60,841 nucleotides of DNA. It comes from a virus. Its lineage: Duplodnaviria > Caudoviricetes. The position numbers and the translations under genes were made by a program. The stretch is from positions 1 through 60,841 of the IMG/VR virus record IMGVR_UViG_3300035109_000005; one strand, given 5' to 3'. The notes under the pieces are model-generated. The model was not told the DNA's origin, searched no databases, and was given only the letters and a program-made list of their open reading frames with translations. Shown here piece after piece: positions 1 through 60,841 of this stretch (the stretch's first letter is position 1; the number at the start of each line of letters is the position of its first letter).

Positions 1-126
1 CGTCTCGTCCCGCTCGTCCGGGTCTGTGCAATTTATCCCCAGCGTGAGCTCGAACTTTTCAGCCATCGCCTCGCGCACGGCGTCGCGGACAACCTGCTTG
101 ACGTCTTCCTTTGTCAGTTCCGGCAT
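1..126 (-). CDS. Partial phage protein downstream of the lysis genes (runs off the left edge)
   Basis: ATG at 126, open to position 1: MPELTKEDVKQVVRDAVREAMAEKFELTLGINCTDPDERDET; co-oriented with the late operon. Confidence 0.55.
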   Translation of the reverse strand, partial: MPELTKEDVKQVVRDAVREAMAEKFELTLGINCTDPDERDET

Positions 127-167
127 TTTGTCGGCTCCCCAGCCCGTTCCATCGATTCTGCGCAGGA

Positions 168-611
168 TTACTGCGCGGCGGCCGCGACCGTCGCCGGCGC
201 CGGAATGGTCTGCGACGGCGCGCCAGTCGGGACGGAGCCGACCGACGCCTGAATGGCGCTCACGAGGGGGCAAAGCTGCGCGGCGACGGCCTGATTGGTC
301 GCGAGGATATCCTGGACCTGCGCGGCCGAGCTCGACGACGGCGCTGTGATTTTGAGGATATTGCTCGCAGTCTGGGAGGCGAGCCCCATGGCCGGTGAGC
401 ATTCGGCCTGCACGAGGATATTGCCGACCATGAGCAAATCCTTACCGACGATCGGCGCGTATTTGGCGACGGCGATGTTTGCCGCATTGATGCGCGACGA
501 CGCCTGCGTAAACGATCCGCTCCAATCAATGGAGCCGTCCGGGTTGAGGGCGCAGCCGCCGAGAGAAGCGGCGAGCGCGACGGCGAGAAGAAGATGGCGG
601 GAAAGCGTCAT
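168..611 (-). CDS. Lipoprotein in the lysis region (147 aa)
   Basis: Signal peptide with lipobox LAASLGG-C; located in the lysis cassette. Confidence 0.7.
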   Translation of the reverse strand: MTLSRHLLLAVALAASLGGCALNPDGSIDWSGSFTQASSRINAANIAVAKYAPIVGKDLLMVGNILVQAECSPAMGLASQTASNILKITAPSSSSAAQVQDILATNQAVAAQLCPLVSAIQASVGSVPTGAPSQTIPAPATVAAAAQ

Positions 612-621
612 TAGCTAGCTC

Positions 622-891
622 CTATTTGCATTCGTGGCGGATGGTTTGACGCGCGTAAATCCAATCAGAGACCATGCGCGGCCAAGCGGCGCCGCCGACC
701 GCGCGCATCTCCCTCGCCACCTGGCGCTGCATGGCTTGAGAATAGGCGGGAAGCGATGCGATGTCGGCAGGGCATTTTGCCGGGGCTGCGGAGGTCGCTG
801 GCGCGTTATATGAGGTCGGGAATAGCGACGTGCCTGGGGTGCTGTTGCAGCCACCCAGAAGCGCTACTGAGAGGATCAGCGCACGCTTCAT
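622..891 (-). CDS. Small lipoprotein, candidate o-spanin (Rz1-like)
   Basis: MKRALILSVALLGG-C lipobox, Pro-rich, extra Cys residues; ATGA overlap with the upstream stop. Confidence 0.65.
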   Translation of the reverse strand: MKRALILSVALLGGCNSTPGTSLFPTSYNAPATSAAPAKCPADIASLPAYSQAMQRQVAREMRAVGGAAWPRMVSDWIYARQTIRHECK

Positions 892-1187
892 GCGTCGCTC
901 CTTTCCAGCACGTCGATTGCCTGCGCGACGCTGAAATGCAGATAGCCGTCCGGCGTGATGGAGACATTGCCCCCGAATTTCTCCGAGAGCCCGGCGATCT
1001 TCGCCCATACCGCCTTGCCTTCCGGCGTCGTTGTCAGCCACGTATGCGCCGCCTGCTCGATCGAGATCACGTCTTCTGCGACCTTGACCGCGCCGACAGG
1101 GATGTTCACGCCGGGGATAAGGCTTGCAACGTCGAGGACGAGCGGCAGAACCTTCCCCAGAACATCAATGGCGGTTTGGGCGTTCAC
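888..1187 (-). CDS. Hypothetical lysis-region protein (99 aa)
   Basis: GTG at 1187 overlaps the holin stop (GTGA); amphipathic N-terminus. Confidence 0.6.
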   Translation of the reverse strand: MNAQTAIDVLGKVLPLVLDVASLIPGVNIPVGAVKVAEDVISIEQAAHTWLTTTPEGKAVWAKIAGLSEKFGGNVSITPDGYLHFSVAQAIDVLERSDA

Positions 1188-1474
1188 TGCTTCTGCCCAT
1201 CGGCAAGAGCCGGCGCCAGCGCGCTCGAGACCTGCGTCGCAAGGATTGGATGATCCTGCAGGACAACCATCGCCTGCTTCGCGAGAGCCGGGGCCCGCTT
1301 CGAATACCAAGACCAAATTGCCGACGGCAGGCCGAGGATCAGCGTCGCGATGAAGAGCGAGAAATCCGGGCCGAGCATTTTCAGCAATTCTGGATCGATA
1401 TGCTTGGCGCCCCAATAGCCGAGAAGCACCGCCAGATAGGTGCGGACCTGCCCGAGAATCTGCTCTTGGTTCAT
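1184..1474 (-). CDS. Putative holin
   Basis: 96 aa, two hydrophobic segments, WSWYSK motif after TM2, GAAAGGAAAG RBS, close to the endolysin. Confidence 0.65.
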   Translation of the reverse strand: MNQEQILGQVRTYLAVLLGYWGAKHIDPELLKMLGPDFSLFIATLILGLPSAIWSWYSKRAPALAKQAMVVLQDHPILATQVSSALAPALADGQKQ

Positions 1475-1517
1475 ATTCTTTCCTTTCAATGATGCAGGTG
1501 GATTTTTTCAGGTTCGC

Positions 1518-1736
1518 TCATTTGCCGAAGGCGCCGAAATCCTTCGCCACGATGATGATCGCGAGGAAGAGGATGATGCCTCCGACTTGGCTTTCTGGCG
1601 ACGCCGGGCGGCGCGGCGGGTCGCCGAACTTCCACGGATTGCTCCTCTCGCCGAGCGTTTCGAACCAGACGAATATGGAGATCGCGCCGGCGGCGATGAT
1701 TAGGAGGAAAGGCACGATGAAGCGCGGCGGCAACAT
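1518..1736 (-). CDS. Small two-TM membrane protein (holin/antiholin candidate)
   Basis: Two hydrophobic stretches (FIVPFLLIIAAGAISIFVW; GGIILFLAIIIVA). Confidence 0.5.
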   Translation of the reverse strand: MLPPRFIVPFLLIIAAGAISIFVWFETLGERSNPWKFGDPPRRPASPESQVGGIILFLAIIIVAKDFGAFGK

Positions 1737-1749
1737 GGAGCACCTCAAG

Positions 1750-1965
1750 CTAACTAGGCGCAGAAGATGAGCGTCCCATTGCCCGCGTCTCGTCCTGCGA
1801 GTCGCAATAGGCGCGGATGACGGAGAGGTAGTCGGCGCGCGTCATGCGCACGCCCTGGCAGTAGAGATGGATCAGCGCGTCGCGCGGCGACCATCCGGAC
1901 ACGAAGTAGATCAGCACGCGCGCCCGCAGATCCGGCGAGACCCTACGCGCACCATCATCGCTCAC
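1750..1965 (-). CDS. Hypothetical protein (71 aa)
   Basis: Compact ORF tiling the late operon. Confidence 0.45.
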   Translation of the reverse strand: MSDDGARRVSPDLRARVLIYFVSGWSPRDALIHLYCQGVRMTRADYLSVIRAYCDSQDETRAMGRSSSAPS

Positions 1966-2179
1966 GGCGCCCGCACGGCAATGACGCCGCGACGAGCGCG
2001 ATCATCGCCCCTGCAAAGAGGTGCTTCTTCATGCGGTCCTTTTGTGTTATGAAAATCGAAGGGAGCGGCGGCGTGGATTGGACACGCTAGGTCATCCGTC
2101 AGCGCGACGGAAACACGCGGAGCAGATCGCGTTATCGACCGAAAGAAGCGCGCAGCCGGTATCAAGCCCGGCCCGCTCC

Positions 2180-2329
2180 CTACCCTTCTACTTCCCATCC
2201 GCCCGGCGTCGACCGCGCGACGCAGCGCGCTGGCGCCGGATCAGGCTTACGAGACAGCATCCAAGGCAGGAACGGCAGTAGCAGCACGAGGCCAGCGGCG
2301 ACCGCGAGGCAGTGCAGACGATAGCTCAT
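2180..2329 (-). CDS. Small membrane peptide (49 aa)
   Basis: ATGA overlap with the endolysin stop; hydrophobic LAVAAGLVLLLPFLPW. Confidence 0.45.
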   Translation of the reverse strand: MSYRLHCLAVAAGLVLLLPFLPWMLSRKPDPAPARCVARSTPGGWEVEG

Positions 2330-2799
2330 CGGACCGCCATCAATTTCGCGAGCGCGCGCACGCCAGCAACACGATTGGACCACCCGTGCCCGAACGCCCG
2401 CCATGTCGTGAGATGCTTTAGGAACGCAAGCCTCATATCGCAGAAGGCGTCGATAACCCTCATCTGCGATCCAGCTTTACCCGCTGCGGCAAACCATTTC
2501 TTGGCCTGCGCGACGCCAGAATTCACCGCCGCGTCGAAGACGACCAAATCAATGCCGCGGGGAAGCGCGTCGCCGCTGATCGCGTCCCAATATTGGCCCC
2601 GATAGATCGCATCGCGCTCGCTGTCCGCCATACGATAGACGTCCATAGGCAACAGTGCGCGGGAGCGGCGCCAAGCGTTGTAGGTGGCTTGGGTCACTCC
2701 CGCATTCGTTCTGCCGCCGGGATCATCAGCTCTATCGACTTTCCCGCCTTCGTATATCAGGACGGCTCGCATGCACGCGGCGAAATTGTCTGAAGCCAT
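2326..2799 (-). CDS. Endolysin, glycoside hydrolase family 108
   Basis: EGG...DPGGRTNAGVTQ catalytic motif, YRGQYWD, C-terminal WRAFGHGWSNRV. Confidence 0.9.
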   Translation of the reverse strand: MASDNFAACMRAVLIYEGGKVDRADDPGGRTNAGVTQATYNAWRRSRALLPMDVYRMADSERDAIYRGQYWDAISGDALPRGIDLVVFDAAVNSGVAQAKKWFAAAGKAGSQMRVIDAFCDMRLAFLKHLTTWRAFGHGWSNRVAGVRALAKLMAVR

Positions 2800-2886
2800 T
2801 GTGTGGGCTCCCTTCAACTGACAGACCAGAACAGATGGCATGAGGGGCGATGGCCGCCGCAGCGCGGAAGCGCTGGGCGTCTGTCA

Positions 2887-3750
2887 TCAGTTATAAATCG
2901 ACGTCGAGTCGACGTAGCCGTTGGTATTGCCAGGAAAATAGCTGGCCCCGCCGCCATTGGTGAAAATCACGCTCGAAAGCTGGTCGTTATATCTCAGGCC
3001 CGTCGCCCCGCCGGAGAAGGAGACAAAATTGCGTGAGACGTAGACGGTCCCGTGTCCATAGGACAGGACAAAGCCCTGCGTGAAATTCGGGGTGCCGGTC
3101 AAAGTGACCGTCGCGCCGTTGCCCTGCACAACTGCGCCGCCGACGGCGGCGTTGTAATGCGTCGGTGCGCCGCCGGATATCGTGTAGTTGCCCCAAATCT
3201 GCGCAATAGCGCCGGGGTCCTGCGCCCCGATGTGACCGCCGGTGGCGGAATGGAAGTTCACGCCATTGCCGATCCGAACTACCCCAGAATTCTGCACCAG
3301 GATGCAGAAGCCCTGTCCGTAGTTGGTGGGGGCCGTCGAACTCAGACCAATGTTCTGGATCGTGTAGAGGTTGGTGATGCTTCCCTGCGTGTCGATCGCG
3401 TCCCACGCCGAGCTGGTGACTAGAGAGCCGCCGCCATCGATGACGACATTGCCCCGGCCGACCATCTGCCGAAGAGCGATCGTCGGAAAAAATTGCGTCG
3501 CACTGGTGAACGTCTGCCCGGACGCGAGTTGGATCGTGACGGTGTAGGGGCCGATGTCGTAGCTGTCCGCCGCTCGGTCGAGCGCCGCTTGTGGCGTCTT
3601 GCATGCCGTGGTCCGGGTCAAACAATCGTTTGCGTCATTGCCGTTCTGGCCGTCCGCATAGAACGTCGTGTCGGCCGTGAGCTGCGTCCGCGCGACCGCC
3701 GGAAGCGAGAAGGCGCACAGGGCCAGAATGAGAGTGATTATCCTAAGCAC
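2887..3750 (-). CDS. Beta-helix/tailspike-like protein with N-terminal signal peptide
   Basis: Signal peptide LPAVA/RT; GNDANDCLT..ACKTPQAA motif typical of pectin-lyase-fold N-termini; G/N/S/T-rich. Confidence 0.6.
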   Translation of the reverse strand: MLRIITLILALCAFSLPAVARTQLTADTTFYADGQNGNDANDCLTRTTACKTPQAALDRAADSYDIGPYTVTIQLASGQTFTSATQFFPTIALRQMVGRGNVVIDGGGSLVTSSAWDAIDTQGSITNLYTIQNIGLSSTAPTNYGQGFCILVQNSGVVRIGNGVNFHSATGGHIGAQDPGAIAQIWGNYTISGGAPTHYNAAVGGAVVQGNGATVTLTGTPNFTQGFVLSYGHGTVYVSRNFVSFSGGATGLRYNDQLSSVIFTNGGGASYFPGNTNGYVDSTSIYN

Positions 3751-3764
3751 GCATATCTCCTTGG

Positions 3765-6140
3765 TTACATGCGAAGATTTATGGACAGAGCACTGAATTG
3801 ATACGTGCTAAGTCCATAATAGGTTGTCGGATGAGTGCCATCCGCAATTTCAAGCGCCGAGACGTAATGCGCCCCAATAGCCGGAGCCGTCGAATACCAT
3901 GCCACAAGCGTATTCGGAGACACGCTCTGCGAATATCCAAGAGCCCCACTATAACTCGTCGTCGAGTCAAATCCTAGACCAACATAAGCATTTCCGGAGG
4001 AACCAACGGCAGCAAGAACTGAGTACGCTGAAGTAACGCTGTCCTCCGCAAGACCGATGATGAAGTTATGCCGGATCGTCGCGGAGTTGTTCGCAGCGCG
4101 CCAAGTCGATGTCGAGTAAGTCCAGCTCGCGGTCGTGTCTCCGACCATCGAACTGACCGCGACGCGATTGTAAGCGTTCCACAGCATGAATTTGGAGGCG
4201 GTCCCGCCGGCCGCATTCGCGCCGAATATCCAGTCGATTTGCCCTGTGCTAGCATTAGTTGAAAAGGAACCAAGATAGGTTCCTTGGTTCGCCGAGAGGG
4301 CGATCGTCGCGGCGTTCGATGTGCGGCATGTCGGCGCGCCTGAGTTCGTCCAATAGCCGCGTGTCGTCATATCGAGTGCGGTGGCGCGCGTCGTGGTGTT
4401 CGTCCACGCGACCGTGCAGAGCGCTGGAGACCCAGAGTTGTTATATGCGAAAACATCGAAGGCGCTATTCGCCGCCCAGTTCGAGCCGAGCGCAAGACTT
4501 ATGCCGGAACCGCCAATGTCGTAAGCCTGATCGTTGGTCCCATTGTAGATCGTAACCAGATGCCCGGAATAAGGAAGATAGTAGAGCGTCGTCGCACCGG
4601 AGATGGTGGCGGTCATGACCGGGAACGTGCTTGAGAGCGTCAACCTGCCTTGGAAAAGCGGGGCCGAGATTTGGATGGTCCCAGTCGTGGTGATGGCCCC
4701 GCCGAACAAGCCGCCCCCAGTCGCGACGCTCGTCACGGTCCCTCCGGCCAGCGGCGCGTAGCTCCATTTGGACACGCCGTCGCTGACCAAATCCATCTGG
4801 CCGTAGGCGGAATTAACAACGACCGCCGACGTGCCGCCGTTGATCGTGTCTGAGCCGGAGCGCTGGACTGAAATCGTTTTGGTAGCCGTAGCGACGCCCG
4901 CTAGATCGGCGATCGTAATCGCGTGGCCTGCGTTGACCGAATTTGCCGCCGGTAGCGTATCTGTCCGCGCCGCCGAGAGAGCTGAGTGATAGACGACAAC
5001 GTCGGTGGCGAGGATGGTGTAGTTGGCATCGCCGCCATTTGTCGCTGCTTCAATTCCGAGGCCGGACGAACTTTTCGCAGCCTTCGCCGTGGTCTGACCT
5101 GTGCCGCCTTCTGCAATGCTTGTAGTCGTGCCCCAAGAATACGCGCCAACGCCCGTGCGTCGCTGTATTCCGGTCCCCGACGCGCCGGAAATATTGTCGA
5201 GACACGTCCCGCTTGCCGCCGTGCAGTTTGTTCCGCCGTTGGCGACAGCCAGCTGTGTGCCGCTCCAATCGTTGTTATTGACAGTCGCTTTCGTTGCAAG
5301 GGCTTGGAGCCCTAGATTGCTGCGAGCAGTCGCGGCGTTTGCAAGATCGGATAGGTTGTTCGCCGGATTGAGAGGCGCGAACCCAAGCGATCCCTGAACG
5401 CCGCCAGCTCCGCTAAGCGGCTGGGTCAGCGCCGTCGCGACATTGGTTCCGAGACCGCTTACGCCCGTCGAAATAGGAAGGCCGGTGGCGTTGGTCAGCA
5501 CAGCGGCCGATGGTGTGCCTAAGTTCGGTGTCGTGAATGCCGGCGACGTAACCAGCGCGACAGCGCCTGACCCGGAGACGCCATTGGAGAGGTCCGTCGC
5601 CGCGATGGCTTGTGTGCCACCGAGCGCGACGTTGTGGCCCGCGATCGTCATCGACGAGTTAGCGAGAGCCGCGTTGGGGACGGCTTCGTAAGTGACCGCG
5701 TTTGCACCCGTGACCACGGGGACCGTATTGCTGCTCGGCGACGCGCCGTAGGCCACGCCATTGACCTTGCCGACGACCGTCACCAACGAGCCAGCGGCGT
5801 TCGTGACGTCGCCAGTAAGTGCGGGGAATTGCCCAGCGCCCAAGTAGCCGCCTGCCGCGAGGACAGTGAGCCCACCGGCTGCGTTGGTTGGAACGCCTAG
5901 CGCCAAAACAACGCCCGCGCCTAGGCCCGTGATGTTCGACACCGCCAGCGCGTTGTTCGCGCTGATGATGCGCGTGTGTAGTTTCCCATCCCCACCGAGC
6001 TGGTTGATGACGAACGAATCGCTGCTCGAGAACGGCGTCGTCCCTGCCGGTAGGTTCGTAGTTGGGATAGGCCCCTGCGCGTGCGCCGCTGTGATGAAGA
6101 CAGCGAACGCTGCGAAGGCGATTAGTGTTTTGCGCATCAA
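3765..6140 (-). CDS. Tail-fibre-like protein (791 aa) with N-terminal signal peptide
   Basis: AHA/Q signal peptide; NNLSDLANAATARSNLGL, LAVANGGT and IAEGGTGQTTA fibre motifs; G/T/S/A-rich. Confidence 0.7.
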   Translation of the reverse strand: MMRKTLIAFAAFAVFITAAHAQGPIPTTNLPAGTTPFSSSDSFVINQLGGDGKLHTRIISANNALAVSNITGLGAGVVLALGVPTNAAGGLTVLAAGGYLGAGQFPALTGDVTNAAGSLVTVVGKVNGVAYGASPSSNTVPVVTGANAVTYEAVPNAALANSSMTIAGHNVALGGTQAIAATDLSNGVSGSGAVALVTSPAFTTPNLGTPSAAVLTNATGLPISTGVSGLGTNVATALTQPLSGAGGVQGSLGFAPLNPANNLSDLANAATARSNLGLQALATKATVNNNDWSGTQLAVANGGTNCTAASGTCLDNISGASGTGIQRRTGVGAYSWGTTTSIAEGGTGQTTAKAAKSSSGLGIEAATNGGDANYTILATDVVVYHSALSAARTDTLPAANSVNAGHAITIADLAGVATATKTISVQRSGSDTINGGTSAVVVNSAYGQMDLVSDGVSKWSYAPLAGGTVTSVATGGGLFGGAITTTGTIQISAPLFQGRLTLSSTFPVMTATISGATTLYYLPYSGHLVTIYNGTNDQAYDIGGSGISLALGSNWAANSAFDVFAYNNSGSPALCTVAWTNTTTRATALDMTTRGYWTNSGAPTCRTSNAATIALSANQGTYLGSFSTNASTGQIDWIFGANAAGGTASKFMLWNAYNRVAVSSMVGDTTASWTYSTSTWRAANNSATIRHNFIIGLAEDSVTSAYSVLAAVGSSGNAYVGLGFDSTTSYSGALGYSQSVSPNTLVAWYSTAPAIGAHYVSALEIADGTHPTTYYGLSTYQFSALSINLRM

Positions 6141-6601
6141 GTCACCAAGAGAGGTTGGCCACCTTCCGTGGTCAGGACCGCGCCCACATCTGTCGTGAGC
6201 ACGGGCGTCTGGCCGGGGTAAACGACGGCATTTGGGTCAACGGGTTGGAAGAAGCTCGCCACTGAGGATCGGCCGTTGGCGTCAAACACTTGCACCTGGC
6301 CGGAGAGGACGCGGTTGTCGGACACGCCGCTGATGTAAGCGGTCGCGCTCGTCACTTCCGGGACGGTGGTCGCCGCGTTGACGAAGTCCGCTTTCAGCAA
6401 GGAGAGCGGCGGAAACTTGCCGAGCACCTGGCCCCAGTAATTGACGCCGAGCGAGGTGTCGTACCAGCACTCGCCCTTGAAGGTTTTGATGGCGCTCGCG
6501 GCGTCTTGCGCGAGCGAATAAGGGTTGGAGGCGACCGCGATGTTGCCGCTGAGATCAACAGTCAGATCCCAGCTCACGACGTCCAGGAGCAGCGTCTGCA
6601 C
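6137..6601 (-). CDS. Baseplate wedge protein (gp25/DUF2634-like)
   Basis: WDLTVD.SGNIA, AQD.ASAIKTFKGECWYDTSLGVNY. Confidence 0.75.
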   Translation of the reverse strand: MQTLLLDVVSWDLTVDLSGNIAVASNPYSLAQDAASAIKTFKGECWYDTSLGVNYWGQVLGKFPPLSLLKADFVNAATTVPEVTSATAYISGVSDNRVLSGQVQVFDANGRSSVASFFQPVDPNAVVYPGQTPVLTTDVGAVLTTEGGQPLLVT

Positions 6602-6603
6602 GC

Positions 6604-7320
6604 TTACGTCCCCGCGACAGGAGCGCCGGAATTTCCAACACCCCCGCCGTTCTGGTGTTGGTGGCTCTGGAGCGCGATTTGGTCAGTTCCGCCCTGCCCA
6701 GCAACCACATTTTTTGTGGCCGTCATGTTGCCTTGCGTGGCGACCGTCCCCGTGCCGTTCTTCGTCGCCAGCGTGTAGCCGTTGGAATCCATCGTGAGGA
6801 CGTTCCCATTGCCGTCAGCGATCTCGAGCGAACCACCAGAACCATCCTGGTTAGTTCCCGGCGTGAATTTGATAAATTGCTTTGGCGCCGCGCTGACGAC
6901 CGTCCCCATATAGACGGCGTCGGCAACGTCGAACCGGCGGTTGGAGCCGGGATTGGCGCGGCCCTTCTTTTTGAGGGCTGCGGACGTGTCGCGATCAGGA
7001 CAAAACGCGTAGCCGATATCGCCAACCACTGGATCGCAGATGATGCCTGCGGTGCCGCCCTGCCATCGGACATATTGGATGCCGTAGACGGTCCCGTGCT
7101 CGGTCGATTTCCCCTGTCCGTCGACTTGGTTGACAAGGGGAGTGACGTCGATTGTCCCGGGCGCGTTGTTCTGGCCGGGATGCACCTTCTCGATGCGGAC
7201 CAGCTTCACAGTCCCGACGCGCCCCAGCATTTGATGCGTCAGGAACGCGCTGCGGTTGACCTCGGAATTGCCGTCGGTGGCGCTCTGCTGCCCGACGGTT
7301 CCTGAATTCGAACCTGCCAT
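6604..7320 (-). CDS. Baseplate central spike (gpV/Gp138-like)
   Basis: DPVVGDIG...DRD, RRFDVADA, C-terminal HQH metal-binding tip motif. Confidence 0.85.
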   Translation of the reverse strand: MAGSNSGTVGQQSATDGNSEVNRSAFLTHQMLGRVGTVKLVRIEKVHPGQNNAPGTIDVTPLVNQVDGQGKSTEHGTVYGIQYVRWQGGTAGIICDPVVGDIGYAFCPDRDTSAALKKKGRANPGSNRRFDVADAVYMGTVVSAAPKQFIKFTPGTNQDGSGGSLEIADGNGNVLTMDSNGYTLATKNGTGTVATQGNMTATKNVVAGQGGTDQIALQSHQHQNGGGVGNSGAPVAGT

Positions 7321-7355
7321 CCGTCATACTTCCGGTCTGTGGGAGCGGCGGCGCA

Positions 7356-7910
7356 TCAATTGCCGAAACAAGCCCAATTGACCTGCGCTGTGTCCGCCCC
7401 ATTGGATGAGGACGGCGTCACCGTCGTGGTCGAACTGACGACTTTGAGGGCGCCAGCGAGGGTCCCTGTCCCTGTCCAAGTCAGCACGCATAGCGGAGCC
7501 GCGGGGTAGGTGAATCCGAGCGATTGCACCGCGCACGCCCCCGCAGTCATGGTGCACTGGCCTTGAGCAGCGGTGGGATAGATGGGGTGCGCCGCGCCGT
7601 TGAAGTAAATGAAGACCCCGGACGACGTGGACCACACGTCCCCCTGGTTGGGGGACGTGGGAGCCACACCGATAGGAATGTTGCCACTCGCGAAGGACGT
7701 GGAGGATGGGGCGAAGTGGAGCGGTCCAATCAGCGTCCCGCCAGATATGCTCAGAGGGGTAAACCCGAGCACATCCTGCTTAGCGGCGAAAGCCGCGTTC
7801 CACTGACCCGCAGTCGGGACGTAACCGTATGACCAGTTAGGTGACGATTGCGCGGCGGCGCCGCCTGAAAGAACCGCGCACAAAGCCGCGACGCAACCTA
7901 TACGGTGCAT
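7356..7910 (-). CDS. Signal-peptide-bearing protein in the tail module (184 aa)
   Basis: AAA/Q cleavage site; QSSPNWSYGYVPTAGQWN; LGFTPLSISGGTLIGPL fibre-like motif. Confidence 0.6.
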   Translation of the reverse strand: MHRIGCVAALCAVLSGGAAAQSSPNWSYGYVPTAGQWNAAFAAKQDVLGFTPLSISGGTLIGPLHFAPSSTSFASGNIPIGVAPTSPNQGDVWSTSSGVFIYFNGAAHPIYPTAAQGQCTMTAGACAVQSLGFTYPAAPLCVLTWTGTGTLAGALKVVSSTTTVTPSSSNGADTAQVNWACFGN

Positions 7911-7935
7911 TCCGATCCTCCTTGATTAGCGGGCG

Positions 7936-8499
7936 TTAGCTGTTCGCCGGCCATGGATAGGCGTCGATCTGCGCGAAGGACGTGATCGAGCCATTGGCAA
8001 TCGCGGTCCCCACGGCCGCGAGCGCATTGGTCGCGGCCTTATAGAGGGCCGTCACAGCCTGATAGATCGCTGCCACCTGAGCGGCGGAGAGCGTCACCAC
8101 GCCAGAAGAAAAGGGATAATCCACCGTGTCCGACGGGTTGGCCTGCGCATCCAAGACAGCAAGCATCAGGCGCGACACTGCCTGCGCGTCTGTCGCGCAT
8201 TCGACATTTTGCGGCGCTTGCAGCGTGCCGATGTTGACGCTGATGCCGCCTGCCTCGATCGCCACCGATCTTGCTCGCGCGTACGCGACGAGCCGCTCCT
8301 TGCTAGGAGGTGGCGGAGCGTAGGGCGCTAGCGCCGCCGGAGGCCCAGCCTGATAGGTCAGACCGAGTGTGTTCGTGATCCATTCGGACCAAAGCGCGTC
8401 GGTGATCTCGATGGCGCCGGATGGAATGGTTGCGTTGATGTTCGAATCATAGAATGCCGTCGCTCTGCCGTCGTTTCCGATGGTCGCATATTTTGTCAT
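7936..8499 (-). CDS. Tail fibre assembly chaperone (DUF4376-like)
   Basis: Follows the fibre gene; FYD..I...IP..AIEIT, poly-Pro linker, C-terminal IDAYPWP. Confidence 0.7.
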   Translation of the reverse strand: MTKYATIGNDGRATAFYDSNINATIPSGAIEITDALWSEWITNTLGLTYQAGPPAALAPYAPPPPSKERLVAYARARSVAIEAGGISVNIGTLQAPQNVECATDAQAVSRLMLAVLDAQANPSDTVDYPFSSGVVTLSAAQVAAIYQAVTALYKAATNALAAVGTAIANGSITSFAQIDAYPWPANS

Positions 8500-8512
8500 C
8501 CCAGCCCTCCGA

Positions 8513-9502
8513 TCAGTAGCCGATAGCCACCCAGTAGAACCCCGTGATGTTGGAGTTGCTGCCGTAGGTGTTGTTAGCGATCAGTGCAGCCGTGGTCGTG
8601 CCCCGCGAGATCACCTGCGGGAAAACGTCGGCAAATATGTCATCGTGGCCGTTCTCGGTGGTGCCCGTTAGGGACAAGCACGCATTCGGAAAAGCCAGCG
8701 GGAATGTGATGGTGAACGACGTATCGGTGGAGAAGCCAGATATGGGTAAGTAGCCCCATTCCAGTATCAAACCGCCGGGCAGGATGTAGTAACCTACCAG
8801 ACTGAAGTTTAGAGCCGTGACAGTATTCGGATTTAGCAAGACCCACGAATTGGCTACTGAATCGAACGAAAACACAGCTTTGCTCGGCGCGACGGAAAGG
8901 TTGTTCGCAATCAGCCCCGCCCCGTCAAATCTAACTACGTTCTTTGCACCCGTCCCGTTGTAATTTAACGTAACAGCGGACGATGTATTCGAGTGCGCTG
9001 GGGTCGTCTGGATGACCAACCCCGTATACGGAGCCGCTGGCGCCCCAGGGATATTGACCACGAGCGCATTAACAGCGCCAGTGTCGGCCCCGTAGAGCAG
9101 GCCAGGCGTCCATGTCGTCCACCCCGCCCCGCCTGCGTCGGGATTGGAGGTGTTATTCTCCACAGAGTTCAGCCAGAATATTCCGAAGGTCGTAGCGGAC
9201 GCCACGACAGCGCCTTTCGGATAACCCCCGATCGCCGTGGAGAACGACGAATCCCATGGGACCGGACCGCCCGCAGCCTGCCACCAGTTCCACGCCGACA
9301 TCATATTGAGGATGCCGTTGAAGTCGCGCCCATCGGGAGCCCCCGTGGGCGAGAATGTGTTCGGGGGAAACCCGTCATACAACGACGCAGCGCCAGGGCT
9401 GATCGGTATCTGTGACGGGGTGGGAATAGACCTGATGTAACTACCGCCAGCGTTGTTGGCGAACGGGATCTGTAGCCTCGTAGGAAGCTGTGACGACTGC
9501 AT
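8513..9502 (-). CDS. Tail fibre protein
   Basis: N-terminal IPFA...GFPP...GRDFNGIL, IGGYPKGA; C-terminal GYYILPGGLILEWG...FPLAFPNAC...YWVAIGY. Confidence 0.85.
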   Translation of the reverse strand: MQSSQLPTRLQIPFANNAGGSYIRSIPTPSQIPISPGAASLYDGFPPNTFSPTGAPDGRDFNGILNMMSAWNWWQAAGGPVPWDSSFSTAIGGYPKGAVVASATTFGIFWLNSVENNTSNPDAGGAGWTTWTPGLLYGADTGAVNALVVNIPGAPAAPYTGLVIQTTPAHSNTSSAVTLNYNGTGAKNVVRFDGAGLIANNLSVAPSKAVFSFDSVANSWVLLNPNTVTALNFSLVGYYILPGGLILEWGYLPISGFSTDTSFTITFPLAFPNACLSLTGTTENGHDDIFADVFPQVISRGTTTAALIANNTYGSNSNITGFYWVAIGY

Positions 9503-9517
9503 GGAGTGGTGTCCTAC

Positions 9518-10282
9518 CTAGAAGGTCTGCACGATGCTGTAGGCGACGCCAGCGGGCGTGGGAATGACGCCCGACTGCGTGATGATCGCGAGGTCTACGT
9601 CCGTCAGTGGGAACGTGAAGACGTATTGGATACTCATGTGCGGGATCGTCTGCCCCATGTAGAAGGGGGCGCCCCCAAAACCGCGCGCGTTCGCCGACTG
9701 TTCGAACCCGAAATAAGGGCTGAGCACGGAGCCATCCGACACCCAGCAATTGCCGCGGTGGCGGAACAGCGCCAAGAGCAAAGCATTTATTGACGGGATA
9801 GACCCGTCCGTGATGTTGAACGCCGCCTTGGCGAGGATCACGCGGCGGTAGGTGTCGTCGTCCAGGATGTAGGTCGTCGTCGAGGTGGGGGCCGCCTGCC
9901 CGAGATAGAACGGCGCCCCGCCAAACCCGACCGTGAACGGCTCGGATTGCTCGAACCCGAAATAGCTGCCGGTCTTCGTGACCACCAAATTACGCGGGAC
10001 GCCCACGATGCGCCCCCAGACGTCGAGGCCATAGCCCACAGCCGTGTCGACGTTGAAGATGAGATCGAAGAACAAATCCAGGTTGCGCGTCTGATCAATG
10101 CAGACGAAAAAACTCTCGATGACCTGCAGCAGGATCGGGCTGTTCGCATATTGCGACAGGATCGTGTCTCGCCATCGAAATGGCGGGATTGATCCGACCT
10201 GCGAAAAACCGACCGAGAGCGTTCCGAAGCCGTTCGAGCCCGCAGCCGGTGGCTTTGGATAGAAAGCCGGATCGTAGGTCAT
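9518..10282 (-). CDS. Baseplate protein (DUF2612-like)
   Basis: SQYANSP, TAVGYGLDVWGRIVG, LDDDTYR..ILAKA, PTPAGV. Confidence 0.85.
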   Translation of the reverse strand: MTYDPAFYPKPPAAGSNGFGTLSVGFSQVGSIPPFRWRDTILSQYANSPILLQVIESFFVCIDQTRNLDLFFDLIFNVDTAVGYGLDVWGRIVGVPRNLVVTKTGSYFGFEQSEPFTVGFGGAPFYLGQAAPTSTTTYILDDDTYRRVILAKAAFNITDGSIPSINALLLALFRHRGNCWVSDGSVLSPYFGFEQSANARGFGGAPFYMGQTIPHMSIQYVFTFPLTDVDLAIITQSGVIPTPAGVAYSIVQTF

Positions 10283-11721
10283 GAGCCGGTCGTCACCGTC
10301 ACATTCGCCGCTGAGATGACCGGAAACTGGTTGAGGTTCACGAGCACTTCATTGGCTGCCGGCGACACCGCGAGGACTAGTTGGCTCAGCACGCTCTGCG
10401 AGACGCTGACCGTGTAGACGCCAACGCCTCCAGGCGTGCCGGAAACTTGCGCAAGGATGGTCGTTCCCACCGCGATGACGCCACCCGCGTCGCCGAGCGT
10501 CTGGCCAACGGCCAGCGTCCCTAGCCCCATCGCGGAGACTGTCATTGTGGCGCCGGAGATCGAGGCCGTGCACGTTGCGGTTGCAGAATTGATGGACCCG
10601 AGAGAGATGGACAGGATTTGCGCCCACGAACCCAGCGCCGCGATGGGCGCGTAGAAGCGGCTGGCAAGGACTTTCGTCGCGATCCTGAGCCGCGGCCCAT
10701 TGTCTAAGCCCACCGCCGCTTGCGCCATCGCCGCCTGGATCAGGCTCTGGTAATTGATCGGAACCTGGGGGCTCGAATTGATGACGACCGAGGCAATGAT
10801 CTGAAGGTCCGCCGGGACTTCGTAGGTCACGGAATAGGTGGGATAGGGCGGATTGTAGAGCGGGTTCGTATCCTGCACGGTGACGGTCGTATTGCCGTTG
10901 TAGGAGCACCCTGGCGACTTCTTCGACCAGATGGCTTTGGCGACGTCCGCCGATGCTCCACCAACCGCCGCAACATAGATTGAATTCGGCGCCAACGTGA
11001 CGTTCTGGAGCACGACTGCGTCGTTGGATGGGTTGTCGACCACGTAGGCGTCGACCACGTTTGGAACCGTCAGGACAGCCCCAAGGACTGCGGCGGGCGA
11101 TCCGACCGAGTTGTTGGCGACGGCGGCGTAGCGCCGCGCCTCAAACTGCGCGCGCGTCTCCACGTTGCGACCTAGGACACCATCTGAGGCATTATTGACG
11201 GTATCCCAGCCGGGAATGGCCTGATAAATGCCCGTCAGCGTTCCGGCAGGGCAAGGAATGGGGCCCGTGGCGACGTTCTGGAAGATCAGGTCTATCGACC
11301 CACCTGCTGGGATCGTCCCCTGGGTCGTGCAGAGGTAGATGTTGCCACTCGCGTCGACGGCTTTCGCATTCACGGGGATGACGACGCCGGGAAGCCCTGT
11401 GCACGTCACCGTGACGGTTGTAGGCAGCGCCGGCTGGCGCGAGATGAAATAGATGCGGCCCAGGCCGTCCTGGTAGCGGCCCGTGGAGTAAGCGGGGTCG
11501 AACATGTTCGCCATCATGAGAAACGTGTCGTTGACGTTCCCGATGATGGCGGCGTCGCTCTGCGCCAGCTGCCCTTGTGGGGTCGTGAGCCCTGGATTGA
11601 GATTGCCGCCGAACGCGCTGTTGATGTCGGATTGGCGCCCTGAGAGAATATCGGCCTCAGCTGGCGCGGTGAACCCGTTCGCCCCGAAGGAAGGAGAGGG
11701 GACCGCGGTCGTGATCGTCAT
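10279..11721 (-). CDS. Baseplate J/gp47-like protein with inserted beta module
   Basis: TPQGQLA, DP.YS.GRYQDGLGRIY, GRNVETRAQFEARR. Confidence 0.9.
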   Translation of the reverse strand: MTITTAVPSPSFGANGFTAPAEADILSGRQSDINSAFGGNLNPGLTTPQGQLAQSDAAIIGNVNDTFLMMANMFDPAYSTGRYQDGLGRIYFISRQPALPTTVTVTCTGLPGVVIPVNAKAVDASGNIYLCTTQGTIPAGGSIDLIFQNVATGPIPCPAGTLTGIYQAIPGWDTVNNASDGVLGRNVETRAQFEARRYAAVANNSVGSPAAVLGAVLTVPNVVDAYVVDNPSNDAVVLQNVTLAPNSIYVAAVGGASADVAKAIWSKKSPGCSYNGNTTVTVQDTNPLYNPPYPTYSVTYEVPADLQIIASVVINSSPQVPINYQSLIQAAMAQAAVGLDNGPRLRIATKVLASRFYAPIAALGSWAQILSISLGSINSATATCTASISGATMTVSAMGLGTLAVGQTLGDAGGVIAVGTTILAQVSGTPGGVGVYTVSVSQSVLSQLVLAVSPAANEVLVNLNQFPVISAANVTVTTGS

Positions 11722-12584
11722 CAGTCCCCTGCCCCACCAGCCGAAACGTCGCCCCCAACCGTCGTCATGGTGACGACCGTAAACCAGGCGCCGTTCGGCA
11801 TCTCGCTTTCGATTTCGTGAACGACATTGACGACGTTCCAGGTTCCGCTGGCCGGCTTTATTTGGCTCTGGATTGTAACCTGGCTCCCGAGGACGATCTC
11901 AGGATTGTAGACGGACCGCGCGATGATCGCGGCTTGGTTGAAGGACGGATAGCCGACAAGCCCTGTCTCAGGGGATAGCGTCACGTTCCGGCCCTGGCGC
12001 CCTTTGGCGCTGTCCCAGATCGCCACCGTGCCGTTCTCAATCGTCCATTCAATGCCCGCCGCCCTGGCGATGTTCAGGATCTGCTCGCGCGCCGTTCCCG
12101 GCAGATAGGGGTTCGACAACTTGACGTTGACGCCATTGTTTTCGAATTGAAGCCCAGCCTGCTGCGCAATCTGCTGGATAACCTGCGCGACGTCTGCCGT
12201 CCCTTGGACGCTCGTCGGATCCGCCTTCGCGACGGCCTCATAGAGGCCGCCATAGGCATTGACGCGAAAGGGGACTTCCGGCTGCGCCTGCCCGTCCATC
12301 CACGCCATGTAGATGGTGCCCTGGAAGGCGAGCTTCATGCTCTGGTCAGAGTCGCCGGCGTAGATGGAGACCCTGTTTTTGCCGATCTGGTTGAATTGCG
12401 TCCCGATCGTCGAGAGCGCGTTCATGTCGCTCAGGGTCATCCCGTAGATGGCGATGTCCGCCGTCCCCATGCTCGGAGAACCGGCGTTGACGATACGGCA
12501 GGAGACGCGCTTTCCGCTCTGCGTGTTCGCCTGCGCCCCGTCCATTTCGAACGTGACGTTGATGCGCTTTTTGGTGAAGGCCAT
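11721..12584 (-). CDS. Baseplate hub protein
   Basis: Position in tail module; IYGMT, FENNGV..LSNPY..G, LSPETGLVGYP. Confidence 0.8.
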   Translation of the reverse strand: MAFTKKRINVTFEMDGAQANTQSGKRVSCRIVNAGSPSMGTADIAIYGMTLSDMNALSTIGTQFNQIGKNRVSIYAGDSDQSMKLAFQGTIYMAWMDGQAQPEVPFRVNAYGGLYEAVAKADPTSVQGTADVAQVIQQIAQQAGLQFENNGVNVKLSNPYLPGTAREQILNIARAAGIEWTIENGTVAIWDSAKGRQGRNVTLSPETGLVGYPSFNQAAIIARSVYNPEIVLGSQVTIQSQIKPASGTWNVVNVVHEIESEMPNGAWFTVVTMTTVGGDVSAGGAGD

Positions 12585-12635
12585 GGGGCGGGATTATGAT
12601 CCGGTCTCGTTGACGGCTATCTTACGGGGAAGTTA

Positions 12636-13034
12636 ATGCGTAAACTTTTGATTGTGCTCACTGTTCTTGCAAATTCCGCCGCGCTCGCACAGGACCGGCA
12701 ATCCATCGAAGAGGCGGAGGCCGAGCTGAGATTGGAAGCTTTCTTAGCGAACGCCACAATGATCTCCGAAGTGGAGCAATGCGGGTTTGCCAAATTGGGA
12801 GGGCTCCTGATCAATGCCCGGCTTCAAAGATTGACCTATGAGTTCACCTATCGCCTTGGGCTTCCGAAGGGATGGCGGAACATCACGGCGATGATCGAAG
12901 ACGCCGTCGCGCGTGGCCATAAGCTCGGCATGTCTGCCGAGGAATGCGCCTCAATTGATCCTCAAACCATCTACACGATCCGCTCGGATATCTCGCGCGT
13001 GAGCGGCATTCCGTTACAGGCGTTGCACCGCTAG
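12636..13034 (+). CDS. Moron: exported protein on the strand opposite the tail operon
   Basis: MRKLLIVLTVLANSAALA signal peptide, two Cys, lower GC, fills the gap between tail genes. Confidence 0.7.
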   Translation: MRKLLIVLTVLANSAALAQDRQSIEEAEAELRLEAFLANATMISEVEQCGFAKLGGLLINARLQRLTYEFTYRLGLPKGWRNITAMIEDAVARGHKLGMSAEECASIDPQTIYTIRSDISRVSGIPLQALHR

Positions 13035-13342
13035 CCCTGCCCGTTGAGATCAGACGCCTCCAGGTAGGCTAGGTTGAATCGCGATCCGACCCCGGTATAG
13101 GTCGGGTCGTCTGACGCGAACGAATCGATCCATACGAAGTCGCCGACGAAGCCAAAATAGAGATCTCGGACGATGCGATTAAGGTTCTGGCAGATGACGC
13201 CCTGGACGACCACAGAGCCGTTCGAAAACACGTCCATGAACACACCGAAAAACTTCTGGTAGATGTTCAGGACGACGTATTGGCCGCCTAGCTGGATGTT
13301 GATGGTCTGGTTGGGGACCGCCTGCAGGGGTATGATGATCAC
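13031..13342 (-). CDS. Baseplate plug-like small protein
   Basis: IPLQAVPNQ...LGGQ, GF.GDF...D...DP.Y.G.GSRF.L.Y. Confidence 0.75.
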   Translation of the reverse strand: MIIIPLQAVPNQTINIQLGGQYVVLNIYQKFFGVFMDVFSNGSVVVQGVICQNLNRIVRDLYFGFVGDFVWIDSFASDDPTYTGVGSRFNLAYLEASDLNGQG

Positions 13343-13938
13343 GTCCAAGACGCTCCCGATTCCGCTGCAGTCGGCGCGACTCCTTGCACGGTCCCCCCGC
13401 TAACGACAGAAGCCGCGCTCGGCGCCGCCACATTCGACCCAGCGCCCTGCGTGGTGATGCGGATCTCTTGCAACCAAACATCCACCACCATTAGGCCAAG
13501 CCCATTCGTCGAGGTGCGGCGGTAATCGTAATGGTGCACGTTGACGTTGGGGTACACTACCTCGGGGGTCACAGCGGAGAACAGCGTAAGTGTCCCTGCT
13601 ACTGCAGCGACCGACGCCAAGAGCGCTTCGCGGTTGGCAATCGACCCGCCCGCAGAAAACCGCAGGCGGGCGTCGAAGGGAACCTGGACCTTGTTGTAGC
13701 TCTCGAACGCCCCCTGCTCGAGCGGATAATCGCAGATGGACCAGTCCTGGCGGTAGGTCATGTCGATGACGCTATCAGCCGTGATGACGGGCTGCCCTCC
13801 GAGATACAATCCCCACTGCTGCAAGAAGCTGCCGGGCGGGAAACTATCCCCTGTCAGCAGCGCGGTCGCGTATGACGCGGCTGCGCGCGCGACGGGTGGC
13901 ACGCCGGGAGCATTGGGGACGTTAACTAGGAACATCAT
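13339..13938 (-). CDS. Tail-tip/baseplate initiator (Dit-like) protein
   Basis: Follows tape measure gene; DYPLEQGAFESYNKV..P, VTPE..Y. Confidence 0.75.
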   Translation of the reverse strand: MMFLVNVPNAPGVPPVARAAASYATALLTGDSFPPGSFLQQWGLYLGGQPVITADSVIDMTYRQDWSICDYPLEQGAFESYNKVQVPFDARLRFSAGGSIANREALLASVAAVAGTLTLFSAVTPEVVYPNVNVHHYDYRRTSTNGLGLMVVDVWLQEIRITTQGAGSNVAAPSAASVVSGGTVQGVAPTAAESGASWT

Positions 13939-15707
13939 TAGACGCCGCCGTAGTTGAGGTGCGCAGCGAAGGAATGGTGCGTGATGGCGTTCTGGAGGTC
14001 GCGCGCGATGCCGTGGCCATCCGTTGCGGGGGTGTTCACCACCACGTTCCCGATGCTAGTCTGGGCCGAGGAATTATTGACCACGGAGCTGCTGCGGCTG
14101 TTGTTGATGTTGGCGGCGCTGGCCGCTCCAAACGACTTCGGTAGACCACGGAGATAACCCGTGCGAGCCGCGATGGCTCCGCGCGCATCCAGCGGAGCCT
14201 CGTAGTTCTCCACAAGAGCACGGATCATCTGGTTCTGGTCGCTACCCTGCAGTGCTTGCCTAGTGCGCGCGAAGCGCCGACTCGTGTTTATCTCCCAGAT
14301 GGCGGCGCGCGTCTGCTCGGCGACCGTCATATCTTTGGGGTGTTTTCCGAACTGGCGTTTGATGGCTTCGGAACGCTGCGGGTCCCACTGCACGATGCCT
14401 TGGGAATAATGCTTGCGGTCCCAATGGTAATCGGCTGGGTTCTTTAGGCTCTCGCCGCTCATATTCGCCACAAGCGCCCGTGCAGCGGCATCGCTCAACC
14501 CTTCAGCCCGCGCCGCCGCGTAAGCTTCCTGCTGATTCTTGGCGAGATTGCCGCGGGCGTGAGTGGCGCCGCCTACCGTAGCCCCACCGCCTGCGTCGCC
14601 AGCCTCAGCCGCCCCGCCCCGCGTTGAGCCCGGATGACCGCCCGGCGACGCCCCGCCAGCTGCTCCGCCCGCGAGCGGCCCAGCGCCACCGCCAGGAGCC
14701 TCGGCGGCGTGCGCCGACATGTCGAACAGATTGCTGCCCGTTATCTTGCGCCAGATTGAATTAAATTCGTTCTTCAGCCAATCGAAGGCGCCCCAGAAGG
14801 CCCTCTTGAAGGCGTCCAGAATCCCAGGCCCTGACGCCCTGATGGCGTCTAGCATGTCTCCAAGAGCGGTGCGCGCCGCGATGCCGAAGTGCCGCCACCC
14901 ATCCGCCATCCACTTCAAAAACTGGAGGACCTTCTCCAGCAGTGGCGTCACCAGCGTCAGCAGCTCGCGCCCTGCGGCTTTGATGGACTGCAGCGTCTCT
15001 ACCCACGCCCTCGACAGGCGCACCGCCGCCTCGGACTGCTCGCGCGTGATCGCCAGCGACCGCGTGGACACTAGTTCCTGCGCCACCGCCTGCCGCCCTT
15101 GCATCAGCAGGCGGATGGTCGAGTCGTCTAGCCCCAGCCTGCGGCCGAGGAACATGGCCAGCGCCGGATCGCGGGCGGCCACATTCTTTAGATTCTCCGC
15201 CACGCCCAATAACTGTTGGGTCAATGGCTTTTGAAAATCCAGCTTGACGCCGCCGCGGGAAGATAGCTGGGCCAGCCATGGCAAAATGGACGTGTTGCCG
15301 GTGGTGCGTAGCTCGTTGAACGCATCCAACAAGTGTTGGAGCGAGGCGGCGGCCTCATTAGCGTTGCCGCCGAACTTCTCCACCGCCTGCCCGAATGTGG
15401 ACAACGACTCCGGCGACGTGCCCAGGCTCTGCGCCATGCGGTCGGTCGCCGCGTTGATCTGCTGCAGTGCGGTCAAAAAGTCATATAGCGCTTTAGCTGA
15501 TGCCAACTTAGCCAGGAACGTGGCGACCTCGCGCGTGACGTTCCGAAACGACTCGGCGCTCTTGTTGCCGGACTCCTCGATGTCCTTGCCATGTTTGACG
15601 GCGTCGTCGCGGGTCTTCTTGAACGCATCCGACGCGCTCTTCTGACCTTTGTCAAACGCGGAAGCGTCGAGACCTACCGTGACGACCAGCGAGTCGACTA
15701 CGTTCAT
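13938..15707 (-). CDS. Tape measure protein with C-terminal tail lysozyme-like domain
   Basis: N-terminal VVDSLVVTVGLDAS; helical Ala-rich body; ALVANMSGES...GIVQW...R...EQ motif. Confidence 0.85.
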   Translation of the reverse strand: MNVVDSLVVTVGLDASAFDKGQKSASDAFKKTRDDAVKHGKDIEESGNKSAESFRNVTREVATFLAKLASAKALYDFLTALQQINAATDRMAQSLGTSPESLSTFGQAVEKFGGNANEAAASLQHLLDAFNELRTTGNTSILPWLAQLSSRGGVKLDFQKPLTQQLLGVAENLKNVAARDPALAMFLGRRLGLDDSTIRLLMQGRQAVAQELVSTRSLAITREQSEAAVRLSRAWVETLQSIKAAGRELLTLVTPLLEKVLQFLKWMADGWRHFGIAARTALGDMLDAIRASGPGILDAFKRAFWGAFDWLKNEFNSIWRKITGSNLFDMSAHAAEAPGGGAGPLAGGAAGGASPGGHPGSTRGGAAEAGDAGGGATVGGATHARGNLAKNQQEAYAAARAEGLSDAAARALVANMSGESLKNPADYHWDRKHYSQGIVQWDPQRSEAIKRQFGKHPKDMTVAEQTRAAIWEINTSRRFARTRQALQGSDQNQMIRALVENYEAPLDARGAIAARTGYLRGLPKSFGAASAANINNSRSSSVVNNSSAQTSIGNVVVNTPATDGHGIARDLQNAITHHSFAAHLNYGGV

Positions 15708-15940
15708 TCCTTGGCCGCCCTTTTGTTCAGTTGGCGCTGGTTATAGGCATCGACGGAAGCCACCTCGAGGAGATCGTAGACGTCCTCTACGCCGTAGACC
15801 GTGTCCAGCTCGTGGAGTGTCGCGAGGCGCGTCGACAGAACCTGCCCGATCGCGCTGGTCACGTTACGATACTCGATCAGTCTTGCGCCGCCGAAGTCGC
15901 CGACCTCAGTCTTGACAAAAGACCGGACACAGAAAAATTT
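15704..15940 (-). CDS. Tail assembly chaperone GT extension (reached by -1 frameshift)
   Basis: -1 frame open from the slippery heptamer at 15934-15940; LATLHELDTVYGVEDVYDLLE. Confidence 0.75.
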   Translation of the reverse strand, partial: KFFCVRSFVKTEVGDFGGARLIEYRNVTSAIGQVLSTRLATLHELDTVYGVEDVYDLLEVASVDAYNQRQLNKRAAKE

Positions 15941-16317
15941 ACGTGCAACTGCAGCACCTCCCACCGCAGTTTCAGACGCGTCGCAACCTCCTCAATATCG
16001 TCCTCGATCAATGGGCGCGTTGTCGTCGGGATTTCTGGGTCGGGCTGGATCGTGATGCAGCCAAACATCTCATCCATCAATTCTTCAGCCTCGAAGAATT
16101 GGAGGCGAGCTAGCGACTGGACGCCAGCCGCCGCGACGCCAAGCATCCCCGACTGCACTGCGTCGTTGGGAATGTCCACGCCAGATCGAGACATGGCTAG
16201 CAGCGCCCGCATCGCCCATTTTTCGGCGCGGGACGCGGGCATCTCAGTTAGGACAAAGACCTTGCCCTTGTCGCGACCTTCATCGACGATCGTGACCCTA
16301 GCTACTTTACGCGCCAT
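15877..16317 (-). CDS. Tail assembly chaperone (G)
   Basis: Between tube and tape measure genes; GRDKGKVF.LTEMPA, DIEEVATRLKLR. Confidence 0.85.
   Translation of the reverse strand: MARKVARVTIVDEGRDKGKVFVLTEMPASRAEKWAMRALLAMSRSGVDIPNDAVQSGMLGVAAAGVQSLARLQFFEAEELMDEMFGCITIQPDPEIPTTTRPLIEDDIEEVATRLKLRWEVLQLHVNFSVSGLLSRLRSATSAAQD
15934..15940 (-). other. -1 programmed frameshift heptamer A AAT TTT
   Basis: XXXYYYZ in the correct phase of the chaperone ORF (GTA AAT TTT TCT). Confidence 0.75.
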
Positions 16318-16320
16318 TTA

Positions 16321-16761
16321 TCAGACCCCCGGCACCGGGGAAGGCAAGATGCTCTCCCAGGTGATCACGTGCTTGCGGGGCTGCAGGACCTTCTTCGCAT
16401 TCGGTCCCGGCTGGTAGGAAGTCAGCGACCCCTTGGTGAGCGTGTAGACGACGCCCAGACTCGGCAGCGTGATCGAGCCATTCGCGAAATACACGTCCTG
16501 CTGCTGCTTCTGGCTGACGTACCAGTTGTCGAAGATCGCGTTGCTGGGCGAGTCGGCCATCAAGCTGATGCCCCACTTGACGGGGACGTTCACGTAACCA
16601 GAGGACAGCCTCCCATCGACGCCCATCATCGTCTCAGCCACCTCAAGCGCGTCGAGGTCGAAGATGTCGTCGGCGGCGAACCCCTGGATCTGCTGCGGCA
16701 CCACATAGAGTGAGCTGACAGACAGCATCAGGACGGAGTTAGCGGAAGTGATCGAAGCCAT
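16321..16761 (-). CDS. Tail tube protein (DUF3277-like)
   Basis: ITSANS, QGFAAD, MGVDG.LS.G, L.ADSPS; follows sheath. Confidence 0.85.
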   Translation of the reverse strand: MASITSANSVLMLSVSSLYVVPQQIQGFAADDIFDLDALEVAETMMGVDGRLSSGYVNVPVKWGISLMADSPSNAIFDNWYVSQKQQQDVYFANGSITLPSLGVVYTLTKGSLTSYQPGPNAKKVLQPRKHVITWESILPSPVPGV

Positions 16762-16781
16762 GTCAGTAAGCCCTTATCGCT

Positions 16782-18725
16782 TTATTGGACCTCGATGCTC
16801 GTCAAGGTGATGCGTTGGACGCTCTGCCCGTCCGTGTACCAAAGAAGGGGAGTCTTCAGTTTGCGCGCGGCGCGGTCCTGCGGGTTGGCGTCGGCGATCT
16901 GCAGATACCAACCCTGGGCCTGGATATATTGCGCCACCTGCGCTCCCGCAGCGTTGTTGATCTCCGCGGCCTGCTGCGCGGAAAGCGTCACGCCCGCGCG
17001 AATAGCCCCGAAGTCGAGCGCTTGATTGATCGGGTCCTGGATCGCTGCTCGAACCAGCGCGTAGCCGGCCTGGTTGAAGGGGATGGACTTGGTGTTGGTG
17101 AGCAGCACCATGAGCGCCAACTGCAGCTGGTTGTTCAGCCAAATCTGGTTGATGTAGCTGTCCGCCCATAGGAACGGGCCACTGATCGACCCGTTGTCCA
17201 TGAAGAGAAACTGCTCATTCGCTGTCGCGAAGGCGCCATAGCAGTTGTAGCCATTCACCAGTAGATTCGACCACACAGATTCCACCGTGACGGCGGCGGC
17301 GAGGCCGGTCTGGCCGCGGAAGTCCAGCGTGGTGCGGCCATTGTGGGCACTGAAGTCGATCGACGCCGCCCAACCGCAGGCGAAGGCGGCGTGGTACAGC
17401 TCGCTTGGCTCCCAGATGAGGATGGTGCCAGAATAGTTGTTCGCAGCGATGAGCGCTCCGAGGCTCCCGGTCGCTGGAACGCTGACGGTCGGCGACGCGT
17501 CCGTATCCCAACACGCGAAGGCGAAACGATTACTGGTGGAGTTCGTCCACTGGACGAAGGCGAGCTTCTGCGCGTTCCCCGAGCCATAATCCGGGTCGAA
17601 GTTAAGCCATAACGTCGCCCAGTCCTGAGTGACTGATGCCACGCCGTTCATGAACGTATTCGGGTCGGTCTGGGCGGCGCCCTGCGATGTGACAGCGCCA
17701 GTCGCCGACGTCATCAGCAGCGTGGCCGCCAACGTTCCCGTGGCGAAGCCAGCCGTGGACGCCACGCCAGTGACCCCCGACGCGATGATGAATGCCCCCG
17801 ACACGGAGTCGAACGTGACGACCACTGGCGTTCCTTTCGCTGTGATCGTGGTGCTTGCCGCGGTCTGCGTCAGGTTGACGTAATAGGTGCCGGTCAGGCC
17901 CGTCCCTGTGCCGAGGCCCGTTACGATGGTGCTGGCCGTTACGCCAGATCCAGAGAGCGTCTGACCGACCGAGATGGTGCCGGAGCCGACCGCTGAGACG
18001 GTGAGGGTTCCGTAGGTCTCAGAGATCGTCGTCGAAGCCACGGTCTGGGCAACGGAGACGCCGTATGTCCCCGCCCCGCCCGCCGTGCCAGACAACTGGG
18101 AAGTGATCGTGGTCCCGCCCGTGACCCCCGTGCCCGAGATTACGCCGCCCGGCGCGATGGTGCCTGTGACAGCCCCCGTGACCGTAAGCACCGTGCCGGC
18201 GATGGAACCGGTGAAGCTGGCGGAGCCAGCCGCGATGGCGCCCGTCACGCTCGCGGCGGTCGGAATAGAGGCATTGAGCCCGGTTTGAATAAGGGTGGCC
18301 GCCGCGGAAAAGCTTGTGGCGCTGGACAAGTCGAGGGCCGAGGCCGTGCGCACATAGTCGTCGATGGACACGATGAGCGTGCCCGTGAGCGCCTGCAGCT
18401 GAGCTAGCGTCAGCGCCGCAGTGATGTTGCCACTGCGCAGATAGGCGCCCACGGCGACCGCCGGGTATTGCGCCACATACATCTTCCCCGGCTTCTGCGA
18501 CGAATTATCGAAGCCGTTGAAGTAAACGGTGGCCTGGGTGGCTTCGTTCGAGGAAGCCCCGAAATAAGCCGCCACGGCTGGCGCGCTGGTGAACGGCAAA
18601 ACTTCGCCAATCGGCACGCGATTGCTCGTCGTCAGCATCACGCCGACGATGTCCAGCGCATTCCCGCCCGCGCTTAGAACGTTCGGAATGACGTTGACGA
18701 TTTGGGATGCGGGAATCGTGCTCAT
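16782..18725 (-). CDS. Contractile tail sheath (DUF3383-like) with inserted beta modules
   Basis: IPASQIVNV.P.V, YFNGFDNS, WADSYINQIWLN, WYTDGQSVQ. Confidence 0.9.
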   Translation of the reverse strand: MSTIPASQIVNVIPNVLSAGGNALDIVGVMLTTSNRVPIGEVLPFTSAPAVAAYFGASSNEATQATVYFNGFDNSSQKPGKMYVAQYPAVAVGAYLRSGNITAALTLAQLQALTGTLIVSIDDYVRTASALDLSSATSFSAAATLIQTGLNASIPTAASVTGAIAAGSASFTGSIAGTVLTVTGAVTGTIAPGGVISGTGVTGGTTITSQLSGTAGGAGTYGVSVAQTVASTTISETYGTLTVSAVGSGTISVGQTLSGSGVTASTIVTGLGTGTGLTGTYYVNLTQTAASTTITAKGTPVVVTFDSVSGAFIIASGVTGVASTAGFATGTLAATLLMTSATGAVTSQGAAQTDPNTFMNGVASVTQDWATLWLNFDPDYGSGNAQKLAFVQWTNSTSNRFAFACWDTDASPTVSVPATGSLGALIAANNYSGTILIWEPSELYHAAFACGWAASIDFSAHNGRTTLDFRGQTGLAAAVTVESVWSNLLVNGYNCYGAFATANEQFLFMDNGSISGPFLWADSYINQIWLNNQLQLALMVLLTNTKSIPFNQAGYALVRAAIQDPINQALDFGAIRAGVTLSAQQAAEINNAAGAQVAQYIQAQGWYLQIADANPQDRAARKLKTPLLWYTDGQSVQRITLTSIEVQ

Positions 18726-18734
18726 GGTTATCCT

Positions 18735-19460
18735 TTAGGCAGGGTAGGTCGTATCGACTTCGATCGTCGTCACGCTCACCTGATCGGCGTATTGCTGCGG
18801 CGGCGAGATGGTGATGTTCGCCTGGATATTGGCGTCGACCACATACCGAAACTCGACTTGGTTCTCGGCGTTGGTGAAGGGGATCTGTTTCGGGTCTTCA
18901 CAAAACAGCGGCGTCACGCCGGGCGCCGTCGCGTGGAAGGCTTGGACGGCGTAATCGTCGCGAAACAGCGTCGAGATCGTTTGCGCGTTGTCCGCGCTGC
19001 TGGGCCCGTGCACATCGAGTTGGATGATGATCTTCGTCGGCTGCGAGATGCTCCACGCGCCACACGCCATCCTCTCGCTGGCGACGTTCTGAGATTGGTT
19101 GACAGTGTAAGTCCCGGCGCCGCCCGTTCCTGACCCAAGGGCCACGATCTGTGTGCCCGCCGCGATGCCGACGCCGTAGAGCGTCGCGCCGATCGAGAGG
19201 GCGCCGAACGCCACGGCGCTGACCGTGAGCGTCGTCCCGGAAATAGACCCGGTGAACGATACGTCCGCCCATTCGTCCGTGTTCGTCTCGATGCGACTGC
19301 GCAGGATCGGCGTCATCACGACGAAGTCGCTGGGTTGGGGCTCCGGGACGCGATTGTCCTGGCCCTCGACCACCTCAACTCCTGCGGGCAGGATCGCCAG
19401 CAGGAATGAACGCAGAGCCGTCTGGACGTCGGCTTCGGTGACGCTCGGAGCAAACCCCAT
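18735..19460 (-). CDS. Neck/tail terminator protein with inserted beta module
   Basis: [31 protein letters not shown]. Confidence 0.75.
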
Positions 19461-19464
19461 TGTC

Positions 19465-19839
19465 TCAAGCCCCGTTCTGCAAGGTCACACCGACACAGCA
19501 CCAGTCCGGCCAGTCCTCGAACACGTTCGTAACCAACCAAACCGACCCATCTGGCGTTGTGATGAGGTCGCCGCCCTTGCGCGTCGCGCGGACGAGGCCA
19601 TTCACCTGGCCGTTGATGAGTATCTTCGTCGTCACTTTTTCGATGTTGATCGACTCGTACTGCATCAAGTCGGCGCTGGTCATCGCTTGCACGCTGCCCA
19701 TGACGGTGACCGGCGCGGCGTAGGACGAGACGCGCTTGCCGCTGCTGGTCGTGGTGTAGCCAGTGCTGACCTGGATGCTGAGCGGCGTTTGGGGGAGCAC
19801 GGCGCTTACCACGCCGCCCGCGATGGCGTTGAGATTCAC
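19465..19839 (-). CDS. Head-closure/neck protein
   Basis: MNLNAIA, R...KGGDL, WLV..V.E.WPDW. Confidence 0.75.
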
Positions 19840-19840
19840 G

Positions 19841-20284
19841 TCACTTCACCGCAAAATCGACGCTGTTGAGCAGATGGCCGGTGTCCACAAGCTGCTTGTC
19901 GAAGCCCTTGCGCGCGACCGTCTTCGGGGACAGCGGGACGCCATCGAACTCCGTAATGGCTTCCTGCAACTGCCCTTTGATCGCGCTGCCGGTCAGCTCC
20001 AACGTCTTGCGCGCGTCAAAGTCGTTGTCTTTGAGCAACTCGGCTACGGCCTCTGGCCATTCCGGCGATTTGTCATTGATCATGCCGCGGAAGAATGGCC
20101 GCGGGGGGATGTTCCGCGATGGAGCTCCAAATTCCTGGATGGCGGCAACCATCGGAACGCTTGTCCCGTCGGGATAGGTCGCGTCCTCAAGAAACCCGAC
20201 ATCAACTGTCGCGGCGTTGGTGAGCTTTGCGCTCATTTCCTTGAGCGCGCGCTCCAACCGGTCGCCGCCCGAGAGCTTTACCAC
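19841..20284 (-). CDS. Neck protein (HK97 gp10-like)
   Basis: VGFLE.ATYPDG, EFG...IPPRPFFR, KGFDKQLVDTG.L. Confidence 0.8.
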   Translation of the reverse strand: MVKLSGGDRLERALKEMSAKLTNAATVDVGFLEDATYPDGTSVPMVAAIQEFGAPSRNIPPRPFFRGMINDKSPEWPEAVAELLKDNDFDARKTLELTGSAIKGQLQEAITEFDGVPLSPKTVARKGFDKQLVDTGHLLNSVDFAVK

Positions 20285-20730
20285 TTAGGCACATATCCCG
20301 GCCGCCCGTAAGGCGGCTCGAATGTCTTGCGGGGCCCCGGCACGTATCGCATCTGCCGGTAGGGCGCCATCGCATTCCAATAGGCGAACCCATACTTTGA
20401 CTGGGCGAACCATTCCGCCGAGCCAGAGACAGCTGGCTTGGCATAGGACACTGAGACGCTGCCCTGCGTGGCGCTCGAGATGCTGCCAACTGAGCCGGCC
20501 GTGGAGGCAGGCTGGCCGGTGGCGCCGGGATTGAGGAAAGCGATGTGCGCCGTGAGCATGTAGAGCAGCATGGTCTGCTGCCCCACGTCGTTGACAGGGC
20601 TCGTCCCGTCGTTGCGCAGGACGAGCGCCGCCTCATTGAAATACATCTGCGCGAGCGAACTGCTGACCCCCGAAAACTCGGGGTAGCGAGCTACCCAGTC
20701 ACTGTAGACGAATGAGGCGACGGCTCCCAT
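20278..20730 (-). CDS. Head-tail adaptor (DUF4054-like)
   Basis: YPEF, LLYMLTAHIA, SATQGSVSVS, WFAQSKYG..YW. Confidence 0.85.
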   Translation of the reverse strand: MGAVASFVYSDWVARYPEFSGVSSSLAQMYFNEAALVLRNDGTSPVNDVGQQTMLLYMLTAHIAFLNPGATGQPASTAGSVGSISSATQGSVSVSYAKPAVSGSAEWFAQSKYGFAYWNAMAPYRQMRYVPGPRKTFEPPYGRPGYVPKW

Positions 20731-20731
20731 C

Positions 20732-21190
20732 TTACGCGGCCTTCTCGGTCATCTTCTCGATTTTGGCCGTTTTCAAGCGCTCACCGGGATTGTTCGGGTC
20801 AATCGGCTCGACGCCGGTCTTCAGCGTCTTGCGCTCGTCGGCAGCGGACAGCGCCCGCTCTTTGGTGGACTGCACGAAGATGTGGCCGTTCTTGAACGGC
20901 GCGAAGTCCGCGTTGTCCTTGACCCAGGCTTCCCAGAACGAGGCGTCGACCTCGGTGAGGCCGACGCCGTTGATCAGGCCGGACTTGTTGGCGCCATTCA
21001 GCCAGACCTTCTCGCCGACAGGCTTGCGGATCGGCTGCTTGTCGTCGGTCTCGCTCAATTGAAACAGCTGCAACCCGATGCCATGCAGCAGACGGCAGCC
21101 GACGACGACAGTGGCGACGCCCGAGGGGGGAGTGGCCTTGGAGGCGGGATTGTTGGGGGCCGCAGTCCCCTTGTTTGCGATTTCGACCAT
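20732..21190 (-). CDS. Conserved head-module protein
   Basis: VVVGCRL.HG, GLTEVDASFWEAW, KTGVEPIDP; follows the major capsid gene. Confidence 0.75.
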   Translation of the reverse strand: MVEIANKGTAAPNNPASKATPPSGVATVVVGCRLLHGIGLQLFQLSETDDKQPIRKPVGEKVWLNGANKSGLINGVGLTEVDASFWEAWVKDNADFAPFKNGHIFVQSTKERALSAADERKTLKTGVEPIDPNNPGERLKTAKIEKMTEKAA

Positions 21191-22230
21191 CAGTAACCGA
21201 TCCCCTGTGCGATGGCGATGGGGCGGCGGATGATCGCTCCCCAAGTTCCGCCGGTCTTCTTCTGGCGCTTCGCCGAGAGCTCGGGGATGACCGGGCCGGC
21301 GCGCATCTTCTCGGTGAAGGCGCAATAGGCCGTCTGGTCGCCGTCGATTTCATCGGCAATGAGCTGGATGACTTCGCCCGCCGCAGTGTTGTATTCGGGC
21401 ACGGTGACGATGCGCAGATTCTTGAACGCATCCATGATCGCTTTGCGGGCCGGCGCCAGCGTGTAGCTGGTGACGCGATCCAGATAAGGCTCGATGACCG
21501 GCGACAACGCCAGCGTCATTTTTGCCTCGCTGTCCAGCATGCCAGACAACTGGGTCTGCAGCTGCACATAGAGCGCCAGGAAGTCGTTGAAGATCTCCAC
21601 CGCCGTGGCGACGGCCCAGGTCGTGCCGCCCGCCGTCTTGGTGGACGGCGTGACGTAGGCCGGCAGGCTCGGATCGTTGAGCATGCCATAGTTCTGCAGG
21701 CCGGCGACGCCATACAGATACGTCTGGTTCATGAACTTCGCCATGATCAGGTCAGCGGAATAATTCTTGTCCGCGACGTAATTCATGGCGGCGAGGCCGA
21801 AAATCTCGGTCTCGCGGTCGCCGTAGCCCACGATGGTCTGGAAATGGTAGCTCTGCCGCGGCACCCAGTTGTAGTTGGAGCCGGCAAAGCCGTTGTTGTT
21901 GTAATCGCCATAAGACGACACTTCGCCGGTCGACTCCACGACGGGGAACTGCGTGGTGAGGGTCGTCCAGTCGCCCTTTTTGACCTCGCCCTTCGATCCT
22001 TCGCCGCACACCTGCGCCGCCTTCATCGGAGTGACGAGGACGCGGATGCGCTTTGGATCGAGGAGGTTGGCGAGATAGGACGGGATGCCCGCGTTCTGGG
22101 CGGTGACAGTGACCGGCGCCGCGTCCATCGCGACCTCCGGATTTCCTTGCCAATTCTCCGGCAGCATTTCTGCGTAGTCAGGAACGATGATGCCGCGATT
22201 CGCGAGCACCTTGAGTTGTTCAGGTTTCAT
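21190..22230 (-). CDS. Major capsid protein (DUF2184-like)
   Basis: AMDAAP..T..NAGIP, KKGDWT, YGDYNNNG, YGVAGLQNYG.LNDPSL, GTWGAIIRRP; start could be TTG at 22263. Confidence 0.9.
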   Translation of the reverse strand: MKPEQLKVLANRGIIVPDYAEMLPENWQGNPEVAMDAAPVTVTAQNAGIPSYLANLLDPKRIRVLVTPMKAAQVCGEGSKGEVKKGDWTTLTTQFPVVESTGEVSSYGDYNNNGFAGSNYNWVPRQSYHFQTIVGYGDRETEIFGLAAMNYVADKNYSADLIMAKFMNQTYLYGVAGLQNYGMLNDPSLPAYVTPSTKTAGGTTWAVATAVEIFNDFLALYVQLQTQLSGMLDSEAKMTLALSPVIEPYLDRVTSYTLAPARKAIMDAFKNLRIVTVPEYNTAAGEVIQLIADEIDGDQTAYCAFTEKMRAGPVIPELSAKRQKKTGGTWGAIIRRPIAIAQGIGY

Positions 22231-22397
22231 GGAGCGCCACGCGCGCGAAAACACCTTGGCCAAAAGCCGGGGTGTTTTCGCGTCCTTTTGATGGTTCGGG
22301 AGGGGGAGGAAATGCGCGCCGATTAATCAGGGCTGCGCAATGTGCATCATCGTAAAACTCCCCCCGCTACCAGCGAGAGGACGTGTCAAACCGCGCG

Positions 22398-23342
22398 TTA
22401 GCCGTGCGTGCTGATGCGCGCGAGTTCGCCCGCGCCTGCGTAAGAGTCGACGTACCAGTTCGTCTCGACCGCCGACACGCTGGTGATCGTGGACGACGTG
22501 ACCGTCTGCGTGAGATTGACGATGTAGGTCCCGAGGCCGCCCGTGCCGGTGCCCAGAGCGGTGATCTGCGTGCCTGCGGCGACGCCGCCACCGCCGGTTC
22601 CCGACAGGATCTGGCCGACGCCGAACGTGCCAGACATGGCGCTCGACGCCGTGAACAGGCCGTAGGTGGCGGAGATGGTGGTGGACGCCACCGTCTGGTT
22701 GATCGACACCTCGTAGGTCCCGACGCCGCCCGCCGTGCCCGACAGCTGGCGAACGATGGTGGTGCCGGAAACAACGCCCGAACCGGAGATGGCGGACCCG
22801 GGATACAGCGTGCCGGAGCCCACGGCGGTGACGGTGAGAACGCCGCCGGCCGTATCCGTATTGAACGGCGTGGCTGAGGCGATGGAGCCCGTGACGGAGG
22901 CCGTGCCCGCGGCAATGGTGCCGGTGCAGGAACCGCCAGCCGGTGGCGTGCCGGTGGCGGCGGCATAGCAGGTGCCATCCGCGTAGTTGGCGTAGACCTT
23001 CTGGCCAACCGCAGCGCCGGACGCGAACCGCGCCAGCACGTCGGCGTCGGTATACAGCGTCACCTCGTAGCCAGCCGGCACGACCATGCTGGACTGGCCG
23101 AGAAACTCCGTGATCAGCGCCGGCTGGTCTTTCTGGACGAAGCCGATGCGGCCCTGGCCGCCGCTGTTGGAGACGATGCCATCCGCCGCCGCCCAGGCGA
23201 AGCGGCCGACCGTGACGCCAGCTGCGCCAGCGATGAGAGCGCCGACGCCGGCCAGCATCGAATATCGCGGATTGTGGGAAGCCCAGTCGCCTTCGATGCC
23301 GATGGCGGGCTGGTTGTACATCGTGGACTGAAAGCCAGTCAT
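22398..23342 (-). CDS. Head decoration/cement protein with inserted beta modules
   Basis: GFQ...[26 protein letters not shown]...GELARIS. Confidence 0.8.
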
Positions 23343-23355
23343 TGTTCAGATCTCC

Positions 23356-25452
23356 TTAGAGAACGCGGACCGGCTCAAGGCCGCCGAGGATTTTGGTGAG
23401 CTCCGCATCGGCGCTGGCGTAGCCCTTCGCCGAGCCGCGCGACGGGGCGGGCTGGTGGCCAGGGAGCGGCTGCGCTTTGAGAATGGCGGAGAGGGCGGAC
23501 GGATGGACGTCGGCATGATCAACGCCGAGAACGTCGAGCGCCGCGCGCCGCACGTTCTCGGCGCTGTCGAAGCTCATGGCGAGCTTGCCCACATAGGGCT
23601 CGACTTCGCGCTCGGCGTCGCGGATGGCGGAGAAATTGTCCTGAAGTTTCTTCGTCGCCACCGCAACGGCGTTGCCGATCTCTCGGGCGACGCGGGCCGA
23701 AACGGCCTTGTTGATGGCGGCGTCCATGGCCGCTTTGTTCATGAGCTTGTCTTCCTCGTTTTCGTCGTCCGCGCGGCCCCCCTCGCGCCGCATGGCGCCT
23801 TGGTCCTCGCGGTCTTCATCCTGGCCCGCCATCTCAGAGCGCTCATGATGCTCTGTAGCGGCGCCGATCTGCTTCAGCAGCTCACCCAACGCAGCCATCT
23901 CCTCGTCGGAGAGCTTGCCTTTGAGCAAAGCATTGATCTTGGCGAACGGATCGTCGTCGACCGCGTCGGTGTCGTCCGGTCCTTCACGCCGCTCTGACAG
24001 GTTCGGGCGCACGCCCTCTTCCTCGTCTTCCGCTTTGTGCGCGCCAACGGCGCCGAGCAGCTCTTTGAGCCCCTCGTTGTCGTAAACGGCGTCGGCGGCG
24101 AGCTTGCCAGCCACAGCCTTCTTGATGTCGTGCAGCATCTTGCCGGTGCGGCTCTCGAAATTCTTCGAGGTGACGCCCGCGAAGATCGGCGTGAGGTCGA
24201 TCTTCGCGTCCGCGGCAAGCAGCGGACGCAGATAAGCGAAAACCGCTCCCTGCGTCTGAGCCGCCTTCAGAGAGAGCGGTTTCTTCATTCCATTTTTCTC
24301 CGGCTGAGTTTTGAAACCGGGCGCAGCGTCAGCCACATATGCGCCGGGGACTCGTCCTTCTTCGACTTGAGCGAGATGGTTGCCGCGGATGTTGATCATG
24401 CGGCCGTCATAAGGCGTGCCGTCTGGCGCTACGCCGGGGGTCATGTCGCAGTCGTAGAGGTAGCCGCAGGAGAGATCGCGAAGCGTCTCATTTTCGATGG
24501 CGTCGATCGCTTCCTGATCCCAGATGTTGAGCGGGGCAAAGAGCGTGTCGCCCTCGAACTCGACATCATCGCCCACAGATCCAACCGTCGTCTGGCGCGG
24601 GTGATCTTCGGCGACGGACGGGGTGTGGCGCAGGAGCAGGGGCTTGCCGGCGAACGTCGGCGCGGCTTTCTTCAGCTCATCGGCGTCGCGGTAGAGGTTG
24701 TAAACGCGGTCTGGATCAAGCCCGAGCTTTTTCCATTCTGGAATTTCCCGCCCGTAATAGGGTGAGACGACTGCGCGCGAGATCGGCGAGCGCTCAACGC
24801 GCATGTGGCCGTTTTCGTCAACCGTGCGAACGCTGGCCTTGTCGAAGGCAATGGAATCGGCGGCGGCGGACCGCGCCATGAATAGCGCCGTCGTCAGGCG
24901 ATCAAAAAAGTCGCAGCCCTTCTCATCTTCAGCGCGTTTTGTCGCAACTTCCTTAAGCCGGCGGAGGTTGTCCTGCACCGCAGGATGTAGCGGATGCGGG
25001 AGGTCATCAAGGCTTGCCCACTGATGGCCGTCGTGCTCGTCGTTCAGTTTCGGATCGAACGCACTATCTACGCGCTTAACATAGGTCGAATAGGCGAAGC
25101 CGTTGGGCGTTGTGCGCCGATCAAAGAGGATTTTGCGGCCAGGAGGATGGCTCCCGATTTCTTCGGTTGCCTCACGATCTGCGGCCTCCTCCGGCGTTTC
25201 TCCCGGCTCGCCCTTGCCGCCGGGGATCGCCCAATGGCCTGCAAAATTTTCTTCCTTGGAGCTGCGGCGAAGAAGTAAAACCTTGCCGTCAGGCGTGATG
25301 AAGAGAATGCCCGCTGCGACAATCGGCTCTTCGTCTTCGCCAGCCTGCTTGTAGGCAATGGCGACCGCCTGGCGCTGCGGCTTTCCCGCGCGCATTTCCG
25401 CTGCCACGTTATGAGAGAACGCGGCAGCGTTGGGGCCCTTCTGGAGAGGCAT
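23356..25452 (-). CDS. Head maturation/scaffold protein (DUF2213-like) with N-terminal Nudix domain
   Basis: Nudix box GGKGEPGETPEEAADREATEEIG; DUF2213-type PYYGREIP, LSCGY, IRGNHLA.VEEGR; acidic scaffold C-terminus. Confidence 0.85.
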   Translation of the reverse strand: MPLQKGPNAAAFSHNVAAEMRAGKPQRQAVAIAYKQAGEDEEPIVAAGILFITPDGKVLLLRRSSKEENFAGHWAIPGGKGEPGETPEEAADREATEEIGSHPPGRKILFDRRTTPNGFAYSTYVKRVDSAFDPKLNDEHDGHQWASLDDLPHPLHPAVQDNLRRLKEVATKRAEDEKGCDFFDRLTTALFMARSAAADSIAFDKASVRTVDENGHMRVERSPISRAVVSPYYGREIPEWKKLGLDPDRVYNLYRDADELKKAAPTFAGKPLLLRHTPSVAEDHPRQTTVGSVGDDVEFEGDTLFAPLNIWDQEAIDAIENETLRDLSCGYLYDCDMTPGVAPDGTPYDGRMINIRGNHLAQVEEGRVPGAYVADAAPGFKTQPEKNGMKKPLSLKAAQTQGAVFAYLRPLLAADAKIDLTPIFAGVTSKNFESRTGKMLHDIKKAVAGKLAADAVYDNEGLKELLGAVGAHKAEDEEEGVRPNLSERREGPDDTDAVDDDPFAKINALLKGKLSDEEMAALGELLKQIGAATEHHERSEMAGQDEDREDQGAMRREGGRADDENEEDKLMNKAAMDAAINKAVSARVAREIGNAVAVATKKLQDNFSAIRDAEREVEPYVGKLAMSFDSAENVRRAALDVLGVDHADVHPSALSAILKAQPLPGHQPAPSRGSAKGYASADAELTKILGGLEPVRVL

Positions 25453-25462
25453 TTGTGGCCTA

Positions 25463-26188
25463 TCAGCCGCCGTAGGAGACGCTATTGATGTGGCCGGTGT
25501 TGGCGCCGCTGGACGAAGTCACGAGCATGACCAACTCAAGCGCGACACGCTGACCCGGAACCAGTCCCGTGCCGGTGATCGTAAATACGAGCGGGCCAGC
25601 CGTCGCCGCCATCTGCTGCGCGGCGCTGACCGTGAGCGCGGTCTCAGCGCCCGCCGTCGACTCGGTGTAGGCCGCAACCGTCATCGTGGTGCTGGCGCCC
25701 GTAACCGTGCCAGCGCCGCTGTAATTGCAGTTGACCGTGACCGCGATGTTCTGGCCCGCGACGTAGCTGTCAGGGAGGTTGAACTCCCACACAGCCTTGT
25801 CGGTCTTCGCGTTGCCGGAAGTGGCCTCGCCGTCCAGCGTTAGACCCGTGCCAGCGGTGCGCGTGACGCCCACGGCGCCAGATGTTGCGGTGGCCGTCAG
25901 GGCCACGCCTGCGTCCGACTTTGCAGCGGTCAGCGGTAGATTGCGCGTCGTGCCCCCAGTAGCGGTGGGAACGAACGTCTGGGCGACAGCAACCGGAGCG
26001 CCGCCAGCGCCGCCCTGCTTCAGAGTGGTGGCATAGAGCGTGCCGCCGCTGACCGAGATGCTCTGGGTGAGAAGCTCTGAGTTCGTCGTTGACGACAAGG
26101 GGACAGGGACCTGATCCAGCGTCGTCGTTTGGGCGTAAGCAGCGCCCGCAATCAATACGGCCGCCGTGATAAGCAGTTTCTTCAACAT
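25463..26188 (-). CDS. Signal-peptide-bearing beta-rich protein in the head module
   Basis: MLKKLLITAAVLIAGAAYA/Q; AAGGA RBS; T/A/G-rich. Confidence 0.65.
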   Translation of the reverse strand: MLKKLLITAAVLIAGAAYAQTTTLDQVPVPLSSTTNSELLTQSISVSGGTLYATTLKQGGAGGAPVAVAQTFVPTATGGTTRNLPLTAAKSDAGVALTATATSGAVGVTRTAGTGLTLDGEATSGNAKTDKAVWEFNLPDSYVAGQNIAVTVNCNYSGAGTVTGASTTMTVAAYTESTAGAETALTVSAAQQMAATAGPLVFTITGTGLVPGQRVALELVMLVTSSSGANTGHINSVSYGG

Positions 26189-26293
26189 GGCTGATTTCCT
26201 TGACGAGAAGTTGAATTGAGCGGTCGCAGAAGTCCGGTTGGGAAGTGATGGCCGAAGTGGGTCATCTCGAGAGAGGGAAGATGCTGCCCATAG

Positions 26294-26324
26294 AAAAAGG
26301 GCCGCCGGCAAGGGCGACCCTTTT
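26294..26324. terminator. Intrinsic terminator (possibly bidirectional) after the MuF gene
   Basis: AAAAAGGGCCGCC-GGCAA-GGGCGACCCTTTT hairpin with A and T tracts. Confidence 0.7.
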
Positions 26325-26348
26325 GAACCTCAGCCTGCGGCTGATATC

Positions 26349-27170
26349 TCAAGAAAATCCGTGAATAACTGGCTTTCCGACGCAGCGGCATTTGATCTCC
26401 GTTCCCGGCCATATCCGCTTGTTGATCGCGGGATCGAGCCAACCTTCGTCAACTCGATATCGAACCTTGTCGCGCCCGGCCTTGACGTGCGACGGGCGCG
26501 GATGCTTCCCGGCGTGCGAGTGAACCCAGATCGCCTCTTCTACGCCGATCTCTAGCTGACGCGCCCGGTTGAGCGCCGCTGTCGCTTTGTTGTTCTGGTC
26601 GCGCGCGATAAAGGCAGCCCGGCGCTTGGTTACCCAGAACTGCTTTTGCAAATCGTCTGTCAGCTGCTTGAGGTCGCGTCCCGTCTGGACGCTGCGCATC
26701 ACGACGCCTTCGACTTGCTCGAGATAACGCTGCGGGATGCTCTTGATCAGCGCGACGTTTTCCTGAACCGTCGCGGAGAGCACCTCGCGCTGCGCGGCGG
26801 TCATCTTCCACTCTACGGAGATGCCGCCATCCTTCAGGATTTTCTTCAACGCCGCGTCGGACCGCGTGCTAACCGATTGCGCGAAATAGGCGGCGAGTTT
26901 TTCCGCCGCCTCATCGAACTTCGCCAACCAGCGCTTTGTCAGCTTGCGGATCGCTTTGCGCATCGCTTCCGCAGAGGATTCATCTTGCGCCAGGGTCTTT
27001 GGCGGGTTGGCGCGGTATTCGGCCCTCAGCCACCACATGATCGAGGCGTGGAGCTCGTCGATGAGCGCGTCAAGCTTCCTCTGGTAAGCCGCTGCGATCC
27101 CCGCATTTGGGTGAACGGGGCGAAGCGTCTTTTCCGTCCGGTCCTTCCGGCGCCTGATCCTCGACGCCAT
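26349..27170 (-). CDS. Minor head protein (MuF/SPP1 gp7 family)
   Basis: LIKSIP..YL, RAAFIARDQNNKA, W.HS...PRPSH, PG.EIKCRC. Confidence 0.9.
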   Translation of the reverse strand: MASRIRRRKDRTEKTLRPVHPNAGIAAAYQRKLDALIDELHASIMWWLRAEYRANPPKTLAQDESSAEAMRKAIRKLTKRWLAKFDEAAEKLAAYFAQSVSTRSDAALKKILKDGGISVEWKMTAAQREVLSATVQENVALIKSIPQRYLEQVEGVVMRSVQTGRDLKQLTDDLQKQFWVTKRRAAFIARDQNNKATAALNRARQLEIGVEEAIWVHSHAGKHPRPSHVKAGRDKVRYRVDEGWLDPAINKRIWPGTEIKCRCVGKPVIHGFS

Positions 27171-27175
27171 CCGAC

Positions 27176-28816
27176 TTAGGCTCTCCTCGCTTCTTCGGCT
27201 TCAGCGCGTCCTGCGCCGTTACCGGCAGATAGCCGAGGATTTCCTCCAGACTGAACTTCACCACGCCGCACGCCCTCCTGCCAGGCAAGATGGCCTAGCT
27301 CGCCATCGCCTTCCTCATCGGGACGCGTCGGGTGGCCTTTGACGCTCAGAACGCCTTCCTGCTCCTCCGGCAGCGGCATTTCATCTGGATCCAGCCCGGC
27401 ATAGGGCGAGTCCTCGTCCTCAATGACGCGGCACCGCTCTTCCTCGGGGCTAAGCGCGCCGCCATCCACGAGGATTTGCCCCGTCTCAGCGTTGGCTTTG
27501 CGGATTTCCGCCTTTTCCTTCTCCGACATTTCCCAGAGGGGAATAAAGTCGAAGCCTATCTCCGGGTCAACTTCGCCGAAAAGCGAGAGCTGGACGAAGC
27601 GGAGGAGCCGCTGCAAGGGCTCCTCGAAGAGATTGATCTGGGCGGCATAGATGCCGTCGTAGAAGACGCGCAACTCGCCTTCCGACGAGGCGTTGAGGCC
27701 GGCCGGGGAGATGCCGGTGTACTTTACCAGCGGGATGCCGGTAATCGCGCACAGATGCTCCTGAGACTGCGCCTGGAGCGCGTCCAGGCCGCTAAGCGGC
27801 GCCGCGACGTTCTTGAGGTCTTCGCTCTCCTTATCGATTACCATGGTCGATTCATTGGAGCGAAACTGGTTGAAAAACGCGACGCGATCAAACAAGCCCT
27901 GGTCCACGGCGCCCGTCGTCCCGCCCATGTTGGTCTGCAGGACCATTGTAGAGAACGCTTTGATGAGGTCTGCGACCGACTGTCTGGTCTGAAGCCAGAT
28001 ATCGACATACGGCTTCATCATCTGGGTCAGCGCCAAGCCGCCGAAGGAATACGCGGGCTTCAAGATGTCCGGCACCGGGCGCCCGACGAACGTCAATAGG
28101 CGCGTCGCGTGGACATCCCGCCCCATGACGCCCCACGTCTGGGGCGCGTACCAGTCTGGCGAGAGCGGATCGCTTGCGTTGTAGGCCATTGGGTAAGCCC
28201 ACATCGCCTCGATGACGCGCAGGCTCTTCAAAGAGCCAGTGGCGATCTTCGCCTTACTGCCGCGCTCCGTGCCGTCGCCAACTGGCTTACCCAGGTCAGA
28301 TGTTGGGTGGCCAAAGTCGGGAAAGATGTGCGCCCGGCCAAAGAACCCGTCTACTTCCGCAGCGCGCCGGAACGCCCTCTTGACCTTGAGGCGATCGAAC
28401 TCTGCCTCGAGATCTTTGATCTTGTCCGACTTGTCGTCGTCTCCCGTCGCAGTGAACTTGATCCACTTGCGGGTCATCTCCCAGGCGATAATTTCGACGG
28501 CGCGGCGGTATTCGGGGCGCTGGGCGAGTTCGGCAAGGTATGGATAGCCAATGAACCCTTGCCCCTCGGAGATCGCGGAGGCGAGCCATTGGCCCGCCCA
28601 ATCCCCGTATGTGGCCGCAGCGTCCAACGCCATCCCGCGCCCTTCTGGCGCGACGCCGGGAGGATGCTCCGCCGGCTTGAAAATGTCGGCGACAGGCGTC
28701 TGCCGCACGGCCTTCTGGCGCTCGTGGATGGCAAGCGCCATTTTGCTGTCTGCAGTGATCCTCACAGCCTTACGCGGCTTGCCGGGGGGCACCTTTCGGC
28801 GACGAGGTTCGCTCAC
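27176..28816 (-). CDS. Portal protein (DUF1073-like)
   Basis: GYPYLAELAQRPEYR, EMTRKWI, LSGLDALQAQSQE, IPLVKYTGISPAGLNASSEGE. Confidence 0.9.
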   Translation of the reverse strand: MSEPRRRKVPPGKPRKAVRITADSKMALAIHERQKAVRQTPVADIFKPAEHPPGVAPEGRGMALDAAATYGDWAGQWLASAISEGQGFIGYPYLAELAQRPEYRRAVEIIAWEMTRKWIKFTATGDDDKSDKIKDLEAEFDRLKVKRAFRRAAEVDGFFGRAHIFPDFGHPTSDLGKPVGDGTERGSKAKIATGSLKSLRVIEAMWAYPMAYNASDPLSPDWYAPQTWGVMGRDVHATRLLTFVGRPVPDILKPAYSFGGLALTQMMKPYVDIWLQTRQSVADLIKAFSTMVLQTNMGGTTGAVDQGLFDRVAFFNQFRSNESTMVIDKESEDLKNVAAPLSGLDALQAQSQEHLCAITGIPLVKYTGISPAGLNASSEGELRVFYDGIYAAQINLFEEPLQRLLRFVQLSLFGEVDPEIGFDFIPLWEMSEKEKAEIRKANAETGQILVDGGALSPEEERCRVIEDEDSPYAGLDPDEMPLPEEQEGVLSVKGHPTRPDEEGDGELGHLAWQEGVRRGEVQSGGNPRLSAGNGAGRAEAEEARRA

Positions 28817-28890
28817 CAGAAAGCAGCCGTGATGACGAGCGCTGCGACGACGCTATACACTGCGATTAGGACCGCGGCCGCGTCAGTCAC
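28813..28890 (-). CDS. 25-aa membrane peptide (MTDAAAVLIAVYSVVAALVITAAFW)
   Basis: GTGA overlaps at both ends exactly bridge the upstream ORF and the portal start; fully hydrophobic. Confidence 0.55.
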   Translation of the reverse strand: MTDAAAVLIAVYSVVAALVITAAFW

Positions 28891-29264
28891 GGCGCCGGGG
28901 CGCGCGAGTTGACCGCCGCGATGGCGTCATTGAGCGCCTTCTCGAGCTCGGCGTTCTTGTTCTGCTCATTCACAAGAGCTTCCTGCGCCGCGGCGAGCTG
29001 GTTTTGGGCGTCGACAAGCTGGCTGCGCGCTGCGGTCACCTGATCCTGCGACGCCGCAGCGCCATCAGCGATGTGCTTCTCGGTGTCATAAGCGGCGGTG
29101 AGCCGCGCGAAAGCGGCGGTGAAGTCTTCGATGATCTGTTGGGCCATTTGCAGCTCTCCGTTCCCCCGCAGCCAATTCACCAGCTGCAGCAGGTATTCCG
29201 AATGGGTTTGGACTTGGGCGATGGACGCCAGGGCGTTCTTGTAGTGCAGATCGGCGCTCATCAT
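28887..29264 (-). CDS. Coiled-coil hypothetical protein
   Basis: GAGG RBS; Gln/Ala heptad-rich C-terminus. Confidence 0.65.
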   Translation of the reverse strand: MMSADLHYKNALASIAQVQTHSEYLLQLVNWLRGNGELQMAQQIIEDFTAAFARLTAAYDTEKHIADGAAASQDQVTAARSQLVDAQNQLAAAQEALVNEQNKNAELEKALNDAIAAVNSRAPAP

Positions 29265-29271
29265 TTCCTCT

Positions 29272-30642
29272 TCACCTGACGGCTCCGACGCGGCGCATGG
29301 CGTCCGGCGAAATAACCAAAGGAGCGCGCTTCGCAACCAGGGCATTGAACGCCTCCGAAGTGGAGTCAGCGTCGTCATCATGGGCTGCGTCAGGGAAACC
29401 CTCCAGCGCAGTAAACCAGTCCTCGTTCCATGGACCGCGGAGCACCGCCACGTTGCCGGCCTCCGCCTGCGCGGAGAACCCTCCGAAGCGGGTTCCCTTG
29501 TCGCCAGTCACCGGGCGGAAGCGAACGTTAAAGCCGACGAGAGACTTGGTGTAAGTAACGACCTGATCCTTGCCAGCCTGGCCAGGATCCTGCGGGAGAT
29601 GCACAACCACGGCGGGGCCATCCTGCTCCGCTGTGTTCCTGACAGCTCTCTGGACCTCGAGCGGCCCTTCGCGCATGCGTCGATGATCCGCCACGATGAA
29701 TGTCCCGTCTGGCGCTTGTCCGATCTTGGTGCCGCACGTCCAGTCTGGGTCGTTATCGTCGGTCTTGCGCGTCGCCGCTAAATCCCAGCCTCGCACGAAA
29801 CGGGTGCCTGCCGGGATGGTGTCTACGACGCGCACCCAGTGGCGCCGGAAGTAGAGCCCAGCGGTTGGGCGCACCTTCCAGTTCCCCCCCAGCAACCGCT
29901 CGCGCTCCACCCGCGGCATCGCGAGCAGGTTGGCGCGATAGCCGGGGTCGGCGGCCATTAGGATCGCGTTGTCCTCCAGCCTCGACGGGATGAACGTCAG
30001 CGACTTGGGCTCGCAACCCTCGAACCTGTTCCGCAGCTCCTCGGCGGAATCCGCCCACTGCAGGATGTCGCCCACTCGAGTAAACCACCGGACGGCGCCA
30101 GCCCGCTCCGGGATGGGCAGGCCGCTATCCTGGTCGATCCACCATGCCAGCAGCTCCGCCACCCATGAGTCAGCGTCTGGGTTCGTGGTGGCGCGGATGT
30201 AAGGACGCACCCCGCATGTCGAGCGGCTGCGCGAGAGCATGTAGAAGAACTGGGCCCGGCTGAAATGGGTCAGCTCGTCGAAACAGATCAGAGGCACTTG
30301 CGCGCCTTGCCAATCCAGCACGGTGGTTTCGTGCTCTAAGTGGCCACACGCAATTTTAGCCCCAGACCGAAACGTCCACGTCAGGGTGTCAAGGCGCGGG
30401 CGCGCGCCAACCAAGCCGTAGATTCCGACGCTCGTGTCCCAGATCGACCCCGGCTTCTTTACGTCAGCGAGCGTGCGGCGGAAGATGACCGCCGAAAAGC
30501 CGGGAACGCCGACATGGCGAAGCGCCTCCAACAGCAGCGCGTAGGACTTTCCCCCGCCCGCCGCCCCCCCGTAGATGGCGATATCCGCGTTGCTACTCAG
30601 GAACCTTTCTTGGGGTCCTGGCTGGGCTTTAATCTCTGCCAT
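29272..30642 (-). CDS. terL: Terminase large subunit
   Basis: Walker A GGAAGGGKS, Walker B FDELTHF, ATTNP, nuclease motifs GWDLAA and HDDDADS. Confidence 0.95.
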   Translation of the reverse strand: MAEIKAQPGPQERFLSSNADIAIYGGAAGGGKSYALLLEALRHVGVPGFSAVIFRRTLADVKKPGSIWDTSVGIYGLVGARPRLDTLTWTFRSGAKIACGHLEHETTVLDWQGAQVPLICFDELTHFSRAQFFYMLSRSRSTCGVRPYIRATTNPDADSWVAELLAWWIDQDSGLPIPERAGAVRWFTRVGDILQWADSAEELRNRFEGCEPKSLTFIPSRLEDNAILMAADPGYRANLLAMPRVERERLLGGNWKVRPTAGLYFRRHWVRVVDTIPAGTRFVRGWDLAATRKTDDNDPDWTCGTKIGQAPDGTFIVADHRRMREGPLEVQRAVRNTAEQDGPAVVVHLPQDPGQAGKDQVVTYTKSLVGFNVRFRPVTGDKGTRFGGFSAQAEAGNVAVLRGPWNEDWFTALEGFPDAAHDDDADSTSEAFNALVAKRAPLVISPDAMRRVGAVR

Positions 30643-31192
30643 TCGCGGGAAGGATCACGATAGTCTTTTCGGTTTCGATAGGTCCGCCATCTTTCCCCGT
30701 AACTTCCACCTTCTCTTTGAACATGCCGAGGTGGCGACCGAGGTCAACCAGGGCGGCTCGCTTGTCGTGGAGCTTGATCTTCAAGCTGCCTTTCTCGTTC
30801 TGGCTAATCTCAGCGATGGCGGCTGCCGTCACGTCGTCAATCTCATCGCTGCTGATGATCTCAACTATGTTCGAGGCGGGGTTCCTAGAGGAGCAACTGA
30901 GGGCATCTTGGTCCGCAGATGGGCTGCTCCGCCACTTCACGGCCTTGCGAATATCCGAGAACCCAATCTTTGCTAGCTCAGAAAGGACTTTCTCGATCGA
31001 AACTCCTGTTTTTTCAGCGGCCCGGCTCAGGATTTCCTCAACTCGCCTCGAAACGCCCTCATTTGACCTCAGCCTCTGGGCGTTTTTGCGCGACGGGGCG
31101 TATCCCGCGAGGGCGTATGCTGTCTCTAAAGTCACCCCTTTTGCGACTTCTTGAGCGAACAGTTCGTGCTTTGGATTTTTCAGGACCGGCAT
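30629..31192 (-). CDS. terS: Terminase small subunit
   Basis: LKNPKHELFAQ, AY..AGY, VLSELAKIGFSDI, KLHDK.AAL..LGRHLGMF, TGKDGGPI. Confidence 0.9.
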   Translation of the reverse strand: MPVLKNPKHELFAQEVAKGVTLETAYALAGYAPSRKNAQRLRSNEGVSRRVEEILSRAAEKTGVSIEKVLSELAKIGFSDIRKAVKWRSSPSADQDALSCSSRNPASNIVEIISSDEIDDVTAAAIAEISQNEKGSLKIKLHDKRAALVDLGRHLGMFKEKVEVTGKDGGPIETEKTIVILPANGRD

Positions 31193-31484
31193 GAGGCTAA
31201 ACGCAAGCTTTCATTCCACGCCGCTTCCGCCTGTAGAGGGAGGATATCCACGTCGGCGAGGATCGCCCCGAAGACGACTTCTGGGTCGATCGGGTAAGGC
31301 GCGGCAAGAACCCGCCGGACATGAAACGTTAACGCGGCCATAGCCAAGACAGCTTGGCTACGCTGGCGCAACGCGCCCCGCCCCCGACTGAGACCGCGCG
31401 CCAACAATCTTGGGGTTCGTCTCCCAGTGTGAATCGGGGTGCGGCCACTATTACCGCCGCGGGTTACCTGGTGCCTCGGGTTTT

Positions 31485-31533
31485 TTCGCATAATGCGAAT
31501 TTTTCTCTTGCGCCGATCTTCGCATTATGCGAA
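31485..31533 (+). promoter_or_regulatory. Twin palindromic operators TTCGCATWATGCGAA flanking a putative -35 (TTGCGC at 31508)
   Basis: TTCGCATAATGCGAA at 31485-31499 and TTCGCATTATGCGAA at 31519-31533. Confidence 0.7.
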
Positions 31534-31583
31534 TCTAAATCATCGAGAGAGCGCAGGGCTCCTCGGAAAGACGGAGAGAGAAA

Positions 31584-31679
31584 ATGGAAGCGAATGTTGA
31601 CCTTGCCGCCCTTGCCCTGGACCTGATCACCGAGATCCTCGACAAGGCGGGCGAAGAGATGGAGAAGGAGGGGCGCTAA
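31584..31679 (+). CDS. 31-aa acidic peptide (moron)
   Basis: GGAGAG RBS; MEANVDLAALALDLITEILDKAGEEMEKEGR; hairpin over the stop. Confidence 0.5.
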   Translation: MEANVDLAALALDLITEILDKAGEEMEKEGR

Positions 31680-31720
31680 GCCCCTCCCTTACTCACCCGC
31701 CAAGAAAAAGGAGAGATCAG

Positions 31721-31930
31721 ATGACGACCGTGAACGAAGCTATCCTCGCGATCAAAACCAACGTCGAAGCAGACGGCGGCATGCTGGAAAACCTTGTCAC
31801 CGAGTGGTGCAACGCCTCGGAGGTCGAAATCGGCGAGCAAGGGGATATCTGGATCGCCAACCCCCAACGTGGCCATTGGCTCAGCGACGAGCGCAAGCGC
31901 GAATTCGTCGAGTGGTGCAACGCTCAGTGA
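31721..31930 (+). CDS. Hypothetical protein (moron, 69 aa)
   Basis: AAGGAG RBS; stop overlaps the HTH start. Confidence 0.7.
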   Translation: MTTVNEAILAIKTNVEADGGMLENLVTEWCNASEVEIGEQGDIWIANPQRGHWLSDERKREFVEWCNAQ

Positions 31931-32136
31931 CCCAAGCCGAATTCACTGCCGCTCGCGACGCACTGGGTCTCAACAACCCGGCGCTGGCGCGTCTGTTAGG
32001 CGTCCACGTCAGCGTCGCCTACCGATGGGAATCGGGCCATACCCCGGTCCCGCGCTACGTCGAGATCATCCTTACCGAGCTGCAAGCCTCAGCTGGGTTC
32101 CGCAAACGCCTCGGCATTCCACAAAGCACGATGTGA
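31927..32136 (+). CDS. Xre-family HTH regulator
   Basis: MTQAEFTAARDALGLNNPALARLLGVHVSVAYRWESGHTPVP. Confidence 0.8.
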   Translation: MTQAEFTAARDALGLNNPALARLLGVHVSVAYRWESGHTPVPRYVEIILTELQASAGFRKRLGIPQSTM

Positions 32137-32457
32137 AATACGTCTTGGCTTTTACGGGTCGGGGCGGCGGCTTTGGCCGCTCCGGCGAGACGTCGCCCGC
32201 GCGTGGCGCGCGCGGTCGAATTTCGCAGGGCGATACGCCATCCTATCCCCGCCTCGGCGCACACCCTCGCGGGCGGCGCTTCGTCTCTTGCGAGGCAAAA
32301 CTCGATGTCTACCTCGGGCGTGAGAAATGCCGGTTTTGTCCGGTCCCGGCAATCCAGTTGTGGGGTCTCGATTTTATGTGATCTGCAAGCGCGCCCAGTA
32401 AGCGCCTAGTCGAATGTCTTCATATCTTTCCAGCGTCCGCGCGCCTGCGGCGCGAGG

Positions 32458-32994
32458 TCACGGCAGCAGGCCATCGCCGATCACCCCAGAAAGGATGATG
32501 TCGAGACCTTTGTTCGTGAGCTCGTAGGCCGCGCTCTTGCGGAGCCCGATTCGCTCGCAGAAGTCGCGCATCGATAGGCGCCTGATATCGCACCAGAGAT
32601 AGAGCTGCAGGGCCTTGCGGGGGCGAACATGCGCTTCCGCCGAGAGGTAGGCTTGAAGCCATTGCGCTGCGATCTCAGCGTCCGAAATCTCGGAAGGAGT
32701 GAAGGACTCGCGCCGCCCTTCGGGGCGCCGAGTCTTGGACGAATAACCCTCTTGGCGCGCGTTGCGCTCGAAAGCATCCATGTCGCGATAGAGCGCCCAG
32801 TCCGGCCAGAAGGTGAGGCGCTCACCCGGCTTCGGGGAAGAGGTCGATCGGCAGAGCACATAGGCTCCGCGCCGCATTCGCCATCTGACGCGCTCTCGAT
32901 CCCAGTGAGCTTCATGTTGCCGATCGGCAATCCCAGTGCCCTGGCTAAGAAGGCGCCTCGACTCCTCTGGGCTGTAGCAGTCGTCAAAGGTCAT
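32458..32994 (-). CDS. Putative late regulator (DUF6362-like) with C-terminal HTH
   Basis: W.RERVRWRM, FWPD, TPSEIS.AE.A.QW; position just before terS. Confidence 0.55.
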   Translation of the reverse strand: MTFDDCYSPEESRRLLSQGTGIADRQHEAHWDRERVRWRMRRGAYVLCRSTSSPKPGERLTFWPDWALYRDMDAFERNARQEGYSSKTRRPEGRRESFTPSEISDAEIAAQWLQAYLSAEAHVRPRKALQLYLWCDIRRLSMRDFCERIGLRKSAAYELTNKGLDIILSGVIGDGLLP

Positions 32995-33145
32995 CCCACC
33001 ACCTCTACTCTGACAAAGCCGCCGCATTTTCTGACATTGGCGAGTCAGAAATTCCGCGCCACCGCCAATCAACCTCTAGAGATTTCGCCATTTTTGCCGC
33101 CCGCCACGTTCTGACATTTTTCGAAAGATAGCCCGTATTGCTCTG

Positions 33146-33274
33146 TCAGACTGGCCTCGCTGCCAGAAAGGCGCCGATCGCCACGCCGATAACGAGGCTC
33201 GCTGCGCTCCAAAGCACCACCACCTTCACGGCGTCTGGCGTCCGGTCCATGATGGAGCGGAATTTGTCTGTCAT
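33146..33274 (-). CDS. 42-aa membrane peptide
   Basis: GGAAGAG RBS; VVVLWSAASLVIGVAIGAFLA. Confidence 0.5.
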   Translation of the reverse strand: MTDKFRSIMDRTPDAVKVVVLWSAASLVIGVAIGAFLAARPV

Positions 33275-33292
33275 GGTCTCTTCCTTCCTCGG

Positions 33293-34660
33293 TTAGAACG
33301 GCAAATCCTCGCCTAGAACCTCTTCCATCGTTCGTGCCGGCGCCTGCGTCGTTTCATCTCGACGCCGCGCCTCTGCGATGTCGTCGCGCTTGGCGAAGCC
33401 GCGCACCTTTTTGCCCGTCAGCCAGATGTACGGCGTCTCGCGCATGATGATCCGTAGCTGCATCAGCTTCTCGCCGTGCCGCTTCATCGCCTGGGAGAGC
33501 TTGTCCTGGCGCTTCTTCGGGTCTGCCTCATCCGCCCCGTCGAAAGCCATGCCTGCGAAAACCTCGCCGAGCGTCTTCCACCGTACGACCTTCGCACCGG
33601 CCGGAAGATTGAGCTCGTTCGGCGCATCCTCGCCTTGCTCTGAAAGCGCCCGGTAGACCGCGCGCAGGAACACTTCGCATTGAGGGGTGAGCTTAATGCC
33701 GGCGTCGGTCGGCTTCGCCGTCTCGCCTGGCTCGCCTTCTTCGTTCGGGGCCCGAACAACGCAGCTGGTGATAGGGTCTCCGTCTTCGTCCCTGCCGATC
33801 TCGACCGCAGGAAGGACGAAGCGCCAGCGCTTCCCGTCCTCTCCATCCTTCTGCTTCACGAGCGTCATTTCTCGAATCTGGCGACGGTCGATATCCATCA
33901 CCGGCTCTTGGTTCTTCCCCTCAGTCATGACGCGGGAGACGCCGAGGACGGAGTCAATGTTCGCGGTGATACCGGTCCAGCCGCGCGCCTTGGTTCCTCC
34001 AGCGTTCATGTGGTGGACCAGGAGAACAACCGCCTGAAGCGCTTCCGATATGCGGACGCAGCGTTCAAGGACCGGCCCCATATCTCTGGACGCGTTTTCG
34101 TCGGCGCCAGCTGTCGCGGCGCCGAATGTGTCAATGACGACGAGCTCCAAGGGGGCGGCAAATGTCGCCGCGAAGTGCCTGCACTCATGAATAAACGCGG
34201 TGGCGTGATCCTCGCTCGAGTAGAGGTTTAGCCCGGCTGGCATAAGGACGAAGTCGAGCGGCGCCGAAAGGTCGATGCCGTTTTCTCGGCGATAGGCTTT
34301 CAGCCGCTTAAACAGCCCGCGCTTGCCTTCCCCGGCTTGATAGATCACGCCGCCCTTGCGCACCCACTGCCCAAACCATCGCTCTCCGCGGCAAACCGCC
34401 ATGGCGAGGTCGAGACTCAGGAACGATTTCCCGCATCCCGATGGCCCCGCCATCATCGCGACCTCGCGCCGTGTCAGGACGCCCTTAATCAGCCATTCGT
34501 GCGATTGTCCTGGCTCCTCGAGCTGCGCCCATGTCCGCGCGTTGAACTTCGAAATGTATGGTGGAGGGGCGAGGATTTTCGCGGCGAAAGCGTCGAACTC
34601 CTCCCCGGTCATTGGTCGTGGGAGATCGGCAAGGTCGGCGGGGTCGAGGGCGTAGCTCAT
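33293..34660 (-). CDS. RepA-like (AAA_25) replicative helicase
   Basis: WLIKG, GPSGCGKS, Y.AGEG, LVVIDT, DEN...DM, LVHH..K, KQKDG. Confidence 0.85.
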   Translation of the reverse strand: MSYALDPADLADLPRPMTGEEFDAFAAKILAPPPYISKFNARTWAQLEEPGQSHEWLIKGVLTRREVAMMAGPSGCGKSFLSLDLAMAVCRGERWFGQWVRKGGVIYQAGEGKRGLFKRLKAYRRENGIDLSAPLDFVLMPAGLNLYSSEDHATAFIHECRHFAATFAAPLELVVIDTFGAATAGADENASRDMGPVLERCVRISEALQAVVLLVHHMNAGGTKARGWTGITANIDSVLGVSRVMTEGKNQEPVMDIDRRQIREMTLVKQKDGEDGKRWRFVLPAVEIGRDEDGDPITSCVVRAPNEEGEPGETAKPTDAGIKLTPQCEVFLRAVYRALSEQGEDAPNELNLPAGAKVVRWKTLGEVFAGMAFDGADEADPKKRQDKLSQAMKRHGEKLMQLRIIMRETPYIWLTGKKVRGFAKRDDIAEARRRDETTQAPARTMEEVLGEDLPF

Positions 34661-34932
34661 TTGCCGTGCCCCATCTGTCGCCCATAGGCAGATTGCCCCA
34701 GCGCATAAAGGATCGTCGTATGATCCCGGTTGAAGATGCGCCCGATCTGCGTCGAGGATAGCGCCGGCAGCTCCTTCTTCACCTGCCTAATGGCCGCCCG
34801 GCGCGCTCTCATGATCAAAATGGTTCTGGCGCGCCCCAATATCTCGCTGACTGGGACGTGATATTCGCGCGCTACACGTTCGATCACAGACATGATGTGA
34901 GGTGCGCGTGGGTCGAACTTCGCCTTACTCAT
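34657..34932 (-). CDS. DnaA C-terminal-like HTH protein
   Basis: EILGRAR...ARR, S..QIGRIFNRDHTTILYA. Confidence 0.8.
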   Translation of the reverse strand: MSKAKFDPRAPHIMSVIERVAREYHVPVSEILGRARTILIMRARRAAIRQVKKELPALSSTQIGRIFNRDHTTILYALGQSAYGRQMGHGK

Positions 34933-35069
34933 GACGCCCGCCCCTTTCTTGCTCTTGCCTCACGCGCCCGTTTGCGGGCGCGGCGGATAATTCGAGGTGG
35001 GAGGATTTGGATGACGACAATCCGTGTCGCCTTCGTGTGCTTGAAGTAAAAGCGCCGGCGCTCGATCAT
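34929..35069 (-). CDS. Small basic protein (46 aa)
   Basis: ATGA overlaps at both ends; Arg-rich. Confidence 0.4.
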   Translation of the reverse strand: MIERRRFYFKHTKATRIVVIQILPPRIIRRARKRAREARARKGRAS

Positions 35070-35983
35070 GCCGCGTCCGTCACTGCTGAGAGGGCGGCTT
35101 CAACGCGCCAGATCGATCGGCCGATCGCTTCCGTGATTTGGGGAAGAACTGCGTCGCCGTAGGCGCTGATGCATTCGCGAGCCAGCCTGGAGGGTAGCCC
35201 ATGATCCACTCGTATGTGGCCAGCAATGCCGCCGTGCCAGTCACCCCAATCGTCCGCCCATGCGAGTCCGGTTCGCCCCATTTGTTCGCGCGCGGCGTTC
35301 CGATCATCGTTCGTAGCTTCTCGCGCGCACCCGATCCGCCCTCCCATCTCAGTCCTCCGGACTGAGATTGCTTGCAGGCAGTCGGGAGAAGCTGCCTGCC
35401 GCCATGTTTCATCGGCCTGCCTCTCAACGCGGCGATCTGATCGCCGCGTCCACCCCGCTCCCCGTCCGATTTGCGCGGTGTCGGCAGCAATGAACCAGAC
35501 CCGATCGCGCTTGTGGGGCGCTCCAATATCGTCAGCACCGACCACGCACGGCCAGACGGCGTAGCCCATTCTCTCCAGCTCGCCGATGACCCAGTCCGCC
35601 CCGCGAGTTCTGAGGCCAGGGCTGTTTTCAAAAGCGCACCAACGAGGACGGCATTCGGCGACGAGCCGTAAGGCATCGCGGAAGAGGCCTGTCCTTTCCC
35701 CTTCGACGCCCTTGCCTTTTGAGTTTGCAAGACTGGCGTCCTGGCATGGCGGGCTTCCGACGATGACGTCTGGCAAGAACCCAAGGTCGGAAACAATTCG
35801 GCTTGCAGAGAGGCTTCTGACATCGTCGTACATCCGAACGTCTGGGAAATTGTGAGAAAAAACAGCACGGCGCCATGGATCAGACTCGCAAGCGGCGACC
35901 GTGCGAAAGCCAGCGCGGTGCATGCCGAGAGACCACCCGCCACAGGCGCCGCTGAAAAGGTCCAGAACGAGAGGGCGGCTCAT
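35066..35983 (-). CDS. C5 cytosine DNA methyltransferase, alpha chain (motifs I-VIII and X)
   Basis: LDLFSG, GSPPCQD, ENSPGL, HKRDRVWFIA, YGDAVLPQITEAIG. Confidence 0.9.
   Translation of the reverse strand: MSRPLVLDLFSGACGGWSLGMHRAGFRTVAACESDPWRRAVFSHNFPDVRMYDDVRSLSASRIVSDLGFLPDVIVGSPPCQDASLANSKGKGVEGERTGLFRDALRLVAECRPRWCAFENSPGLRTRGADWVIGELERMGYAVWPCVVGADDIGAPHKRDRVWFIAADTAQIGRGAGWTRRSDRRVERQADETWRQAASPDCLQAISVRRTEMGGRIGCAREATNDDRNAAREQMGRTGLAWADDWGDWHGGIAGHIRVDHGLPSRLARECISAYGDAVLPQITEAIGRSIWRVEAALSAVTDAA
35080..35676 (-). CDS. Putative beta chain of the C5 methyltransferase, overprinted in an alternate frame
   Basis: Open 198-aa frame with LLPTP/LPT/GTP repeats and motif IX-like EWIMGYPPGW that the alpha frame lacks. 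Confidence 0.7.
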   Translation of the reverse strand: MPYGSSPNAVLVGALLKTALASELAGRTGSSASWREWATPSGRAWSVLTILERPTSAIGSGSLLPTPRKSDGERGGRGDQIAALRGRPMKHGGRQLLPTACKQSQSGGLRWEGGSGAREKLRTMIGTPRANKWGEPDSHGRTIGVTGTAALLATYEWIMGYPPGWLANASAPTATQFFPKSRKRSADRSGALKPPSQQ

Positions 35984-36762
35984 ATCAATGACCCGGCTTT
36001 GGGACGCAGCGACGGCGCCCATTTGTCCTTGTCCGCCTTGATCTGCGGGTAAGCCGTTGGGTGCATTTGCCGAAAATTTGGAAGGTTAGGTCCTGCGATG
36101 TAGCCGTTCTCCGCCTTTACAAGCCAACCCGTGAAAGGATCGGTCCAACGTGTCGGGGAAAGCTGAAGCGCCTTGAAGTCAGACCGCGTTACCGGGCGGT
36201 CTTCAAGCAAGATTGCAAGCTTGATCGCCTTGATCTTCCACTCCGTAAGCGCCAGCGGCGAAGACGCGCCCGCGGTGACATCAGGGACATAATCTGGAAG
36301 CTTTAGGCGCCGATCTGGGCACCACTGGTGCCATGTTTTGCCTACATCCCACCCTCGCACCTCATCTGGAAGATCCGGAGAAAACGCCGGGCGCCAAACG
36401 CCCCGACGCCATTCTTCTTTTTGGGCGGTAGGGCTATGGCAACGGATGACAGTGATCCCCAGCGCGCAGCAAAGTGCCCCGATTTCATGCCCAGCAGCAT
36501 CAGAGGGGACAAGCACGGCGCGATAGTCGGGACCAACCACGCCCATGCTCCATCCGCGCGCGCCATCAAGAGATTGCAGGAGAACTTTAGCATTCAAAGC
36601 GAGTTTGGCTTCGATCCCGATTTGAACTTGGTCGCATTTCCTGACCAAGACTATGTCGAACCCCTCCGTCTCCGGGTAAGCGATCCAATCCCTGTCGAGC
36701 TTCGCGACCTCACCGAGAAATGCTGCGCACAGTTCTGTTTCCTTTTTGAAAATCTTGCTCAT
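35980..36762 (-). CDS. PD-(D/E)XK nuclease-like protein
   Basis: YPET..FDIVLV...IGIEAK. Confidence 0.55.
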   Translation of the reverse strand: MSKIFKKETELCAAFLGEVAKLDRDWIAYPETEGFDIVLVRKCDQVQIGIEAKLALNAKVLLQSLDGARGWSMGVVGPDYRAVLVPSDAAGHEIGALCCALGITVIRCHSPTAQKEEWRRGVWRPAFSPDLPDEVRGWDVGKTWHQWCPDRRLKLPDYVPDVTAGASSPLALTEWKIKAIKLAILLEDRPVTRSDFKALQLSPTRWTDPFTGWLVKAENGYIAGPNLPNFRQMHPTAYPQIKADKDKWAPSLRPKAGSLI

Positions 36763-36781
36763 GACGCCCCCTTCAGCCCAA

Positions 36782-37171
36782 TCATGAGCACCCCGTGGTC
36801 GACCCGCAGACGGTGCATTTCAGGCACGTCCCGTTGCGGACCATCTGCATGGAACCGCACTCCCGGCATTCATCGCCCGTATAGCCCTTCGCGCGCGCCT
36901 CAGAGAGGCGCGTGGATGCATCCGGGCGTTCCGGGTGCGCTACCGCGTCAATCATCCATTGCGGCGCCTGTGCTGGTTCCTGCGCCGCTGCGGCGCTCGG
37001 CGTGCTGGGGCCAGGGACGATGCTGTCAGCGACCGCCCGTAGAGCCGCCACGGCGCCGGCAGACGCCTTTGTCGACGCCCTCATTTCAATCTCATCTGCG
37101 GCGCGGCGGCATTCTGTTGCAGCCCATCTCAGGGCCATGATTTCCCCGCGCTTCACGTCCGCATCGCTCAT
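36782..37171 (-). CDS. Protein ending in an NrdJ-type C-terminal zinc ribbon
   Basis: ARAKGYTGDECRECGSMQMVRNGTCLKCTVCGSTTGCS. Confidence 0.7.
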   Translation of the reverse strand: MSDADVKRGEIMALRWAATECRRAADEIEMRASTKASAGAVAALRAVADSIVPGPSTPSAAAAQEPAQAPQWMIDAVAHPERPDASTRLSEARAKGYTGDECRECGSMQMVRNGTCLKCTVCGSTTGCS

Positions 37172-37197
37172 CTCACCCGCCCCCCGCTATGTTTCGC

Positions 37198-38319
37198 TTA
37201 GACCCTCATCGGCATCAGAACGGCCAGCATCGCTTCGCTCTCTGGAGAGATGAAAACGCATGGAGAGCCAGGGTCGCTGAGCTTCATCACCACACGGTCG
37301 GAACTGATCGCGGAGAGGATGGTCTGGACGTAAGAGCCGTTGAAGCCGACCTCGAGCGGCTCCCCCTTCCAATCCACATCGATCTCATCGGTCGCGTCTC
37401 CGTGGTCAGGGTCGCGGACAGAGAGGCGGAGCGCTCCCCCTTCGCCGAAGGACAATTTCACCGCGCGGCCGCGCGCGCTCTGAATCGTCGAGACGCGCGC
37501 AAGGGCGGAGGAAAACGCCGCAGAGTCGAGCGTCGCGCGATGCGGAAGGTCTTGCGGGATGACGCGCGCATAATCCGGGAATGTGCCATCGATCAGCTTC
37601 GAGACGATCGTGGTGGGCCCCATCGCGAAGCGGATTTGGTTCTCGGAGAGCGCGACGGAAGCGACTGCCCCATCTGACTCCGATATGTGCCGCAGAACAG
37701 TCTCGACCGTTTTGCGTGGCATGATGACGCCCGGCATACCTGAGGAGCCTTCCGGCGCCGGAATATCGAACCGGGCGAGACGATGACCGTCCGTCGCCAC
37801 GGCGCGCAGCTTCGGCGCGCCGCCGACTTCGACGAAATGTAGGTAGATGCCGTTGAGGTAGAAGCGCACCTCTTCCTTGGAGATTGCGAAAAAAGTCTTT
37901 CCAAAAAGCGCAGAGAGAGATGAGGCATGCAGATCAAAGCCGTGCGGCAAGTTTTTCCGCTCGGCGTCAGGGAAATCGCTTGCTGGGAGCGTCGGTAGCT
38001 TGAAGCGCGAGCGCCCAGACCGAACCGTCAGGACGTCACCGTCGAGCGCCAGCGATACGTCAGCGCCGCTCTCGAATTTGCGGGCCATGTCGGAGAAGGT
38101 CGCCGCCGGAACGCAAAAAGAGCCCGCGTCGTCGACATTGGCGTCAACGCGAGTCGAGGCTGTGATGTCGAGATCGGTTCCGGTGACGATCAGAGCGCCG
38201 CTCGGCTGCGCCTCAATGAGAACGTGGGTCAGGATCGGGACAGTGCTTCGCTTCTCGACGGCGCGCGCGGCTGCGGATAGGGCGGCCAATAGTTTTTTCT
38301 GGGGGACAACGGCTTTCAT
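37198..38319 (-). CDS. dnaN: DNA polymerase III beta sliding clamp
   Basis: TVPILTHVL, GTDLD, RFYLNGIY, VATDGHRLA, SKLIDGTFPDY.RVIP, VLMPMRV. Confidence 0.95.
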   Translation of the reverse strand: MKAVVPQKKLLAALSAAARAVEKRSTVPILTHVLIEAQPSGALIVTGTDLDITASTRVDANVDDAGSFCVPAATFSDMARKFESGADVSLALDGDVLTVRSGRSRFKLPTLPASDFPDAERKNLPHGFDLHASSLSALFGKTFFAISKEEVRFYLNGIYLHFVEVGGAPKLRAVATDGHRLARFDIPAPEGSSGMPGVIMPRKTVETVLRHISESDGAVASVALSENQIRFAMGPTTIVSKLIDGTFPDYARVIPQDLPHRATLDSAAFSSALARVSTIQSARGRAVKLSFGEGGALRLSVRDPDHGDATDEIDVDWKGEPLEVGFNGSYVQTILSAISSDRVVMKLSDPGSPCVFISPESEAMLAVLMPMRV

Positions 38320-38321
38320 GG

Positions 38322-39524
38322 TCAGGCGGCTCGTCTGTTGATGCTGTCGATGAGGATGTCGTTGAAGTCGGTATCCTTCGGGGCCATGTGCACAATCGTC
38401 TCGAAGCCGAGCCGCTGGAACCGCGCCTGCCCGGTCTTCAATTTTGCGACCGTCTCGCGCTTGTATTCGCCGTCGGGATCAAGATCGCCGTCTCCGAGGA
38501 GGATCAGCTGCTTCACACCTGCGGGGATCCACATCGCGCCGCTTTCCATGTCCGGATCCCCGTTGGGGATGGTCGCGTTCGGGCGCCCGCGTGGGGGGTG
38601 AGGGTGCGGAATTGAGCCGGTCGATAACCCGCAGAGATTTCCGAGCGAATAAGCCGCCGCGACGCCAGCGTGTGCGAGCTCGTCCCCGAAGCCGCCGATG
38701 CGGGCCATGGCGAGCCATGCCAAAGAGGTCTCTATGCCTTCCCCTACGGCGAGGAGGTCAGATGGCGGCTGCAGCATGATCAGGCCGCCGCCCATCTTGG
38801 ACATTCCCTTTTTTGCCTTGTTGCGCTTGCGGTCTCCAGGGGGCTGCAGCTTCTTCGCGCCGTGAGGGTCCAGATACGTCCTGTGGAGTCCCTGGATGCG
38901 CCCCTGCGCGTCGCGCATGGCCGCCACCATGCAGTGGAAGCGGCCGAGTTCTACGGCCTCCTGCGCGTCCGCATCGGCATAGCCGACATACGAGAGGTCG
39001 CGGATGAAGCGGAGATCAGAGGGGTCGAACGTGTGCAAGAGGATGCCGCGGCTCTCGAGATAGTCCTCGGCTTGCGTTCCTGCGATCGGGACGCCTTGCT
39101 CAAAGAGGCGCGCCGCCTTAGCGCGCGCGTTGTCTTCGGCTTTCGCCTCCTCGCGCTGGCGTTCGATCTCGGCGTCGCGCTTTTCTTCGCGGCGCTCGCG
39201 CTCGATTTCCGGGTCGCGCTCCCGAACTCTGGTTTCGCCGCGTGGGGGAGGCGTTTCGTTTATGTACTCGCAGGCCGAGACGAAGTCGCACTCGCGCACA
39301 TGCTGGACCATGGAGATCCCGTCTCCAGCAGCCCCAGACTTGCGGCAAAGAAAGACGCCCTTCTTCGGATTGATCGAGAAGCCGTCGGTCGTACAGCAGC
39401 CCAATATGCATGGGCCGGAATACTCTCCCCGCGCCGGCATGCGTATGCCGAGCGCCTCAGCCACGTTCTCGATCGGAACGCGACGCGCTTCTTCGATCCA
39501 TGCCTCAAAATCGGCGTCGCTCAT
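38322..39524 (-). CDS. DNA primase (zinc finger plus TOPRIM)
   Basis: GPC...C..DGFSIN..K.VFLCR, YLESRGI, GLHRTYL, VGEGIETSL, LLGDGD, DFND. Confidence 0.85.
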   Translation of the reverse strand: MSDADFEAWIEEARRVPIENVAEALGIRMPARGEYSGPCILGCCTTDGFSINPKKGVFLCRKSGAAGDGISMVQHVRECDFVSACEYINETPPPRGETRVRERDPEIERERREEKRDAEIERQREEAKAEDNARAKAARLFEQGVPIAGTQAEDYLESRGILLHTFDPSDLRFIRDLSYVGYADADAQEAVELGRFHCMVAAMRDAQGRIQGLHRTYLDPHGAKKLQPPGDRKRNKAKKGMSKMGGGLIMLQPPSDLLAVGEGIETSLAWLAMARIGGFGDELAHAGVAAAYSLGNLCGLSTGSIPHPHPPRGRPNATIPNGDPDMESGAMWIPAGVKQLILLGDGDLDPDGEYKRETVAKLKTGQARFQRLGFETIVHMAPKDTDFNDILIDSINRRAA

Positions 39525-41056
39525 GAGTTCGCCCTCTGCATCGTCAGCACCACCGTGTTGACGTTCGTCCCGCTCTCTCTGAATGAGCCCGGCGGAAGAT
39601 CGCGGAACGAGCCGCCATGCCGCTCCACACGCGCGCGCAACGCGACAGCCTTGCGTGTCTCACGGAACTCCGTGCCTGCCGACATAATTGCGAAGAGTTG
39701 TCCGCCGGGCTTCAGGAATTCGAGGGCGTGGGTCACATGGTCGATATCCCGCTCCATGTCGAAGGGCGGGTTCATCACCACCATGTCATAGGGCTCGAAG
39801 GAGCTGGGCTTCAGCGAAAGGAAGTCCGTGCATATGACTCGGTTGTAGATGCCTTCGGCTTCGAGGCGCGCGGCAAGGTCGGGCTGGACCTCTATGCAGT
39901 CGACCGCATTGTCGAACCGATAGGAGCGCGCATATTCCTCCCGGCGCCAAGGCTCAATGTCGGACAGCTTCGAGATGCACCGGCGGGCCAGGTTGCCCGT
40001 GCCGGCCGATGGCTCCAGCACGCGCAAGCGCGGCTGGTCGGCCGACCTCAGCACCCAGATATTCCGGAACAGCTCCTTTGCGGCGGCGTCCGGCGTGGGG
40101 AAGAAGCCGAAGCGCTTGGCCGGGGTGGTCTTGCGATTCGAGAAAACGTCTTCTTCGGTCTGCCCGCCGTCCGCGATGACCTCGCCGTAGAATTCAGCAA
40201 GCAGCTTATTGACCTTGCGAACGAGGTCGTCGCGTTTGAACCAAAGGTGCGCATTGCCATTCTTGAAGCCGCGTACCCGAAAGTAGTCGTTCTCGTTCAA
40301 AGTCTGGCGCGCATGTCCCATCCCGCGCTCGGCTTCGAGCATGTTCAGCGTGCTTTGAAAGGTCGCCTCGTGGTGCCCGTCGAGGATAGCGAAGACGCGC
40401 TCGACGTCGATCAGCGTGTCACGGACGCTCCCCCATTCCAGGCGGCCGTATTCGTTGAACATGCGAGTGACGATAATGCGCGAGCCCACCTTGAAGCCGT
40501 CGTGGCTCTTGAAGCGCCGATCGAGGGACGCAAAGGCGTTCGCAATCCCCCGGCGGAAGATCGTGTCCGCGTCCATGCGGAAGGCTTCGAGCGTCGCATA
40601 GATGTTCTCCACCGTGATTGGCGGCATCCCCTTCGCCGCCTCGTCATCGGTGATGAGCTGGCCCGACCGGTCAACGCGGTCCGGCACATAGCGCAGCTGG
40701 TTCCGGAGCTGCTCCTTCGCCTGGACGTCCATCAGGCGTTCGAGATCCGTCATCTTCACGATGTAGCCCCAGCACTGTAGATCGGTCAGCTGGCGCGCCA
40801 CGCGCAGAAACTCGTCGCGCTTCGGCAGCCTCACGGCGGCGTAAAAGCGGCTGATCTCGTCGATCCTGTCATAGGTGTAGTTGTTCCTCTCGATCGGCGC
40901 TGCGCGCCGCGCCATTTCATGGGCAGCCTGGATCGCTTCATCTGCTGCGGCGATCGCGGCATAGGCGCGCTCATAAAGCGTCAGGGCTTCGTCCCGGCTT
41001 TCGACGATCTGCTCGACCGTCGCTCGCGGCATCGGTAGATTGGCGCGCGCGTTCAT
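39521..41056 (-). CDS. DUF4942-like domain fused to an amino (N6A/N4C) DNA methyltransferase
   Basis: FKNGNAHLWF, FFPTP, VLEPSAGTG, VMNPPF, FRESGTNVNT. Confidence 0.85.
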   Translation of the reverse strand: MNARANLPMPRATVEQIVESRDEALTLYERAYAAIAAADEAIQAAHEMARRAAPIERNNYTYDRIDEISRFYAAVRLPKRDEFLRVARQLTDLQCWGYIVKMTDLERLMDVQAKEQLRNQLRYVPDRVDRSGQLITDDEAAKGMPPITVENIYATLEAFRMDADTIFRRGIANAFASLDRRFKSHDGFKVGSRIIVTRMFNEYGRLEWGSVRDTLIDVERVFAILDGHHEATFQSTLNMLEAERGMGHARQTLNENDYFRVRGFKNGNAHLWFKRDDLVRKVNKLLAEFYGEVIADGGQTEEDVFSNRKTTPAKRFGFFPTPDAAAKELFRNIWVLRSADQPRLRVLEPSAGTGNLARRCISKLSDIEPWRREEYARSYRFDNAVDCIEVQPDLAARLEAEGIYNRVICTDFLSLKPSSFEPYDMVVMNPPFDMERDIDHVTHALEFLKPGGQLFAIMSAGTEFRETRKAVALRARVERHGGSFRDLPPGSFRESGTNVNTVVLTMQRANS

Positions 41057-41400
41057 TTGCGGCTCCGTAATTCGTTCGCGACGATGCGTTTGAAGGTCAA
41101 ATCGTCTTTGAGAAGGCCGCCAACCGCCAAGGAAAGCGCACGCTCTGGAGGCAACCCCATTTCCACAGGAAGGCGAATGCTCGCTTCGATCTCGTCGTCA
41201 TTGAGGACGAGGGGGCCGACGCATCCTTGGCCGCCCTGCTTATGGACGAGACTGATCCCGTAGCGGTGGAGAAGCGCATAGGCGTTTTGGAGCGATATCC
41301 GGAGGACGCTGGCGATCTCATCGCCAGACTTCCCCTGCCCTGCCAAATAGGCGGCGGAGATGATTTCTGCGGTGGAAAATCTGCGCCAGCCCCGACTCAT
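41053..41400 (-). CDS. HTH-like hypothetical protein
   Basis: GKSGDEIASVLRISLQNAYALL; ATGA overlaps. Confidence 0.6.
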   Translation of the reverse strand: MSRGWRRFSTAEIISAAYLAGQGKSGDEIASVLRISLQNAYALLHRYGISLVHKQGGQGCVGPLVLNDDEIEASIRLPVEMGLPPERALSLAVGGLLKDDLTFKRIVANELRSRK

Positions 41401-41738
41401 TTAAGGACCCCGTTTTTCTTTTTCTCGGCGTGGTAGCGAAGGATTGGGTCAATCCGCGAATAGTTGATAGCGACCGCGTCCATAAGATTAGCCGCCGCAT
41501 CAAGGGCGTGCATGCGATGTTCGTACGCCGGATGGAACCAGCGATGGTACTGGCGATCAGCCTCATAGGCGGCGAAGCGCACGGCGTCTGTCGCCGCCTC
41601 AAGTGAAACAGGCTTCCGAGGCGTTCCGCCGATCGTGACGTTACCCTTGCGCATCCAGATAACGACGTCGCTCAAAAACGCTTTCTCGACCTCGGTGAGG
41701 TTCCAATCCTTCGCGATGGCGGAGAAGCGCGTCGTCAT
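41397..41738 (-). CDS. Hypothetical protein (113 aa)
   Basis: Overlapping start/stop tiling. Confidence 0.6.
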   Translation of the reverse strand: MTTRFSAIAKDWNLTEVEKAFLSDVVIWMRKGNVTIGGTPRKPVSLEAATDAVRFAAYEADRQYHRWFHPAYEHRMHALDAAANLMDAVAINYSRIDPILRYHAEKKKNGVLK

Positions 41739-42319
41739 TCGGCCGCCGCCATCGTTGCAAGGTCATCGAACTTGCCGACTTCGTTGCCGAAGGCATCCCA
41801 TCCTGGACGAGACTGGCGGGAGAAAAGTTCAAGCCGGCGTAAGCCGGTCGTGTGGCGCTCGACCAACGCAAAGAACTCTTCCGGCTTGCGCGAATGCTCG
41901 CGCGCCACGCCGTCGAAAAGAGAAGGGAAACCGCTCACCTTTGTTGGTTTCCCCATGACGCCCAACAAGATCGGCTCGTGCATGGTGCGGGCCCAATAAC
42001 CAGTCCCCATGCGCACCTTGCCCGCCGGCGTCACCTTGCGCCACGAAAGCAGGCTCTTGTAGGCAAAGCCCCACGCCCGCATCACGTCCAAAGCATGCGG
42101 GAGCATCGCGCCTGTAGCCCAAAGGAGAAGGACACAATCCTTCTGGGCAAGTTCTCCAACCGGGAGCGCCTTGATATCTTCTGTGCGCATCAAGTCGTAA
42201 TGCCGAGAGGCGCTTTTGGTCTGGTTATGCTCGCCCCATGTTCGAAAGCGCCAAGGCGGGTCCGCACATATGACGTCGTAAGAGAGAGGACGGAGGTCGC
42301 CGAAGGGCCAGTTGCTCAT
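41735..42319 (-). CDS. MT-A70 family adenine methyltransferase
   Basis: ADPPW, LLLWAT, WGF.YK, MGTGYW.R, REHSRKP, LELFSR, FGNE. Confidence 0.9.
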   Translation of the reverse strand: MSNWPFGDLRPLSYDVICADPPWRFRTWGEHNQTKSASRHYDLMRTEDIKALPVGELAQKDCVLLLWATGAMLPHALDVMRAWGFAYKSLLSWRKVTPAGKVRMGTGYWARTMHEPILLGVMGKPTKVSGFPSLFDGVAREHSRKPEEFFALVERHTTGLRRLELFSRQSRPGWDAFGNEVGKFDDLATMAAAE

Positions 42320-42552
42320 GCAACGCGACTCGCTGCAAAAGTTGTGGCCGCTGCTTCGACCTTCTCGCGCAAATCTGCATTTGCAGCGATCAGATTGAGC
42401 GTCACGCGAGCCGCTGCGAGAGACCGCGTGAATTCGCCCATCGTCATGCCGCCGAGATCGTCCTGGGCAATCTGTTTTGTCTCGACGATCCACACAGCCA
42501 TTGCCTGATGGTCGAGAGATGGTCGAGAACGGTATTTCTCTGAGACAGGCAT
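42316..42552 (-). CDS. Hypothetical protein
   Basis: GGAGGG RBS; overlaps both neighbours. Confidence 0.55.
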   Translation of the reverse strand: MPVSEKYRSRPSLDHQAMAVWIVETKQIAQDDLGGMTMGEFTRSLAAARVTLNLIAANADLREKVEAAATTFAASRVA

Positions 42553-43106
42553 CAGTTCCCTCCAAAGAGAACGAGACCCGCTGGCTTCGCGCGGCAAATT
42601 ACGTCGCTGGCGTAAATGTGCAGCGCGACCGCATCGGCCGCGTCTGTATCCCTGGAATCCTTCGGCAGATAGCCGAGCATCTGGCAGCGCGCGAGAACGG
42701 CCTGCTTCGGGTTTTCAGGGCGCGCCTTGCCTACGACGTGCTTGCGAACGCTCTGGACGTTCGCTGACTCACAACGGATGCCATACGGCCCGCAGATCGT
42801 CTCGACCCCGCCAACGAGGCGGTGCAGGAGCGAGATGGTTTCTGGGGTGGAACGGAACGTGGGGCGCTCGCCACTGTCCTTTTTCCAATCGATCATGCCG
42901 CCGATGTTCACCGGGGCCTCGATCACAACGAGGTCAGGAAGCTCGAAGGCGAACTGATCCCGCAGCCAAATCCCGAGCTTCTTGCATGCTCGCTGCGACG
43001 GGTCGTCCGGGCGCTTCAGCCTCTCCGACCCGGCACGCGGCTTTTCGCCCGCGCGCCCGATCGCGTATCCGAGTTTCGTCGCAACATCGAGGGCCATGAT
43101 CAACAT
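42552..43106 (-). CDS. RuvC-like Holliday junction resolvase
   Basis: IMALDVATKLGYA, VVIEAP, VRKH..G, DAADA. Confidence 0.8.
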   Translation of the reverse strand: MLIMALDVATKLGYAIGRAGEKPRAGSERLKRPDDPSQRACKKLGIWLRDQFAFELPDLVVIEAPVNIGGMIDWKKDSGERPTFRSTPETISLLHRLVGGVETICGPYGIRCESANVQSVRKHVVGKARPENPKQAVLARCQMLGYLPKDSRDTDAADAVALHIYASDVICRAKPAGLVLFGGN

Positions 43107-43312
43107 CAGGCGTCACAGCCCTTCTTGACGATGATCAGCTCAGCCGGCGCAAACTTGTATTCACAGAGGTCGCCAGCCTCGTTGAACCAGCGGGAGAGGA
43201 TGTATTCGCCGTCATCGCCCTGCCCTGCGTCCGCAACAGTCATGCGGTCAGAGGAGCAGGTGAGGCGAACCACGTCGCCGACATCGAAGTCTGAGAGTGC
43301 GTGCCTGGCCAT
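43106..43312 (-). CDS. YodC/DUF2158-like protein
   Basis: F.VGDVVRL.....MTV...WF.....F...EL. Confidence 0.7.
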   Translation of the reverse strand: MARHALSDFDVGDVVRLTCSSDRMTVADAGQGDDGEYILSRWFNEAGDLCEYKFAPAELIIVKKGCDA

Positions 43313-43315
43313 CGG

Positions 43316-43837
43316 CTACGCCTCGCTCGCTTCGGCGCCAGGGAGCCCGCGCAGCGGCTTGATGCCCTTTTCGAGCTTGACGACGTTCTCCTTCGCCGCC
43401 TCCGCATTGCGATCCTTCTCGCGGCGGCGGAGATGAGCCGGGCGGATGTCTTCCTCGCCATCATCGGCATTCGACTTCGCGGCGTTCATCGCCGCCTCGC
43501 CAAGCGGCGTGTCCTTGAACTCGCCAAGCGCTTCGCAGAGCTGCTCGAACCGCGCGCGATCGTCGATATCATCCGGCACAGCCGCTTCACGGCGCGCCTT
43601 CGCCTCCGCGATGCGCTTGTCTTCGATCCACTGCGTGATGCGGGCCTTGAGGAGTTTCGCGGGGATGCCGGATGATTCCGCGCGCTCGTAAACCTGCTTG
43701 CGGCGCTCCTTGATCGCCGAGCATTTTCCGCGGAACGAAGCGCGCTCGGTTTCCTCGTCTTCGTAGGTGCGGCGCACTTCCTGGAGGAAGCGCTTTGCCG
43801 TTGCTGGGTCGATAGAGTTGTGGCCCGCTTTCGCCAT
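43316..43837 (-). CDS. GapR/DUF2312-like DNA-binding protein
   Basis: GHNS start, K.VY..AE..GI..K.LK..I, TPLGEAA. Confidence 0.6.
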   Translation of the reverse strand: MAKAGHNSIDPATAKRFLQEVRRTYEDEETERASFRGKCSAIKERRKQVYERAESSGIPAKLLKARITQWIEDKRIAEAKARREAAVPDDIDDRARFEQLCEALGEFKDTPLGEAAMNAAKSNADDGEEDIRPAHLRRREKDRNAEAAKENVVKLEKGIKPLRGLPGAEASEA

Positions 43838-43948
43838 CCAATGACGCCTTTGCAAAAGACCCCGGTGCCAGAAGCGCCAGGGAGTCCCGGGGAGGAAAGC
43901 CACACTCAGGCAGTGGCCGCCATCTCTTCGACGCGGGAACGCGGAAAC

Positions 43949-44068
43949 TCAGTGCGCAGCGAGCCACGCAACGAAAAACACGAGCGCGAAAAGCGCGCTG
44001 ACGAGAGCGGTGACGATGGCGACAGAGGCGAAGGTTCCGAAGCTGCGGACATCATCTTCGTCGAGCAT
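43949..44068 (-). CDS. 39-aa membrane peptide
   Basis: GAGGA RBS; FASVAIVTALVSALFALVFFVAWL. Confidence 0.5.
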   Translation of the reverse strand: MLDEDDVRSFGTFASVAIVTALVSALFALVFFVAWLAAH

Positions 44069-44072
44069 CGGA

Positions 44073-44180
44073 TTAGTCCTCGCAGAACATCGATGCGATC
44101 CAGGCACAAACCGCCGCGACAATGATGATCACGAGGTAAAAGGGGAGATCGGCGGCGAGGTTGGCGAAGAACTCGTCCAT
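44073..44180 (-). CDS. 35-aa membrane peptide
   Basis: GGAGG RBS; FYLVIIIVAAVCAWIASMF. Confidence 0.5.
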   Translation of the reverse strand: MDEFFANLAADLPFYLVIIIVAAVCAWIASMFCED

Positions 44181-44222
44181 CAGAGCGCCTCCGCATTGTC
44201 GCGGGGATCTGCTCGCCCCCTG

Positions 44223-44642
44223 TCAATCCACGGGGCAACCCACCTCGCCGCGCGCAGCAGCGCCGATGCGACGTCCATCGCAGTAAGCGCGATATACGTC
44301 CGGTGCCGATACGCGAACGGCCTCTCGGAGGAATTCGATTTCGTCCAACAGCGCCGCATGCCTGTCAGCGCCGACAGTCCCCAATTCCGCATCGGAAAGG
44401 CTCTTCCTAGCTCGAGCTGCTCGGACTCGTTCGACTACAGACGCTTTGGGGTCGGCGCATTCGCCATAGAACAGGCGCTTCGCCATGCGAGGCGTTATCC
44501 CAGCTAGCCGCGCGGCCCTTTCGAGCCAAAGCGCTCGCGAATCGAACACGCCGCGGTCGCCCGCCAGTTCGATGATCGCTTCACGCATTTCGACGACTAT
44601 CTGTGACATTTCCCAATTTCGGGACGAACTTTCCCGCTCCAT
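44223..44642 (-). CDS. CII-like HTH regulator
   Basis: LERAARLAGITPRMAKRLFYGE; position downstream of cro. Confidence 0.55.
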   Translation of the reverse strand: MERESSSRNWEMSQIVVEMREAIIELAGDRGVFDSRALWLERAARLAGITPRMAKRLFYGECADPKASVVERVRAARARKSLSDAELGTVGADRHAALLDEIEFLREAVRVSAPDVYRAYCDGRRIGAAARGEVGCPVD

Positions 44643-44853
44643 GGAAAACCCTCATGCCAACTTGTGGACATGGGGGAAACGAGCACGACCCCAATACTCG
44701 ACCAGTTACTCAGGCAAAGGCGGCTGCAACCGCCGACGCCAAACTCGAAAACTCTGGGACCAACGAGACCTCATGCCATCACATCAAGCACGGGCCCCAC
44801 CAACCATAGCGACGTCTGGTCGCCATGTATGAATCCGTCAAACCAGCACCCCC

Positions 44854-45402
44854 TCAGGACGATCTCGCAAACTCACCATGCAACAGCTCGGCAGCCTTTT
44901 GGTAAGCCAAGTGAGCGTCCTTCGGCGCATCGAAGAGACCAAGATGGTAACGTTTTTTGTCTTTCCTTATCTGAGCTCGCCACTTGCGTTTGCGGGTATC
45001 CCAGTAGATCCCCTTAAAGCCACTCGCGCTATCGCGCGCGCGCTTATTGGCTTGGTTCTGCGATGGAGTCGCCTTGCGCAGATTGGAGATACGGTTGCAG
45101 GATTTATCGAGATCAATATGGTCAAGATCAGATGAAGGCCATTCCCCATGGGTCAGAAGCCAGGCGAGCCGATGAGCGAGATACCTGCGTCCAAATATAC
45201 TGATCACCACGTAGCCCTTAACCGACGTCCCGGCGGAATTCCCGGCGTGCCTCGAATTCCACGCTAAGCAATTGGCCTCTGCGGACTTCGTGGCATCGGC
45301 GGCGAACATATCGACTGTCCGCACCTTCCAACGAAATACTCCCGTCTTCGGGTCGTAATCGAGAAGCTGGCGCGCGACGTCAGCAGTGAGCTCGAAACCC
45401 AT
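44854..45402 (-). CDS. HNH endonuclease with AP2 domain (copy 1)
   Basis: LLDYDP.TGVFRWK, AHRLAW, DHIDLDKSCNRISNLR, GFKGIYW..KWRAQI, HGEFAR. Confidence 0.9.
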   Translation of the reverse strand: MGFELTADVARQLLDYDPKTGVFRWKVRTVDMFAADATKSAEANCLAWNSRHAGNSAGTSVKGYVVISIFGRRYLAHRLAWLLTHGEWPSSDLDHIDLDKSCNRISNLRKATPSQNQANKRARDSASGFKGIYWDTRKRKWRAQIRKDKKRYHLGLFDAPKDAHLAYQKAAELLHGEFARSS

Positions 45403-45602
45403 CACCCACCCCCATGAAGCCGCACAAACGACTGCAACAGCCACTTCTCCTCACTGGCAGGGAACGACACCTGGCGCTCTTCGCCCCGCTCATCGCGAAA
45501 CGTCACCACCACGGCGTCGCCCTCGCGATGGACCGAGACCACTTGCGTAAAGTGCAGCCGGCGCTCCTTCGCGGGCGCGGCTGTTTCGGCGGAAGACGTC
45601 AT
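45402..45602 (-). CDS. Hypothetical protein (66 aa)
   Basis: GGAGG RBS, ATGA overlap with cro. Confidence 0.6.
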   Translation of the reverse strand: MTSSAETAAPAKERRLHFTQVVSVHREGDAVVVTFRDERGEERQVSFPASEEKWLLQSFVRLHGGG

Positions 45603-45847
45603 GCGACCTCCGACGTGAAAGGGCGTACGACGCCGGCAGGCCATACTGCTGTCTCAGGCCAGTTTTCGGAGAACCAGCGGAGCGCGTTGTCGTAGGTTTT
45701 AACAGTGAAGGTCGACCCGCCAGACACGCGGTCCATGAACCTGGCATCCCCAACAGCACGCGCCCAAGTCGTCGAAGCCTTGAGCTTCGACGCGGCGGCG
45801 AAGGCGTCATAGACGGATCGAAGGTTGGCTTTCAGTTCGTCTTCCAT
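45599..45847 (-). CDS. cro: Cro-like repressor
   Basis: Divergent from cI; STTWARAVGD..F, WFSENWP...WP. Confidence 0.7.
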   Translation of the reverse strand: MEDELKANLRSVYDAFAAASKLKASTTWARAVGDARFMDRVSGGSTFTVKTYDNALRWFSENWPETAVWPAGVVRPFTSEVA

Positions 45848-45854
45848 GCGGCCA

Positions 45855-45883
45855 AGATAGTTGGACGCATCCAACCTCGTCAA
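45855..45883 (-). promoter_or_regulatory. Lytic promoter (PR-like) with operator TTGGACGCATCCAA in the spacer
   Basis: Minus strand TTGACG-17 nt-CTATCT; palindrome at 45861-45874; degenerate copies at 45884-45897 and 45919-45932. Confidence 0.8.
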
Positions 45884-45933
45884 GAGGATATTTCCAAATC
45901 GCCTACGGCTGCAATTTGTTGGATGTTTCCGGC

Positions 45934-46698
45934 ATGAGCGAACTGCGGAAAATCGTTAAAAACAGGCTTGATGAGCTTGGGAGGAACCCGTTCGACGCAG
46001 CGCGGATTGGGGGACTGAACAAGCACTTCATCGACGACCTGCTGATCGGGAAAAAGCACACGGTCAAGGAGACTAGTCTAGGGAAGCTCGCTGCCGCACT
46101 TGACTGGACAAGAGACGAGCTGATGCGAGCTGGCGAAGATTTCTCGTCGGAAATCTACTACGACGCAGACGTCGAAACCGCGAGATCAGCCGAGGATGCG
46201 GCAGCGCGTAGGAAGTTCTACGACAGGGAAGGCGTTCGGATAAACGCAAACGAACGGGCGATACTTGAGATCGACGTTGCTGCTGGCCTGGGCGGCGGAC
46301 AAATCCCGTATCAAACTTTTGGCGCAGGATCCGAGGTCGCCGACGCCTATAAGCGCGAGCAGTGGGTTCTTCCGGAGTCGTTTATATCGTCTAAGTTTAA
46401 ATCGTCTCCGAAACAAATTGTTGCTGCATCAACGCGAGGTGACAGCATGTCACCAACTATCTCCAACGGAGATATAGTTTTCATAGATACGGCGCACAGG
46501 AAGATATCTCCTTCTGGGATCTACGCCATCCGTAACGTTTATGGGGAAATAACCGTCAAACGTCTTGACGCATTCCGACGCGGGGATGACTTGTTCGTTA
46601 AGATTTCTTCCGACAACCAAAGCGAATCTCCCCACGAAGAGCGGCTAAGCGAGGTTCACGTGGTTGGGCGCGTCTGCGGGATACTGAAAACGGTTTGA
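45934..46698 (+). CDS. cI: CI-like repressor with S24 peptidase domain
   Basis: N-terminal HTH; AAGLG cleavage region, GDSMSPTI..GD, VKRL, VVGRV. Confidence 0.9.
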   Translation: MSELRKIVKNRLDELGRNPFDAARIGGLNKHFIDDLLIGKKHTVKETSLGKLAAALDWTRDELMRAGEDFSSEIYYDADVETARSAEDAAARRKFYDREGVRINANERAILEIDVAAGLGGGQIPYQTFGAGSEVADAYKREQWVLPESFISSKFKSSPKQIVAASTRGDSMSPTISNGDIVFIDTAHRKISPSGIYAIRNVYGEITVKRLDAFRRGDDLFVKISSDNQSESPHEERLSEVHVVGRVCGILKTV

Positions 46699-46730
46699 TG
46701 GAGCCGAGCGGCGCGATTGAGGCGCGCCCG

Positions 46731-47024
46731 CTACTTCAGGACGACCGCCTTGTTCACGACGATGGAGAGGGAAAGCCTCGAAGCCCCGTCGTCTGCCGCG
46801 TAGAGTTCGGCCTGAAGGTCGCCGCGGGCCGACACCGCAACGCCATCGCAGGCGCCATCGAGCTCGGCTTGAGCCGACTCGTCGAAGACGAACAACCGCC
46901 ACCATCGCGTTGATGAACCAACCCGTTCGCGCAGGACGGCGTTTGTATATGGGCGGCCGTTTTTGTCCATGGCGCGCTTTGGCGCGCCATGGATCACGCC
47001 GGAAACAAGTACAGTCGCCGTCAA
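46731..47024 (-). CDS. Small OB-fold/SSB-like protein
   Basis: VSG.I...P, WWRLFVF...A, G..V...G.L...Y; GGAGGG RBS before TTG; no acidic tail. Confidence 0.6.
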   Translation of the reverse strand: MTATVLVSGVIHGAPKRAMDKNGRPYTNAVLRERVGSSTRWWRLFVFDESAQAELDGACDGVAVSARGDLQAELYAADDGASRLSLSIVVNKAVVLK

Positions 47025-47519
47025 TATTCCCTCCGTTGTTGAGAAACTCTCTCAAATCTTCGTCAAGGCAGGTGGTGAAGGGAGGATCGAAGGTCATAGC
47101 CCACCATCCGGCGGCCGGTTAAGGCAGCGGGACAGTGGCTAGTGACCGTGCGCAAGGCAGTGCGGAGCCAGGGTTGGTGCGCTGGTCTCGGCGGTGCGCC
47201 AGCGTGCGCCCGCCGATTGCTGGAACTTTGAGACGGTGATTCGCCGCCGCCCCGTCAGGTCTGAGGGCTCCAGCTTTCGCCCGCCCCCTTGGGTGTGCCC
47301 TGACCTCCCACAGTCCCCGATGAACCCCGCCGCGCTGCCGTTGAACTCCGACCACGACGGGCGCCGGACGCTCGGAGAAGCCCTCCACCGCGCGCGGCGA
47401 CAACCGCGCGCGCTATGGTGGCTTGCTGCGAATGTCTCGAAATCGTATGAGAACAGGCATCGAACATCCTTGCTTCTGTTCGGTCATCTCCGGGGCGCTG
47501 GTAACGCCGCCGCAGAACG

Positions 47520-47557
47520 AAGGCCGCCGGCGCTCTGCGTCTGGCGGCCTTTTGTTT
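47520..47557 (+). terminator. Intrinsic terminator upstream of the rightward promoter
   Basis: AAGGCCGCC...GGCGGCCTT stem followed by TTGTTT. Confidence 0.7.
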
Positions 47558-47591
47558 ATGGCGCAGCTTTTTATCGCCGGCAAGAAAAACT

Positions 47592-47644
47592 TTGGATGCA
47601 TCCAACCTGAGCGCTTGACAAGTTGGACACATCCAACTTAGCCT
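47592..47644 (+). promoter_or_regulatory. Early promoter (PL-like) with two operators
   Basis: TTGGATGCATCCAA 47592-47605, TTGACA 47615-47620, TTGGACACATCCAA 47623-47636, TAGCCT near 47639. Confidence 0.8.
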
Positions 47645-47679
47645 CCTCCTGTCAGCAGCTCGACTGACCGGAGGTTTCA

Positions 47680-48282
47680 TTGCAGCCACCATCCCCAAGC
47701 CCGCGCCTCACCGCCGGCCAGAAGCGCGCCATCCTCGCAGACGTGCCGGCTGAGCTTGTCCGCAAGTTGCTGGACTATGACCCTGCGACAGGCGTGTTCC
47801 GTTGGAAGCCGAGGCCGGTATCGATGTTCCCAGGTTACGCACGCACGGCCGCAGCTAGTTGTGCGACGTGGAACACAAAGTTTGCAGGGACTGTAGCTGG
47901 GTCTCCAACAAACGCGGGTTACCTGAAGATCGGCGTATTCGGGCGCCGGTACAAGGCTCATCGCCTCGCCTGTGTCTGGATGACTGGCGATTGGCCGAAA
48001 AACGAGATCGACCATATCAACCTCGATAAGTCCGACAATCGGTGGTCGAACCTGCGTGAAGCGACGCGCTCCCAAAACCGTGCGAATCTGCGCGCGCTCA
48101 GCGTTAACACCAGCGGACTTAAGGGCGCGCATCTACATACGCCGGCACGCAAGTGGCAGTCATCGATTCGGGTCAACGGCGAACGCGTCTACCTCGGTCT
48201 GTTCGACACGGCTGAGGAAGCGCACGGGGCTTACTGCGCCGCCGCCATAAAATTCCGTGGCGAATTCGCGAGGGCGTCATGA
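47680..48282 (+). CDS. HNH endonuclease with AP2 domain (copy 2)
   Basis: GGAGG RBS; LLDYDPATGVFRWK, AHRLA, DHINLDKSDNRWSNLR, NTSGLKG, GEFAR. Confidence 0.9.
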   Translation: MQPPSPSPRLTAGQKRAILADVPAELVRKLLDYDPATGVFRWKPRPVSMFPGYARTAAASCATWNTKFAGTVAGSPTNAGYLKIGVFGRRYKAHRLACVWMTGDWPKNEIDHINLDKSDNRWSNLREATRSQNRANLRALSVNTSGLKGAHLHTPARKWQSSIRVNGERVYLGLFDTAEEAHGAYCAAAIKFRGEFARAS

Positions 48283-48611
48283 GCGCCCTCCCAGACCTCC
48301 GCGAAGAAGCGCGTCTCGCCTTCAATCGCGAGATTGCCGCCCACGCGAGCGACCTCGTCGCCAACGAGATGCTTTTCGCTCTCGCGGTGCAGAGGCTCTT
48401 CAAGTGCTCCTATGAGGTCGCAAAGACGATCTCGCTAGACGATGTCGAGGCGCGCTGCATTGCGCGCGTCACGACGGAAACGCGGCGCCGCGACCACTGG
48501 AGCTATGACTATCCTAGGCACATGGCCGCGCTGCAACTGAAGCTCGCCGTAGAGGCGAAGCGCGATGGCGTTGCCGCCCTACCCGACCTTGCGAGCGTCG
48601 GCGCGCGGTAA
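48279..48611 (+). CDS. Hypothetical early protein
   Basis: ATGA overlap, GAGGG RBS. Confidence 0.6.
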   Translation: MSALPDLREEARLAFNREIAAHASDLVANEMLFALAVQRLFKCSYEVAKTISLDDVEARCIARVTTETRRRDHWSYDYPRHMAALQLKLAVEAKRDGVAALPDLASVGAR

Positions 48612-48651
48612 GCGCGCGCCTCGTTCACCCTCTCTCGTTTGAGGCCGAGTT

Positions 48652-48858
48652 ATGATCGTTATCAAGTTCCGAAAAGCACGCCACCGCTGTGCAAATCGTT
48701 TCGACCGAGCGGCCGTTATGCGGCGCGCGCATCAAGACTTCCGATTTTGGCGCGAGGCCGGAGAGCCGAAGTCGTTCGGCGAATGCCTGCGAACCGCGTG
48801 GGCGGTTGCACGTCATGCTCGTCAGATTGGCTCCACCAAATTCCAACTCGCAGCATAG
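48652..48858 (+). CDS. Hypothetical early protein
   Basis: GAGG RBS; VMRRAH...F.ECLR.AW..AR pattern common in small phage proteins. Confidence 0.6.
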   Translation: MIVIKFRKARHRCANRFDRAAVMRRAHQDFRFWREAGEPKSFGECLRTAWAVARHARQIGSTKFQLAA

Positions 48859-48867
48859 GAGGCGACG

Positions 48868-49182
48868 GTGAGCGCCGAGAACTTCTCCCCTGGCCCATGG
48901 TTCCGCGAGGTAAGCGGCATGCGTGGCAAGACCCGCCTCGCGACCATCTGCTACGGCCGCAATCATTATGGCGACGGGCCCGCTGGAACGGTCTGCCACA
49001 TCGAAGGTGCGACGGAAGACGACGAGTGCCTGATGATCAATGCGCGCTCGGTCTATAACGCCGCGCGCGATCTGCTCCATGCGCTTGACCGCGGCTACCT
49101 CGCCTACAAGGCAGATTGCCCAGAGAGCGCATTCGTCGCCGGGTTGCGCAGCGCCCTCGCCAAAGCGTGCGGAGAGAGTTGA
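48868..49182 (+). CDS. Hypothetical early protein
   Basis: AGGAGG RBS; SPGPW start and ALAKA end typical of phage early proteins. Confidence 0.7.
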   Translation: MSAENFSPGPWFREVSGMRGKTRLATICYGRNHYGDGPAGTVCHIEGATEDDECLMINARSVYNAARDLLHALDRGYLAYKADCPESAFVAGLRSALAKACGES

Positions 49183-49220
49183 ACCGCGCATCTCATCGCT
49201 CGAACGTAAGGAATAACGGC

Positions 49221-49406
49221 ATGCTCTACATCGTGATCTTCAACCCGGTCCTCCGTGTCGTCGGACCGTTCAAGGACAAAACTGAGTCAGTCGCGTGGGG
49301 CCAGAAATGGCAGCAAGAGAACGGCGACAACCCGTGCTGGAATGAGATTGTCTTCGATGGCGATCCGATCGCCGAACTTCGCATCGAAGTCGAGCGGCCG
49401 AACTGA
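49221..49406 (+). CDS. Hypothetical early protein
   Basis: AAGGA RBS. Confidence 0.55.
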   Translation: MLYIVIFNPVLRVVGPFKDKTESVAWGQKWQQENGDNPCWNEIVFDGDPIAELRIEVERPN

Positions 49407-49409
49407 CCA

Positions 49410-49619
49410 ATGTCCGCGATAGCCGCCCTCCCCCGCCCCGGCATCCGCCGTCAGTCCGGCCTAATGCCCTTCGCGAAAATCCATCCGGCAATGATGCGCG
49501 GGGCGGAAGATCAACGCGCGGGTAAGCGCTGGTCGGAATGCCCATTCCGCGAACTTCACCAACAGCAAGCGTGGCGCAGAGGGTTCGCGATGCAGGAAGC
49601 GCAGGAGAAGCGGAGATGA
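49410..49619 (+). CDS. Hypothetical early protein
   Basis: G....ECPF......WRRGF pattern; tiling. Confidence 0.55.
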   Translation: MSAIAALPRPGIRRQSGLMPFAKIHPAMMRGAEDQRAGKRWSECPFRELHQQQAWRRGFAMQEAQEKRR

Positions 49620-49798
49620 GCCGCTTCGAGCGCGAGGTCGACGAGGACGAGCGCCGCGAGGCGATAGAGCAACGTCGCGCCCAGCGCCGAGCAAATAGCT
49701 GCTGGTGCGGATTGGATGGGTTTCCGGGCCACTGCCCGGGCGCAGCAAACTGCCCTTACAGCGGGTTCCACGACAAGGAAGAGGAAGACGAAGAATGA
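49616..49798 (+). CDS. Small Cys-containing protein
   Basis: CWC...HCPG..NCP; ATGA overlaps. Confidence 0.55.
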   Translation: MSRFEREVDEDERREAIEQRRAQRRANSCWCGLDGFPGHCPGAANCPYSGFHDKEEEDEE

Positions 49799-50874
49799 GC
49801 ATGGTCGAAACGACGTCGCGCGACTTGGTCCCCGATATTCCAAAGGCGCAAGCGCTTACGGTCTTCACGTCGGAAGGCGCTATCGATCCGATCCTCAAGC
49901 GCATCCGCGAAGAGATCGACGCATTTACGCCGAACGTGACGACCGACAAAGGGCGTAAAGCCATCGCGTCGATCGCCTACAAGGTCTCGCAGTCGAAGAG
50001 CTACCTTGAGAGTGTCGGGAAGAAGCTTGCCGACGAGCAAAAGGAAATCCCAAGAAAGATTGACGCGACGCGCAAGCAGATCCGCGACACGCTCGACAAG
50101 TGGCGCGATGAAGTGCGCGCGCCCCTCACTGAGTGGGAGATGGCTGAGGAGCGCCGCATTGGCCGCCACAAGGCAAAACTTTCCTGGCTAGACAGCATCG
50201 CCCCTGGCAGAGATGCCGCGTCTTCCGAGCTGCGCCAGCTCCTCGCCGACGTAGAGGCTGTCGATCTCTCGAAAGAGGCGTGTGAAGAATTCCTAGCGGA
50301 TTATGCGACGTCCAAGGAGGTCGCCAGAGTACGGCTGACTGACACCATCGCAGTGGCTGAGAAGCGTGAAGCTGAAGCGGCCGAACTCGCCCGCCTTCGC
50401 AAAGAGGCGGCCGAACGGGAGGCCAAGGAACGCGAAGAGCGCATAGCCCGCGAGGCCGCTGAGCGCGCCAGAGCCGAGGCCGAGCGCAAAGCGCAGGAGG
50501 AAATCGAGCGCCGGGAAGCTGCCGCGCGAGCCGAGCGCGAAGAAGCCGAGCGCCGCGAGCGTGAAGCCGCCATGAAGGCTGAGCAAGAGCGCCTGGACGC
50601 CGAGCGTCGAGAATTGGAGCTGCGCAGGCAAGCAGAGGAATCCGAGCGCAGAGCTGCGGAAGCTGAGGCTCGCGCCAAGCGCGAGCTCGAGGAGCGTCAG
50701 CAGCGCGAGAAGGAAGAGGCTGAGCGGCGTGAGCGCAATCGGGCTCATCGCGCGAAGGTCAACGCTGCGGCCGCCGCCACACTCGTGGCGGGTGGCCTTC
50801 AAGAGGATGCGGCCAAACTCGCGGTGACCCTTATCGCCAAAGGCGCTGTCCCCTCCGTGACAATCTCCTACTGA
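49795..50874 (+). CDS. Phage coiled-coil protein (E/R/A-rich)
   Basis: KGRKAIASIAYKV, DEVRAPLTEWE, HRAKVN, IAKG.VP.V.I.Y. Confidence 0.85.
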   Translation: MSMVETTSRDLVPDIPKAQALTVFTSEGAIDPILKRIREEIDAFTPNVTTDKGRKAIASIAYKVSQSKSYLESVGKKLADEQKEIPRKIDATRKQIRDTLDKWRDEVRAPLTEWEMAEERRIGRHKAKLSWLDSIAPGRDAASSELRQLLADVEAVDLSKEACEEFLADYATSKEVARVRLTDTIAVAEKREAEAAELARLRKEAAEREAKEREERIAREAAERARAEAERKAQEEIERREAAARAEREEAERREREAAMKAEQERLDAERRELELRRQAEESERRAAEAEARAKRELEERQQREKEEAERRERNRAHRAKVNAAAAATLVAGGLQEDAAKLAVTLIAKGAVPSVTISY

Positions 50875-50885
50875 GGATTCCGCCA

Positions 50886-51182
50886 ATGCCACAGCCAACC
50901 GAACGCGCCGGAGTCCTCCAAGCGTACGCTGAAATGCTCGCAGACAGCGGCGTCGACCTCGACGATTACACTGATTGCGCGCTCGAGCTTGTCTCGCGCG
51001 GCGTGCGCGGTGCCGACATAGGCGACGACCTTACTGAGATCATCTCCATCGCAAAGCGCATTCGCACCCCCCACAACGCAATCACGGACATTGCGGCGAC
51101 TGTCGCCCTCTTCGCCGTTGGCGCGGCCCTCGTCTTCCTGGGCGGGATTCTCGACTCGCTTGTCGCGAGCCCGATCGTCTGA
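50886..51182 (+). CDS. Hypothetical protein with C-terminal TM helix
   Basis: GAGGA RBS; hydrophobic tail. Confidence 0.6.
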   Translation: MPQPTERAGVLQAYAEMLADSGVDLDDYTDCALELVSRGVRGADIGDDLTEIISIAKRIRTPHNAITDIAATVALFAVGAALVFLGGILDSLVASPIV

Positions 51183-51208
51183 AGCCTTTCAATCTAAGGA
51201 GCGTGTGC

Positions 51209-51499
51209 ATGAATTTACATTCCGAACTCGCCGCATCGGCTGGGAACCCAGAGGCGGCTCGCGCATGGCGCGAGGCGATCAAATGGCGACGGCGCTTCAA
51301 AAGCTCGGAAACAGCGCGTTTTGCGTCCGTCATCGCACACGGAGTCTCCAACGAGATGAGGAGCTTTCTAGCCCTCGAACTCGTTGACTACATGCGCCGC
51401 GAGAAGCGGCGCCGCCAGCGCGCGGCGATCGCCGACTTTGTGCTCGGCTCTCTCGCTCTGACGTACGTCTGGGCGGTCATCCTCCTCAACCTGCAATAG
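51209..51499 (+). CDS. Hypothetical protein with C-terminal TM helix
   Basis: AAGGAG RBS; hydrophobic tail. Confidence 0.6.
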   Translation: MNLHSELAASAGNPEAARAWREAIKWRRRFKSSETARFASVIAHGVSNEMRSFLALELVDYMRREKRRRQRAAIADFVLGSLALTYVWAVILLNLQ

Positions 51500-51503
51500 G
51501 AGA

Positions 51504-51866
51504 TTGGCGCACATGTCTGCGGCAGAGACGCTCATGGAGCGCAAGAGACGCGAGGCGGACGACAGGGCGACGGCTAACTTCCTAATGCCCGGGGTCCCTT
51601 CGCAATTGGATGCGGTCGGGAATGCGCTGCGGACGGCCGTAGAGATGCTCGAAGACGCTCAGACGCGTCTTCACAGCAAGATCGCGGGCGACCCAATGGA
51701 GCGGCTCTGCATCGCGGCCAATCTGCTCTCTATGCCTTTCCCGTTCATCACCAGCCTGCTCGACGAGTTCGGCCCCGAAGGGGTCGAGCCGCTCCTCGAT
51801 GAGATCGACAGGCATTCGGCACATATCCGAGCCGTCTTGCAGAACATTCCCCGGAGCGCGCCATGA
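51504..51866 (+). CDS. Hypothetical protein
   Basis: AGGAG RBS; tiling. Confidence 0.6.
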   Translation: MAHMSAAETLMERKRREADDRATANFLMPGVPSQLDAVGNALRTAVEMLEDAQTRLHSKIAGDPMERLCIAANLLSMPFPFITSLLDEFGPEGVEPLLDEIDRHSAHIRAVLQNIPRSAP

Positions 51867-52144
51867 GCCTCGTCAAAGACGGCGAGCGGTCTCGGTTCGT
51901 CCTGCACAGCGAGAAGTCGTTGGTTCCGCTGCGCTGGTGGCTGAAGGATCGCAAGTTCAATGGACATTTTCCTTACTTGGTCGACAGCCGCGGCAATCGA
52001 ATGGTCGGGATCAACTGGCACTTCCGCGATGATCGAGGCCACGAGTGCGTGAAGCCGTGTGGGCTGATCTTAATTCGCGACGAAGCGCTCGCGGATCAAG
52101 TCATCAAGATGGTCGAAGAGCACATGCAGCCGCGCCATGGATAG
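51863..52144 (+). CDS. Hypothetical protein
   Basis: GGAG RBS; ATGA overlap. Confidence 0.6.
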   Translation: MSLVKDGERSRFVLHSEKSLVPLRWWLKDRKFNGHFPYLVDSRGNRMVGINWHFRDDRGHECVKPCGLILIRDEALADQVIKMVEEHMQPRHG

Positions 52145-52155
52145 CCAAACCTACT

Positions 52156-52215
52156 CTCCTCGCAGCGCTCCGCGCCGCTGCGCTCCGCAACGCATCGCCC
52201 CGCATCGCAACGCCA
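52156..52215 (+). repeat. Pentamer array 1: (CGC-NN) x12, candidate guide RNA
   Basis: CTCCT CGCAG CGCTC CGCGC CGCTG CGCTC CGCAA CGCAT CGCCC CGCAT CGCAA CGCCA. Confidence 0.9.
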
Positions 52216-52234
52216 ACCACCAAAAGGAACGCCA

Positions 52235-52804
52235 ATGCCCAGGATCGCAATCGTAAAACTGGAAAGCCTCGCCCCCTACTCGCAGTCGCGCAAGCACGAC
52301 ACGCCGAAGAAGGACAAGGAAACCCCCGATGCTTATGAAGCGCGCACATGGCGCGAGAAGTGCTCGGCGAATGACGCAGGGGAGATTGTGATCCCCGCCA
52401 TGGCGTTCAAGCAGGCGCTGGACGCCGTTGCAAAGCGCCTTGGGATGCAGATACCAGGCAAGGGGAAGGCGACCTACACGAAGCACTTCAAGGGCGGTGT
52501 CATTTGCGAGGCCGATGTTCCGATCGGCTATCGGAAGGATGATGTTCCATCCATCACGATTTCAGCGAACAGCGACGGCGTTCGAGGGTCCGGGAAGCGT
52601 GTCTCGCGCACGTTCCCGCAAGTTCCAAAATGGTCGGGGGAAGCACGGTTCGTCATCCTCGATGACACCGTGACCAACGACATTTTCGAAAAGCACCTGA
52701 CTGAGGCCGGCCGCTTTATCGGAGTCGGGAGGTTTCGTCCTGAGAATGGCGGGTTAAACGGCCGATTCAAGATCGCGGCTTCGCCTCGCTACGAGGAAAT
52801 CTAG
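52235..52804 (+). CDS. Stand-alone RAMP/Cas7-like protein (189 aa)
   Basis: AAAGGA RBS; N-terminal strand IVKLESLAPY, IPAMAFKQAL (compare RAMP IPGSSLKG.L), C-terminal Gly loop GVGRFRPENGGLNGRF. Confidence 0.7.
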   Translation: MPRIAIVKLESLAPYSQSRKHDTPKKDKETPDAYEARTWREKCSANDAGEIVIPAMAFKQALDAVAKRLGMQIPGKGKATYTKHFKGGVICEADVPIGYRKDDVPSITISANSDGVRGSGKRVSRTFPQVPKWSGEARFVILDDTVTNDIFEKHLTEAGRFIGVGRFRPENGGLNGRFKIAASPRYEEI

Positions 52805-52811
52805 AAGGCTT

Positions 52812-52891
52812 CCCCGCGCGACACGGCGCGCCGCTCCGCGTCTCTCCGCTCCGCAACGCGTCTCTCCGCTCCGCAACGCTACGCATCACAT
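52812..52891 (+). repeat. Pentamer array 2: (CNC-NN) x16, candidate guide RNA
   Basis: CCCCG CGCGA CACGG CGCGC CGCTC CGCGT CTCTC CGCTC CGCAA CGCGT CTCTC CGCTC CGCAA CGCTA CGCAT CACAT. Confidence 0.9.
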
Positions 52892-52942
52892 AGCAAAACC
52901 TTTGGATGATTTTCGATGAACGATACGAGCTAACCGCAACAT

Positions 52943-53012
52943 CGCGCCTCTGCGCAACGCATCGCCACGCCCCTCTGTGCTTCGCTACGCCCCGCCTCTC
53001 TTGGCAACGCAA
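52943..53012 (+). repeat. Pentamer array 3: (CGC-NN) x14, candidate guide RNA
   Basis: CGCGC CTCTG CGCAA CGCAT CGCCA CGCCC CTCTG TGCTT CGCTA CGCCC CGCCT CTCTT GGCAA CGCAA. Confidence 0.9.
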
Positions 53013-53037
53013 CGACCACAATCTTGGATGAACACAA

Positions 53038-53526
53038 ATGGCCCAACCAATTTTTGAAATGTCAGCCGATGCTAGGCTCCTTCGCCAGCGCCTCTCTAAG
53101 GTCGCCGTCGGGCAAGAAATTTCTTACGAGGAGCTTTCGCGTGAGATCGGGCGCAAGGTCGCAGGGTCTTGCACAGCTCTTCAATCCGCGCGCCGGTCGC
53201 TTCTGAATTCCAGCCAAATAATCTTTGAGCCGGTGCGCGGCGTCGGGCTGAAGCGCTTGAGCGACTCCGAGATCGTCGACGCCAGCGAGCGCGACATCTC
53301 AAAGGTCCGGCGCGCGGCAAGGCGCGGCGCGAAGAAGCTCCTATCCATCGCAGACTATTCGGCGCTCCCAAGCGACAAGCAGCTCCAGCACACAACGCGG
53401 TTGAGCGTCATGACGATGATCGCGCACGCCGCCTCTGACAAGGGTATCGAGAAGGTTGAGAAGGCTGCGGCAGGACGCGCGCAAGAGTTGCCAATAGCAG
53501 AGACGCTGAAGGCGTTCTCTACTTAA
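53038..53526 (+). CDS. Accessory protein of the repeat locus, predicted winged-helix N-terminus
   Basis: GQEISYEELSREIG...ARR.L....FEPVRGVGLKRL; lies between arrays 3 and 4. Confidence 0.7.
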   Translation: MAQPIFEMSADARLLRQRLSKVAVGQEISYEELSREIGRKVAGSCTALQSARRSLLNSSQIIFEPVRGVGLKRLSDSEIVDASERDISKVRRAARRGAKKLLSIADYSALPSDKQLQHTTRLSVMTMIAHAASDKGIEKVEKAAAGRAQELPIAETLKAFST

Positions 53527-53541
53527 ACCGGAGATCACCGA

Positions 53542-53606
53542 TGCGTCGCGTCGCAACGCATCGCCCCGCGCCGCAGCGCTACACTGCGCTTCGCAACGCA
53601 ACGCAC
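53542..53606 (+). repeat. Pentamer array 4: (CGC-NN) x13, candidate guide RNA
   Basis: TGCGT CGCGT CGCAA CGCAT CGCCC CGCGC CGCAG CGCTA CACTG CGCTT CGCAA CGCAA CGCAC. Confidence 0.9.
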
Positions 53607-53620
53607 TATCAGGAGGTAAC

Positions 53621-54571
53621 ATGGCTACCACAGAGTCAGAAACCCAAGCTCCGCAAGAGCGCGTCGAGCATGCGCCTGGCATCTATTTCGGGCTTGACGA
53701 GTCGCGCTATCATGCCGACTCGGCCCTCGGCTCGACGTCCATGAAGAAGCTGGCGGATAGCCCTCCGGATTACTGGTTCGACTCGCCGCACAATCCTATG
53801 CGCGAGGAAGACGACGGCGACACGCCCGCACGCCGGTTCGGCCGCGCCGTTCACAAGTTCGTTCTTGAGGGACGTGCTGCTTTCGAGTCGGCCTATGCGC
53901 CGACAGACTTCAGCGGCGCCACCCGGGAAGGGAAAGCCGAACGCGCGCGCATCGCTGAGGCTGGAAAGACGCCGATCAAGCGCGAGGATTGGAACCGCAT
54001 CCAGCTTGCCGGGACAATCATCCGTTCGAACCCGTCGATCTCTACGGCCTTCGACGGCGGCATGCCGGAGGTCTCCGTCTTCTGGGAGCGCGACGGCATA
54101 AGGCGCAAGGCACGCTTCGATTATCTGAAGCCGCGCGCGATCATCGACCTCAAGAGCAACGCGAACCAGATGCAGACCTCATTCGTCGAGTCCTGCCGGC
54201 GCGCGATTGCTTCCTACCGATACGATATCCAGCCGGCGCACTATGGCGAGGCGCGTGAGCTCGTTCCGCAGTTTGCCGCTGACGGCGCCGTCTATGGCGA
54301 TCATGACCCGACGTGGCTCAAGCGCGTCGCGGACGCCAAGGAGTGGGCCTTCGTCTGGGTTTTCTATCAAAGCCAAGGGGCGCCGCTTACGTGGGCGACC
54401 AAGGTGTCGCCCGGGAATGGTCTTCTTGATCTTGCTAGATCCACGCTCGCCAAAGCTGAGGAAAACTACCGGAAATTTCTCGATCGCTTCGGGCTCGAAC
54501 AGCCGTGGGTGCTCTCCGACCCGCTCGAAGAAATCGACGTCAACGACATTCCAACTTGGGCGTTCCGCTAA
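53621..54571 (+). CDS. RecE/exonuclease VIII-like PD-(D/E)XK nuclease (DUF3799-like)
   Basis: PGIY.GL...YHAD.ALGST, FGRAVH..VLE, EVS.FW, KARFD, DLK, Y.IQ.AHY. Confidence 0.85.
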   Translation: MATTESETQAPQERVEHAPGIYFGLDESRYHADSALGSTSMKKLADSPPDYWFDSPHNPMREEDDGDTPARRFGRAVHKFVLEGRAAFESAYAPTDFSGATREGKAERARIAEAGKTPIKREDWNRIQLAGTIIRSNPSISTAFDGGMPEVSVFWERDGIRRKARFDYLKPRAIIDLKSNANQMQTSFVESCRRAIASYRYDIQPAHYGEARELVPQFAADGAVYGDHDPTWLKRVADAKEWAFVWVFYQSQGAPLTWATKVSPGNGLLDLARSTLAKAEENYRKFLDRFGLEQPWVLSDPLEEIDVNDIPTWAFR

Positions 54572-54589
54572 CAGCACAAGGCATCCACA

Positions 54590-55330
54590 ATGGCATTTTC
54601 TCTCCTACGGGTCTGCGACATCGAGACTACCGGCATGACGGCGCCAGACGCCGCCCCGTGCGAGGTTGGCTGGGTCGACCTCAAACTCGCAGACCCGTCA
54701 ACCGGCCTCTACGTGATCGACGAAGACGGGCGGCAGAAGACCCTCTGCAACCCCTCACGCCCTATCCCGCCGGAAGTGAGCGCGATTCACCACATCACTG
54801 ACGAGGATGTTGCCGGCGCGCCATTCTGGCCCCAGGCGCTCGCGGACTGCGCTGCGAAGGATGATCCGCTCTTCTCTCCTGACGTCTTCGTGGCGCACAA
54901 CGCGAAATTCGAGCGCCAATGGTTCACCGAGGAAGTGACCGGCGGGAAGCCATGGATTGATACCTACAAGTGCGCGCTCCGGCTTTGGCCGGAAGCCCCC
55001 GCCCACAATAACCAGGCGCTCCGATACTGGCTCAGGCCCCAAGGCTTAAACCGCGAGATTGCGAGCGGGGCTCATCGTGCAATGCCTGACGCATACGTCA
55101 CAGCGTTCCTGCTGCGCGAGATGCTCGACAAGGCCTCTGTCGAAGACCTGATCCGCTGCTCCGAGCGCCCGGCGCTTCTGCCGAAAGTGCAGTTCGGGAA
55201 GCACTTCGGGAAGAAGTGGTCGGAGGTCGACACCGGCTATCTCGATTGGTGCCTTACCCAAAAAGACATGGACGAGGACGTGAAGTTCACCGTCCGAACC
55301 GAACTCAAGCGCCGCGGACTCAGCGGCTGA
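54590..55330 (+). CDS. DnaQ/exonuclease X-like 3'-5' exonuclease
   Basis: DIETTG, VAHNAKFE, IDTYK, HRAMPDAY, FGKH.GK.W..V..GYL.W. Confidence 0.9.
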   Translation: MAFSLLRVCDIETTGMTAPDAAPCEVGWVDLKLADPSTGLYVIDEDGRQKTLCNPSRPIPPEVSAIHHITDEDVAGAPFWPQALADCAAKDDPLFSPDVFVAHNAKFERQWFTEEVTGGKPWIDTYKCALRLWPEAPAHNNQALRYWLRPQGLNREIASGAHRAMPDAYVTAFLLREMLDKASVEDLIRCSERPALLPKVQFGKHFGKKWSEVDTGYLDWCLTQKDMDEDVKFTVRTELKRRGLSG

Positions 55331-55344
55331 AAAGGAACGCAGAA

Positions 55345-56448
55345 ATGGACAACGAAACCACCACGATCGATGGCGAGATAATCTCAAGCGAAAACGCGCC
55401 GGCCATCGCTAACCAATCGCTGGCTGTGTCACTGGCGAAGGCCGAGATCGACCAGCAAATCATGACGTCGCGCGCGCTGCCGCGCTCGATCCAAAAGGCG
55501 GTTTCCAACATCACGACGCTGGCCACGTTGGATGAAGAAACCGCCGAAGAGTGCATCTATGCGGTCCCGCGTGGTGGAAAGACCATCCGGGGTCCGTCGA
55601 TTCGCTTCGCTGAAATCGTGGCCAGCCAATGGGGGAACTGCCGCATCGGCGCCCGTGTCGTCCATGTCGACAAGACCGAGAAATACGTCGAAGCGGAGGG
55701 CGTCTTCCACGACCTCGAAACGAACGTCGCGCACACGGCGCGCGTTCGCCGCACCATTCAAGCCAAGCGCGGCAAGGGGATCGACAACGATATGATCCAG
55801 CTTGCTGGCGCTGCCGCGTGCTCGATCGCGCGCAGGAACGCTATCCTCGCCGGCATCCCCAAGGGGGTCGCTCGTCAAGGATATCTCGCCGTCGAAAAGG
55901 TCATCCGCGGGGACATAAAGACCCTGGCGGAGCGCCGCGACCGAGCGCTTGAAGCGTTCGCTCAGTTCGGGGTTAGCGCCGAGCAAATTTTTGAGGCTCT
56001 CGGCATCGGCGGGAAAAACGACATCACTCTGGACCACCTCACGACGCTTACCGGCATGCGGTCCGCGATCAAGAATGGCGAGTCCACCGTCGAGGAGATG
56101 TTCGGCAAACCCGAGCCCGCGCATAAAGTCGTGAAGAACCCGCTGGCGGATGAGCCGGCGCAAGAGACCGGCGCCCAGGCGTCGCAGGCCGCAGCGGAAG
56201 AAGCGGAGAGCGCCAGGTCGTCCGATCTCCGCGACACTGCTGCGGCCGACATTGAGACCGCGGAGGTAGGTAATGCGTTCTCTGCGCAGGCGGCGGCTCA
56301 GGAGGCCGCCGCCGACCCCGTCTTCGCCGCTGGCGTTGAGGCCGCGATGAAGGGTGCCTCTCGCAAAGCGGTCCCTGCAACCATCAAGAGCGACGAAGAG
56401 AAGGCCGCGCGCTGGCTCTCCGGTTTCGACTCCGTGCGGGGGAAATGA
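55345..56448 (+). CDS. Putative single-strand annealing protein/recombinase
   Basis: AAAGGA RBS; EIDQQI, Y..PRGGK.I.GPSIRFAE....WGN; next to a RecE-like gene; disordered acidic C-terminus. Confidence 0.6.
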   Translation: MDNETTTIDGEIISSENAPAIANQSLAVSLAKAEIDQQIMTSRALPRSIQKAVSNITTLATLDEETAEECIYAVPRGGKTIRGPSIRFAEIVASQWGNCRIGARVVHVDKTEKYVEAEGVFHDLETNVAHTARVRRTIQAKRGKGIDNDMIQLAGAAACSIARRNAILAGIPKGVARQGYLAVEKVIRGDIKTLAERRDRALEAFAQFGVSAEQIFEALGIGGKNDITLDHLTTLTGMRSAIKNGESTVEEMFGKPEPAHKVVKNPLADEPAQETGAQASQAAAEEAESARSSDLRDTAAADIETAEVGNAFSAQAAAQEAAADPVFAAGVEAAMKGASRKAVPATIKSDEEKAARWLSGFDSVRGK

Positions 56449-56696
56449 TGGCGCGCGAAAAGAGAGGAGCGTCAGGGATAAGAGCGCGCGACTTGAGCGC
56501 GCTCACTCCGACCGAAGAGAGAATCCTCGCAGCCGTTGAGGCGGCGGCAGGGTCTATCACAACCGCTGCGAAAATGGATGGCGCTTCCTACACCAGATAC
56601 CAGAAGGCCATTGACATCGTGCGCGAGAAGCTCGGCGTGCGATCGGCAAAGGAAGCGATCGCCAAATGGCGCGAGATGAAAGCGGAGGCAGCGTAG
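56445..56696 (+). CDS. Small HTH (LuxR-like) protein
   Basis: LTPTEERIL...IVREKLGVRS. Confidence 0.55.
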   Translation: MMAREKRGASGIRARDLSALTPTEERILAAVEAAAGSITTAAKMDGASYTRYQKAIDIVREKLGVRSAKEAIAKWREMKAEAA

Positions 56697-56701
56697 CGGG
56701 A

Positions 56702-56920
56702 ATGATCATCTATCTCGGCGTGATCAAGAACGGCGCCTCTCTTCTGTCTGCCGTCAAATTCGCCCCGAAGCATGGGGAGAGAGACGACCCTCTAGCGCGA
56801 AGAGAAGCGGGGAGAGCACTCGACGGTTGGCGCGCGGTCTTCCCCTTCGACCGCCTGTCCATCGAACCTCTTTCTCGCCGTGACGCGCGGGGGTGGGAAA
56901 TTGAGAATGGAGCGAAATGA
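56702..56920 (+). CDS. Hypothetical protein
   Basis: Tiling with neighbours. Confidence 0.5.
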   Translation: MIIYLGVIKNGASLLSAVKFAPKHGERDDPLARREAGRALDGWRAVFPFDRLSIEPLSRRDARGWEIENGAK

Positions 56921-57156
56921 TCATGCTTCTTCTAGACGACAAACTCATTTATTTGCCAATGAAGCCACTCTTCTCACAGGACGACTACCGCTCAGACGTC
57001 GCGCCGGAAGAAGGCGCGATCGTCGATGTCTGCGCTGAAGATGATCGCGGGCGCTACTCCGTTCCATTCCCGGTTCGTTTCAAAAACGACGATTGGTTCA
57101 ACGCCAGCACTGGGCAGCGGCTTGCGTGCTTCGTTGCAGGATGGAGAGCGCGGTGA
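56917..57156 (+). CDS. Hypothetical protein
   Basis: GGAG RBS, ATGA overlap; C-terminal VAGWR. Confidence 0.55.
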   Translation: MIMLLLDDKLIYLPMKPLFSQDDYRSDVAPEEGAIVDVCAEDDRGRYSVPFPVRFKNDDWFNASTGQRLACFVAGWRAR

Positions 57157-57950
57157 CAGCAAAGCGCCAGAAGGCGGCGAAGATCACCAAGGCCAAGGGC
57201 CGAAGCGTGAAGGAGTGGCAGGGGAAAACCCCCGACACGAAGCCGCCGCAGTCGGTTCGCCTACGCGTCTTCGATCGGCACCACGGCATTTGCCACATCA
57301 CAGGCGTGAAGATTCAGCCCGGCGACGCCTGGGAATGCGACCACATCAAGCGCCTCGAAGACGGCGGCGAAAACAGAGAGAACAACCTCGCGCCGGCGCT
57401 CAAGAAATCGCACAGCGCAAAGACCGCAGAAGAAACGAAGCGCGGGCGCAAAGCCGATCAGCAGCGCGCTCGGCACATCGGCGCTAAACCACCATCGCAA
57501 CATCCAATCCCAGCTCGAGCCAAAGAGCCAAAACCGGAGAAGGCGAAATACGGATCCGTTCCCCAATCTACCAAGACGCGTTTGCGGGAGGGTCGTTTGA
57601 AGGGACCGAAGGGCAAGACGCCAGACAGCGACGTTCCTCCGCCAGACTGGCGCGACCATCCTGAAGGTTTCGAAGACGATATTTCGAGGAATGGAACGGT
57701 GAGCCGGACAACGGCGGCTATCCAGAGGATGAGGGGTGGTGAGATGAGCGAGCAACTCGACAAACCGACACAGGCCAGCGTGCGCGCGGCGATCGATCGC
57801 GCGAGAGACAACGGCTACTGCTTCGACAATTGGTCCGACGAGCAGATCGCCGTGGACATCTGCTCATACGATTACACGCATGAGAACTGCGAGGTCGCCG
57901 ACGTCGCAAAGATCGTCGCGGAAATCCGGAGCAGCGCCGATGGCCGCTAA
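57153..57950 (+). CDS. HNH endonuclease, in frame with a probable separate small ORF starting at 57744
   Basis: VRLRVF....ICHITG.KI..GD.WECDHI..LEDGGENRENNL.P....H..KT. Confidence 0.75.
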   Translation: MTAKRQKAAKITKAKGRSVKEWQGKTPDTKPPQSVRLRVFDRHHGICHITGVKIQPGDAWECDHIKRLEDGGENRENNLAPALKKSHSAKTAEETKRGRKADQQRARHIGAKPPSQHPIPARAKEPKPEKAKYGSVPQSTKTRLREGRLKGPKGKTPDSDVPPPDWRDHPEGFEDDISRNGTVSRTTAAIQRMRGGEMSEQLDKPTQASVRAAIDRARDNGYCFDNWSDEQIAVDICSYDYTHENCEVADVAKIVAEIRSSADGR

Positions 57951-58851
57951 CAGCAAGATCGAATGGACGGACCACACGATCAACTTTTGGGTCGGGTGCA
58001 CGAAGATCAGCCCAGGTTGCGACAATTGCTATGCCGAGTCATGGGCGAAGCGCGGGGGTCATTCTGAGCTTTGGAAAGGCGATCGCCGGAAGACGAAGAC
58101 CTGGGGCGATCTGAAAAAATGGAATCGCGCGGCGCGCGAAACCGGGCGGAAGGATAAGGTCTTCGTCAATTCGCTGTCCGACTTTTTCGATAATCAGGCC
58201 GATCCGCAATGGCGAGCCGATGCTTGGGCGGCGATGCGCGAGTGCGAGAGCCTGATCTTCATTCTCGTCACCAAACGACCCGAGAACTTCAAAAAGTTCC
58301 TTCCGCAGGATTGGGGCGACGGTTATCCGAATGTTTGGTTGCTCGTCACGGCGGAAGATCAAGAGCGCGCTGACCATCGCATCCCGATCTTACTCGCCAC
58401 GCCTGCCGCCGTTCGCGGCGTGAGTATCGAGCCGATGCTTGGGTCTGTGGACCTACGCAATATCAGGCCAGACGAAACGATGAAATACGACGCCCTCGCG
58501 GGCTTCGGCGAGCATCTCCTTGGCATGAAGCAAGGAGGCGGACCGCGCCTCGGATGGGTCATTTGCGACGGAGAAAGCGGACATGGCGCGCGGCCGATGC
58601 ACCCCGACTGGGCGCGGTCTTTGCGCGATCAATGCGCGGCGGCGGGCATCCCATTTTTCTTTAAGAAGCATGGCGAGTGGATTGGCGTTCCGGACTTACG
58701 AAACCTTGAGGGCGGGTCAGGCCCTGGCTTCGGGGTCTTCGACCATTTCCCATACGACCAAGGCCACGAAGCCGTCCGCATCGGCAAATCCCGCGCCGGC
58801 CGCCTTCTCGACGGTCGTGAGCACAACGAATTCCCGGAGGCACGGTCATGA
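57940..58851 (+). CDS. DUF5131 / phage Gp37-Gp68 family radical-SAM-like protein
   Basis: SKIEWTD.T.N...GCTKISPGCDNCYA, VFVNSLSDFF, TKRPEN, SIEPMLG, GESG..ARP. Confidence 0.9.
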   Translation: MAANSKIEWTDHTINFWVGCTKISPGCDNCYAESWAKRGGHSELWKGDRRKTKTWGDLKKWNRAARETGRKDKVFVNSLSDFFDNQADPQWRADAWAAMRECESLIFILVTKRPENFKKFLPQDWGDGYPNVWLLVTAEDQERADHRIPILLATPAAVRGVSIEPMLGSVDLRNIRPDETMKYDALAGFGEHLLGMKQGGGPRLGWVICDGESGHGARPMHPDWARSLRDQCAAAGIPFFFKKHGEWIGVPDLRNLEGGSGPGFGVFDHFPYDQGHEAVRIGKSRAGRLLDGREHNEFPEARS

Positions 58852-59294
58852 CCAAAGACGAAGCGATGAAGATTGCCGACGAAGCTGGAACAAAGACTGC
58901 GTCAGATCGCAACTATGGCTGGGTGGCTGGGAGTGGAGAAGACTTAATCACGGCGGTTAGCCGAGCATACAACCGCTCCTTCCTCTTCTCTCTCAAAGCC
59001 AACGGCTGGGAGGTGAAGGCGGCTGGTCCCGCTTGCCTTCCAAAATGCTGGCGTCCGTCGAAAGAGCTTGCCGCAGCTGTGGGCTCCTACAAACGCATCA
59101 AATCCGACCTTGCCGAGTTCGACGGCGACCGGCGCGGTATTGTCGCCGCGCTCGTTGCATCCGAAAGCCGAATAGTCGCCGCACTGAACCTCAACCCCGA
59201 TGGCGACGAAGACGGTGATCGCGACTTTGCCCTTGTGCGCGCATGCGCCGAGTTGATCGTCGCCATGCTCGCCGCCGAAGGAGAAGACCAATGA
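58848..59294 (+). CDS. Hypothetical protein
   Basis: GGAGG RBS; ATGA overlap. Confidence 0.6.
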   Translation: MTKDEAMKIADEAGTKTASDRNYGWVAGSGEDLITAVSRAYNRSFLFSLKANGWEVKAAGPACLPKCWRPSKELAAAVGSYKRIKSDLAEFDGDRRGIVAALVASESRIVAALNLNPDGDEDGDRDFALVRACAELIVAMLAAEGEDQ

Positions 59295-59719
59295 GCGGAG
59301 AATACGACGAACTGGTGAAGCGGCTGCGCGCGGGAAACTTCGACACAGAGAGCATCGCAAACGAAGCCGCCGACGCGATCCGCGCCCTTACTGACAGCCG
59401 TGACGAATGGAAATCACAATGCGAGCAATGGGCGCAGAAAGCCTCAGAATGGGCTGTCGAGAAAGAACAATGGGAAGCGCGCCTAGCGGTTGTCCATAAC
59501 CGTCTGTATTTAAGCCGATCATCCTCATGCGCTGCGATAGCCCGCGCCCTCGCCGCCGAGCAATCCCGCGACGCGCTCGCGAAGGCAATACAAACCATCG
59601 TAACGACTGGGGCGCGTGACGAGAGAACGCTGCTTGGGGTGACGCAGGGTATCGTGTTGGTTGACGAGAAAGATTTCGACGCCCTCCGCTCTCTCATCGA
59701 GGCGCTCGACAATGGATGA
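59291..59719 (+). CDS. Hypothetical protein
   Basis: AAGGAG RBS; ELVKRLR...EAADAI motif common in phage early proteins. Confidence 0.65.
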   Translation: MSGEYDELVKRLRAGNFDTESIANEAADAIRALTDSRDEWKSQCEQWAQKASEWAVEKEQWEARLAVVHNRLYLSRSSSCAAIARALAAEQSRDALAKAIQTIVTTGARDERTLLGVTQGIVLVDEKDFDALRSLIEALDNG

Positions 59720-59849
59720 CCCAATTTTCAAGATCGCGCTTATCGTGGTCCTATGTGTGATTGCGGAAATTCTGCGAGACATTTTGCGCGAGTTGAAAGA
59801 AACGCGCAAGGCGATCGACAATGGAGGCGGGGATGGCGCGAAGCAGTGA
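59712..59849 (+). CDS. Small membrane peptide
   Basis: IFKIALIVVLCVIAEIL. Confidence 0.45.
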   Translation: MDDPIFKIALIVVLCVIAEILRDILRELKETRKAIDNGGGDGAKQ

Positions 59850-60147
59850 AGCAACCGAGGCGGAAGCTCACCGTATTGTCAGCGAGCACGGCCCGCGATG
59901 GTGGAACGAACACGCTCGCAGATTTCCAAATTCGAAAACCTGCGAGACAGAACTCCGTGATGAGATGGCGCGATACTGCGTGAAGGTCGCCCTCGACGCC
60001 GCCTCCGCCATCGACGGGGATTATAACGCTGGCGTCGAGGCGGCGCTTAGAATCGTGATCCAGTGCGCCTCCATGGAAGACGCCGGCTATGGACATGATT
60101 TCACCAAGCTGATCCAGGCGCTCGAAAAGCTCAAGAGGACGCCATGA
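59833..60147 (+). CDS. Hypothetical protein
   Basis: GGAGG RBS. Confidence 0.5.
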   Translation: MARSSEATEAEAHRIVSEHGPRWWNEHARRFPNSKTCETELRDEMARYCVKVALDAASAIDGDYNAGVEAALRIVIQCASMEDAGYGHDFTKLIQALEKLKRTP

Positions 60148-60344
60148 CCACAAAGCAGGATCGCATCATAGATATGCAAAAAGCGCTCAAGATCGCGCGC
60201 GAGGCTCTTGAGAAAATCAAATACGGTCACAGCCGCATTGAGAGCGCGAAGCTAGCTGAAAACGCCTTGGATGAGATGTGGCGTTTGTCGGCGAAGCAAC
60301 CGATGCAAGCTTTGTGCGGGCACGAAAGGAGGAAGACGCCATGA
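60144..60344 (+). CDS. Hypothetical protein
   Basis: GAGGA RBS; ATGA overlaps. Confidence 0.55.
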   Translation: MTTKQDRIIDMQKALKIAREALEKIKYGHSRIESAKLAENALDEMWRLSAKQPMQALCGHERRKTP

Positions 60345-60745
60345 CCAACGAAGATATTGTTCTCAACGCGCTACTCGGCGCCGGCCATGCTGATGGCGAC
60401 AATGAAATCGAAGCACTTCATCGCCTCATCTCGGCAAAAGATAAGGCTGAACGGGAAAGGGATGATGCACGCAAAGACCTCCAGTGGTATTTCGACCGCA
60501 ACAAGGTGAAGGACGAGAGGATTGACGCCCTCACCGCCGCCCTGCGCAAGGCGAGCGAGGCAATGGAGCCGTTCGCAAAGATTGGCGACATATACAACCA
60601 TCCAGAAAAAGCGAAATGCACGGATGAGATGGTTTCCGCTGCGTATAGCTTTTTCATAGGCGAATTTCGCCGCGCCTGCGCCGCCATGGCCGATGCTGAG
60701 AAAGCGCTGGGGGGCGCGCTGCCCGCTACGGAGGCGCTCTCATGA
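60341..60745 (+). CDS. Hypothetical protein
   Basis: AGGAGG RBS; EPFA motif. Confidence 0.6.
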   Translation: MTNEDIVLNALLGAGHADGDNEIEALHRLISAKDKAERERDDARKDLQWYFDRNKVKDERIDALTAALRKASEAMEPFAKIGDIYNHPEKAKCTDEMVSAAYSFFIGEFRRACAAMADAEKALGGALPATEALS

Positions 60746-60841
60746 CGCTCGCCCTTTCGATCCGCCAGCCGTGGTGCTGGGCCATCCTTCACGCCGGCAA
60801 GGACGTCGAGAACCGAGATTGGTCAACGCGCGTGCGCGGTC
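60742..60841 (+). CDS. ASCH domain protein (partial, runs off the right edge)
   Basis: ALSIRQPW.WAI...GKDVENR.W.T..RG. Confidence 0.85.
   Translation, partial: MTLALSIRQPWCWAILHAGKDVENRDWSTRVRG

What the first reader, a model, noticed from the sequence alone, without database searches (positions are those of the whole stretch)
52156..53606. Candidate phage RNA-guided system: lone RAMP/Cas7-like protein, a partner gene and four CGC-NN pentamer arrays
Seen in sequence: the layout is array1 - 189-aa gene - array2 - array3 - 162-aa gene - array4. The four intergenic tracts (60-80 nt) keep a strict 5-nt register. Of 55 units, 42 start with CGC and all 55 have C at position 3, while positions 4-5 vary freely. 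I saw no such tracts elsewhere in the window. Established knowledge: RAMP/Cas7 proteins have an N-terminal strand-Pro, an IPxxxxKxxL helix and a C-terminal Gly-rich loop, and they polymerise on RNA with a fixed nucleotide period. The 189-aa protein shows all three motifs (KLESLAPY, IPAMAFKQAL, GVGRFRPENGGLNGRF). Inference: each array is a small RNA coated by one subunit per pentamer, with CGC as the handle and NN as the specificity code, probably used against competing phages or elements. No cas1/2/3/5/6 or repeat-spacer array is present. From memory and unverified, phage RAMP systems with GGY/NN pentamer RNAs (VIPR) have been reported. The CGC constant here matches GGY on neither strand, so this would be a distinct variant.
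Basis: partly seen in the sequence, partly recalled or inferred. Interest (0 to 1): 0.95.

Follow-up and report, generated by a model that had tools for sequence, protein, structure and literature searches.

The report
Phage VIPR system with CGC-type repeats
This soil phage carries a VIPR system, a recently described phage relative of CRISPR whose small protein coats RNAs made of five-letter repeats, and here the fixed letters of each repeat are CGC rather than the usual GGY.

Summary
Four same-strand pentamer arrays (11-16 units, mostly CGC+NN) flank a 189-aa and a 162-aa gene at 52151-53606, and nothing like them occurs elsewhere in the 60.8-kb phage contig.

The 189-aa protein has a Cas7/Csm3-type RAMP fold. 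It is homologous over its full length to the experimentally studied Vipr of phage phiSUSP1 (hhalign 98.2%, E 3e-14).

In 99 of 112 relatives' loci the gene is flanked by pentamer arrays, and 317 of 325 arrays are co-oriented with it. Cores are CGC, CTC, CAC or canonical GGC. The NN positions are unrelated between close relatives.

So this is a VIPR system: Vipr, a winged-helix-like accessory protein and four vrRNAs. VIPR was published in 2026 preprints, which already mention non-canonical cores, though CGC is not named in the text I could read.

Three local peculiarities stand out:
- The arrays fill intergenic gaps of an operon.
- They lack structured tails.
- They end in (CGCAA)n-CG.

No target was found, and there are no expression data. 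Verdict: a real new member of a known kind, of moderate interest.

The parts
52151..52215 (+). vrRNA array 1: 11 CGC+NN units from 52161, preceded by two CTx units. It starts 7 nt after the stop of the upstream 93-aa ORF (52144) and ends 19 nt before the vipr ATG.
   Evidence: Flagged by the periodicity scan.
52235..52804 (+). vipr: a 189-aa RAMP protein with an RRM core, a thumb at about 106-128 and a G-loop GVGRFRPENGGLNGRF at 163-178.
   Evidence: AF2 pLDDT 87.1. Foldseek top hits are type VII Cas7, Csm3 and Cmr4, E down to 6e-8. VIA Z 11.4 and 11.2. hhalign to phiSUSP1 Vipr 98.2%, E 3.3e-14. 1946 homologues.
52817..52896 (+). vrRNA array 2: 15-16 units, starting 12 nt after the vipr stop. 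It contains a perfect 20-nt (four-unit) duplication at 52837-52879.
52943..53017 (+). vrRNA array 3: 14-15 units, ending about 20-25 nt before the vap ATG.
53038..53526 (+). vap: a 162-aa accessory protein with an N-terminal winged-helix-like domain (residues about 5-75) and a C-terminal helical hairpin or bundle.
   Evidence: AF2 pLDDT 90.6. Weak winged-helix matches, best VIA Z 6.3-7.2. 43 homologues. A homologue lies next to vipr on the same strand in 20 of 33 genome loci.
53542..53606 (+). vrRNA array 4: 13 units, starting 15 nt after the vap stop and ending 14 nt before the ATG of the exonuclease VIII-like gene (53621).

Best explanation
This is a VIPR (Viral Interference Programmable Repeat) system carried by a temperate, contractile-tailed soil phage. 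It consists of a Vipr RAMP protein, a winged-helix-like accessory protein (Vap) and four vrRNA arrays with a non-canonical constant core CGC (more loosely C-N-C) in place of GGY.

The mechanism below is inferred by homology to the SUSP1 system and is not shown here.

1. The arrays are transcribed with the early + strand operon.
2. Vipr protomers polymerise on them, one per pentamer. Each protomer buries the constant triplet (G-loop, thumb and RRM helix 1) and presents the two variable bases.
3. The 11-16 dinucleotides together read a gapped NNx-periodic site of about 33-48 bp in double-stranded DNA of a competing phage, satellite or prophage.
4. The bound filament blocks transcription, and Vap assists at the DNA.

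Specific to this clade, from my data:
- The arrays occupy the short gaps between genes and have no promoter, terminator or structured tail of their own. The guides must therefore be cut or trimmed out of a polycistronic RNA.
- They end in a conserved (CGCAA)n-CG motif that probably serves as the 3' handle.
For: **Shown here**
- The arrays are real and unique in the contig.
- The fold is RAMP. Foldseek gives 146 PDB hits at E<=1e-3, and every chain listed (ranks 1-50) is a CRISPR effector-complex entry, led by type VII Cas7 and Csm3. VIA gives Z 11.4 to Cmr4 (6s6b_I) and 11.2 to Csm3 (6ae2_B).
- There is full-length profile homology to phiSUSP1 Vipr: 98.2%, E 3.3e-14, 168 columns. The SUSP1 locus was located in KT454805.2 with GGTNN arrays on the gene strand.
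- The gene-array association is conserved. 99 of 112 loci have at least one array within 1.5 kb, giving 325 arrays against 0 in shuffled loci. 317 of 325 arrays are co-oriented with vipr.
- The same protein family carries canonical GGC+NN arrays in 12 loci.
- The core is conserved (0.81) but NN is unrelated (0.38) between relatives whose Vipr is 69-78% identical.
- Vap synteny holds in 20 of 33 genome loci.
- The context is a phage: terminase, portal, sheath, tape measure, baseplate and a CI-like repressor.
- There is no CRISPR array.
- The arrays have 11-16 units, within the 9-16 published for vrRNAs.

**Taken from the papers**
- One protomer per repeat and the 1-nt skip rule, with DNA binding, repression and phage defence shown for SUSP1 and P. 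fulva systems.
Against: - There is no expression evidence. The only run holding this DNA is one soil DNA metagenome.
- No target was found under the 1-nt skip rule in the contig itself, in IMG/VR or metagenome contigs by exact 9-12-unit patterns, or in 401 and 101 genomes allowing up to 3 mismatches. Pooling 211 guides from relatives against 643 kb showed no excess for skip 1 over shuffles.
- The core differs from GGY. SUSP1's G-contacting residues D177 and R138 align to R166 and F127 here, so recognition of the triplet cannot be identical.
- No structured 3' tail is predicted; fold z-scores are +0.5 to +1.7.
- No promoters or + strand terminators are found around the arrays.
- Vap shows no detectable sequence homology to SUSP1 Vap1 (hhalign 2.9%).
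Confidence: 0.85

Rival explanations
1. The arrays act in cis. They are 5'-UTR or intergenic RNA elements that Vipr coats to control translation, stability or processing of the operon's own mRNAs, rather than trans-acting guides.
For: In the window, three of the four arrays end 14-25 nt before a start codon. Across relatives, 139 of 298 arrays end within 30 nt of a + strand ATG and 144 start within 30 nt of a stop. They have no promoters or terminators of their own. No trans target was found.
Against: A cis site needs no variable code, yet NN is unrelated between close relatives (0.38 identity, against 0.81 for the core) and differs among the four arrays of one phage. In the homologous SUSP1 system the NN bases were shown to direct DNA binding. 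A cis role could also coexist with a guide role.
Confidence: 0.07
2. It is a VIPR relative that reads RNA, or uses a different gap rule, instead of double-stranded DNA with a 1-nt skip.
For: The closest solved folds are RNA-targeting backbone subunits: type VII Cas7, Csm3 and Cmr4. Residues that grip the triplet in SUSP1 are replaced. The 1-nt skip searches found nothing.
Against: Full-length homology to a DNA-binding Vipr. Relatives carry canonical GGC arrays and the same Vap family, for example L009. Skips of 0, 2 and 3 did no better than skip 1 in my scans. My searches had low power, using exact sub-patterns or small databases.
Confidence: 0.05
3. The pentamer tracts are DNA-level protein-binding repeats, such as operators or iterons for the winged-helix protein, and the RAMP protein is unrelated to them.
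For: The 162-aa protein has a winged-helix-like domain. The 5-bp periodicity is half a helical turn.
Against: 317 of 325 arrays are on the vipr coding strand; a double-stranded operator has no reason for such strand bias. The arrays track the RAMP gene (99 of 112 loci) more widely than the Vap gene (20 of 33). The same design is proven to be RNA in SUSP1.
Confidence: 0.03

Closest known systems
Type II VIPR of Escherichia phage phiSUSP1 (Vipr + Vap1 + four vrRNAs). I read bioRxiv 10.64898/2026.04.26.720920 (Results and methods sections 18, 20) and 10.64898/2026.04.26.720927 (sections 5, 6).
   Same: - A homologous RAMP protein of about 190 aa (hhalign 98.2%).
- A two-gene locus without cas genes or a CRISPR array.
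- Four arrays of 5-nt units (three fixed bases plus two variable) on the gene strand, upstream and downstream of the genes.
- 11-16 units, against 9-16 published.
- Phage-borne.
- The G-loop motif GVGxxRP, with the Arg that pockets the position-3 pyrimidine retained (R179 aligns to R168).
   Different: - The core is CGC, not GGY.
- SUSP1 D177 and R138 (the guanine contacts) align to R166 and F127, and W178 aligns to F167.
- The SUSP1 sequence shows roughly 450-530-nt intergenic regions, a TTGACA/TATACT-like pair upstream of the first array by my eye, and a tail that the paper describes as a pseudoknot.
- Here the arrays fill 75-230-nt gaps between ORFs, with no promoter or terminator calls and unstructured tails.
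- Vap is not detectably homologous to Vap1.
- The host is probably a GC-rich alphaproteobacterium; the nearest relative in a named genome is a Beijerinckiaceae MAG.
Non-canonical VIPR arrays reported by periodic-entropy mining. I read passages and section 4.22 of bioRxiv 10.64898/2026.10.21.760802. The alternative NNNGG, YNNNG and NNNNG vrRNAs come from the first VIPR preprint.
   Same: Pentamer arrays with a fixed trinucleotide other than GGY lie next to a Vipr-like fold. CAC/NN and GAC/NN, named there, also occur in this protein family (8 and 2 of 112 loci). CGC+NN fits 'YNNNG'.
   Different: The string CGC does not occur in the held text of either paper. Whether it appears in their figures (S17, S10) or supplements I could not see. 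The operon-embedded layout, the (CGCAA)n-CG end and the residue-core covariation come from my calls, not from those texts.
Class 1 CRISPR backbone subunits (Cas7 family: Csm3, Cmr4, type VII Cas7)
   Same: RRM core, thumb and glycine-rich loop. These are the best structural matches: Foldseek E 6e-8, VIA Z 9-11. The principle is one subunit per fixed RNA period with flipped bases.
   Different: The period is 5 nt, not 6. The guide is non-contiguous. There are no cas genes or repeat-spacer array, no second RRM and no sequence similarity (PDB phmmer found nothing relevant). It is phage-borne.

Membership tests
VIPR system | A Vipr protein: a minimal single-RRM RAMP with G-loop and thumb, related to described Viprs | tested here: met
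   AF2 pLDDT 87. The fold matches are dominated by Cas7, Csm3 and Cmr4. hhalign of a 62-sequence family profile to phiSUSP1 Vipr gives 98.2%, E 3.3e-14 over 168 columns.
VIPR system | vrRNA genes: tandem 5-nt units of a fixed trinucleotide plus a hypervariable dinucleotide, 9-16 units, beside vipr | tested here: met
   Four arrays of 11-16 units. The pattern gives 15 matches against 0.41 expected. Core identity is 0.81 against 0.38 for NN across relatives. 99 of 112 related loci carry arrays.
VIPR system | The fixed trinucleotide is GGY (canonical consensus) | tested here: not met
   The core is CGC in 42/58 units, CTC in 6 and CAC in 3. The papers allow 'a related consensus' and list YNNNG and CAC/NN variants, so this bars the canonical subtype, not the family.
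VIPR system | A minimal locus with a vap accessory gene and no cas genes or CRISPR array, typically on a phage or provirus | tested here: met
   The 162-aa gene is syntenic in 20/33 loci. TRF finds no CRISPR-like array. PADLOC gives no hit. Phage structural and lysogeny genes are present. Only 26 ORFs of the window were family-scanned, so a remote cas gene is not formally excluded.
VIPR system | The arrays are expressed as small RNAs that co-purify with Vipr | not testable with these tools
   No RNA run holds this DNA.
VIPR system | The NN code matches natural targets under the 1-nt skip rule | tested here: inconclusive
   No credible target was found. The six exact sub-pattern hits did not extend beyond the searched units (18/26 and 20-21/30 overall; no extension by eye). 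The searches had low power.
VIPR type II (SUSP1-like) | A vrRNA with a conserved structured 3' tail (pseudoknot) | tested here: not met
   The tails fold no better than shuffles, z +0.5 to +1.7. Instead there is a conserved linear end: the last NN is AA in 135/298 arrays, the penultimate is AA in 169/298, and 'CG' follows in 108/298.
VIPR type II (SUSP1-like) | A Vap1-family accessory protein | tested here: inconclusive
   hhalign of the Vap profile to SUSP1 Vap1 gives probability 2.9%. The fold is only weakly winged-helix-like.
CRISPR-Cas class 1 effector | A repeat-spacer array with partner cas genes (Cas5, Cas6, large or small subunit, Cas1/2) | tested here: not met
   There is no repeat-spacer array in 60.8 kb. 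The neighbours are phage recombination genes.

The most novel reading that the evidence does not exclude
Within one Vipr family the constant 'handle' of the guide has been re-keyed many times. The core label (CGC, CTC, CAC, GGC, GAC) needs at least 12 changes on a tree of 87 proteins.

One G-loop residue tracks the middle base of the core:
- Arg166 with G in 69 of 70 proteins.
- Gln in 5 of 7 CAC loci.
- Thr in 3 of 9 CTC loci.
- Phe in the single GAC locus.

The bold reading is that phages switch handles to make their VIPR orthogonal, so that rivals' solo vrRNAs cannot hijack it and they cannot be loaded with foreign guides. On this reading a simple residue-to-base code sets the handle. A further point is that guides in this clade are matured out of polycistronic mRNA, where they sit as spacers directly before start codons.
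Probability: 0.25. Interest if true: 0.7.

Novelty: new member of a known kind. Interest (0 to 1): 0.45.

Why it matters
VIPR is a months-old class of RNA-guided DNA binders proposed as the ancestor of CRISPR effector backbones. This locus adds a well-supported member from a GC-rich soil phage.

It also opens a large family in which the guide's constant triplet varies naturally. The profile finds 1946 close homologues and 1574 clusters at 50% identity.

That variation, together with the candidate specificity residues (R166, F127, F167), gives a direct way to test three things:
- How Vipr recognises its handle.
- Whether orthogonal VIPR pairs can be engineered.
- How guides are matured without their own promoters or structured tails.

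Tried and rejected
**Target hunting with the published 1-nt skip rule**
- Self-scan of the contig at skips 0-3: nothing above shuffled guides; only the arrays themselves match, at skip 3.
- Array 2's full pattern with up to 3 mismatches: 0 hits in 3 genomes and 0 in 401 genomes of the order of the nearest host-like MAG.
- The 12-unit pattern of array 3: 0 hits in 101 genomes of that family.
- Exact 9-unit patterns in IMG/VR: array 1 gave 1 hit, array 3 gave 0, array 4 gave 0 and array 2 gave 4. None extended beyond the searched units: 18/26 and 20-21/30 matched overall. Two of the five lie in contigs of 35-36% GC and one in 53% GC. I judge all of them chance.
- Metagenome contigs: array 3 with 12 units gave 0 hits; array 4 with 10 units gave 1 hit in an AT-rich contig with no extension. 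Chance.
- 211 unique guides from relatives against 643 kb of related loci plus the window: skip 1 gave 15 guides at >=0.8, against 12 for shuffled guides. One of the two top hits was a low-complexity GC guide.

**Other blanks**
- Expression: no RNA holder is listed and there is one DNA soil run. I did not lay the reads.
- Family libraries: Pfam, NCBIfam and PADLOC give nothing for either protein. PHROGs gives only unknown-function families, phrog_4652 and a weak phrog_5926.
- Rfam: nothing relevant, and no hammerhead ribozyme between the arrays.
- PDB by sequence: nothing relevant.
- tblastn against GenBank phages: one weak hit, phage DSL-LC04, 29% identity, E 7e-4.

**Weaker analyses**
- The first narrow profile (28 close sequences) reached SUSP1 Vipr only over the C-terminal 58 columns, at 82.8%. 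The wider profile settled it.
- Residues distinguishing G-first from C-first cores: the best columns (A111, K20) are confounded by phylogeny and have exceptions. I do not claim them.
Full report
**What is in the sequence**

Between 52145 and 53620 the + strand reads array 1, a 189-aa ORF (52235-52804), array 2, array 3, a 162-aa ORF (53038-53526) and array 4. In one fixed 5-nt register the arrays hold 58 units by my boundaries:
- CGC in 42 units, CTC in 6, CAC in 3 and others in 7.
- C at position 1 in 53/58, G at position 2 in 47/58 and C at position 3 in 56/58.
- Fifteen different dinucleotides at positions 4-5.

Four consecutive CGCNN units occur 15 times, always on the + strand and always inside these arrays, against 0.41 expected; 0 of 100 shuffles reach 15. 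A core-agnostic periodicity scan of the whole 60,841-base window flags only these four regions.

**The contig**

The 'genome' held for this window is the window itself, a virus record.

PHROGs hits identify a tailed phage:
- large terminase (29272-30642)
- portal (27176-28816)
- prohead protease (23356-25452)
- tail sheath (16782-18725)
- tape measure (13938-15707)
- baseplate wedge (10279-11721)
- a CI-like repressor (45916-46698)
- primase, helicase, three DNA methyltransferases and HNH endonucleases

The locus lies in a long + strand block. It is followed directly by an exonuclease VIII-like PD-(D/E)XK gene (53621-54571) and a DnaQ-like exonuclease (54590-55330). The only sequencing run that holds the stretch is one soil DNA metagenome.

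**The 189-aa protein**

Pfam, NCBIfam and PADLOC do not know it. PHROGs places it in the unknown-function family phrog_4652.

It has 1946 homologues at E<=0.001 among 2121 candidates, nearly all about 188 aa and unnamed. A profile of 28 of them finds 1574 clusters at 50% identity at E<=0.001.

The AlphaFold model (pLDDT 87.1, pTM 0.82) matches CRISPR RAMP backbone subunits and little else.
- Foldseek against the PDB gives 146 hits at E<=0.001, led by type VII Cas7 (8z4j_J, 6e-8), Csm3 and Cmr4.
- An independent all-against-representatives alignment gives Z 11.4 (Cmr4, 6s6b_I; 158 residues aligned, rmsd 3.5) and Z 11.2 (Csm3, 6ae2_B).

**Link to VIPR**

A 2026 preprint describes VIPR systems (bioRxiv 10.64898/2026.04.26.720920; I read the Results and methods sections 18 and 20). 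According to it:
- The system consists of a minimal RAMP (Vipr), an accessory gene (vap) and vrRNAs of 9-16 YNNGG repeats.
- The NN bases read double-stranded DNA with one skipped base per unit.
- The systems are mostly phage-borne and fall into seven types.
- Alternative repeats NNNGG, YNNNG and NNNNG exist.

A companion structural preprint (10.64898/2026.04.26.720927; sections 5 and 6) shows one protomer per repeat. G1 is read by H17 and D177, G2 by R138 and W178, and the pyrimidine by a pocket that includes R179.

I located the SUSP1 locus in KT454805.2. A 195-aa gene and a 146-aa gene are flanked by GGTNN arrays on the coding strand. A narrow profile of my family reached that Vipr only over its C-terminus (82.8%). 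A broader 62-sequence profile aligns it end to end at 98.2%, E 3.3e-14, over 168 columns. Homology to an experimentally characterised Vipr is therefore established at the profile level.

In that alignment SUSP1 GVGDWRP corresponds to GVGRFRP here:
- D177 aligns to R166.
- W178 aligns to F167.
- R179 aligns to R168.
- The thumb residue R138 aligns to F127.

The retained Arg fits the invariant pyrimidine at position 3. The replaced guanine contacts fit a changed core. This reading of the alignment is inference.

**Relatives**

I fetched 33 genome loci and 80 of 240 viral contigs that encode a relative. One locus (L033) had only a 24-residue match and was dropped.

- Of the remaining 112 loci, 99 have at least one pentamer array within 1.5 kb of the gene. 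That gives 325 arrays, against none in 578 kb of shuffled loci.
- The dominant core per locus is CGC in 66, GGC in 12, CTC in 11, CAC in 8, GAC in 2 and none in 13.
- 317 of 325 arrays read as X-N-C+NN on the vipr coding strand. The other 8 are ambiguous registers.

So the canonical GGY core and the CGC core occur within one protein family, and the strand bias argues for an RNA product.

On a maximum-likelihood tree of 87 distinct proteins the core label needs at least 12 changes. The minimum possible is 4 and the shuffled mean is 25. The window sits in a well-supported all-CGC clade of 10 rows with a Beijerinckiaceae MAG and viral contigs.

I compared the array just upstream of vipr in the 11 of 22 close relatives (Vipr at least 66% identical) that have one; their Viprs are 69-78% identical to the window's. 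Core identity is 0.81 but NN identity is only 0.38, or 0.34 without the last three units. This is the conserved-handle, variable-code pattern expected of guides.

**Clade-specific anatomy**

In the window:
- Array 1 begins 7 nt after the upstream ORF's stop and ends 19 nt before the vipr ATG.
- Array 2 begins 12 nt after the vipr stop.
- Array 3 ends about 20-25 nt before the vap ATG.
- Array 4 begins 15 nt after the vap stop and ends 14 nt before the next gene's ATG.

No sigma-70-like promoter and no + strand terminator is called in 50800-54000. Rfam finds no ribozyme. The four 3' flanks fold no better than shuffles, z +0.5 to +1.7.

Across relatives, among 298 arrays of at least 8 units (median 15):
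- 139 end within 30 nt of a + strand ATG.
- 144 start within 30 nt of a + strand stop.
- The last unit's NN is AA in 135 and the penultimate is AA in 169.
- The next two bases are CG in 108.

This gives a conserved linear end, ...CGCAA CGCAA CG. It differs from the SUSP1 layout, which has long intergenic regions and the pseudoknotted tail that the paper describes. It implies maturation of the guides from a polycistronic RNA, which is inferred.

**The 162-aa protein**

It has 43 homologues. A homologue lies beside vipr on the same strand in 20 of 33 genome loci, including a GGC-type locus.

The model (pLDDT 90.6) shows a helix-strand-helix-helix-hairpin N-terminal domain and a helical C-terminal half. 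Structural matches are weak:
- Foldseek finds nothing at E<=0.001. Its best whole-chain hits are GntR-type regulators at 0.03, and OmpR-type DNA-binding domains match over about 75 columns.
- The best VIA score is Z 7.2. Winged-helix domains of PurR, CodY and ScpB score Z 6.3-6.9, which the tool rates as middling.

It is not detectably homologous to SUSP1 Vap1 (2.9%). Calling it a winged-helix-like Vap is a reasonable but soft assignment.

**Covariation**

Among 87 distinct Viprs with arrays, the G-loop residue at window position 166 varies with the middle base of the core:
- Arg in 69 of 70 proteins whose core has G in the middle.
- Gln in 5 of 7 CAC loci.
- Thr in 3 of 9 CTC loci.
- Phe in the one GAC locus.

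Exceptions exist. L096 has Arg with a pure CTC core, and several mixed CTC/CGC loci have Arg. The Gln and Thr cases come from few lineages, so this is suggestive, not proven. Columns separating G-first from C-first cores are confounded by phylogeny and I make no claim from them.

**Targets**

None was found; the details are under Tried and rejected. The searches were exact sub-patterns in large collections, or allowed up to 3 mismatches in about 500 genomes. A blank therefore says little.

**Novelty**

VIPR itself is in print. A later preprint (10.64898/2026.10.21.760802; passages and section 4.22) reports 21 clusters (6,318 sequences) with non-canonical cores such as GAC/NN, CAC/NN, WGT/NN and TGH/NN beside Vipr-like folds. 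A third preprint (10.64898/2026.10.15.759431; outline and abstract only) shows satellites hijacking Vipr with solo vrRNAs.

The string 'CGC' does not occur in the held text of the first or the later preprint. I could not see their figures or supplements, which may well show this core.

I therefore file the locus as a new member of a known kind, with three features that may be new: the CGC/CNC core family, its operon-embedded tail-less arrays, and frequent core switching with a candidate reader residue.

Noticed in passing
window 52837-52879: There is a perfect 20-nt tandem duplication of four pentamer units (CGCGT CTCTC CGCTC CGCAA) inside array 2. It suggests arrays grow by unit-block duplication. 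A guide with this duplication would read a 12-nt-periodic target.
   Followed up: partly
window 52906-53031: A 41-aa ORF starts in the spacer between arrays 2 and 3 and runs through array 3. It is probably spurious, a by-product of the repeat.
   Followed up: no
window 23356-25452 (-): The prohead protease ORF carries an N-terminal NUDIX/MutT-like segment (phrog_1198, residues 44-168), an unusual fusion.
   Followed up: no
window 35066-36022, 39521-41056, 41735-42565 (-): Three DNA methyltransferase-like genes sit in one 60-kb phage, which points to heavy anti-restriction investment.
   Followed up: no
L045, L046, L048 (IMG/VR contigs): Close relatives carry 6-11 arrays in my listing, spread before many consecutive genes. 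Some stand in tandem, separated by a conserved spacer of roughly 20 nt that is U-rich in the RNA. This is a much larger guide load than the four arrays here.
   Followed up: partly
L035 10114-10139 (-): The only IMG/VR match to nine units of array 1 lies inside a small ORF that looks HTH/winged-helix-like by eye (not searched), with the skipped bases on codon third positions. It does not extend (18 of 26 overall), and about one such hit is expected by chance on my rough estimate.
   Followed up: yes
L015, L018, L021 and 10 viral loci: 13 of 112 relatives show no array at my threshold. Some sit at contig ends. Others may have degenerate or different-period guides.
   Followed up: no
window 53038 vs 53059: The source gene call for the 162-aa protein is a 155-aa form starting at the second Met. 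Homologues conserve the longer N-terminus (M..P.FEMSADARLL), which favours the 53038 start.
   Followed up: partly
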